Assembly: GCA_002269645.1 (NCBI GenBank)
Contig: NIVC01000755.1
Span: forward strand, 62,001 to 126,000
Source: Macrostomum lignano
Taxonomy: Eukaryota
Direction of reading: 5' to 3'
DNA: 64,000 nt
A program made the translations under genes and the position numbers. The notes below the pieces were generated by a model, which was not told the DNA's origin, did not search any database, and saw only the letters and a program-made list of their open reading frames with translations. How positions within the stretch are numbered: the stretch's first letter is position 1; the number at the start of each line of letters is the position of its first letter. Positions 1 through 64,000 of this stretch are shown here, one piece after another.

Positions 1-23
1 GACAGACAGACAGACAGACAGTC

Positions 24-56
<33 letters not shown>

Positions 57-79
57 CTAAGACAGACAGACAGACAGTC

Positions 80-110
<31 letters not shown>

Positions 111-207
111 AAGACAGAGACAGACAGACAAACAAACAGACACACACACAGACACAGACAGACAGACAGACAGACAGACACTAAGACAGACAGACAGACA
201 GACACTA

Positions 208-260
<53 letters not shown>

Positions 261-263
261 CTA

Positions 264-312
<49 letters not shown>

Positions 313-399
313 CTAAGACAGACAGACAGACAGACACTAAGACAGACAGACAGACAGACAGACACTAAGACAGACAGACAGACAGACAGACAGACACTA

Positions 400-484
<85 letters not shown>

Positions 485-521
485 CTAAGACAGACAGACA
501 CTAAGACAGACAGACAGACAG
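1..521. repeat. (GACA)n microsatellite with interspersed CTAA variants
   Basis: Directly visible GACA tetramer array with recurrent 'gacactaagaca' interruptions; the ORF 261..485 is an artefact of it. Confidence 0.97.
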
Positions 522-639
522 AGTTAGGATTCACCTAAAGACATCGGTATCTTGGCTCGTCACTTGCAGTTAATACCGACACTGCGTAACGGACCCAATC
601 GACAATGTCTGACAACAAAAGCGGTCAAGTTAACTACTG

Positions 640-1218
640 ATGGCAACTGGCACCGCACCGTCATGTGGCCACTGCAATCACAGCGGCAATGATACAGCAA
701 TAATCGAGGCTTACCTTGCGTCAATCAGTTCAATTCACCTGGCGAAGCTTCTATCTGCAGCGCTGTTCGTGCTGATGAACCTGACTGCTGGCCTGGCTCT
801 GGCACTGTGCATCTGCCACTGCCGACGAAATCAACTGGTTCGCTCACTGACTAACGCAGGCTCCCTGCTAATCGACAGTTGCTGCTGCTGTTGCTCTAGC
901 AGGGGCAGCAACTCACAGTTGCAGATTCTGTCAACCCAAAGCGGCAGATGCTGTCTACAAAAGCAACAACCAGACGTAAAAGCAGTTTCTGACAGCAGAA
1001 GATTTTCAATCAAAAAAGCAAATTACTTTCGCAGTTCACGATCAAATCAACTGAATTCTACGCTTGCCAATACAGACTTTGATGAAGAGGCGGATAAGGT
1101 CAGTGGAAGCTGCAGCAGCAGCAGCAGCGAAGGACTCAGCGAAATCTGCGAACTTTTAGATGCTAGAAGATTTACCTGCGGTCAAGAGACTGAAAGTACT
1201 GTGGTGCCGTCTGTGTGA
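640..1218 (+). CDS. Orphan 192-aa putative single-pass membrane protein with Cys-rich juxtamembrane region
   Basis: Non-repetitive ATG-to-TGA ORF; hydrophobic stretch LLSAALFVLMNLTAGLALALCIC followed by HCRR and a CCCCC run. No recognised domain. Confidence 0.55.
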   Translation: MATGTAPSCGHCNHSGNDTAIIEAYLASISSIHLAKLLSAALFVLMNLTAGLALALCICHCRRNQLVRSLTNAGSLLIDSCCCCCSSRGSNSQLQILSTQSGRCCLQKQQPDVKAVSDSRRFSIKKANYFRSSRSNQLNSTLANTDFDEEADKVSGSCSSSSSEGLSEICELLDARRFTCGQETESTVVPSV

Positions 1219-1240
1219 TGCCACTCCACTGCACAACGAC

Positions 1241-1591
1241 TCCCTCACCTCCATAACATCTCCCTCACCTCCATAACATCTCCCTCACCTCCATAACATC
1301 TCCCTCACCTCCATAACATCTCCCTCACCTCCATAACATCTCCCTCACCTCAATAACATCTCCCTTACGTCCATAACATCTCCCTCACCTCCATAACATC
1401 TCCCTCACCTCCGTAACACATCCCTCACCTCCATAACATCTCCCTCACCTCCATAACATCTCCCTCACCTCCATAACATCTCCCTCACCTCCATAACATC
1501 TCCCTCACCTCCATAACATCTCCCTCACCTCCATTAACATATCCCTCACCTCCATAGCATCTCCCTCACCTCCATAACATCTCCTTCACCT
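1241..1591. repeat. 20-bp minisatellite (TCCCTCACCTCCATAACATC)n
   Basis: About 17 near-identical copies starting ~20 bp after the ORF stop. Confidence 0.95.
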
Positions 1592-2349
1592 GTAATGCAG
1601 TTGCTTCTACTTTAATTAAATTTATTTATTGGATTTATATTTTCATTTTGCATTCCCTCATTTATAAACTATAAAAAGTAAGTTTTGCAGTATTTGCAGT
1701 ATTCGTGCATTAAATACTACTTACTGCTTGCCATTTCGTTGATTCACGACTTTAGTAAAGAACAATAAAACTAAATAGACTACTTCTAGTAAGGTGCATG
1801 AAAAACTACCTTTTAGATTTGTTTTATTAATTGATGTTTTCTTATTCAGATTTGAAAAGACAGTGGAGGAAAAATTAGAATCAAATGTACAATTTGGTAG
1901 AAAATTTCTTACTGAAATAGGGACAAAAAGGTTAGTAATTAACAGATTGCAGTTCGTTCCGCGCACAGAGGGAATAAATTAGTTATTCCAAAAATTTACC
2001 TACGAAAAAAACGTTGAGATTAACGATTGGGGTAGCTAATTAACGTGAAAAAATAAAGATTCATTATTGTGTAGTGTACGTTTTAAAATAGTTTAAAATC
2101 GGCTTGGCTAAAAAATTCTGACTAATTAAATGAGATTATTAGGGTAAATAAACTGCATTGCAGCTGTGTACCATTGAGATCTTGGAAAAAAGTAAAATTG
2201 CTTCAACTAATTCAGCAGCACATGCACAACACAATGAGTTTAAGACGGAAAAAGCCTTATTTAGAGGCGCGATTGAAAAGCTTTTAATTCTTAGCGGGTG
2301 AAACAAAACAGTTTGAAAAAGGTACTAAAAATTACAAAACTAAACCTCT

Positions 2350-2790
2350 ACTCCTCCAACCCCCACTCCGCCAAGTCTGAAATCCGCCTAGCCCATATTC
2401 CGCCAACCTCCACTTCGCCAACCCCCCACTCCGCCAACCCCTCAGCTCACTCCGCCAAACCTCCACTCCGCCAAACCCCACTTCGCCAACCCCCCACTCC
2501 GCCAACCCCCACTTCGCCAACCCCCCACTCCGCCAAAACTCCACTCCGCCTAGCCCCCACTCCGCCAACCTCCACTTCGCCAACCCCCCACTCCGCCAAA
2601 ACTCCACTACGCCTAGCCCCCACTCCGCCAACCCCTCACTCCGCCAAACCTCCACTCCGCCAACCCCCACTCCGCCAACCCCCACTCCGCCAAACCTCCA
2701 CTCCGCCAAACCCCACTCCGCCAACCCCCACTCCGCCAAACCTCCACTTCTCCAAGCCCCCACTCCGCCAACAACCTCACACTGCATACC
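2350..2790. repeat. Degenerate C-rich short-unit repeat (core CCACTCCGCCAA)
   Basis: Repeated CCCCACTCCGCCAA / CCTCCACTCCGCCAA units; explains the Pro-rich ORFs 2298..2816. Confidence 0.9.
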
Positions 2791-3026
2791 ACCCAATCCA
2801 ATCCAATAGTATATAGATCAGAGCTTCTAGATATTATGGAAAAAAAACTTCACAACAAAGCACCCTACTTAGCAAATTAAGAGAAAAAACTTACGATGAA
2901 GCATTGTTTGCAAAGCAACACGCAAAACAACAAAAACAACATCGAAAGCAAGAAATGAGGATTCGTACTTTATAAACTTAAGAGCCAATCAGATTGCGTC
3001 GAGAAGAAAAGGGTCAGTTCAGTTAT

Positions 3027-13414
<10,388 letters not shown>

Positions 13415-13476
13415 TATTGTAGTGCTGGCTTGGAACTGCGTATGGTGAGGGGCTGCGTGCTAGATCAGCCTGAAAG

Positions 13477-15245
13477 AGATCCTGAAGCAAATGCATGATC
13501 CTGAAGCTAATGTAAAGAGATCCTGAAGCAAATGCAAGGAGATCCTGAAGCTAATGCATGATCCTGGAGCTAATGTAAAGAGATCCTGAAGCTAATGCAA
13601 GGAGATCCTAAAGCTGAACTACGTGTAAGTAGATCCTGAAGCTAATGCAAGGAGATCCTGAATAAATGCAAGCAGATCATGAAGCTAATGCAAGCAGATC
13701 ATGAAGCTAATGCAAGGAGAACCTGAATAAATGCAAGCAGATCATGAAGCTAATGCAAGCAGATCATGAAGCTAATGCAATGAGAACCTGAATAAATGCA
13801 AGCAGATCATGAAGCTAATGCAAGCAGATCATGAAGCTAATGCAAGGAGAACCTGAATAAATGCAAGCAGATCATGAAGCTAATGCAAGGAGATCCTGAA
13901 GCTAATGCAAGCAGATCATGAAGCTAATGCAAGCAGATCCTGAATAAATGCAAGCAGATCATGAAGCTAATGCAAGGAGATCCTGAAGCTGAACTACGTG
14001 TAAGTAGATCCTGAAGCTAATGCAAGGAGATCCTGAATAAATGCAAGCAGATCATGAAGCTAATGCAAGGAGATCCTGAAGCTAATGCAAGGAGATCCTG
14101 AAGCTAATGCAAGGAGATCCTGAATAAATGCAAGCAGATCATGAAGCTAATGCAAGGAGATCCTGAAGCTAATGCAAGGAGATCCTGAAGCTAATGCAAG
14201 GAGATCCTGAATAAATGCAAGCAGATCATGAAGCTAATGTAAGGAGATCCTGAATAAATGCAAGCAGATCATGAAGCTAATGCAAGGAGATCCTGAAGCT
14301 GAACTACGTGTAAGTAGATCCTGAAGCTAATGCAAGGAGATCCTGAAGCTAATGCAAGGAGATCCTGAATAAATGCAAGCAGATCATGAAGCTAATGCAA
14401 GGAGATCCTGAAGCTGAACTACGTGTAAGTAGATCCTGAAGCTAATGCAAGGAGATCCTGAATAAATGCAAGCAGATCATGAAGCTAATGCAAGGAGAAC
14501 CTGAATAAATGCAAGCAGATCATGAAGCTAATGTAAGGAGATCCTGAAGCTAATGCAAGGAGATCCTGAAGCTAATGCAAGGAGATCCTGAAGCTAATGT
14601 AAGGAGATCCTGAAGCTAATGCAAGCAGATCATGAAGCTAATGCAAGCAGATCATGAAGCTAATGCAAGGAGATCCTGAAGCTAATGCAAGGAGATCCTA
14701 AAGCTAATGCAAGGAGATCCTGAATAAATGCAAGCAGATCATGAAGCTAATGCAAGGAGATCCTGAATAAATGCAAGCAGATCATGAAGCTAATGCAAGG
14801 ATATCCTGAAGCTGAACTACGTGTAAGTAGATCCTGAAGCTAATGCAAGGAGATCCTGAATAAATGCAAGCAGATCATGAAGCTAATGCAAGGAGAACCT
14901 GAATAAATGCAAGCAGATCATGAAGCTAATGTAAGGAGATCCTGAAGCTAATGCAAGGAGATCCTGAAGCTAATGCAAGGAGATCCTGAAGCTAATGTAA
15001 GGAGATCCTGAAGCTAATGCAAGCAGATCATGAAGCTAATGCAAGCAGATCATGAAGCTAATGCAAGGAGATCCTGAAGCTAATGCAAGGAGATCCTAAA
15101 GCTAATGCAAGGAGATCCTGAATAAATGCAAGCAGATCATGAAGCTAATGCAAGGAGATCCTGAATAAATGCAAGCAGATCATGAAGCTAATGCAAGGAG
15201 ATCCTGATCCTGAGGCAAATGCAAGGAGATCCTGAAGCTAAATGC
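13477..15245. repeat. ~22-bp minisatellite (GATCCTGAAGCTAATGCAAGGA)n in the probable 5'UTR intron
   Basis: Directly visible; fills the interval between the acceptor at 13469 and the donor at 15286. Confidence 0.95.
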
Positions 15246-15807
15246 AAGAAGAGACCATAAGATCAACAATTGCATTATATCTTACCGTGAAAGTTGCAAG
15301 TAATTATTTTAAAAAATATACTCTTCGATTGCAGATAACCCAAGAAAAAGAAAATGCGAGCTCTGAAACACTGCTAGACAATATTGTGTATCACGCGTGC
15401 GTACACTAAATAGCATAAGGCTTGGCAAAGCAGCAGCCAGTGTACAACCCTTCCTTTATTTGTGGGGGGGGTTGGCGCGACTGGGGAAGGGAGAGAGAAG
15501 GACAGGGTTGGGAGAAGAGCGTCCAATAGAAATCCACGTGACCTACAAACCCCCGCACGCCCTTGAGTGCAACGTAAATTTATAATCCAACAGCCAATTG
15601 CGAGACCGAGTCAGAGAGACTGACCGAAATATCAAGAGCGAAAAACTGCTTTAATGGCTTCTCTGTCCATGCCTGCCACTGTACGAAGTCAAGGACTACT
15701 ATTCAGTTAGAAACTTGGATGGAAAACTGAAGAAATTATAGCTTAATGGCGATTGGCGATGGCGCCCCACCCATGAATCCCTATGATGGTAACATTTACA
15801 TTTTCAG

Positions 15808-15962
15808 ATTTTTAGCGCTCCATTATCGGATATTTTAGCGCCACATTATTAGAGATTTTAGCGCCATATTATTAGAGATTTTAGCGCCACATTTTTAGAG
15901 ATTTTAGCGCCACATTATTAGAGATTTTAGCGCCGCATTATTAGAGATTTTAGCGCCGCATT
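15808..15962. repeat. 24-bp minisatellite (GATTTTAGCGCCACATTATTAGA-like), ~6 copies
   Basis: Directly visible. Confidence 0.88.
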
Positions 15963-16655
15963 AAAATAACTTTAATAGAGACTTTAAATTCTTTAATTTC
16001 GCGCACACAAGATCTTTCCTGTTTGTTTGCTTACGAGAATCCAGACCAGATTCTATTTTTCAGTACTCCCTGACATTGCCGTACACTTCCATTCAGAGGA
16101 GGGATTGAGGGCCGGAGTGAGAGACTGTGAACTGGGGGCGGCGAGAAGTTCAGACTTCAGGGTTCGCGACAGACAAAAAAACATTTCTTTTAGAAGCAAT
16201 TACAATTAAAAGATAAGAATAGCTGCAGACACCCACGCCTCAATTATGAGCTATTATAGTTTAATTGAATTTAGCATTGCTCTCACGCTGTATTATAAGA
16301 TGCGGGTAGTGCAGTTGAGGTGGTTGGGGCGCTTGACTGCAGGCCGGGGACGGCTGGTAATTTTCCGTCAGACCAAACCCCATCTCTTAACCCCCGCCGC
16401 CCTCAGTTGAGGACAAGGGGGTGAGGGGTGGGGCGAGAGTGGAAAAACCCCAAACGGAGGCTAAAAGAAGACAGGCAACACATAGAAAAAGAAAGCCGGG
16501 AAAGAAGAGGGCAAAAAAATATGTTGCGTGGGTATGAGGGTTCATCAGTTAGTGAACTTATGTTTGAATTTAAAATGTTTAGAATCTTACATTTAAACGA
16601 AAGAATTAACGTAGATATTTCATAATTGTATTCTCGAAATGTTTCTTGACTGCAA

Positions 16656-17292
16656 TGTCACTGGGATCTGGATTCTGTCATTGGGATCTGGATTCTGTCA
16701 TTGGGATCTGGATTCTGTCACTGGGATCTGGATTCTGTCATTGGGATCTGGATTCTGTCATTGGGATCTGGATTCTGTCACTGGGATCTGGATTCTGTCA
16801 CTGGGATCTGGATTCTGTCATTGGGATCTGGATTCTGTCACTGGGATCTGGATTCTGTCATTGGGATCTGGATTCTGTCATTGGGATAGCTGGATTCTAT
16901 CACTGGGATCTGGATTCTGTCACTGGGATCTGGATTCTGTCATTGGGATTTGGATTCTGTCAATGGGATCTGGATTCTGTCACTGGGATAGCTGGATTCT
17001 ATCACTGGGATCTGGATTCTGTCACTGGGATCTGGATTCTGTCATTGGGATTTGGATTCTGTCAATGGGATCTGGATTCTGTCACTGGGATCTGGATTCT
17101 GTCATTGGGATCTGGATTCTGTCATTGGGATAGCTGGATTCTATCACTGGGATCTGGATTCTGTCACTGGGATCTGGATTCTGTCATTGGATCTGGATTC
17201 TGTCATTGGGATCTGGATTCTGTCATTGGGATCTGGATTCTGTCATTGGGATCTGGATTCTGTCATTGGGATCTGGGTTCTATCATTGAGAT
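16656..17292. repeat. 20-bp minisatellite (GTCA[CT]TGGGATCTGGATTCT)n
   Basis: Directly visible; same unit as the array at 21172-21815. Confidence 0.96.
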
Positions 17293-17304
17293 CTTGATCG
17301 ATAG

Positions 17305-17805
17305 ATCTTCCAGAACGACGTTCTCGCCATCAGCTCCTTCGCCATGGAGCTGTACAATAAGCGAATCTGGGGATTGGAGATCACCCTCTCCACTCTGTCA
17401 GTCAAGCGGCAATCCCACGCGGCTGGCCCATGTCCTTCCTCCGCCCTGCGCAGAGCCCTGCTTGGACTCAACCGCAGGGACATCAGGGTCATGGCTGTTT
17501 TGCCAGGCATCGTCACCTCCAGGGAAAATCCGTAGCGAGGAATGTCCATTTTGTCTCTCGCCGGTGTCGAGAATGCAGAGCACGTCATCTGTGAATGCCC
17601 CGCCTTTACACAGGACAGGCTCACCTAACTCGGCTGGAACCCGGACGGACCTCCGACGTTTTTAGGCCCCAGAATCCTGCAATCTCGTCCGCTACCTAAG
17701 GGCACCATGCATCCTCCTCCTGGACTCTCCGGAAAGAGGGACTGCGCTGCGGACACCGGCATCACCGGATCTCCCTGCGCGACTGGGCAACAACGTAACG
17801 CAAGT
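17305..17805 (+). mobile_element. 5'-truncated, degenerate non-LTR retrotransposon 3' end (C-terminal CCHC zinc knuckle; I/LOA/R1-type)
   Basis: Frameshifted translation [13 protein letters not shown]...EECPFC...ENAEHVICECPAFTQDRLT*LG matches the C-terminal Cx2C...HxxxxC knuckle of I-group LINEs; it ends in a short CAAC/GTAAC/GCAAG tail. Confidence 0.7.
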
Positions 17806-17924
17806 CTTCGATCGCTTTACGAACATCAGGAATTTACATTTCTCGTATCAATATGAAACAGGTTTAATTTTTTTAGTTTTATAAAACTGTTTAATTTAAA
17901 AAATTATTACACCAGCCCAAAGGG

Positions 17925-18189
17925 ACATGTGCAACCGACAGCTCAGCCGCAGCTATTGCGCGGCGCATCTGAAGGCTGCGTACGGCTGTTCAGTCCAAGG
18001 ACTGGGGGGTCGCCACACAGCCTCAATTACCCCAGCTAATGCTGGCACCCATTTTACAGCTGGGTGAACTGAAGAAATGCAGAGTTAAGTATCTTGCTCA
18101 AGGACACGAATTGTTCCTATAGTGGGATCGGGAATCGAACCCCCGACCTTCAAGCCGCGAGTCCGACGCTCTTACCGCTAGGTAGGCTA
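17925..18189 (-). mobile_element. tRNA-derived SINE with CORE-like central domain
   Basis: Minus strand reads TAGCCTACCTAGCGGTAAGAGCG (A-box-like) ... GGGTTCGATTCCC (B box) ... CCTTGAGCAAGATACTTAACTCTGCATTTCTTCAGTTCACCCAGCTGTAAAATGGG, which aligns by eye to the CORE consensus TTGGGCAAGTCACTTAACCTCTCTG..CTCAGTTTCCTCATCTGTAAAATGGG. Confidence 0.8.
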
Positions 18190-19029
18190 CAACCCCCTTG
18201 TAAACATAAACAAGTAAATAAACAAGACGCGACAAAAAGCCAAAAGTCTGTGTTGATTTTGCTCAAACTTCGAATGAACTCCCTTAAGATGTCATAAGTC
18301 GGTAAATTAAGTATCAAGCTGTCAGTGTAATCAAAGTATAGAGTCTGACCGGCCAGTTGTACTATCCATAAGCTTACTCGTTGATAAATCAATCAATTTA
18401 TTATCTAGTAAACGTCTATCTATATCAAACCAAGAACTACACCAAGCAAAAAAATTAGACTCTAAAAAGGAAAGCAAAGTAAGAAGGAAGTAAGCAATTA
18501 TTAAACTCCTAATAAAACAGCAAATTTAAAAACACAGCGTTTAAAAAGCAGAAATAAAAAGAACACACATACATATCAATGCTATTTGCTCTGTCAAAAA
18601 AAACAATTAGGTGAAATACAACTACTAGGCAAGCAATTCCGGTTCGCAGAGCACTGCTAGAAGATGGAAGATTATTTATTTTTCGCTCATTTTGCTGCTT
18701 TAACAGGGTGCAACGGGACTGCTGCTTTCGCGAAGCAAAGTGAATAGTTGAGTAGGTTAAAAGACTTTGTAACTACTTGAAAAGTAGTAATAACTCTAGT
18801 AAGTGTTTCTAAATAAATTAATAACAATTAATTGACAATGTAGAGTTTATTGTTAAAGTAAAAAAGGCACAAAAGCTTCAGGAATTTCATTCAAAACACA
18901 CAAAAGCCGCTACTGATTTATTGACCAATTTCAACTTTGCTTCTCTCAAAAAGGTTTGTCAGTCAAACATTGAAGCGACAAAAAAACGGATATACGGTTA
19001 TTGAGAATTCTTATTAATTTATTGAGATA

Positions 19030-20244
19030 ATAGAGGGGCGATTCTTAGTTATTAGAGGGGCGATTCTCACGTAATTAGAGGGGGGATTCTAAGACAATAG
19101 AGGGGCGATTCTCAGTTATTAGAGGGGCGATTCTCAGAGAGTAGATTAGAGGGGCGATTCTCAGAGAGTGGATTAGAGGGGCGATTCTCAGAGAGTGGAT
19201 TAGAGGGGCGATTCTCAGAGAGTAGATTAGAGGAGCGATTCTCAGAGAGTGGATTAGAGGGGCGATTCTCAGAGAGTAGATTAGAGGGGCAATTCTCAGA
19301 GAGTGGATTAGAGGGGCGATTCTCAGAGAGTAGATTAGAGGGGCGATTCTCAGAGACTGGATTAGAGGGGCGATTCTCAGAGAGTAGATTAGAGGGGCAA
19401 TTCTCAGAGAGTAGATTAGAGGAGCGATTCTCAGAGAGTGGATTAGAGGGGCGATTCTCAGAGAGTAGATTAGAGGGGCGATTCTCAGAGAGTGGATTAG
19501 AGGGGCGATTCTCAGAGAGTAGATTAGAGGGGCGATTCTCAGAGAGTGGATTAGAGGGGCGATTCTCAGAGAGTAGATTAGAGGGGCGATTCTCAGAGAC
19601 TGGATTAGAGGGGCGATTCTCAGAGAGTAGATTAGAGGGGCAATTCTCAGAGAGTAGATTAGAGGAGCGATTCTCAGAGAGTGGATTAGAGGGGCGATTC
19701 TCAGAGAGTAGATTAGAGGGGCGATTCTCAGAGAGTGGATTAGAGGGGCGATTCTCAGAGAGTAGATTAGAGGGGCGATTCTCAGAGAGTGGATTAGAGG
19801 GGCGATTCTCAGAGAGTGGATTAGAGGGGCGATTCTCAGAGAGTAGATTAGAGGGGCAATTCTCAGAGAGTAGATTAGAGGGGCGATTCTCAGAGAGTGG
19901 ATTAGAGGGGCGATTCTCAGAGAGTAGATTAGAGGGGCGATTCTCAGAGAGTGGATTAGAGGGGCGATTCTCAGAGAGTAGATTAGAGGGGCGATTCTCA
20001 GAGAGTGGATTAGAGGGGCGATTCTCAGAGAGTGGATTAGAGGGGCGATTCTCAGAGAGTGGATTAGAGGGGCGATTCTCAGAGAGTGGATTAGAGGGGC
20101 GATTCTCAGAGAGTGGATTAGAGGGGCGATTCTCAGAGAGTGGATTAGAGGGGCGATTCTCAGAGAGTGGATTAGAGGGGCGATTCTCAGAGAGTGGATT
20201 AGAGGGGCGATTCTCAGAGAGTGGATTAGAGGGGCGATTCTCAG
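19030..20244. repeat. 27-bp minisatellite (GATTAGAGGGGCGATTCTCAGAGAGTG)n just downstream of the desaturase stop
   Basis: Period 27; produces the artefactual (LRIAPLIHS)n ORF 19075..20298. Confidence 0.97.
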
Positions 20245-20318
20245 GAAACAGTAACTATATTTAAAATTAACCAAAAGCTCGGAGTTACGTGACGACAACT
20301 GCTAGCAGAGCAAAGCGC

Positions 20319-23300
20319 TTATCCCGGCATATAATAGGCTTCGAACCACAGCTCTCCGGACTTCTTCAAGGATCTGATAATGTCGGCAAAGGCTGTGCCA
20401 AGCGGTTTCTCAACGTACGGAATGCCGTGCTTGGAGCAGATGCGCTTCACGTGTGGCTGCACCAGCGGATAGGAGTGACGGGGCATCGTTGGGAACAAGC
20501 TGCGGGTTTCAGGTTGGTGAGGTAATTGAAGCTAATGATTACACTGTTGTATGCATACACTGCTTTGTGCGTGTTTAGCTATTGAAGTGTCTATCACTGT
20601 AGTGTGTCACTGAAGTGTGAGTGTCACTGAAGTGTGAGTGTCACTGAAGTTTGTGCGTCACTGAAGTTTGTGTGTCACTGAAGTGTGTGTCACTAAAAGA
20701 TGATCTGTCACTAAATAGCCTGTCACTGAAAGATGATCTGTCACTAAATAGCCTGTCACTGAAAGATGATCTGTCACTAAAGAGCCTGTCACTGAAAGAT
20801 GATCTGTCACTAAATAGCCTGTCACTGAAACATGATCTGTCACTAAAGAGCCTGTCACTGAAAGATAATCTGTCTGAAATTGTCACTGGAGTCACTGGAA
20901 TTGTTTTGACTACAGGAAGCTTAACTAAACAATGCAATCCCAAACTCACTGGTGCTCAATCTGGTAGTTGAGATGCCCGGTGAACCAATCGTTGAAACTG
21001 CCGCCCTCAGCGTTCATTGTGGCTTTCAGCTGCATGGAGAACCAGTCGCGACGCTGATCGCGGTCGATGTCCATGGGGATGTGGCTCATCTGGGTGCAGG
21101 CCACGAACCAGTGCGACTCCAGGTAGCTGGGCAGGTGGGTGAGCAGGAACTTTGATTGTCTTCAATATTATGTCGTTGGGATCAGGATTCCGTCATTGGG
21201 ATCTGGATTCTGTCATTGGGATCTGGATTCTGTCACTGGGATCTGGATTCTGTCACTGGGATCTGGATTCTGCCATCAAGATCTGAAGTCTATCACTGGG
21301 ATCTGGATTCTGTCATCAAGATCTGAAGTCTATCACTGGGATCTGGATTCTGTCATTGGGATCTGGATTCTGTCATTGGGATCTGGATTCTGTCACTGGG
21401 ATCTGGATTCTGTCATTGGGATCTGGATTCTGTAATTGGGATCTGGATTCTGTCACTGGGATCTGGATTCTGTCATCAAGATCTGAAGTCTATCACTGGG
21501 ATCTGGATTCTGTCACTGGGATCTGGATTCTGTCATCAAGATCTGAAGTCTATCACTGGGATCTGGATTCTGTCATCAAGATCTGAAGTCTATTACTGGG
21601 ATCTGGATTCTGTCATCAAGATCTGAAGTCTATCACTGGGATCTGGATTCTGTCATTGGGATCTGGATTCTGTCATTGGGATCTGGATTCTGTCATTGGG
21701 ATCTGGATTCTATCACTGGGATCTGGATTCTGTCATTGGGATCTGAAGTCTATCACTGGGATCTGGATTCCGTCAGTGGGATCTGGATTTTGTCACTGGG
21801 ATTTGAAGTCTATTTCAGCGTCAGATATTGATTTCTATATTTAACTTTTGGATGTTATATGTAAAGAGTGCATAAAAATTTCCCTAGAACCCAGCTTACC
21901 GGGTGAACATGTACAGGGCAAAGGTGCCCCACCAGCTGGAGAAGAAGTGATTGAACACGTAGAAAAACTTGGCAAAAAATGACACGGTCCACATCAGGTC
22001 GCGAAGATTTCGTCGTTTCAGCGTAAAGTACACGTTCTCGAAGTGGAAGTACAGCGGCAGCAGCATCGGGGGTCCCAGCAGCCAGAAGTAGTCGTGCTGC
22101 CAGTTGTAGGGCATGAAGCCGCGCTTCTTCTGACCCCACTCTTTCGGCATTTTGTCTCCTAGCAGGAACACGTACGGCACGCCAATGTCCGGGTCTGTTC
22201 CAACTACATTCGGCTTCGAATGATGCAGAAAGTGACGGAAATTCCACCAGTGCGAGCTGGCGCCTTTCAGATGGCCAACAACCAGTTCGTGACCGATGTG
22301 GTTGAGTCGGCGACTGTTGAACACGCTCAGGTGACCGTAGTCGTGCTGGGCCCAGCCCGCCTGAGAGTTTGAGGATTGACTAAGAGACTTCCTCTCTCCT
22401 CCCTTTCACCTCTCCTCTCTCTCCTCTCACCTTTCCCCTCCTCCCACCTCTCATCTCTCCCCTCCTCTCACCTCTCATCTCTCCCCTCCTCTCACCTCTC
22501 TTTCCCTCTCACCTCTCCTCCCCTTTCACCTCTCTTTCCCTCTCCTCTCCTCCCCTTTCACCTCTCTCCTCTTCCCACCTCTCCTCTCTCCTCCCTCCTC
22601 TCCTCTCTCCTCCCCTCTCTCCTCCCACCTCCCTCCTCTCACCTCTCTTCTCTCCCCTCCTCTCACTTCCTCTTACCTCTCCTACCCTCTCACCTTTTAG
22701 TATTTTCCCTAAAACTGATCTACAATCCAACCCTACAATCGGTCAAAACTTCCGCGATGATCATACCTGAGCTTGAGCGGTGCACAACAGCAGGGCGGCA
22801 GCAACAAAGGTCAACAGATTGACGCCCCAGTGCCACAGGATAAACACGGCAGCCAGCTCAAATAGCCAGCATTGAACCAGATACTTGAAGAAGAAGAAAG
22901 GCTTTGTGGCAAACCAGCCAGACGTCTCGGCTACTTTGCGAAGCTCGCGGAAATCTCTCTGAACTGGTGACTTAAATTTTTATAATGTTTTTAATGATGA
23001 TTACAAGCCAAAATTCTTTATGGAGTTTATTTTTTATAACAAAGAATTGTACTTACTAAGTTATCTTCATAGTCCACAACAACTCCACACTCAAGTGGCT
23101 TCATGTACTTCTCAACCAGTGCCTTGTCATTGTGCAGAGCAACAAATGCATCCTGTTAATAGTTGAATATTATTAAATATAATTACCAGATTATTGTCCA
23201 GCCTAATATTGAATTAGTCATTTGTGTTGGAGTTCATTTAAGATCTTGTGCAATTAAAATTTGACTTTAATTAGCTGAAATTACTGCTATATATTCATAT

Positions 23301-25421
23301 TGTTTAACAAATCATGATATATCAGAAGCTAAGTTCAAATATTAATAAGGTAGCATAGGCCCTATAGGATCATTATTAAACAATTATTAGACAATATACT
23401 GCAAAGTGCTTACATTATATAGAGACCTCTAGAAATGATTTATACTATTTTTTTTTCTAATTCTCCACAATAATAGGGGTCCTATTAAGACTTTTACTTT
23501 ATTATCAAGATATACTCATAGCTACTTTAGGTACATATTTAATATACTTGGTAAAATAGGCCTATATATTAAAGCTGCACTCATAATCATAACTGTAGCA
23601 AGATAGTTCTCATATGATTGTATGCAGTTATTTTGTATCTTATTAGTATGAACACAATCTATAATTACTTATATTTAATCTGTTTATGCAATCATTTTAA
23701 AGTATTCTTTTGTAATATTTTTTCTACTTTTTTTGAAAAAGTAAAAATATAAAACTGGCTTATATAGAAATTAAAAGGAAAGTTTTAAATTACTATATTC
23801 TTATAATTGTAGCTATAAGAGCAATAGCTTTTTTATATGCAAATTTTTAGCTATTATAGATATCCATTTTATTAGTTGTAATAATATTTTATATCCAAAT
23901 ATATAACTAAGACACTATACTTTAGCCTGAACATGCATATAATATAGTTTTCAATGAAAAAGTAATATACCTATATCTAGAAAGTTGTTTTATGACATAG
24001 CTTTACTTAGCAGATAATTGAAATGTTTAGACTTTAACTATTTATTTTCTTTTCTTTTTTAGTGTTTTTTTATTTCTATTTACTTCATTTTTATCCCTTT
24101 GATTTTTAGTAATATAGGCTTATTTCCTATATATTTTTAGTAACTTAGTTGATCAGTTTTATGATATACCTACCTTAGCTAACCTATTACCTATCAGTTA
24201 GATTAGCAAATAAATAGTTCTATATATATGTATATAAATAAAGCAGAATACTACTTGTTTATAATTTAAAAATATATATAGGGCCTATATAGCTTTTTAT
24301 TTAAGTAAAAGGTGAAAAAATAATGATTATGCCTAGGCTTAAGAACTATTTTGCTTATGTTATAGTTTTTTCATAGTGAATTATTTTTTTAAATAATGTC
24401 ATATTTGGTTATCTATTTAATAGAGGCCAGAAAAGTAAGAGTTTTTGTTATCTTGAGTTTATTTATTAAATATTTATTTTGACAAAAATACTTTTACCAA
24501 AAAATCTGTTTTATACTTTTAAATGCTAAAAACTATTATGTTTTGTTTCTTTTTTTGCTGCCACTATGTTAATGTGATTATACATTAATGAGTTAGATTG
24601 AGTAAGGCTAACTAAGGATAAAGAGGCTTATTGTACCAAGGTCAACTGATAGCTATGTAATAATCTATATTATAGCTGACTATGGCTATTGGTAGCATAG
24701 CCATGCACATTTAAAAACTAAAACTAAGTTACATTCACTTAATAATGATTATTAAAATGTATTCAATGCTTATAAAATATACCATATAATATTGTTTTAT
24801 TTCAATTTAATATGATAAAATTTTGTTATAACCATGACAATAGAATACTTTCAATCCTAAAAACTTGATTAAAATTCAACTTAATACTACTTTTTCCCCA
24901 ACTTGGCAAAGCTAACTTTTTCACTAAATACTTATTTATTACAACCAAATAGTGTCAATAATTAGATACAATACTTGAAATAGATATTATTAATAAACAA
25001 ATGATTAATATAATTACATTTTTATAGATAAAAAGGCTTTTTATGCATTACTAGAAATTAAATTGGTATTAAGCAATGAAATATTAATAATACTAATAAT
25101 AGAACCTGAATCGAATAGAACTACTAAAGTGGTATGACATAAATAATTCCATATACTAAAAATGGTTTGTTTGTTTGTATGAACTGAAAATAAAATAGAA
25201 AAAAACTGCTAGATAAAAAACTCGATCGAATTACTAGTAATTTTATCTTATGCACATACCGTTGCGTCTTCTCCAGAGTAGGACCCAAGAAGCTTAGCCC
25301 CACCAGGGTGTCTATGCATGAAGGTGGTAACATCATAAACTTTACCATGAATGACAATAAGCTTTCGCTTGCTATCCTTCTTGCTGTATTCCTTAATAGA
25401 TTCTGTCGTAAACTTTTCCAT
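20319..25421 (-). CDS. FADS2: Front-end (delta-5/delta-6, FADS1/FADS2-like) fatty acid desaturase with N-terminal cytochrome b5 domain, 426 aa, 6 exons
   Basis: Exons 25421-25260, 23152-23057, 22970-22767, 22360-21900, 21126-20950, 20499-20319 have GT-AG boundaries and join in frame (1281 nt). Motifs: HPGG heme-binding, His boxes HDYGH, HFLHH and QIEHH, and C-terminal LFPTMPRH...[17 protein letters not shown]1 versus FADS2 orthology cannot be decided by eye. Confidence 0.95.
20590..20900. repeat. Short-unit intronic minisatellite (TGTCACTGAAAGATGATC / TGTCACTAAATAGCC)
   Basis: Fills desaturase intron 5. Confidence 0.9.
21172..21815. repeat. 20-bp intronic minisatellite (GTCA[CT]TGGGATCTGGATTCT)n
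   Basis: Fills desaturase intron 4. Confidence 0.95.
22385..22700. repeat. CT-rich low-complexity tract in desaturase intron 3
   Basis: Directly visible. Confidence 0.9.
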
Positions 25422-26406
25422 TTTACTTGGAAATAATATATTTAGTGATAAAATGTAGTAAGAAACAATCAACGAGATTACCCAATCTACGATAAACTAA
25501 CAAATTACTAGCTAGAGTGCATCATTGCTAAGCGTGGCCGTGGAATTTATCGCGCCATGTCCGTTGTCAGATGTATCCAAGGTAAGCGCAAATGAAATGT
25601 GTTTTAACAAATAGTAGCTTAATTTTACGCATACATTTTTTTTTCATTTTTCTGGTTAAGATCTATTTTTATTACTAGAAAATTTTGTAAATTTTATGAT
25701 CAAAAGAAACGAAAATTTATCTTTTAGAAAGTAAAAACGTTGAAAATACAAAAATATACAGTCGAATTACAAAATTGTTGGAGCTCAAGCTTGACCGTGT
25801 TTTGTTAGAGCTAAAGAGTGAGCCTGCAGCTGGCTTGCATAATGTGAAATTATGGGTGCCTTAATTACAAAATTCCAAAAACCTTTGATTAATTCTTGGC
25901 CTCAGATTAATAACAGCAAATTAGCTATAATAAATTTGCTTAATAAAAAAGCTGCGATCTGATCTCCTAAGCTACTCCTAGCTGCTTGCTGGCCAAGCAT
26001 GACCTGCAGATTGCCGAGCTACCGGTGACTAGAAAGTCTGTACTTACACAGTGACCGAAACAACAGAGATAGGGTGCTGCTTCTGCACTCGGCGTCGAAT
26101 TTTCTGATTGGACGAGTCCTCTGGGGATGACTATAGCTCGACTCTGATTGTCAGAGCTCCACCCCAAAAACCATATTCAACTGGTGACCCCAGGGAATGC
26201 TTGACATGTGTTGTTCATAAAATCATAAAAACAGCTAAAGCAATTAAAGAGATCGATAAATAAAAACATTATAGCGTAAGAGCCCGCGGTTAGGGCTGAG
26301 GCGCTTGAACGTATCAAAGAAGAAATAAAGGGGGTTGAGTGCAGATAAGATAGAAAGGGTTGATTGTGCGTGGTTGAGAAAAAGAGGCGAGCGAGATCGA
26401 AGAGCC

Positions 26407-26474
26407 GGAGAGCAACGGCCTGCGCCTCCCCGAGGTGCCCTCCGGAGGACCTCAAGGCCCACGAAATGCAGTCC
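26407..26474 (+). ncRNA. HDV-like self-cleaving ribozyme at the 5' end of the Ingi-like LINE (partly decayed)
   Basis: P1 GGAGAGC 26407-13 / GCCCTCC 26437-43; P2 GGCCTGC 26417-23 / GCAGTCC 26468-74; P3 GCC/GGT; L3 TCCCCGA; P1.1 CC/GG 26444-45; P4 GGACC-TCAA-GGCCC; J4/2 ACGAAAT with candidate catalytic C26462. One mismatch each in P1, P2 and P4. Confidence 0.75.
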
Positions 26475-26747
26475 AGCAACGGGCCCTTCCCCGCGAGGCC
26501 CAGCACCGCAACGCAGTCTCTTTGCCACCCTGCCGATTAAATGCCTAGCCGACGCCTGAACCAACCCGCCGAGCCTCAACGGCGGGCCCCCGGCGGCGCG
26601 AGCCGCACCCGGCGGTCCGCGCGCGCGGCCCCCCAGTAGCCTGCACCTCCTGCAACTCAACGCAGAGGGCGTCGCCTCAAGATGCCCGAATTGTGCAAGC
26701 TGCTGCTGGACCTGCGCGTCGACGTGGCGTGTCTGCAAGAGACCCAC

Positions 26748-27165
26748 TTGACGTACTTGACTTAGCTGCTGGACTGTCCCGGAGGGGGACACAGCGGGAA
26801 GGCGCGGACTTACATTCCGCTAATTCCTGAACGGCCGACGCATCGCTATGAACGGAGGGTTGGCGCCGCCCAGGGAGGTCCCTCAGTGTCGCCAGCAGCT
26901 ATGGTGCTCTCTGGAAAGGATCGCAGTTCAACCCTGCGGGTGGCCCGGAGGTAGCGCATGAGCTGATTAAAGTTTTCGGGTTCGCACGCTTCAGTATAGA
27001 TGTCTGTGGCCCGAGGTAAGTGAGTCTGGCTCGCATCAAGGCGCGACAGATGCTGAAGAAGTGCTCAGCGGTTTCGTCCCCTGAGTTGCAAAGATGGCGT
27101 TGGTGGCGTTGCCCTGCAGGTACTGGTGCCTGGAGAAGCAGCCGTGGCCTGAGAGGGTCATGGTG
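26748..27165 (-). mobile_element. Nested antisense 418-bp 5'-truncated LINE 3' fragment with a 13-bp target-site duplication
   Basis: TSD GCAAGAGACCCAC at 26735-26747 and 27166-27178. Minus strand encodes MTLSGHGCFSRH...CNSGDETAEHFFSICRALMRARLTYLG and ends in an AAGTCAAGTACGTCAA tail. Removing it restores VACLQETHTTEGRDPCLPGFNAIWR. Confidence 0.9.
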
Positions 27166-29845
27166 GCAAGAGACCCACACCACCGAGGGACGGGATCCGT
27201 GCCTGCCGGGGTTCAACGCAATCTGGCGCCACCGACAGAGCGGCCGGCGCTCCGGCGGCCGCACGCGCGGAGGAGGCGTTGCAATCCTCATCCGCGAGGG
27301 GCTGCGCTTCGAGATGCTGCAGGAGCGACCCTGCGCCCCCGACAATGTCACCACGGAGGGGGCCGGCGTCCGGGTTTTCCCCTCTGAAAAGAGCGTCGAG
27401 AGCCTGGACATCCACTACCTCTACATCCCACCGATCAGAACGGCTGAAAGCCTGACCGCGTGCAGCGCTTCAGCCTCCAGCACCTCCCGTCCGGCGCCAA
27501 CACGGTGATCCTGAGCGACCTGAACGCGAACCATCCGGCCTGGGATCCCGAATCGCTACGCCTACGCCCTACGAGGGCCTACGCCCGTGAGCATGTCGCC
27601 GTCAGCCGCCTCCCGCAAGACCGCAGGACGCGAGACCTCCGACGCGAGAACTTTCGCAGCAGCGCTTCGGGAGCCGGCGCTGACAGCCATGGGAGCAGAG
27701 ACTTTGGAAGCCGTTCTTGCACCGCGAGCTGGACAGGGCTCTCCGCTCCTTCCCGGTCAGGAAGGCCTCAGGACCCGATGAGATCTGCGCCGAACACCTG
27801 CAGCACCTCGGCGCTGCCGGCCGCCGGGCGGTCCTGCAGCTGATCAACGCGTCCTGGACCCAGGGGGGAGGTCCCCGCGGCGTGGCGCCGTGCCCACGGC
27901 GTGCCGATCCTCGAGAAGGGCAAGCCGGCCGATGAGATCGGCTCATACGGCCGATTGCACTCACCTACACCCTGGCCAAGCTGGCCGAGCGTCTGGTTCA
28001 AGCGCTGCTGGTGGGCCGAGTCCCGGCACCTGCTGCACCCCGACCAAGCCGGCTTCCGCAAGCGACGCAGCACCGAGGACCAGATTGCCCGGCTCACCCA
28101 GCTCATCAGCGACGGCCACCAGGCGGCCACTGCCAGGCGGACGGCCGACTTCCGGCCACGATACCGTCTGGAAGCAGGGCCTGCTGCACAAGCTGCACAA
28201 CGCCGGCATCCCAGCGGCCGTGGTCCGCTGGCTCAGCAGCTACCTGGCCGATCGACGTGCTGCCGTCAGGGTGGACGGCGCGCTGAGCAGCTGGCGGCTC
28301 TTCCGCGAGGGCCTGCCACAGGCAAGTGTCCTTGCCTCTCTGCTCTTAGCGCTGTACATCAACGACCTGCCTGAACACCTTCCGTCCGACTGCACGCCGT
28401 TCCTCTACGCCGACGACCTGGCCATCGCAGTGCAAGGCCAGACCGTGGAGGAGGCCGAGACAAAGGCGCAGGCTGCGATCGACGCGGTCTCCGACTGTGC
28501 GATCGAGTGGAGGATGGAGCTGGCGCCGAACAAGTGCGCGGCATCCTCGTTCACCACCACCGCCGGAGAGGCCAGCCGCGAGCTGCATCTGCGGCTGAAC
28601 GACGCTCCGCTCTCGATGGACCACCAGCCGCGCTTCCTCGGCGTCATGCTGGACCGGCTGCTCAGCTTCACGGCGCACGCCGCCAACGTCGCAGGCCGCG
28701 CCCGCTCCCGCTGCGGCGTTCTGGTGGCGCTGTCTGGCAGCAACTGGGGCGCCAAGCAGAACGACGTGCGCCAGCTGTACACGGCCTACGTGTGGCCGGT
28801 GCTGGAGTAAGCTGCCGGCGCTTGGATGCCGACGGCCTGCGCTTGGATGCCGACGGTCGGAGGTGCTGGAGCGCGAGGCTGGGCTGCCGCCGATGGCTGT
28901 CCGTGCGGAGATGCACGCCGGCCTCCTCCACGAGCGCGCCCTCAGGCCGCCGCCCGACTACCCGCTGCGCGCCTGCGCGGCCAGCGTCGGCCCGCGCTGC
29001 CGCCTCCAAAGCGCCCGCGGTGACGAGAGATGGCAGCCAGCGTCTGCAGCGCTGCGGGCGTGGGCCGCTACCCGCGAGAGCCCGTCCACGCTGTCCCGAC
29101 GAAAACTCGCTGGGCTGACCTGGACTCCGTCACCTTCGGGCTGCAGCTGGCCTCCCCGACCTCGCGGGGGACCTGCCGGAGACGGAGCGTCGAAGGACGG
29201 CATCCTGGACGGCGGCAGCGGCGCCCTGGTCGAGCCCAACACCACGCTGTGTGTCGCTGCTGACGTCCAGTTTCCACGCCGAGCTAGTGGCCATCGCTGA
29301 GGCCCTCCGGTGGGTGCTCGCGGCCCCAGACCCTGCAGAGCTGTTGCCGGTCCGCATCTGCTTGGACTTCCTGAGCGCGCTTACCGCGCTCACGTCCGGC
29401 GCCGGGTCGACGGGCGCCACCATGACCGACGCCATCTGGGCCAGCCTCGCCGACCTCGTGGCCCGGGGAACCTCAGTCCACCTGCAGTAGGTGCCTGGCC
29501 ACGCGGGAATCCCCGGCAACGAGGCCGTGGACGAGGTCGCCAAGCGAGGCTCCACGCTGGCGCAAGGCGCCGCGCTCATCCCGTTGGCTGCTGCGCAGGC
29601 TGCCGTCCGCCGCCACTGCCTCGCCCGCTGGCACCAGACCTACATACAACGCGGCGGCCACCGAGGCGCCGAACACGAGCTCCTGCCTGCCGCCTCCGCC
29701 GACGAGCGACCTCACGCGGCGGCAGGAGCGGCTGATTTGCCAGCTGCGCGCCGACCGCTGCCCGGCCCTGCGGGGCTTCCAGGCCGCCATCGGCGTTGAT
29801 GTGGCCCCCACCTGCCGCTTTTGTGACAATGGAGAGGAGACACCA

Positions 29846-30172
29846 GGGGTGGAGTGCAAGGCTGAGGAAAGAGGCGATATTGAAGAGCCAATCAGAAGAC
29901 AGCGAGGGAGAGAGATAAGAAAAATAAGACTGAATTAGACAGAGAGGGAGAGAAACCAGAGTTTCAACAAATACAAGGGGGTGGAGTGCAAGGCTGAGGA
30001 AAGAGGCGAGATTGAAGAGCCAATCAGAAGACAGCGAGGGAGAGAGATAAGAATAATAAGACTGAATTAGACAGAGAGGGAGAGAAACCAGAGTTTCAAC
30101 AAATACAAGGGGGTGAAGTGCAAGGCTGAGGAAAGAGGCGAGATTGAAGAGCCAATCAGAAGGCAGCGAGAA
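29846..30172 (+). repeat. ~2.4 tandem copies (period 132 bp) of a dispersed repeat family
   Basis: Units start GGGGTGGAGTGCAAGGCTGAGGAAAGAGGCGAGATTGAAGAGCCAATCAG at 29846, 29978 and 30110. Related copies lie at ~26325-26406 (+) and ~40195-40375 (-). Confidence 0.85.
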
Positions 30173-31046
30173 GGCAATTTTCGTTTTTTTTCCTGGCTGA
30201 TTTTGCGCAGTCTTAAATATAAAAAATTGATTCGGTGTTAGAAGCTAAAATCTCAATGCCATGCAATATGCGGATATAGAACATAAATCAAGTTTCCTTT
30301 ATCGATCAATTTTCACTATTAGCAAACAGATTTAATTAAATATTGACAGCAGTAAATAGATTAGTCTCTAATTGACTGTCTAAAATCAATAAAAAAGCGA
30401 TCAGTTACTAAAATAACTGGGAGTTTATTTCTGTTCAGAAAAACACTGCGATGGAAATGCGATGAAAAGCTTTCAGCTAGAATAAAAAACGACGAGTCTA
30501 TAAATAATATGGCTCAGATTGCTTTTTGTTATAAATACTAGGATATAAACTTGATTGATCCTCACTGTTTGTGCTGCCTATATATATGTGCCGAATTTAT
30601 ATATATAAATTGCCTATTGTTATTTAATGCGCTATTTGGATTGCCCAGATGCATATTTGGCCCAGATTCTGTGTTAGGGTCATATATCATACTCATCTTT
30701 GACAAAGTTCTGCGAACTCAGCTGCCTTATCAACGCATTCCGCATGCCGAAACTGCGCGCATGTAATCGGATTGGCGTCATGCCACTAAGCTGCTTTATC
30801 TATAAATTCTGGCCATGACAATGACTGCCAGGTCACCAGTGTGTATGATCGTAGCTGCTCCCAATTTTAGTTAATCTGAGGTGCGGATACTGTATAGTCA
30901 AGATTTGAATTACGATCTTACACTTATAATTAGTGCGCAGAGTGATCAGTTTTATCGTTGCAGAACGTATATGTTGCAGTTTTATAGTTGCATCATCCGC
31001 TCCCCGAGTAACCTAGAAAACCCCAGAAAAAGTGCTGATAAACTAT

Positions 31047-31737
<691 letters not shown>

Positions 31738-31999
31738 AAATAAATTATAAATAAATTGTAAATAAATTAATGTGCAAATGTTTGTAAGGCGTGCAAACTA
31801 TATCTATTATCCTAGTAACCGTCGCAAACAAAATATTTGTCGATATCTCACGTTTAATTTTATTTTTGGTTAAATTTTATATCGACAACAAGTTCATAAT
31901 TTGGATAGTAAATCAGTCAGTTTAGTCAAATAGAATCGAGCTCGGTGCCTTCCGCAGGCTCCCAACGGACAGCCTTATCAGAGTTGTGTTGCAAGCACG

Positions 32000-34547
32000 T
32001 CAAACGCCGCCGACCCGAACCAGGCCAATCAGTCGGCCCAGCTTCCTGTCGACGGAGATGAGGGCATTCAAGATGCGCCGTTGCTCGCCAAACTGTCTGG
32101 ACCCGGTTCGTTTGCCAAATCTGGGAAAATTGGGAACAGTCAACATAATGATCATTTTGTTTTGTAGGCTTTATAGTCTAATTTGGTCCATTTGTTTTTG
32201 CTATATTTATACTGGTACTTAAAAGTGCATGGTCAATGTAACCATGTCAAGGCTGGAGAGCCAAGCTAATGAGCGAATTGAGATGCTGTTGAGATAGAGT
32301 TGTCGGTTCGTAGGCACGAACTCCGTCTGTTCAGCGTTTCATTTTCTTTTGACACGTTTAAAATTTCGCTTGAAGTTGCGTCTTGTATCTCCCAGTGGGA
32401 CCGAGTCCCGCATGTTTCATGCTTTCTTATCATCTTTAACCATCATCTGCCTCTAATTAAATTACTTTCCTCTGTCATCTCTCCCTATTCCTCTGGTCAT
32501 TGTCTTCCTCCTCTCTTATCCCCTCTCTCTCATCTCCCTCTCTTTCATCTACCTCTATCTCATCTCCCTCTCTCTAATCTCTCTCTCATCTCCCTCTCTC
32601 TCATCTCCACTCTCTAATCTCCATCTCTCTAATCTCTCTCTCTCATCTCCCTCTCTCTAATCTCCCTCTCTCTAATCTCCCTCTCTCTCATCTCCCTCTA
32701 TCTCATCTCCCTCTATCTCATCTCACTCTCTCTAATCTCTCTCTCATCTCCCTCTCTCTCATCTCCCTCTCTCTCATCTCCCTCTCTCTAATCTCCCTCT
32801 CTCTAATCTACCTCTCTCTCATCTCCCTCTCTCTCATCTCCCTCTCTCTAATCTCCCTCTCTCTCATCTCCCTCTCTCTAATCTCCCTCTCTCTAATCTC
32901 CCTCTCTCTAATCTCCCTCTCTCTAATCTCCCTCTCTCTAATCTCCCTCTCTCTAATCTCCCTCTCTCTAATCTCCCTCTCTCTAATCTCCCTCTCTCTC
33001 ATCTCCCTCTCTCTCATCTCCCTCTATCTCATCTCACTCTCTCTAATCTCTCTCTCATCTCCCTCTCTCTAATCTCCCTCTCTCTAATCTACCTCTCTCT
33101 CATCTCCCTCTCTCTCATCTCCCTCTCTCTAATCTCCCTCTCTCTCATCTCCCTCTCTCTAATCTCCCTCTCTCTAATCTCCCTCTCTCTAATCTCCCTC
33201 TCTCTAATCTCCCTCTCTCTAATCTCCCTCTCTCTAATCTCCCTCTCTCTAATCTCCCTCTCTCTAATCTCCCTCTCTCTAATCTCCCTCTCTCTAATCT
33301 CCCTCTCTCTAATCTCCCTCTCTCTCATCTCCCTCTCTCTCATCTCCCTCTATCTCATCTCACTCTCTCTAATCTCTCTCTCATCTCCCTCTCTCTCATC
33401 TCCCTCTCTCTCATCTCCCTCTCTCTAATCTCCCTCTCTCTAATCTCCCTCTCTCTCATCTCCCTCTCTCTCATCTCCCTCTCTCTCATCTCCCTCTCTC
33501 TCATCTCTCTCTCTCTAATCTCTCTCTCATCTCCCTCTCTCTAATCTCCCTCTCTCTAATCTCCCTCTCTCTAATCTCCCTCTCTCTAATCTCCCTCTCT
33601 CTAATCTCCCTCTCTCTCATCTCCCTCTCTCTAATCTCCCTCTCTCTCATCTCCCTCTCTCTAATCTCCCTTTCTCTAATCTCTCTCTCTAATCTCTCTC
33701 TCATCTCCCTCTCTCTCATCTCCCTCTCTCTAATCTCTCTCTCATCTCCCTCTCTCTCATCTCCCTCTCTCTCATCTCCCTCTCTCTCATCTCCCTCTCT
33801 CTAATCTCCCTCTCTCTCATCTCCCTCTCTCTCATCTCCCTCTCTCATCTCCCTCTCTCTCATCTCTCTCTCTCTAATCTCTCTCTCATCTCCCTCTCTC
33901 TAATCTCCCTCTCTCTAATCTCCCTCTCTCTAATCTCCCTCTCTCTAATCTCCCTCTCTTTAATCTCCCTCTCTCTCATCTCCCTCTCTCTAATCTCCCT
34001 CTCTCTCATCTCCCTCTCTCTCATCTCCCTCTCTCTAATCTCTCTCTCTCTAATCTCTCTCTCTCATCTCCCTCTCTCTCATCTCCCTCTCTCTCATCTC
34101 CCTCTCTCTCATCTCCCTCTCTCTCATCTCCCCCTCTCTCCCTCTCTCTTTTATCTTTCGTAATTGGTACCTTAAAAAAGTTCTTTTTTAGTCTTATATA
34201 AAATAATAATCTATTCTACAAAACCTTATGTCCAGTTAAAAAGATAATCTTTTTAGAAAATCATCGCGTATTAACAAATAAAAATTCACAAATTTAACTC
34301 TTTTTTCTCACCGCTGTCGCCCAAGCAGCTTCAGATAGGCCTCCAGCTCTTTCATGTAGAGCTTGAACTCTTCAATCGATTTAAAATGCTCCGGTTTTAC
34401 AGGTGGCTCCAGCTGCCTCTTCCTTGCGAATAAAATTTCGCCACCTCCATAGTAACCAGCCGAGTCTACTGCAGACGGATAAGCAAGCGCGTGCTCAGTT
34501 GCCATAGCAACAACTAACAAGAACAGAGCAGCCGGAGAAAGCGACAT
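32000..34547 (-). CDS. npf: Neuropeptide Y/F (NPF) precursor, 118 aa, 2 coding exons
   Basis: Exon 34547-34312 encodes signal peptide MSLSPAALFLLVVAMATEHALA...RKR-QLEPPVKPEHFKSIEEFKLYMKELEAYLKLLGRQ-cg. A phase-2 intron falls in the penultimate Arg, the conserved NPY/NPF intron position. Exon 32120-32000 continues a-FGKR...*. Mature peptide is 36 aa ending RQRF-amide. A probable 5'UTR exon ends at 35380. Confidence 0.93.
32520..34150. repeat. 12-bp CT-rich repeat (CTCTCT[AC]ATCTCC-type) filling the NPF coding intron
   Basis: Directly visible; source of the (REIRE)n ORFs. Confidence 0.96.
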
Positions 34548-34649
34548 TGAATAGCGTGGCGACAATAGCGGACGATGTTCACTTGATGATAAGAATTTTC
34601 TTCTGAAAAGGTTTTTTGAGGTTTGGCGCTAAATTCCTCTCAAGACCTA

Positions 34650-35322
34650 CAATGGCGACAAACTGAATATAATAGCACCAAACTGATGACAAATGGCGCC
34701 AAAATGAGGTCAACTGGTGCCAACCTGAGGATAATGGCGCCAAAATGAGGTCAACCAGCGCCAACTTGAGGACAAATGGCGCCAACTAAGTACAACGGCG
34801 CCAAACTAGGGTTATTAGCGCCAAACTAGGGTTATTAGCGCCAAACTAGGGATAATAGCGCCAAACTAGGGATAATAGCGCCAAACTAGGGATAATAGCG
34901 CCAAACTAGGGATAATAGCGCCAAACTAGGGATAATAGCTCCAAACTAGGGATAATAGCGCCAAACTAGGGATAATAGCGCCAAACTAGGGATAATAGCG
35001 CCAAACTAGGGATAATAGCTCCAAACTAGGGATAATAGCGCCAAACTAGGGATAATAGCGCCAAACTAGGGATACTAAGAACTATCCCTAAGACTATTCC
35101 TAAGGCCAAACTAAGACTATTGGCGCCAAACTAGGGAAAGTGGCGCCAAACTAAGGCTATTGGCGCTAAACTAAGACTATTAGCGCCAAACTAGGGAAAG
35201 TGGCGCCAAACTAAGACTATTGGCGCCAAACTAGGGATATTAGCGCCAAATTAGGGATATTAGCGCCAAACTAGGGATATTAGCGCCAAACTAGGGATAT
35301 TAGCGCCAAACTAGGGATATAC
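34650..35322. repeat. 20-bp minisatellite (GCGCCAAACTAGGGATAATA)n in the NPF 5'UTR intron
   Basis: Directly visible. Confidence 0.93.
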
Positions 35323-35494
35323 CAAACAAAGTTCGATGGCGCCCAACTGCATCGCGTAGAAATAAAATATTCAACTTACCCTTGTCTGTGCTGCACCCAC
35401 TAGGCAGATGTCCTGAAGCTGACTGACTGATTCCCTTCTTATGCCTCGCTAGCTAACGTCGGAATGTGAAAGCGCCTCGGATACAGAGGCTGAG

Positions 35495-35560
35495 AACTTC
35501 CTTTTATTAGTTCTCGTCACGTAGGATGAATTCCTCTCTCAGCCAATAGAGTTTGTCGAT
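35495..35560 (-). promoter_or_regulatory. Putative NPF core promoter (inverted CCAAT, CRE/E-box-like TACGTGAC, TATA-like TAATAAAAG)
   Basis: Motifs occur in the expected order 120-170 bp upstream of the 5'UTR-exon donor at 35380; motif-only evidence. Confidence 0.35.
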
Positions 35561-35659
35561 AGCATTAATCCCATATTTTCTCTAGGACAGCTGCGATTCA
35601 ATAAATAGAAACTGAACCTTTTCATCTTTCGAGACTTAAATTTATCCCGATTGAGTGAG

Positions 35660-38600
35660 GAGGGACTCAATTCCCCGGTTGGATAGGGAGGGACTGAATT
35701 CTCCGGTTGGATAGGGAGGGACTAAATTCCCCGGTTGGATAGGGAGGGACTAAATTCCCCGGTTGGATAGGGAGGGACTGAATTCCCCGGTTGGATAGGG
35801 AGGGACTAAATTCCCCGGTTGGATAGGGAGGGACTGAATTCCCCGGTTGGATAGGGAGGGACTAAATTCCCCGGTTGGATAGGGAGGGACTGAATTCCCC
35901 GGTTGGATAGGGAGGGACTTAATTCTCCGGTTGGATAGGGAGGGACTGAATTCCCCGGTTGGATAGGGAGGGACTTAATTCTCCGGTTGGATAGGGAGGG
36001 ACTGAATTCCCCGGTTGGATAGGGGGGGACTGAATTTCCCGGTTGGATAGGGGGGGACTGAATTCCCCGGTTGGATAGGGAGGGACTGAATTCCCCGGTT
36101 GGATAGGGAGGGACTGAATTCCCCGTTTGGATAGGGAGGGACTGAATTCCCCGGTTGGATAGGGAGGGACTTAATTCTCCGGTTGGATAGGGAGGGACTG
36201 AATTCCCCGATTGGATAGGGAGGGACTGAATTCCCCGGTTGGATAGGGGGGGACTGAATTCCCCGATTGGATAGGGAGGGACTGAATTCCCCGGTTGGAT
36301 AGGGAGGGACTGAATTCCCCGGTTGGATAGGGAGGGACTGAATTCCCCGGTTGGATAGGGAGGGACTGAATTCCCCGGTTGGATAGGGAGGGACTGAATT
36401 CCCCGGTTGGATAGGGAGGGACTGAATTCCCCGGTTGGATAGGGAGGGACTGAATTCCCCGGTTGGAAAGGGAGGGACTGAATTCCCCAGTTGAATAAGG
36501 AGGGACTGAATTCTCCGGTTGGATAGGGAGGGACTGAATTCTCCGTTTGGATAGGGAGGGACTGAATTCCCCGGTTGGATAGGAAGGGACTGAATTCCCC
36601 GGTTGGATAGGGAGGGACTGAATTCCCCGGTTGGATAGGAAGGGACTGAATTCCCCGGTTGGATAGGAAGGGACTGAATTCCCCAGTTGAATAAGGAGGG
36701 ACTGAATTCCCCGGTTGGAAAGGGAGGGACTGAATTCCCCAGTTGAATAAGGAGGGACTGAATTCCCCGGTTGGAAAGGGAGGGACTGAATTCCCCGGTT
36801 GGATAGGGAGGGACTGAATTCCCCGGTTGGAAAGGGAGGGACTGAATTCCCCAGTTGAATAAGAAGGGACTGAATTCTCCGGTTGGATAGGGAGGGACTG
36901 AATTCCCTCAACAACTGCCAGCCGGAAAACTGCCAGCCGACAATTGCCAGCCGACAACAGGCAGCCGGAAAACTGCCAGCCGACAATTGCCAGCCGACAA
37001 CTGCCAGCCGACAACTGCCAGTCGACAACTGCCAGCCGACAACTGCTAGCCGACAACTGCCATCCGACAACTGCCAGACGACAACTGCCAGCCGAGAAAA
37101 CTGCCAGTCGACAATTGCCAGCCGACAATTGCCAGCCGAGAAAACTGCCAGTCGACAACTGCCAGCCGACAATTGCCAGCCGAGAAAACTGCCAGCCGAA
37201 AACTGCCAGCCGACAATTGCCAGCCGAGAAAACTGCCAGCCGAAAACTGCCAGCCGACAATTGCCAGCCGAGAAAACTTACAGCGAGAAAAACGCTAGAT
37301 GTACGCCAGACAAAGCGTTTGTACGCCGGAATTTTCCGGCGTATACTACACCTTCCGCAATATGGCATTCAGGATCTAGCTAGAAAGTAGACAGCTTTGT
37401 TTACTGTTTAATAAATCAGTTAATTATTCAGCAAAAACAGGTTGCCATTGCATTGTTACAGAAATCAGTTAGCCTAGCTACAAGTTGTTTTGTTTTATCG
37501 CCATCAAAAGTTCGTAAGCTTGTGCGGCATGTGCGCGAATCAGAGCTGGCAACTTTCGGCTCCTGCACGAACATCTTAGTTCAAATTTTGTATTTTAGGT
37601 AGCCTTTGCTCTTTCTTTGAAAGCTTTATTTAAGTAAAGTAATTTACTAGACTTATCTAGGATTGCGTCATATAGCAATTGCAATCGCAAATTAAATAAT
37701 AAAGTAAATGAACTTTCAATACAAAAATATTTACAATAGGCATTACAGAATAGAATGCCTTCTTCACATATACACTTCTAATGGAAATCTGAAAAGATTA
37801 CGAAAGGGAAGGGCGACATTTAATGCTACTCCACAAGCCTTTTGCTAGCCAAACAGTTTCGTGCTTTTTACTTAGCTAATAAGTAGGCTACAGTAGATTC
37901 AATTAGCTAGAACTTGTCGGCTGGCAGTTGTCGACTGGCAGTTTTCTCGGCTGGCAATTGTCGGCTGGCAGTTGTCGACTGGCAGTTGTCGGCTGGCAGT
38001 TGTCGGCTGGCAGTTGTCGGCTGGCAGTTTTCGGCTGGCAGTTTTCTCGGCTGGCAATTGTCGGCTGGCAGTTTTCGGCTGGCAGTTTTCGGCTGGCAGT
38101 TTTCGGCTGGCAGTTTTCTCGGCTGGCAATTGTCGGCTGGCAGTTGTCGACTGGCAGTTGTCGGCTGGCAGTTGTCGGCTGGCAGTTGTCGGCTGGCAGT
38201 TTTCCGGCTGGCAGTTGTCGGCTGGCAGTTGGGGTGCTCCCTAAATTCCCCCGGTTAAATAGGGAGGGACTAAATTCCCCCCCGTTAAATAGGGAGGGAC
38301 TAAATTCCCTCGGTTAAATAGGAGGGACTAAATTTCCCCCGTTAAATAGGGAGGGGCTAAATTCCCTCGGTTAAATAGGAGGGACTAAATTTCCCCCGTT
38401 AAATAGGGAGGGGCTAAATTCCCTCGGTTAAATAGGAGGGACTAAATTTCCCCCGTTAAATAGGGAGGGGCTAAATTCCCTCGGTTAAATAGGAGGGACT
38501 AAATTTCCCCCGTTAAATAGGGAGGGGCTAAATTCCCTCGGTTAAATAGGAGGGACTAAATTTCCCCCGTTAAATAGGGAGGGGCTAAATTCCCTCGGTT

Positions 38601-39025
38601 AAATAGGAGGGACTTAATTTCCCCCGTTAAATAGGGAGGGACTAAATTCCCCGGGTGGATAGGGAGGGACTAAATTCCCCCTGGTTGGATAGGGAGGGAC
38701 TAAATTCCCCGGTTGGATAGGGAGGGACTAAATTCCCCGGTTGGATAGGGAGGGACTAAATTCCCCCGGTTGGATAGGGAGGGACTAAATTCCCCCCGGT
38801 TGGATAGGGAGGGACTAAATTATCCGGTTGGATAGGGAGGGTCTAAATTCCCCCGGTTGGATAGGGAGGGACTAAATTCCCCCCGGTTAAATAGGGAGGG
38901 ACTAAATTCTCCGGTTGGATAGGGAGGGACTGAATTCCCCGGTTGGATAGGGAGGGACTAAATTCCCCCGGTTGGATAGGGAGGGACTAAATTCCCCGGG
39001 TGGATAGGGAGGGACTGAATACCCC
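35660..39025. repeat. 28-bp minisatellite (GGATAGGGAGGGACT[GA]AATTCCCCGGTT)n, split into 35660-36908 and ~38240-39025
   Basis: Same unit in the same orientation on both sides of a foldback-like insert. Confidence 0.95.
36909..38240. mobile_element. Foldback-like non-autonomous element: inverted arms made of ~13-14-bp tandem repeats around a ~630-bp unique core
   Basis: Left arm (AACTGCCAGCCGAC)n 36909-37277; right arm is its reverse complement (GTCGGCTGGCAGTT)n 37914-38230. No clear TSD. Confidence 0.65.
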
Positions 39026-39482
39026 GGTCGGGTAAGGATTTTCTCTGTAAAATTTCTTCCCCAAAAGAATAAAAAAATCTCAACATAAAATACCGATGCA
39101 TCGGAGATATACATGTGCGCAGCTTCTCTAGAAGGGGAGTAGTTTTGCTTCATCTAGCGGCAATCGCTCACCTGAGTACGACCGTATAACTGCCATGACC
39201 TCGCTCCCCTCCTTAACTGAACTGAATGCAAGAGTTTCCCTTCTGAAACTTCCTTTATACATAATTAATGTCAATACTATACATAATACATATTACTAGC
39301 GTATTGCTTAAGTGAGAAACTTCCTATCAGTCATTTTCGCATGGCAACCAGCCATAGACTGTTATTTTATTACACGTAGGCGATTTGCTCACCTATACAC
39401 ACCGAGAGGCAATAAATCTTCTAAGCCTTTAGCCGCATCATTTGAGTCGTTAATCAGTGAACGCTTAGCAGAAATCAGCGCC

Positions 39483-40951
39483 ATGGAGGAGCCGCCATAT
39501 CTGGCTTACGCACCCCTGGCTCGACTCTGGCAGGATGAGCGGGCAGACGAGGCCGAGCTTGTTGTGGGAAAAACTCGAGAACAGAGGCAGATGGAGCTGC
39601 TTAGACAGACTGCGTTTGACATGCACATGACTACAGCCTGCTCACTGCTGGCTCTGATGCTTATTAATGCCGTGTTGGCCTGCCTGTGCACCGGTGAGTT
39701 CTAGTGACATCTGCTGACAGCCGCTCACTCACTCACTCACTCACTCACTCACTCACTCACTCACTCACTGTCACGGTCACTCTCTGGCTTTCACTCACTC
39801 ATGACTCACTCTCACGGTCACTCTCTGGCTTTCACACACTCATGACTCACTCTCACGGTCACTCTCTGGCTTTCACTCACTTATGACTCACTCTCACGGT
39901 CACTCTCTGGCTTTCACATACTCACTCTCACGGTCACTCTCTGGCGTTCACACACTCACTCTCACGGTCACTCTCTGGCTTTCGCACACTCAAGACTCAC
40001 TCTCACGGTCACTCTTTGTCTTTGATACACTCACTCTCATGGTCACTCTCTGGCTTTCACACACTCCTTCATGGTCACTCTCTGGCTTTCACACACTCCT
40101 TTATGGTCACTCTCTTGCTTTCACTCACTCACTCTCATGGTCAGTCTCTGGCTGTGACTTTCTTAGTCATGTTTTCAGTCCATCTGCACTGATCGTCTCC
40201 TTTTACTCTGTTTCCTCTCCCTCTCTGTCCAGTTCAATCTTGTTATTCTTATCTGTCTCCCTTGCTGCCTTCTGATTGGCTCTTCAATCTCGCCTAGCTC
40301 TTTCCTTAGTCGCGCACTCCACCCCTCGGGCCCTCCTTATCTTATCTTCACTCAAACCCCACCCCTTAGTTAATAACTTAAGTGTACCCATGAGCCGCAT
40401 TGATATTCTTTAGACTATGTATATGGCTTTCCCCATGGAAAAAAGAATAGAATGGAGTGCTAATCTGAGCCAGTTATTTTTATCTCGCTCGATTTTCGCT
40501 TTTAACATCCCTTTCCCCTCGTTCCTTCCTATTGGCTGAAAGCATCGAGCGTATTTTGATGCGAGCTCATACTATGCTGGGACAGACCTTTCAGAGGGGA
40601 ACGAAAACGAAAACGAGACGAAAAATACTTTGTCTATGGCAGTCACGAGCCAATAGGAAAGAACGGGGGGAAAGGGATGTTAAAAGTTAAGATCGAGCGA
40701 GATAAAAATAACTGGCTCAGATTAGCACTCCATTCTATTCTTTCCTCCATGGCTTTCCCTCACTCACTCTTACTTATACTGCAGGCATTTCAATGTACAA
40801 AGTGAAGTTTGGCAACAATCCAATTCAGCTGATGTTAAACAAGCTGGGCTATTCGTTAATCATGACTGGCTTAGCCTGCGGATCTGTGCTGGTGCTCACT
40901 TTCATTCTGGTTTCGAATCGATCGAACCGGCCTTCCGACAATGATAATTAA
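39483..40951 (+). CDS. Orphan 125-aa two-transmembrane protein, 2 exons
   Basis: Exon 39483-39693 (phase-1 G|GTGAGT) joins exon 40785-40951 (CTGCAG|GC) in frame: ...TTACSLLALMLINAVLACLCTGISMYKVKFGNNPIQLMLNKLGYSLIMTGLACGSVLVLTFILVSNRSNRPSDNDN*. Confidence 0.7.
39720..40140. repeat. (TCAC)n / degenerate CTCACGGTCACTCTCTGGCTTTCA intronic repeat
   Basis: Directly visible. Confidence 0.9.
40433..40752. mobile_element. 320-bp MITE with long terminal inverted repeats and a 6-bp TSD (CTTTCC)
   Basis: The left end CCATGGAAAAAAGAATAGAATGGAGTGCTAATCTGAGCCAGTTATTTTTATCTCGCTCGAT is mirrored at the right end, and imperfect symmetry continues to over 100 bp. CTTTCC lies at 40427-32 and 40753-58. Confidence 0.88.
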
Positions 40952-41149
40952 ATTGAATGTAGATTAACTGATTCGAATATTTTATACTGTTCTATAATGT
41001 TTAAAGTTTAAAAATGTTTCAACGGTATAAACAGGTTGTTTGTTTTAAATTTCTAACAAATTAGACTTCTAAACAAATTTAGAAGTTTGTTTTTTTCAGT
41101 TTTTCTGTCTGCATTATTTTTTGTGCCGTTTGACACAGAACTTCTAGAC

Positions 41150-41670
41150 GTCTGACACTTTTTATGGGTGTCTGACATTAAATATGGGAGCTATCTGACA
41201 CTAAATTTGGGGGCGTCTGACACTAAATATGGGAGCTATCTGACACTAAATTTGGGGGTGTCTGACACTAAATATGGGAGCTATCTGACACTAAATTTGG
41301 GGGTGTCTGACACGAAGTATTGTGACTATCTAGCACTAAATTTGGGGTGTCTGACACTAAATTTGGGGTGTCTGACACTAAATATGGGGGCTATCTAACG
41401 CTAACTTCGGATGCTATCTGACACTAAATTTGCCTTTCTGTCTGACACAAATTTTGTGGGCTATCTGACAGAAAATTTAGGTGCTATCTGACACTAAATT
41501 TAGGGTCTATCTGACACTAAATGCGGACGCTATCTGACATTTAATCGTGTCTATTAATTGTAGGGGCCACCTGACATTAAGTGTCGGGGTTATCTGATAC
41601 TAAATACACAGTTATCTGACACTTAACTAAGCAATCTGTCATAATATTTTGCTCTATATCTGACACTAAG
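41150..41670. repeat. Degenerate TCTGACACTAAAT-core minisatellite
   Basis: Directly visible, decaying toward its edges. Confidence 0.85.
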
Positions 41671-42094
41671 GCCTCCTTCTCTAAGTTCTATACTTTTCAC
41701 AACTTTATATAGCTACTCAAAGAAACTCAATACTAGCTCGTAACAAATTATTGCAATGAGCCTCAATACCTACAGACAGAAATATTGCACCATTTGGTCC
41801 AAATTAAGAATGCATATATCGATATCGAATTTCACACAAATCACCTGCATGCATTGAGTTGTCCTGTTTAAATAAACACCTAACTATGTGTATACAAGCT
41901 CCACCGATAAAGAAATAGGAATACAGGAAGTTGGTCTGAAACTGGATATGTACCACCCATGCTGTACAGCGCAGCCTTCTTAAACCAAACCATTTGTTTT
42001 AATCACACTCCTGAAACCTTCTTGCACACGATTGCTTTTCACTTTCTCCGCGAGAGACCTTCGGTACTACGGAAGGTAAGTTGTCTCCAATTGG

Positions 42095-42775
42095 TCTCTA
42101 ACAGTTTGCATCTGCCCGTATCTAACAGTTTGCATCTGCCCGTGTCTAACAGTTTGCATCTGCCCCTGGTGTCTAACAGTTTGTATCTGCCCGTGTCTAA
42201 CAGTTTGCATCAGCCCGTGGTGTCTAACCGTTTGTATCTAACCGTGTCTAACAGTTTGCATCTGCCAGTGTCTAACAGTTTGTATCTGCCCGTGTCTAAC
42301 AGTTTGCATCAGCCCGTGGTGTCTAACCGTTTGTATCTAACCGTGTCTAACAGTTTGCATCTGCCAGTGTCTAACAGTTTGCATCTGCCCCTGGTGTCTA
42401 ACAGTTTGTATCTGCCCGTGTCTAACAGTTTGCATCAGCCCGTGGTGTCTAACCGTTTGTATCTAACCGTGTCTAACAGTTTGCATCTGCCAGTGTCTAA
42501 CAGTTTGTATCTGCCCGTGTCTGACAGTTTGCATCTGCCCGTGGTGTCTAACAGTTTGCATCTGCCCATGGTGTCTAACAGTTTGTATCTGCCCGTGGTG
42601 TCTAACAGTTTGTATCTGCCCGTGGTGTCTAACAGTTTGTATCTGCCCGTGGTGTCTAACAGTTTGTATCTGCCCGTGGTGTCTAACAGTTTGTATCTGC
42701 CCGTGGTGTCTAACAGTTTGTATCTGCCCGTGGTGTCTAACAGTTTGTATCTGCCCGTGGTGTCTAACAGTTTTT
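42095..42775. repeat. 24/27-bp minisatellite (GTGTCTAACAGTTTG[CT]ATCTGCCC[GTG])n in a probable 5'UTR intron
   Basis: Lies between donor AAG|GTAAGT (42075/42076) and acceptors at 42783 or 42796. Confidence 0.94.
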
Positions 42776-42868
42776 ACCTCCAGTTTTGCAATCCAGTTTA
42801 GACATCCTTGATGCAGCAACACAGCCATAAACACACAAACTGCGCCAACACACACAAGGCTCGCGACC

Positions 42869-43147
42869 ATGCCCGAAAATTCGATGGAATCAATCGATGA
42901 AATCTGCGACCTAATCAAAACTCGAGTCAAATTAACTGGCCTACACGTCTGGCTCATACTGGCGGCTGTTGCAATCTCCGTGCTGCTCAATCTCTGCCTC
43001 GCCATCCTGACAACTCATCTGTGTTTAACTAACCGGCGCTTGAACAGAAGCGGCGTGTACAAGGCTAATCCGTCCAGCGGTCGGCTGGTGTTTGACAACT
43101 GCACCCGAGTGAGCTGGATGGGAGAAATTCCCAACTGCTCTCGGTGA
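42869..43147 (+). CDS. Orphan 92-aa single-pass membrane protein
   Basis: ATG ORF after a plausible spliced 5'UTR; TM-like LHVWLILAAVAISVLLNLCLAILTTHLCL followed by basic NRRLNR. Confidence 0.55.
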   Translation: MPENSMESIDEICDLIKTRVKLTGLHVWLILAAVAISVLLNLCLAILTTHLCLTNRRLNRSGVYKANPSSGRLVFDNCTRVSWMGEIPNCSR

Positions 43148-43519
43148 CGAACTGCAAGCCAAAAACGGCTGTTGCTGCTGCTGCTACTCCTCTCGGAAAA
43201 TGATAGTCGAAAATCAGCGATTTGAAGACTGAAAACTAATCTTTAACTCTCTCGCTGACAGCTAAAGCAGAATGAAGTTACTTACTCTCGCAAAATTTCC
43301 CGCATAATGTATTAGTAAGATAAGAAGTTTTCGCGTTTTTTTCTTAGCACTTAATTCCTAAGATCGCACGCACCTTGTGGACTCCGAATAAAAAAACGAG
43401 TTTGGATTTTGCACAGCGACAAGGAAGAAAATTTCCGGCGAAATTTCAGCAGTTCCAACTTGCAGAGGTGAACAACAACATGCTATTTGTGTAGGCGTAC
43501 GAGCTATAATGTACAGTTA

Positions 43520-44045
43520 TAGCCAGCGCCATTGAGAATGTACATGCACACGCCAGCTTTAGGCTGGAACACCGCGGGGGCTAAGGCAATAATAATGGGG
43601 TGGTGGGCCTAGCCAGCGCGATTGAGAATGTACACATGCCAGCTTTAGGTTGGAACACCGCGGGGGCTAAGGCAAAAATAATGGGGTGGTGGGCCTAGCC
43701 AACGCCATTGAGAATGTACACATGCCAGCTTTAGACTGGAACACCGCGGGGGCTAAGGCAAAAATAATGGGGTGGTGGGCCTAGCCAACGCCATTGAGAA
43801 TGTACACATGCCAGCTTTAGGCTGGAACACCGCGGGGGCTAAGGCAAAAATAATGGGGTGGTGGGCCTAGCCAACGCCATTGAGAATGTACACATGCCAG
43901 CTTTAGACTGGAACACCGCGGGGGCTAAGGCAATAATAATGGGGTGGTGGGCCTAGCCAACGCCATTGAGAATGTACACATGCCAGCTTTAGACTGGAAC
44001 ACCGCGGGGGCTAAGGCAAAAATAATGGGGTGGTGCGTGGGCCAA
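43520..44045. repeat. 86-bp tandem repeat, ~6 copies
   Basis: ATTGAGAATG recurs at 43531, 43621, 43707, 43793, 43879 and 43965. Confidence 0.94.
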
Positions 44046-44984
44046 GGCTGAACAGGGCCTATATTGAGTTGCAGTCTAAAATACTCAATTTTTGTTCTGT
44101 TCTAAAATTATGTAGAGATATAGTTTTGTAGAGATGTAGATTACTCTCTCGTTCAGCGTACTTTCGCTGTTTGCATTAATTAATTAACGTTAATTTAATG
44201 ATGTTTTACGGCTCGTACCAATAGTTTTAGCAATAGCGTCATTTTACTTTAGTTGCATGCAATGGTAAAAAAACTTGCACATCATCAAGATTACATATAC
44301 AGATATGATCCAATCACAATTGCTTCAGTCATATTGATCATTCATATCATCAATAATATATCAAATTAGTGACTATGAAATAACTGACCCATAAAATCGT
44401 GAATATTATTAGTAATAAAATGTAACACACTTCTGCAGAGTTAACAACAGGTGCGCCGTAAAATGATACGGTGTAGCACACACAATCAAGTATATTTTGC
44501 TATATAATAGGACCAATGCATGTACCAGTACACAAGCACATCTTGCTAGTGTCCACGGGAAAAATCCTATCAAAATTCCAAATTTTAGCAGTAAACTTAA
44601 CCTAGTCAGGAATGTTATTGATTTAGTATTGTAAAAACATTTCATATTTACACAGCATAAAAGTAATAGTTAATGATAGCTAATAGATTAAAATAGTACA
44701 AATAGTTGACAGAAGAAGTTCGCGATCATTGGAATTGTGTCAGTTAGGCAATTATATTAAAGGAATGTATGTTACGTTTGAAAACACGGACCTTAATATA
44801 AATAGTCACTTTAGCAGCAGAGGCGGACATTGCAACACAATGGTAGAAATATGTTTATTTCAGTTCGATCAATTGATTGTTAGTAAAAACTTCTTGTACA
44901 CACGCATGAAATTATATAAAAAAATGTTATCAACGTTTTAACAACTATCAATAGCAGCTCACTTTTACATTGACTGGGTGATGC

Positions 44985-45392
44985 AGTGTCTGTCCAAGTG
45001 TTTGTCCTAGTGAGTGTCTTAGTGTCTGTCCAAGTGTCTGTCTTAGTGTCTGTCTTAGTGTCTGTCTTGATGCCTGTCCTAGTGTCCTACTGCCTTAGTG
45101 CCTGTCCTAGTGTCTGCTTAAGTGTCTGTCCTAGCGAGTGTCCTAGTGTCTGTCCTAGTGCCTGTCCTAGTTTTTGTCCTAGTGTTTGTCCTAGTGCCTG
45201 TCCTAGTGCCTGTCCTAGTGCCTGTCCTAGTGCCTGTCCTAGTGTCTGTCCTAGTGCCTGTCCTAGTGCCTGTCCTAGTGCCTGTCCTAGTGTCTGTCCT
45301 AGTGCCTGTTCTAGTGCCTGTCCTAGTGTCTGTCCTAGTGCCTGTCCTAGTGTTTGTCCTAGTGTTTGTCCTAGTGTCTGTCCTAGTGCTTG
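44985..45392. repeat. 12-bp repeat (GTG[CT]CTGTCCTA)n
   Basis: Directly visible; lies 3' of the Ig gene stop. Confidence 0.93.
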
Positions 45393-45483
45393 TCATTACG
45401 GAACGCAGGTCATCAGCACAGCCAGTTTAATGCATGCAAACAACCTCAGTCTTGTCAATCAACAGTTGAAGGCTGAACACTGG

Positions 45484-48400
45484 TTAGTGAAACTTTGCTA
45501 GCAAAATCTGAACGATAATCAGCAGAGCAGCGGGCGCTGCAACCGAAGCCGGGGTGGCGATGTTCCGACTCGAACCTGAGCAGATGGCCGCGCCAGTTCG
45601 GCCGGGGACGGGCGTGTCCGAAGCTGCAGTTTTTTATGGCAACGGTTATTAAGGCTTAATTAATTTATGGCCACGTAGAATAAGACTTTATTGCACGGAC
45701 TATATAAATAAGGGTCTTCGATTCTTAGGTTGGATTAGTGTCATATCTCAGGGTGGATTAGTGTCATATCTCAGGGTGGATTAGTGTCATATCTCAGGGT
45801 GGATTAGTGTCATATCTCAGGGTGGATTAGTGTCATATCTCAGGGTGGATTAGTGTCATATCTCAGGGTGGATTAGTGTCATATCTCAGGGTGGATTAGT
45901 GCCATATCTCAGGGATGGATTAGTGTCATATCTCAGGGTGGATTAGTGCCATATCTCAGGGATGGATTAGTGTCATATCTCAGTGATGGATTAGTGTCAT
46001 ATCTCAGGGTGGATTAGTGTCATATCTCAGGGATGGATTAGTGTCATATCTCAGGGTGGATTAGTGTCATATCTCAGGGATGGATTAGTGTCATATCTCA
46101 GGGTGGATTAGTGCCATATCTCAGGGTGGATTAGTGTCATATCTCAGGGTGGATTAGTGTCATATCTCAGGGTGGATTAGTGTCATATCTCAGGGTGGAT
46201 TAGTGTCATATCTCAGGGTGGATTAGTGCCATATCTCAGGGTGTATTAGTGCCATATCTCAGGGTGGATTAATGCCGTATCTCAGGGATGGATTAGTGCC
46301 GTATCTCAGGGATGGATTAGTGTCGTATCTCAGGGATGGATTAGTGCCATATCTCAGAGATTGATTAGTGCCATATCTTAGGATGGATTAGTGTCATATC
46401 TCAGGGATGGGTTAGTGCCATATCTCAGAGATGGATTAGTGCCATATCTTAGGATGGATTAGTGTCATATCTCAGGGATGGGTTAGTGCCATATCTCAGA
46501 GATTGATTAGTGCCATATCTTAGGATGGATTAGTGTCATATCTCAGGGATGGGTTAGTGCCATATCTCAGAGATGGATTAGTGCCATATCTTAGGGTGGA
46601 TTAGTGCCGTATCTCAGGGATGGATTAGTGCCATATCTCAGGGTGGATTAGTGTCATATCTCAGGGTGGATTAGTGCCGTATCTCAGGGATGGATTAGTG
46701 CCATATCTCAGGGATGAATTAGTGCAATATCCCAGAGATTGATTAGTGCCGTATCTTAGGATGGATTAGTGTCATATCTCAGAGATGGATTAGTGCCATA
46801 TCTTAGGATAGATTAGTGTCATGTCTCAGGGATGGATTAGTGCCATATCTCAGAGATGGATTAGTGCCATATCTTAGGATAGATTAGTGTCATATCTCAG
46901 GGATGGATTAGTGTCATATCTCAGGGTGGATTAGGCCATATCTCAGGGTGGATTAGTGCCATCTTAGGGTCAATTAGCTGCGATTCTCAAATAATACTAA
47001 CAACAAAAATCGAAATCTCACCAGTCACTTGAATAGTGGCGCTACCAGTGCCATCCTTAACGGTGTTCATAGCGGAGCAGGTGTAGGTACCCACGTGTGA
47101 TGATTCGAACGGGTAGATGAAGATAGACAGGTAGATGGTGGAGTCAGCGCCTCGCATGTGAAACAGGCGGACACTGAAAAAAGTACGATTGAAATGAACA
47201 AATCAATTCTATAGTAGATAGCTATGTTCGGCAATCTCCACCTTTAGGAAAGATTGGATTCGAAATATGAGAATGATTGAATTCAAAATTTCACCCTATA
47301 AGAGTGACCGAATTCAAAATCTCACCCTATAGGAATGATAGAATTCAAAATCTCTCCTTATAAGAATAATAGAATTCAAAATCTCACCCTATAAGAATGA
47401 CAGAATTCAAAATCTCACCCTATAAGAATGACAGAATTCAAAATCTCACCCTATAAGAATGATAGAATTCAAAATCTCACCCTATAGAAATGACAGAATT
47501 CAAAATCTCACCCTATAAGAATGACAGAATTCAAAATCTCTCCTTATAAGAATGACAGAATTCCAAATCTCATTCTATAAGAATAATAGAATTCAAAATC
47601 TCACCCTATAAGAATGACAGAATTCAAAATCTCACCCTATAAGAATGACAGAATTCAAAATCTCACCCTATAAGAATGACAGAATTCAAAATCTCACCCT
47701 ATAAGAATGACAGAATTCAAAATCTCACCCTATAAGAATGACAGAATTCAAAATCTCACCCTATAAGAATGACAGAATTCAAAATCTCACCCTATAAGAA
47801 TGACAGAATTCAAAATCTCACCCTATAGAAATGACAGAATTCAAAATCTCACCCTATAAGAATGACAGAATTCAAAATCTCACCCTATAAGAATGACAGA
47901 ATTCAAAATCTCACCCTATAGGAATGACAGAATTCAAAATCTCTCCTTATAAGAATGACAGAATTTCAAATCTCATTCTATAAGAATGATAGAATTCAAA
48001 ATCTCACTGCTATAGGAATGGCAGAATTCAAAATATCATTCATATAAAAAGACAGAATTAAAAATCTCATCCCCTCTCACCCGTTCGAGCCATCCTTGAG
48101 AGTTTCGCCTCCCTTAGTAACCGTGATGGCGCCCTGCGCAGGCTCCGGGTTGGCCTCAACAACGCACAGCAATTCGAGAGTACATCCGAATTTCTGACTG
48201 GCCCTGGCGCCGTTTTCAAAACTGACAGCGGGCTTGAAGTTCACGCTGAGCCGCACGGGCCATTGGCTGGATCCGATTCGGTTAATAGCGTTGCAGATGT
48301 ACGTGCCGCGATCCGAGGCCTGTAAGTGCCGAATATAATAATCAATTAGCTTGTCTGACTGCCTACTGGAAGTAGCCAAGTTAAGAAGCTCCTTTCTGCT

Positions 48401-49725
48401 GCTAGAAAACTTATCGTAATGAGGTTTGTCTACCTGGGGAATCTCTTCAATCTGAGGTTTGTCTACCTGGGGAATCTCACTAATCTCAGATTTGTCTACC
48501 TGGGGAATCTCTACAATCTCAGGTTTGCCTACCTGGGGAATCTCACTAATCTCAGATTTGTCTACCTGGGGAATCTCTACAATCTCAGGTTTGCCTACCC
48601 GGGGAATCTCATCAATCTCAGGTTTGTCTACCTGGGGAATCTCTACAATCTCAGGTTTGTCTACCCGGGGAATCTCATCAATCTCATGTTTGTCTACCTG
48701 GGGAATCTCATCAATCTCATGTTTGTCTACCTGGGGAATCTCATCAATCTCAGGTTTGTCTGGGGAATGTCCTGGGGAATCTCATCAATCTCAGGTTTGT
48801 CTACTGGGGAAATCTCAATAATCTCAAACGTGTCTACCTGGGGTATCTCACTAATCTCAAAGGTGTCTACCTGGGGAATCTCACTAATCTCAGATTTGTC
48901 TACCTGGGGAATCTCACTAATCTCAGATTTGTCTACCTGGGGAATCTCACTAATCTCAGATTTGTCTACCTGGGGAATCTCACTAATCTCAGATTTGTCT
49001 ACCTGGGGAATCTCACTAATCTCAGATTTGTCTACCTGGGGAATCTCACTAATCTCAGATTTGTCTACCTGGGGAATCTCACTAATCTCAGATTTGTCTA
49101 CCTGGGGAATCTCACTAATCTCAGATTTGTCTACCTGGGGAATCTCCCTAATCTCAGATTTGTTTACCTGGGGAATCTCACTAATCTGAGGTTTGTGTAT
49201 AACCGTCTCATACCTGCACAGAGTTGAAGAGAATCTCGCTGCCTTCCACCTGTCTGCCGTAGTCGCGGATAACCGAGCTGCTGCCGGCGGACCTCAGCCA
49301 GTACAGCCGGGGGGTCGGCATGCCGACCGCTTTGCAGCGCAGCCGGACGCTGTCCCCAACGCTGGCCGAAGTTTCAAACGACGTGTCCTGGATTTCGAAT
49401 CTGGGCAGCTCGTACACGTGCACCCGGCGAGAGCGGCGAATCTCTGTGGATCGATCGTCGTAGAACACCTCGCACATGTAGGTGCCCTCCGAGCTGTACG
49501 CTACGGACATGATCTCCAGGCGGATGCTGAGCTGCGATGTGCCCTGGCAGCGTTCGGAATGGGTGCGGCTGAATTTGGCCTGGCTGTCTGTCTGGCTGTC
49601 TGTCTGTCTCAGTGTCTTAGTGTCTTAGTGTCTGTCTTTCTATCTTAGTGTGTCTGTCTGTCTTAGTGTCCGTCTGTCTGTCTATTTTAGTGTTTGTGTG
49701 TCCGTGCCTGTCTGTCCGTCTGCCA

Positions 49726-49800
<75 letters not shown>

Positions 49801-49821
49801 GTCTGTCTCAGTGTCTTAGTT

Positions 49822-49860
<39 letters not shown>

Positions 49861-50162
49861 TTCCGTCGTTCTGTCTGGCACAATACTAAATAAAACACGA
49901 AAAATTACCTGCGAGATCCGATACTTGGATGCATCCAATGACTTCAGGCCGTCATTTAGGGTTATAGACGAAGTATTAGTCATGTACTTCCACAGGATTG
50001 GTCGGCCAGTCTTCATGTATAGCACGGAGCATTCGAAGATGATGTTTTCACCAAGAATTGCATCCACGCGAGAGAGGGTACTAGTCAGTGTAGTGATTCG
50101 ATCCGATTTGGAGTCGGGGTTCACATCAGTGATGGTCACAATTGGCGTCATAATCTCTTGAC
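45484..50162 (-). CDS. Three-Ig-domain, probably GPI-anchored cell-adhesion protein (lachesin/IgLON/DIP-like); signal exon(s) upstream uncertain
   Basis: Exons 50162-49909, 49579-49214, 48319-48081, 47173-47022, 45623-45484 join in frame (phases 1,0,0,2,1). Ig motifs: FEC..W..GTYMC, LRC..W..DRGTYIC, LLC...GTYTC. Ends in a hydrophobic tail AAPAALLIIVQILLAKFH* with no cytoplasmic domain. Confidence 0.88.
45730..46965. repeat. 23/24-bp intronic minisatellite (GATTAGTGTCATATCTCAGGGTG)n
   Basis: Directly visible. Confidence 0.96.
47270..48070. repeat. 31-bp intronic minisatellite (CAGAATTCAAAATCTCACCCTATAAGAATGA)n
   Basis: Directly visible. Confidence 0.96.
48415..49195. repeat. 33-bp intronic minisatellite (GTCTACCTGGGGAATCTCACTAATCTCAGATTT)n
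   Basis: Directly visible; source of artefactual ORFs 48419..49189. Confidence 0.96.
49582..49860. repeat. (CTGT)n intronic microsatellite with CTTAGTG variants
   Basis: Fills most of the intron between Ig exons 50162-49909 and 49579-49214. Confidence 0.95.
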
Positions 50163-52513
50163 CTTTTGTGTTAAGTTTGGTTTTGGAGATTAAGATAAAA
50201 GTCAAAAGTCAAAATACATTGCTTTTCTTTGATGTTTTCAAGAAAAAATGAGTTAGAAATATTAAAATTTTGCTTTAACTTTGTGTAATATAGGCTTTAT
50301 GCAAATTTAATATAACAGATATATTTAGGTTTAAAAAAAGAGCATATTACCTGATTGAAGCATTATCCATAGGCAATTAAAAAATTCCATTGGTTTATAG
50401 ATAGCTTAGTTTAAAAAAATTAATTGTATAATACTGATTTAGAATTAAAATAGTTTATTAATATTTTCTTAAACCTAAAGTACTTAAACCTTTAGGCTTT
50501 AGAATCAGAGTTAGTTTCGCCAAGATAAGCATTTTTTATTTTAGTATGTGTAAAGGGCCCTTCCTGATTTTCTATAGAATAGTTACAGATTAGTTGAACT
50601 TGAATTTACGCCAAAACTAAGATGCAATTTCTTTTGTTTTAATACTCATATTTTTCATATTATTTTACGCAAATATATTTTTGTTTTAATCTATGAGTAA
50701 AAGTAGTATAAATAGAAGCGAATTTGGCGGAGGGAGAACCAACCTCGCGCATCGCGGTTCACTAATGAAACAGTCATATCAAAGAATAATAGTTCCAAGA
50801 AAATAAGAATTGAAGAAGTGTTTTCTGTGTTGATTCTTTTTAAGTAGTAAGAGTGAAGTAGACTGAAGCATATACAGTACATACTATTGAGAAGCAGCAG
50901 TATTGAGTAGTAAGAGAATACAAAGTAGATCTGAAATGATACATGTAAGAATAACCAGAGGCTGTGACCCTCTGATCTCGGTAACACCCAAGGACTTGCA
51001 AAGTACATGAAATACCAGTAAGCCAAAATACTGCTCAGGCCATTATTAATTATTAAATAGAACACTACCAGAAAAACAGAACACTACCAGAATAACAGAG
51101 GAGTAAAATCTTTCAGGGCTAATAGTTTTCTAAGAAAAATACTCAGACTAAATACACAGACTAAATACTCAGACTAAATACACAGACTAAATACTCAGAC
51201 TAAATATGCAGACTAAATACTCAGACCTCTGAGATTCTGACTTATTCTAAGATTAATAAACTCATAATTTATTAATAGAATAGTCTTGGTGACAGCTACC
51301 AACATTTATAAAAACAGGAGTTTAGCCCTTTGACAACTTGGTTGCAGCAGTGGGATAATTTCAGTGAGAGCAATTACGCCTTTGACTTATGAATATAATT
51401 ATTTTTAAATAAAAGCACAAGCCAGACTTAAAGACACAAATATGAACAATAAGACTTACTAAAACTTTTAGTAATATTTGATATAAGTAAATAATCTTTT
51501 CCATTTTTATAATCTTGGAAAAAGAACTATAAGATGATGAATTTATTTTATTATATATGCTGGCAATCTTTTAGTTTTGCATGGTTAATTATTTTTTGAA
51601 AAATAGCAGCTTTATTAGTTACCACAAGTAAATATTTGAACTTACACAAATTTAAGACATGGCAATATATCAATTTTGTCTAAGGTTACTAGTTTGAGAT
51701 AGCTAAAGGCTATGTTTATGGTGAAAACCTGAAATTGCTCTCTGTGTTTTTAAAAGGGATTAGAGGTGAGAGGGACTAGGATTTTAAGAGATTTCTTACC
51801 TTGTTTGCTTTCTAAGGAATTGTGATTGTCAATCTTGAGCAACAACTCTTCTTGATCATGGCTGGATGCCTTGCAGCACCAACTAGTATAATTCTGATTG
51901 CAGATATTTGACCCACCTAGATGAGTTTCTTTGGCACCACTATCACGCGCATAATATTTTTGGCAACATACTTTTCTGGGTGGCACACTACAATACCTAG
52001 TGCTACCAACACAACATAACAAACTTGCTAACTGTTGTAAACTTTGTTAAAACTTTGTGTTCAAAATTTGTTAAATTCAGAAAATAATTAAACATGTCTA
52101 ACAAGAAGATTGACTATATGATTGAAGATATACTACATATTGTATCATACTTGTGTAGATGAGATTGTGTAAATGAAATGTATAAAATTGTGTAAATGAG
52201 GTTTATTAAACCTAAATTATGGCGTGTATAGGCCCTAGTTAATAAAGTTAGGCCCTAAAAGATCTAAGGTAATTTCTACCTCTGAATTACTTACAATTTA
52301 ATTATAATAAATGAATAAATTGTACATCATAAATTTTGATTGTGGCATTATTCTATTGAGACGAGATACATTCTAAATATGACAAAAAGCCAATATTGAA
52401 GCTTAGCTTTAAACCCTTATTAAAGCTAAAAAAACATATGAAACCAAAATTAGGACGTTAAGTCAAGAATAGCAGAAGAAAGGGGTTTGCTATAAAATTA
52501 AACATTCACTTAC

Positions 52514-52586
52514 CAGATGCAACCACAATCATACAGAGTACAGTCAGACAGAAAAAAGAGCACATATTTGATGGTATAATAGCCAT
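52514..52586 (-). CDS. Putative signal-peptide exon (MAIIPSNMCSFFCLTVLCMIVVAS-G, phase-1 donor)
   Basis: ATG, hydrophobic core and a strong G|GTAAGT donor. It is phase-compatible with the Cys-rich exon 52027-51800 and with Ig exon 50162. Which gene it belongs to is unresolved. Confidence 0.5.
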
Positions 52587-54714
52587 TTTTATGGGTCCGT
52601 CCTCAACTTGATCCTGCTGGTATCACGGGAAATAAAATTGTAACTTCCTGATACTTCAAGCACAATGATCAAGCACAATAACTTTTTAAACTTGTCTTTA
52701 ATTCTTAAAATTTAACACAAAAACATTTTTATGTGCGAAACTGTTAGTACTTTTTTTTAAATTTATTGAAATATATTAAAATTCTGAAATATTTGTTTGA
52801 TTTTTATTGCTTTTTCTATTTCAAGCCGTGATTTTTTTTTCAGGGAAATCACTAAATGCTGGCTGCTGAGTATCTAATAAGATGAACTACTTTCTGTTTG
52901 TACAAAAAACTTCTGCAGTGGATAAAAAATACGTATGAGAGACGTTCTTGCGACCAAAAAAGTTACAACACTTTTTTGCGACGTCCAACTTTGTATTAAA
53001 TACGTGATTTTTCTGCTCGGGCAGAATACTGAGTATTCTTTGGCTATATGTTGATCCCTACTGGTCTAGATCAGCCTTCGGTGCAAGGGCCACTGTATAT
53101 AGCTATAATCAGTGGTCCTTGCTACGGTTTTGGGGAGGATCACGTCGGAACGAAACAACGCGAGCGAACACAGTACTCATGCAGAATTGCGATTCACACT
53201 AGTATTACTATAGTTCTATTTAGTATTAACTAGACTATTAGTAGATTAGTATTACTAGACTACATTTTTCTACATGTAGTCAGCAGATCAGCTGCCTCAA
53301 AAGGTGTTAGCCCAGACTGAGAAGGTCTGGGAGGATGCATGAGAAACTGAATCAGTACAAATGGCAGAGAAATAGCTAGCACACCAGTGGTAAATTTCTA
53401 AAACGATACTGACTTGTCCACCTGTAAAGTGTTTTATTTCCCAGCGGGGTCTAAACTTTTTTGGATTTTTTACGAAGGACCACTGTGTCCTTGTTTTTTT
53501 ACCAACAATGGTGAGGGCAACGCAACTTTGCCTTATGATTTTTACGTTTATTCAACTTTACCTGTATAATTCTCCTTCCCTGTTTCCTTATGATCAAAAA
53601 ATCTCTATTAAATAAAAAAAATGCAAACAGTAAATTTTTTTCTGATACGCTTTACTTAGGTTCTTCCACGTTTTGTTTTTTTCGGTATCAAATTTTAAGC
53701 TAAAATGACTTGTGTCGTCACGTGGCTGACGACGACGCGGTTGAGCGCGCGTTCCGTATAAGCTAGGCCCCTATCAAACTTAAGTTTTTCATTGTAGGAT
53801 GTCACACGTAGACTGTAGTAGCAAATTTTTTGCATGTTGCCTTAACCCAATAGTGAAAATAACTTTATAGTGCGAAGTATGCATTATGGCTTATGCGGTT
53901 AGTGATATAAGTGTTCTGAACTGGATTACAAGGTCTAAATCCTACTTTTTTATTTTTATTAGGCCCTAACTCCTTGTTGTGGCTTAGTTACCAGTCTGTT
54001 ACCGATTGACATAAACAACTAAACAAGTCAACGACTTTAAAACATTGATTGGCAAATTGGCTCTGCCCAAATTGACCAAAAAACAAAAAACTAATGTATT
54101 ACATAGAGTAGGGCCTAGCTTTTTTATTTGGCATTTAAATTTATTAATTGCAATTGCAACTCGATTCGGCATACTTACAAATTATATGTTGTAGTTTACC
54201 TTATCTGAATATCTGAAATCAATAATATCTTTTTATTTTATAGCAATAAGTCATAGATCAATAATAGCTAGACCTTGGACTAAATATATTATGAGTAGGC
54301 GCCTATACTATTTCTAGCTCTATAGGCCTAGGCCCCCTACTCTATAATATAGTCCATTAATAGTATTATATTACACTATATATACATGTGTTGTAGGGCT
54401 ACTTTTCTAATTCTTATTAGGCCTATTGAATATCCTAAATCTGCTACCAAAGTGGTTGTAATGGTTTGCTTACCTCTTTTAGCTATTCCAATAATGCCAC
54501 CAGGTTCGCAGGTTGTAACAGGCTAAAGCTTCTCTCTATTAAAACCCTACTGAGGTCACCAAAGTTGTAACAGGGCTTAACTTTTGTCTTTATATATAAT
54601 ATAAATGTTGGTGCCACGTGCCACCAAGGCTTTTCTATTAATAAATTATGAGTTTATTAATCTTAGAATAAGTCTAAGAAATGTGTCTTAGAATAAGTCT
54701 GAGTAACGGATTAC

Positions 54715-55621
54715 AGTTGTTTTGGTGACAAGATGATTTGGTGACAGTCGTTTTTGGTGACAAGCAAAAGTTATATCGGTGACAAACAAAAGTCATTTCG
54801 GTGACAAGGCTAATTGTTACATTGGGTAGCAGATTTAGAAACATTTATTTGGAAATAAAACTTATAAGTTTTTTTCCTTATTTGAGGCCTTACTAAAATG
54901 GTTTATCAGTTTTGTATTTCATTTTGTTTTTTTATTCTAACGCAGTTTGTTCAATATTTTGTGTATGATATATTTATTGCATATTTTGTCTGCGCATGCA
55001 GATACTGTTTTTCTCTGTTCTCCAACTCGTTGCTTGGCATTTTATAATGGATCCTCTTAGCATATGCGTTGTCTGCCAATTAGTTGTGACTCGGCGACAG
55101 CAAGCACATGTATTCCCCTTTGCAAGACTGCACGGCTTGCAATTTCACTGGACGCAGGCTGTGTGGAGGAAGGTACAAGCACTAGGCCTACAGGAGGCAT
55201 ATTGGACTGACGATGGCACAAGACGATTTTGTCGGAAGTTACTGGCCCTGTCATTTCTTCCAGCAGAGCACATTGGAGCCAGCTCTGGACAGCCTGCCAG
55301 CAGTCAACGGATGCGACCAACTGACTGCATTGTGCCAGTACATTCGACGTACGTGGCTTCGGAGCTCAGTCTGGACCGCCACTAAGGTCTTCGTTCTACT
55401 GACGAGCATCCGGACCAACAATGACCTGACGAGCCATCCGGACCAACAATGACCTGGAAGGTATCATCGTCACCTTCAACACCGAGCTCAGTGCAGCAAC
55501 ATCCAATTTTACCTGCTCATTCAAGTGCTGCACAAGAGGCACTGCTGGTGCCTTTGCAGGCGCAAATGCTCTCACAGGGGCACTGAAACGTGTCCAGAGG
55601 CGTCGTACAGAGACATGCAGG
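54715..55621 (+). mobile_element. Internally deleted Mutator-like (MULE) DNA transposon: repeat-rich terminus plus C-terminal transposase fragment, cut by the assembly gap
   Basis: (TTT[TC]GGTGACAA)n repeats at 54715-54810. Frameshifted FHWTQAVWRKVQALGL..Y..D...RRFCRKLLALSFLPAEHI, YIRRTW...IRTNNDLEG and FYLLIQVLH...VPLQ, which is typical MULE transposase C-terminal sequence. Confidence 0.82.
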
Positions 55622-55704
55622 NNNNNNNNNNNNNNNNNNNNNNNNNNNNNNNNNNNNNNNNNNNNNNNNNNNNNNNNNNNNNNNNNNNNNNNNNNNNNNN
55701 NNNN
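55622..55704. other. Assembly gap (83 N)
   Basis: Run of N. Confidence 1.
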
Positions 55705-58700
55705 TTTTCAACTTTTAAACGCTGCCAATAAAAAACGGTACGACTGATTTACAAACAGTTTTTGCCAAAATGTGCTCAAAGACCTAGCGCTATCGGATGC
55801 CACAATAGTTGGTTGCCATGGCAACGCGTTTTGGTTGCCATGGCAACCAAAAACTGCGTTTTTTCTACATTGTCAAAAATTTGATCTCAAAAAATAAGGA
55901 TTGAGAATATGGCAGCGCTTAGCGGGCTGGCTCAGTAAACGCGGGCATTCGAACGCTACAATGATCAGAAATGGATTTTTTGATTGTACTTTAACTTTTA
56001 GGCGTGAACTACAAAAAAACGTGTTTTTTGAGGTCGAAAAATCGGCATTTTTTTCAACTTTGCCTCACCGCAGCGAAAAGGACGCGCGATAGCGCGGCCT
56101 TTGAGCTGCCTCATAGCGTCAATAACACCTGGGGCTGTTTGATGCGCTATAGTTTTTAGGGCTAAAATGTACTTTTCACATGGCTGCCTATCTGCACTTT
56201 AAAAGTACAAATTTTTAGTGCACTTTTGTGAGGCCTATGCGCGTCGAGATGGAAAACTTTATTTTTTAATATTTCTACACCAAATTACTCAAATGGATGT
56301 CTTCTATTCGGAAACATTGAGATCTGGCCGATTGGGCCATCAATAACCTGCCCAGGTGCCAAAGAGTGCCTAAAAACGACATTTTCGAAAAATTGGGTCA
56401 CGTTTTTAAAAAGTAGTCCCAAAAAATAAGAAAGTGTTTTATGCTACTGGTGTTGAGACTTTAAACAACGTGTCAAACATTTGGAAATTTGTTTTCCTAA
56501 ATTTTCTAAGCATTTGGACCTACCTGTGCTGAGCAGTGACCCGGAAACCAGGGAAAAAAGAGGCCGGGGGCTCTGCAGAAAATCAAACGTTGTTAAGGAA
56601 ATTTTTTTTAAAATGGAGCGCGAATTTTTTCGAGTGTAGTGTCAAATTGTAGCCCATCGGATGCCCTTTTGAATGACATAAGACACTCTGGAAAAACCCC
56701 TGTTAACAGGTACTTTTTACCTGTTAAGTGAAAAACGGCCCATTTGGGGGTACAAACTTTGAAGTCGAAAAATAAGAAATTTTGCGCACCGATTTTTCTG
56801 CATTTTCAATATTGTTTAGTCGAATAGCTAAAGTTTCACCGGTCATACGCCAATATGGCTGCTGGAAAATTCGTATTTTTTGAGCAAACTGCATCTGATT
56901 ATTAAAAATGCAATTTTTCGGCCAATTTTTTGTACATGTTTTTCAACCTTGCCCGTACTGCAGCGAAAAGGATGCGCAATAGCGCGGCTTTTGAGCTGCT
57001 GCCTAATGTCAACAACACCTGGGGCTTTTAGATGCGCTATAATATTTTGGGCTAAAAATGTACTTTTGACATGGCTGCCTATCTGCACTTTAAAAAGTAC
57101 AAACCGTTTGTGCACTTTAAAGAGGCTTATCTATACAGATGCAAATCTTGATTTTTTCAATTTTTCAACCCAAATCACTCAAATGGATGTCTTTTATTCG
57201 GAAATGCTGAGATCTGCTTGATTGGGCCATTCATTGCTGCTCTATATGGCTACAAGGGTCAAAAAGAGTGTTTTTGAAAATTTGGGTCACGTTTTCAAAA
57301 AGTAGTCTCCAAAAATAAGAAAGTGTTTAAGCTACGGTGTTGAGATTTTAACAAAACGTGTTCAAACATATGGAAATTTGTTTTCCTAAATTTTCTAAGC
57401 ATTTGGACCTACCGCGTGCGGAGCAGTGACCCGGAAACCGGGGAAAAAAGAGGCCGGGGGACTCGACCAAAAAGCATATGTTGTTAAAGAAAAATTTTTA
57501 TTACTGGGCGAATTTTTTTCGAGTGTGGTGTCAAATTGTAGCCCATCGGATGCCCGTTCGAATGGCGCAAGACACTCTGGAAAAAATACCTGTTAACAGG
57601 TACTTTTACCTGTTAAGTGAAAAACGGCCCATTTGGGGTACAAACTTTGAAGTCGAAAAATAGAAATTTTGCGCACGATTTTTCTGCATTTTCAATATTG
57701 TTTAGTCGAATAGCTGAAGTTTCACCGGTCATACGCCAATATGGCTGGAAAATTCGTATTTTTGAGAAAATTGGCTCCGAATTTTGAGTAGGCCATTTTT
57801 GGGCAAATTTGAGCATACTTTTGTAATAACTCTGCATTGGCGAGACCTAGAGACTCAAGTTTGGTGTCTAAAAACAGCATTATGGATGCACTATGCAACT
57901 AAATAAGTTTTGAAAACTGATTCTTAGGTTAACAGGTCTTAATACCTGTTTGAATACCTGTCAGAACAGGTAAAAATCATAATTTGGCGCCTAGCAGCCG
58001 AAAAAATTTGTTGACATAGTTTGAAAATGCATTGGATGAATGCGCCTTGATGTTATCTCTGTAACGACATGCGACTCGTATTTTTAGGTTAAGGCGTTGC
58101 GATGCAGCGAGCAGAAATGTATGAAAAGCAGCAAAAATCGTATAAGTGGCTACCATACATACGGAATATTCGATATAAAGCGCGTGCACTGTAGAGCTTC
58201 GCTCAAGCGAGAGATGGATGGGGCGAAGGCAGCTTGCTTTGTAAATGGCCTAAACACGGGTTCGATCCCAAGTGGGCCAGGTTTTTTTATATTTAATTTT
58301 TTTAGCAGGAACGGATTTATTAGTATTTTCAATTCTCTTTCACTTGAATATAATTTAATATTAATTGTTTAATTTTCCTTTCCTTGTATACCTTATTAAA
58401 GTCAAAGAGTAAGAGTGAAGCTGAAAGTGCGGCACAGATGATTTGTTAGTGCAGAAAGAGTATTACGATACATATCGGCAAGTATGTGTTGCGTGGTCGC
58501 CAGAAGGCTTACAAGCAGTTTTAGCGTGCTAAAAAGATGTGTTAGAGGTGGGAAAATTTGCGGAGGGGTTAGGTGGGGAGCGCGGGGTGTGGGGGCGGCA
58601 GCCCCACGATACGCAAACCCCACAACAACAACCACCCTCCCCAACAACAACGCGGGAGGGGTGGGGGAGCGGGGGTGTGGGGGCGGCAGCCCCACGTTAC

Positions 58701-61700
58701 GCAAACCCCCCAACAACAACCACACCCCCAACAACAACAACAACAACCCCAACAACAACAAAAACCCCAACAACAACAACCCCTTTTACAACCAACAAAC
58801 AACAACAACCGCCTTAACAACCCTTTCTACACAACAGCAGAGTGGATATTCTTGTAATCTAATAAAATATTTTTTATTAATATATTTCCACAGTTATGTA
58901 TAAACTTTGTTTAAATCAAATTGAAAATGCAGTATAGCCGTAAAATATAAAAACACGATATAGCGTTTTAATTAGTTCTTAATTTGGGTTAAATAAATAG
59001 GTCATAGCCATAAACAATAATGGACATAATAAACCATCATAAGTATTTTTATTAATTTTTTTAAATAGTTATGCTTAAACTTTGTTTAAATTAAATTATA
59101 ATCAACTAAGCTTCTTAGTTTTTTTTTTAAATTTAAAATTAGGCCATAAAAGTTACGAACAATATATAAACCATCGTCCCACCTTTGAAGACGACAGCGT
59201 CTTCATTCACTAGTTGTGGGACGATGGAGCCAGTAAGTAGTTATAGAAAAAAAGGCGAGCGAAGCGAGAATTTTTTTCTATGCTGCTTACTTTTGCGAAA
59301 TCGTCCCTGATAAGATGTGCAACAGATGTGACACACTAAAAATGACGTTTTTCAACTTTTAAACGCTGCCAATAAAAAACGGTACGACCGATTTGCAAAA
59401 AGTTTTTGCCAAAATGTGTCAAAGACTAGGCGCTACCAGAGCCGCAGTGTTTGGTTGTGCCATGGCAATGCGTTTTGGTTGCCATGGCAACCAAAAACTG
59501 CGTTTTTTCGACATTGTCAAAAAATTTGATCTCAATTACAGCGGCAGGAAATTATGGCAGCGCTTAGTGAGTGTGCTCAAAAGACGCGGGCATTAAAACG
59601 CTACAATGATCCGAAATGGATTTTTTGATTGTACTTTACTTCACAGGTAAAAGTACAAAAAACGTGTTTTTTGAGGTCGAAAATTGGCATTTTTTTTCAA
59701 CTTTGCCTCACCGCAGCGAAAAGGACGCGCGATAGCGCGGCCTTTGAGCTGCCTCATACGTCAATAACACCTGGGGCTGTTTGATGCGCTATAGTTTTTA
59801 GGGCTAAAATGTACTTTTCACATGGCTGCCTATCTGCTGTTTAAAAGTACAAATTTTTAGTGCACTTTTGTGAGGCCTATGGCGTCGAGATGGAAAACTT
59901 TATTTTTGCTGTTTTGCATACCAAATAACTCAAATAGATGTCTTTTAATCGCGAAACATCGAGATTTGGCCGATTGGGCCATCAATAACCTGCCCAGGTG
60001 CCAAAGAGTGCCTAAAAACGACATTTTTCGAAAAATTGGGTCACGTTTTTAAAAAGTAGTCCCAAAAAATAAGAAAGTGTTTTATGCTACGGTGTTGAGA
60101 CTTTAACACAACACGTGTCAAACATATGGAAATTTGTTTTCCTGAATTTTCTAAGCATTTGGACCTACCTGTGCGGAGCAGTGACCCGGAAACCGCGGGA
60201 AAAAAGAGGCCGGGGGCTCTGCAGAAAATCAAACGTTGTTAAGAAAAATTTTTAAAAATGGGGCGAATTTTTTCGAGTGTAGTGTCAAATTGTAGCCCAT
60301 CGGATGCCCTTTTGAATGACATAAGACACTCCTGAAAAAACCCCTGTTAACAGGTACTTTTTACCTGTTAAGTGAAAAACGGCCCATTTGGGGGTACAAA
60401 CTTTGGAGTGGAAAAATAAGAAATTTTGCGCACCGATTTTTCTGCATTTTCAATATTGTTTAGTCGAATAGCTAAAGTTTCACCGGTCATACGCCAATAT
60501 GGCTGGAAAATTCGTATTTTTGAGCAAACTGCATCTGATTATTAAAAATGCAATTTTTCGGCAATTTTTTGTACATGTTTTTCAACCTTGCCCGTACTGC
60601 AGCGAAAAGGATGCGCGCAATAGCGCGGCTTTTGAGCTGCTGCCTAATGTCAACAACACCTGGGGCTTTTAGATGCGCTATAATTTTGGGCTAAAATGTA
60701 CTTTTGACATGGCTGCCTATCTGCACTTTAAAAGTACAAACCGTTTGTGCACTTTAAAGAGGCTTATCTTATACAGATGCAAATCTTGATTTTTTCAATT
60801 TTTCAACCCAAATCACTCAAATGGATGTCTTTTATTCGGAAATGCTGAGATCTGCTTGATTGGGCCATTCATTGCTGCTCTATATGGCTACAAGGGTCAA
60901 AAAGAGTGTTTTTGAAAATTTGGGTCACGTTTTCAAAAAGTAGTCTCCAAAAATAAGAAAGTGTTTTAAGCTACGGTGTTGAGATTTTAACAAAACGTGT
61001 CAAACATATGGAAATTTGTTTTCCTAAATTTTCTAAGCATTTGGACCTACCGGTGCGGAGCAGTGACCCGGAAACCGGGGAAAAAGAGGCCGGGGGACTC
61101 GACCAAAAAAGCATATGTTGTTAAAGAAAAATTTTTATTACTGGGCGAATTTTTTCGAGTGTGGTGTCAAATTGTAGCCCATCGGATGCCCGTTCGAATG
61201 GCGCAAGACACTCTGGAAAAAATACCTGTTAACAGGTACTTTTTACCTGTTAAGTGAAAAACGGCCCATTTGGGGTACAAACTTTGAAGTCGAAAAATAA
61301 GAAATTTTGCGCACCGATTTTTCTGCATTTTCAATATTGTTTAGTCGAATAGCTGAAGTTTCACCGGTCATACGCCAATATGGCTGGAAAATTCGTATTT
61401 TTGAGAAAATTGGCTCCGAATTTTGAGTAGGCCATTTTTGGGCAAATTTTGAGCATACTTTTGGTAATAACTCTGCATTGGCGAGACCTAGAGACTCAAG
61501 TTTGGTGTCTAAAAACAGCATTATGGATGCACTATGCAACTAAATAAGTTTTGAAAACTGATTCTTAGGTTAACAGGTCTTAATACCTGTTTGAATACCT
61601 GTCAGAACAGGTAAAAATTCATAATTTGGCGCCTAGCAGCCGAAAAAATTTGTTGACATAGTTTGAAAATGCATTGGATGAATGCGCCTTGATGTTATCT

Positions 61701-64000
61701 CTGTAACGACATGCGACTCGTATTTTTAGGTTAAGGCGTTGCGATGCAGCGAGCAGAAATGTATGAAAAAGCAGCAAAAATCGTATAAGTGGCTACCATA
61801 CATACGGAATATTCGATATAAAGCGCGTGCACTGTAGAGCTTCGCTCAAGCGAGAGATGGATCGGGGCGAAGGCAGTTGCTTTGTAAATGGCCTAAACAC
61901 GGGTTCGATTCCCAAGTGGGCCAGGTTTTTTTATATTTAATTTTTTTAGCAGGAACGGATTTATTAGTATTTTCAATTCTCTTTCACTTGAATATAATTT
62001 AATATTAATTGTTTAATTTTCCTTTCCTTGTATACCTTATTAAAGTCAAAGAGTAAGAGTGAAGCTGAAAGTGCGGCACAGATGATTTGTTAGTGCAGAA
62101 AGAGTATTACGATACATATCGGCAAGTATGTGTTGCGTGGTCGCCAGAAGGCTTACAAGCAGTTTTAGCGTGCTAAAAAGATGTGTTAGAGGTGGGAAAA
62201 TTTGCGGAGGGGTTAGGTGGGGGAGCGGGGTGTGGGGGCGGCAGCCCCCACGATACGCAAACCCCACAACAACAACCACCCTCCCCAACAACAACGCGCG
62301 GGAGGGTGGGGGAGCGGGGGTGTGGGGGCGGCAGCCCCCACGTTACGCAAACCCCCAACAACAACCACCCCCCAACAACAACAACAACAACCCCAACAAC
62401 AACAAAAACCCCAACAACAACAACCCCTTTTACAACCAACAAACAACAACAACCGCCTTAACAACCCTTTCTACACAACAGCAGAGTGGATATTCTTGTA
62501 ATCTAATAAAATATTTTTTATTAATATATTTCCACAGTTATGTATAAACTTTGTTTAAATCAAATTGAAAATGCAGTATAGCCGTAAAATATAAAAACAC
62601 GATATAGCGTTTTAATTAGTTCTTAATTTGGGTTAAATAAATAGGTCATAGCCATAAACAATAATGGACATAATAAACCATCATAAGTATTTTTATTAAT
62701 TTTTTAAATAGTTATGCTTAAACTTTGTTTAAATTAAATTATAATCAACTAAGCTTCTTAGTTTTTTTTTTAAATTTAAAATTAGGCCATAAAAGTTACG
62801 AACAATATATAAACCATCGTCCCACCTTTGAAGACGACAGCGTCTTCATTCACTAGTTGTGGGACGATGGAGCCAGTAAGTAGTATAGAAAAAAAGGCGA
62901 GCGAAGCGAGAATTTTTTTCTATGCTGCTTACTTTTGCGAAATCGTCCCTGATAAGATGTGCAACAGATGTGACACACTAAAAATGACGTTTTTCAACTT
63001 TTAAACGCTGCCAATAAAAAACGGTACGACCGATTTGCAAAAAGTTTTTGCCAAAATGTGTCAAAGACTTAGGGCTACCAGAGCCGCAGTAGTTGGTTGC
63101 CATGGCAATGCGTTTTGGTTGCCATGGCAACCAAAAACTGCGTTTTTTCGACATTGTCAAAAAATTTGATCTCAATTACAGCGGCAGGAAATTATGGCAG
63201 CGCTTAGTGAGTGTGCTCAAAAGACGCGGGCATTAAAACGCTACAATGATCCGAAATGGATTTTTTGATTGTACTTTTACTTCACAGGTAAAAGTACAAA
63301 AAACGTGTTTTTTGAGGTCGAAAATTTGGCATTTTTTTCAACTTTGCCTCACCGCAGCGAAAAGGACGCGCGATAGCGCGGCCTTTGAGCTGCCTCATAG
63401 CGTCAATAACACCTGGGGCTGTTTGATGCGCTATAGTTTTTAGGGCTAAAATGTACTTTTCACATGGCTGCCTATCTGCTGTTTAAAAGTACAAATTTTT
63501 AGTGCACTTTTGTGAGGCCTATGGCGTCGAGATGGAAAACTTTATTTTTGCTGTTTTGCATACCAAATAACTCAAATAGATGTCTTTTAATCGGAAACAT
63601 CGAGATTTGGCCGATTGGGCCATCAATAACCTGCCCAGGTGCCAAAGAGTGCCTAAAAACGACATTTTCGAAAAATTGGGTCACGTTTTTAAAAAGTAGT
63701 CCCAAAAAATAAGAAAGTGTTTTATGCTACGGTGTTGAGACTTTAACACAACGTGTCAAACATATGGAAATTTGTTTTCCTGAATTTTCTAAGCATTTGG
63801 ACCTACCTGTGCGGAGCAGTGACCCGGAAACCGGGAAAAAAGAGGCCGGGGGCTCTGCAGAAAATCAGACGTTGTTAAGAAAAATTTTTAAAATGGGGCG
63901 AATTTTTTCGAGTGTAGTGTCAAATTGTAGCCCATCGGATGCCCTTTTGAATGACATAAGACACTCCTGAAAAAACCCCTGTTAACAGGTACTTTTTACC
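55705..64000. repeat. Tandem array of ~3.64-kb units (at least 2.3 copies), each with two ~890-bp internal sub-repeats, an (AAC)n tract and structured motifs
   Basis: TTTTCAACTTTTAAACGCTGCCAATAAAAAACGG recurs with periods 3644 and 3642. Internal blocks such as CCTGTTAACAGGTAC recur ~890 bp apart. No coding signature. Confidence 0.95.

Follow-up and report, generated by a model that had tools for sequence, protein, structure and literature searches.

A decayed LINE inserted in a host tandem repeat

The window, meaning the whole stretch of 64,000 nucleotides of Macrostomum lignano DNA that we analysed, carries a LINE with copies of a host repeat on both of its sides. Positions count from the first letter of the window.

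~26320–26406: diverged partial 132-bp unit on the 5' side of the LINE, identified by alignment to the 132-bp repeat
26407–29845 (+): decayed LINE of 67–70% GC with APE endonuclease, RT, RNase H and the start of a C-terminal zinc knuckle, identified by composition, tblastn with the protein P0001, and Pfam
26748–27165 (−): nested insertion of 418 bp in the endonuclease region, made of another LINE's 3' end in reverse orientation
29846–30170 (no strand assigned): host 132-bp tandem repeat, 2.5 units, at the 3' junction, identified by TRF, repeat families D1 and D2, and alignment A1

The LINE forms a GC-rich island, with 57–70% GC versus ~30–45% in the surrounding sequence. Its best protein match is P0001, an M. 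lignano 'RNase H domain-containing protein' (E 7.6e-284), to which tblastn aligns 26566–29842 in nine pieces and three frames. Pfam recognises RVT_1 and RNase_H on the window pieces, and Exo_endo_phos, RVT_1 and RNase_H on P0001. The domains stand in the order APE, RT, RNase H, zinc knuckle, in a copy that is frameshifted many times. Together, tblastn and Pfam support a LINE of APE-RT-RNase H type with a C-terminal zinc knuckle. The claim of a flatworm family, made in the first-pass annotation of this DNA, agrees with the best match of the LINE to P0001 and with a match of the 5' region to a second M. lignano protein, P0121.

P0121 is a cytochrome b5/desaturase gene model, and it was the only protein returned by a six-frame search of 26398–26700, in a match that leaves the candidate ribozyme described below uncovered. 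The model holds antisense pieces of the window LINE (or of a paralogue) together with the cytochrome b5 exon at 25240–25420, which places the host as M. lignano or a species very near to it.

Several lesions show that the LINE copy is dead. Besides the frameshifts, an internal deletion of ~730 bp has removed P0001 residues 191–434 at ~27555–27577 of the window, and the element stops at P0001 residue 1177 of 1222, inside the C-terminal zinc knuckle, at ~29845. The nested insertion that interrupts the endonuclease region is bordered by a 13-bp direct repeat, GCAAGAGACCCAC, at 26735–47 and 27166–78 (direct repeat D7), and its reverse translation resembles P0001 residues 1170–1198, in the C-terminal zinc-knuckle region (E 2e-4). 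The frameshifts, nested insertion, deletion and 3' truncation make the earlier view of a decayed copy plausible. A search of the 64-kb window for a second copy of the Macrostomum LINE found none.

The label 'Ingi-like', also from the first-pass annotation, is compatible with the domain set of the LINE and with the 2A motifs of its relatives. The set of APE, RT, RNase H and zinc knuckle is also present in other clades of the I group. We sought an NPGP (2A-like) motif in all frames from 26466 to the endonuclease, and in P0001, and found none; a 2A-like reading of ...ADA*TNPPS... at ~26545 was dropped, as it needs too many changes.

The 5' boundary of the element can be placed to the base. Similarity of the flank to the 132-bp host repeat runs to ...GAAGAGCC (26406) and is lost from 26407 on. 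The diverged 5' repeat unit is traceable to ...GAGGCGAG(CGAG)ATCGAAGAGCC at 26406, past which the repeat would read AATCAGAAG and the window reads GGAGAGCAA. Because repeat similarity stops at 26406 and the sequences diverge there, we take G26407 as the first base of the LINE. A target-site duplication is not definable, because the 3' end of the LINE is truncated.

An HDV-like fold on the first 68 nucleotides of the LINE

The 68 nucleotides at 26407–26474 (+), GGAGAGCAACGGCCTGCGCCTCCCCGAGGTGCCCTCCGGAGGACCTCAAGGCCCACGAAATGCAGTCC, contain the complete order of HDV elements, P1-J1/2-P2-P3-L3-P3'-P1'-P1.1-P4-J4/2-P2', as a nested double pseudoknot. Its parts are listed here together with features shared by four related LINEs (L003, L006, L011 and L013) that are described below and that, with the window copy, make up a family of five.

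26407–26413 (+): P1 5' strand, GGAGAGC; six of seven pairs with 26437–26443, with a mispair A26411×C26439
26414–26416 (+): J1/2, AAC; two or three bases here in all five family members
26417–26423 (+): P2 5' strand, GGCCTGC; six of seven pairs with 26468–26474, with a mispair C26419×T26472
26424–26436 (+): P3, GCC/GGT with one G·T (strands 26424–26 and 26434–36), around L3, TCCCCGA
26437–26443 (+): P1 3' strand, GCCCTCC; directly after P3, as in the HDV topology
26444–26445 (+): P1.1 3' strand, GG; pairs with C26429 and C26428 of L3
26447–26460 (+): P4 hairpin, GGACC-TCAA-GGCCC; strands 26447–51 and 26456–60, with a mispair A26449×C26458 and loop TCAA
26462–26467 (+): J4/2, CGAAAT, with the candidate catalytic C26462; C-N-R-A of the published descriptor
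26466–26468 (+): ATG over the J4/2–P2 junction, at which the LINE ORF probably starts; placed alike in L006, L011 and L013
26468–26474 (+): P2 3' strand, GCAGTCC; its first base is the G of the ATG, likewise in L006, L011 and L013

All of the pairings that the first-pass annotation had assigned to P1, P2, P3, L3, P1.1, P4 and J4/2 can thus be drawn at 26407–26474. It had also placed the start of the fold exactly where host-repeat similarity stops, and the junction 26406/26407 agrees: the first base of the ribozyme is the first base of the element, in the one insertion examined.

We compared the fold with the published descriptor of HDV-like ribozymes (Luptak lab, RNArobo supplement; PMC4870747). 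P1 opens with G26407–C26443, a G paired to a pyrimidine as the descriptor has it, and P1' is followed by a purine (G26444). L3, TCCCCGA, fits six of the seven positions of T-Y-Y-H-C-G-(N)-Y, its last base being A26433 and not Y. J4/2 reads C26462-G-A-A, which fits C-N-R-A, and then A-U ahead of P2'. The P4 hairpin is flanked by a lone unpaired A on each side, A26446 and A26461. The descriptor is broken at about seven places, namely the three mispairs (P1, P2 and P4), the G·T in P3, the final A of L3, and the extra A26446, A26461 and T26467. The descriptor asks for a P1 of 6–7 bp, a P2 of at least 6 bp and a P4 of at least 5 bp, all free of mispairs, and for a P3 of three Watson-Crick pairs; the window copy departs from it in all four helices. 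Its mispairs look consistent with the decay of a copy. The earlier claim of a full HDV fold with three repairable mismatches therefore stands for its pairings and not for the word 'full', given the broken descriptor and the score from Rfam reported next.

Base pairing is at chance level and the catalytic core is above it

Pairing is poor evidence in itself. A pairing-only descriptor, which tolerates a single mispair in any of P1, P2 and P4 (up to three in all) and includes CC/GG and CNRA, finds ~1.0 match per 3.4-kb shuffle of LINE composition, or ~4 per window, so base pairing with three mismatches is at chance level and the first-pass annotation's reliance on pairing is not upheld. The same descriptor matches at 28670–28768 and at four places in a 28-bp satellite at 36063–36272; these matches are spurious and occur at the chance rate. 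Such numbers favour chance resemblance, the HDV-like fold being an accident of a GC-rich LINE 5' leader with no ribozyme in its past, as does the fact that two alternative solutions can be drawn for P2 and P4.

With Rfam at its gathering thresholds, the whole window yields no match. In E-value mode, RF00094 aligns end to end to 26405–26488 with P1 from 26407, at 16.9 bits versus a gathering score of 50 (E 3.5 over 4227 families in 301 nt, or ~8e-4 for RF00094 alone by our arithmetic). The end-to-end alignment from P1 at 26407 agrees with the fold; the score and the broken descriptor count against it. RF00094 was built from the HDV virus's own ribozymes, and it also misses L003, L006, L011 and L013. 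Minimum free energy folding of 26407–26474 and of wider intervals gives z of −0.1 to −1.2 (z = −1.0 for 26407–26474, with another structure preferred), a measure that is uninformative for a pseudoknot.

The catalytic core, unlike pairing alone, exceeds chance. Its 5' half (P1 with G..Y, P3, L3 as TYYHCG, and P1.1) is expected 0.029 times per 3442-nt shuffle of LINE composition and 0.00045 times per 300 nt, or ~1e-5 per position, and here it begins on the first base of the LINE. That position, and the presence of the conserved L3 and J4/2 letters, both argue against a chance resemblance. One other match to the core motif, at 45653/45684–45733, is AT-rich, adjoins satellite and has no LINE, and we take it as chance. 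A scan with the 22-nt core in metagenomes gave three matches, all in bacterial coding sequence, ...PGLPEVRSGDDL..., which are not ribozymes.

Four related LINEs begin with the same fold

We looked for the fold in relatives of the LINE, which are contigs of more distant LINE proteins (34–43% protein identity) from metagenome eukaryotes. Four of them, L003, L006, L011 and L013, carry a double pseudoknot of the HDV type at the LINE 5' end. In L003 (protein P0016) the fold at 359–424 satisfies the published descriptor with zero mispairs, with P1 GCATCAC:GTGGTGC, P2 GGAGAGC:GCTCTCT, P3 GCC:GGC, L3 TTCCCGC, a P4 of 5 bp and J4/2 CGAA, and it sits at the switch from AT-rich gypsy-like pol sequence to the GC-rich LINE. 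Reading the GGAGAGC of L003 as P1, as in the window, is wrong, since it is the P2 5' strand. L006 (P0017) has at 60–130 P1 GGTTGTC:GACAACC, P2 GGTGC:GCACC, P3 GCC:GGC, L3 TTCACGT, a P4 of 6 bp and J4/2 CAGAAU. L011 (P0005) has at 71–143 P1 CTGGGAC:GTCCCGG, P2 GACAGTC:GGCTGTC, P3 GCC:GGT, L3 TCAACGC, a P4 of 7 bp and J4/2 CCAAAU. All helices of L013 (P0008), at ~780–856, are perfect, including an 8-bp P2, GACAAGCC:GGCTTGTC. In both L011 and L013, P1 opens with C and not the usual G, and P1.1 has a single pair.

The five members share more than their helices. P3 is GCC:GGY in four of five and ACC:GGT in L013, and the G·T of the window recurs in L011, whose ORF is intact. L3 reads T-Y-(C/A)-(C/A)-C-G-N in all five, its final base being Y in each of the four relatives and A in the window. 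A P4 of 5–8 bp lies at the same place in every member, with one unpaired base ahead of the catalytic C. J4/2 is C-N-R-A throughout, and it is extended to C-N-R-A-A-U in the window, L006, L011 and L013.

Among the other relatives, L001 and L002 are 5'-truncated, and no HDV-like fold was found at the apparent 5' ends of L004 and L012, a point against the ribozyme. L005 and L007 share a conserved 5' hairpin that matches weakly to the covariance model R1 described below (E 0.005 and 0.25), with the C-G of L3 lost in L007.

We aligned the five sequences on their structure, padding them with N so that MAFFT kept the register and placing the helices by hand. In this alignment 94.4% of cells are paired, versus 38–48% in slid controls, and both sides have changed in 19 of 28 pairs (P1 6/7, P2 7/8, P4 4/8), values reached by none of 500 shuffles. 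Hand placement biases these pair counts towards the structure, and the model searches serve as the independent check. Two pairs of P3 are invariant and the third is GC, GU or AU. The inner pair of P1.1, between position 3 of L3 and the base after P1', shows a compensated change: three members (window, L003, L006) have C-G there and the other two (L011, L013) have A-U.

For the independent check we used two covariance models. R1, built from L003, L006 and L011 only and limited to the nested helices P1, P3 and P4, detects the unseen L013 copy with 52 bits (E 2e-11 to 7e-12), a sequence whose 8-bp perfect P2 is a helix absent from the model. When both strands of the whole window are searched with its filters switched off, R1 ranks 26407–26474(+) first, with 18.3 bits and E 0.0082, in a full-length match (model positions 1–78) followed by a next-best E of 0.27. 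R2, built from the four relatives, also places the candidate first (26407–26475, 14.5 bits, E 0.083), ahead by only ~1 bit of its runner-up at 17540–17603(−) with 13.3 bits. The runner-up scores 12–13 bits with the two models without the P3/L3 core, and we regard it as chance. The E-values for the window refer to 128 kb searched; counted over the single site at which one expects a LINE ribozyme, they would fall by about four orders of magnitude by our arithmetic.

The near-equal R2 score of a plainly spurious site can be counted in favour of a chance resemblance. It has to be set against a model built without the window sequence that ranks 26407–26474 first, end to end, against homologous covarying structure in four related LINEs, and against an embedded AUG found in four of five members including the window (see below). 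On this balance we judge it quite unlikely that the fold is fortuitous. The case for a ribozyme rests on position, relatives and an independent model, and not on pairing; on this footing the first-pass annotation's HDV-like ribozyme at a LINE 5' end is borne out, the relatives having covarying helices and their model finding the window copy.

The relatives also bear on how the 3' half of the fold is drawn. One could keep the same ribozyme and form P4 from 26447–50/26471–74 (GGAC/GTCC), J4/2 from A-G-C26477-A-A, and P2 from 26417–22/26480–85 (GGCCTG/CGGGCC). This arrangement absorbs A26449, T26472 and C26419 into pairs and leaves a single mispair, in P1, and its 3' half is the one used by the RF00094 alignment. 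Its J4/2, however, is C-A-A, one base short of C-N-R-A, whereas in every relative y-C-N-R-A(-A-U)-P2' comes straight behind a compact P4, matching the fold of the feature list, and it is that fold that both R1 and R2 align. On comparative grounds we reject the alternative 3' half, which we consider very improbable; the 3' half listed above is preferred because it shares the embedded AUG (y-C-N-R-A-A-U-G) with the relatives.

A start codon embedded in the fold

The sequence y-C-N-R-A-A-U-G is common to the window, L006, L011 and L013, and its G opens P2'. An AUG consequently lies at the J4/2–P2 junction in each relative of this set (L006 ATG124, L011 ATG135, L013 ATG847). AUG135 of L011 opens an uninterrupted ORF that passes a 2A-like motif (LLLLRAGIHPNPGP) and next a cysteine-rich stretch before it reaches the endonuclease. 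ATG26466 of the window is in frame with MPELCKLLLDLRVDVACLQETH, with two stop codons between. All four relatives carry the 2A motif, which in the L006 and L013 contigs lies in another frame; L003 has an open frame that leads from the end of the ribozyme via AUG 509 to the 2A motif.

The embedded codon raises a further reading, namely that selection has kept a real, conserved structure for its work as a 5' leader, cleavage being absent or secondary in this lineage. Such a leader might present the start codon, support cap-independent initiation, or act as an internal promoter like Pr77 of L1Tc. An AUG built into the J4/2–P2 junction in four of five members, opening an intact ORF in L011, would suit this role, as would the P1 that starts with C and the lone P1.1 pair of L011 and L013; the 77 nt of L1Tc are both promoter and ribozyme (PMC3383444). 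Yet the letters that are conserved are those of the catalytic core (the C-G of L3 and the C-N-R-A of J4/2), which a mere leader does not need, and the window insertion starts on the first base of P1, as a cleaved template would predict. One structure could fill both roles, and a leader role with cleavage absent or secondary seems to us unlikely.

We tentatively suggest, as a possibility, that the window copy belongs to an undescribed, widespread sub-family of HDV-like ribozymes heading metazoan APE-RT-RNase H LINEs, several of them with 2A, in which the start codon lies at the J4/2–P2 junction.

Comparison with known LINE ribozymes

Ribozymes of the HDV-like type at the 5' end of a LINE are a known device, of which the present case is a new example. 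They are known in six LINE clades, R1, R2, R4, RTE, Ingi (trypanosome L1Tc) and LOA (PMC5786205), and those of R2 and L1Tc/ingi cleave just upstream of the base with which they begin, which confirms the precedent invoked in the first-pass annotation (PMC3774820, PMC4035085).

The ribozyme of L1Tc (L1TcRz, in Pr77 of Trypanosoma cruzi), taken with its ingi-clade relatives, resembles the window candidate in being HDV-like and in heading an APE-RT-RNase H LINE, there one with a single ORF, of which it forms the first ~77 nt. It cuts just upstream of the first base and so frees the element from co-transcripts (PMC3185411, PMC4035085). An N-terminal 2A-like motif is present in ingi and L1Tc, and the relatives of the window LINE likewise carry an N-terminal 2A, whereas the Macrostomum copy is without one (PMC3708506). 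Unlike L1Tc, the host here is a flatworm and not a trypanosomatid, and the AUG lies inside the ribozyme; the likeness described here is one of fold and position.

R2 elements of insects and other animals likewise begin with a double pseudoknot of the HDV-like type, which processes a co-transcript. Few core nucleotides are conserved among R2 ribozymes and J1/4 and P4 vary, in a study that also compares R2 of the planarian Schmidtea mediterranea (PMC3774820). R2 differs in its restriction-like endonuclease, its insertion specific to 28S rDNA and a P1 that is often partly 28S sequence; the window LINE is APE-type, lies in a satellite repeat and has a P1 made wholly of element sequence.

The sea-urchin drz-Spur ribozymes share with the window family the order of elements, an L3 (TTCACGT) identical to that of L006, an s4 of GT and a J4/2 of CGAA. 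They differ in fitting the descriptor strictly, in having neither extra bases next to P4 nor an AU behind CNRA, and in lacking an evident embedded AUG. In the flatworm Schistosoma mansoni, as proposed for the window LINE, a self-cleaving ribozyme that heads non-LTR retrotransposons at their 5' end sets the RNA 5' end, but these ribozymes are variants of twister, a class other than HDV-like (PMC8501958).

We found no paper that joins HDV-like ribozymes with Macrostomum, consistent with the first-pass annotation, which knew of no description of such a family with its own ribozyme. Our literature search likewise found no HDV-like ribozyme described in a flatworm LINE other than R2.

Interpretation and significance

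Taken together, we consider it likely that 26407–26474 represents, in mutated form, a genuine HDV-like ribozyme with which an M. lignano APE-RT-RNase H LINE begins at its 5' end. Following established HDV-like and LINE biology (PMC3774820, PMC4035085, PMC5786205), we infer that an active master copy would be transcribed from any upstream promoter, within a longer RNA that includes host sequence. The nested double pseudoknot would fold during transcription, and C26462 of J4/2 would catalyse the cut of the bond 5' of G26407. LINE RNA would then start with the first base of the element and, once released, would act as mRNA and as template. If LINE RNA begins exactly at the first base, a full-length insertion should start at P1. 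Since AUG 26466–26468 lies over the J4/2–P2 junction, the cleaved ribozyme would be the whole 5' leader of the ORF, and it may have a role in translation.

The copy in the window is probably inactive. It departs from the family pattern at A26411, C26419/T26472, A26449 and A26433, or ~6% of its 68 nt, a deviation in line with the rest of the element; the mispairs in P1, P2 and P4, the non-consensus last base of L3 and the dead LINE behind the fold all point to inactivity.

The finding extends the range of LINEs known to be headed by HDV-like ribozymes to a model flatworm that is free-living and to a group of related LINEs of animals. It would explain how a LINE without an obvious promoter obtains full-length RNA from its own first base. 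A covariance model seeded with the five-member alignment can serve to annotate LINE 5' ends that RF00094 misses. Should the proposed sub-family hold true, the 5' leader would consist of the cleaved ribozyme alone, with self-cleavage coupled physically to the initiation of translation; the recurrent AUG within the ribozyme offers a concrete, testable link between cleavage and translation.

Insertions, repeats and genes around the window LINE

The LINE that carries the HDV-like ribozyme copy is interrupted within its endonuclease region by a 418-bp insertion, and identical copies of a 13-bp direct repeat, GCAAGAGACCCAC, stand on its two sides. Read on its reverse strand, the insertion encodes a zinc-knuckle-like C-terminal piece (LCNSGDETAEHFFSICRAL...), which aligns with the C-terminal end of P0001, the M. 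lignano protein that best matches the window LINE itself. The insertion has the appearance of a LINE from another family, truncated at its 5' end, that arrived later and produced the 13-bp repeat as its target-site duplication.

Features of the window LINE and its surroundings (window positions)
25240-25420 (-): cytochrome b5 exon (...GEDAT) of a front-end desaturase gene
26748-27165: nested insertion (26735-27178 with its repeats)
28814-28855: 21-bp unit, GCCGGCGCTTGGATGCCGACG, tandemly duplicated (two copies) in the part of the LINE that follows the RT domain
Within 20000-40000: 27-bp and 20-bp tandem arrays
31049-31737: GTCT microsatellite
32511-34140: 15-bp tandem array
35659-36907: 28-bp tandem array, with a related form at 38241-39025
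36911-37271 and 37914-38231: 14-bp arrays in opposite orientation

The cytochrome b5 exon and the LINE are divergently oriented and about 1 kb apart. In P0121, an M. lignano cytochrome b5/desaturase gene model, antisense LINE fragments are strung together as 'exons' ahead of the cytochrome b5 exon, an arrangement with the look of an artefact of annotation. Because P0121 leaves out 26700-27175, its locus may be without the nested insertion, or the gene model may have spliced the insertion out.

Tandem arrays are densely packed around the LINE, between 20000 and 40000. The 28-bp unit is self-complementary and gives rise to false HDV-descriptor matches. Elsewhere in the window, the two covariance models, R1 and R2, each give 17540-17603 (-) a score of 12-13 bits, because it contains a P1-like stem and ACAAAAUGG; being without the P3/L3 core, it was set aside as a chance match.

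5' regions of related LINEs

Two relatives with an HDV-like fold, L011 (71-143) and L013 (780-856), open P1 with a C, forming a C-G base pair, rather than with the usual G. Both have TCAACG as L3, and in both P1' is directly followed by U-C, so that P1.1 consists of only one A-U pair. The base preceding P1 could instead pair with the U after P1' (G70.U108 in L011, A779-U818 in L013), and the predicted cleavage site is therefore ambiguous by one base in these copies.

The metagenome LINE copies on L003 and L004 are each nested within another retroelement, preceded respectively by:
L003 1-300: Ty3/gypsy-like pol fragment
L004 1-170: endonuclease fragment of another LINE

The 5' region of the related LINE on L012 (120-470), upstream of the endonuclease ORF, comprises about three tandem copies of a unit of about 120 nt (…CAGATGAGGGGCTGCCAGTTCATCCTC…GGCCGTTGAACACTCTG…), and the HDV-like fold is absent from it. 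A conserved 5' leader is common to a Littorina saxatilis LINE (L005 2215-2282) and a freshwater-metagenome relative (L007 123-190). It contains a perfect 7-8-bp hairpin stem, CCACCAC(A)...(T)GTGGTGG, and is matched weakly by R1 (E 0.005 and 0.25, respectively); an L3-like C-G is present in L005 and lost in L007. This leader could represent an HDV-like element that has diverged or degenerated, or something else.
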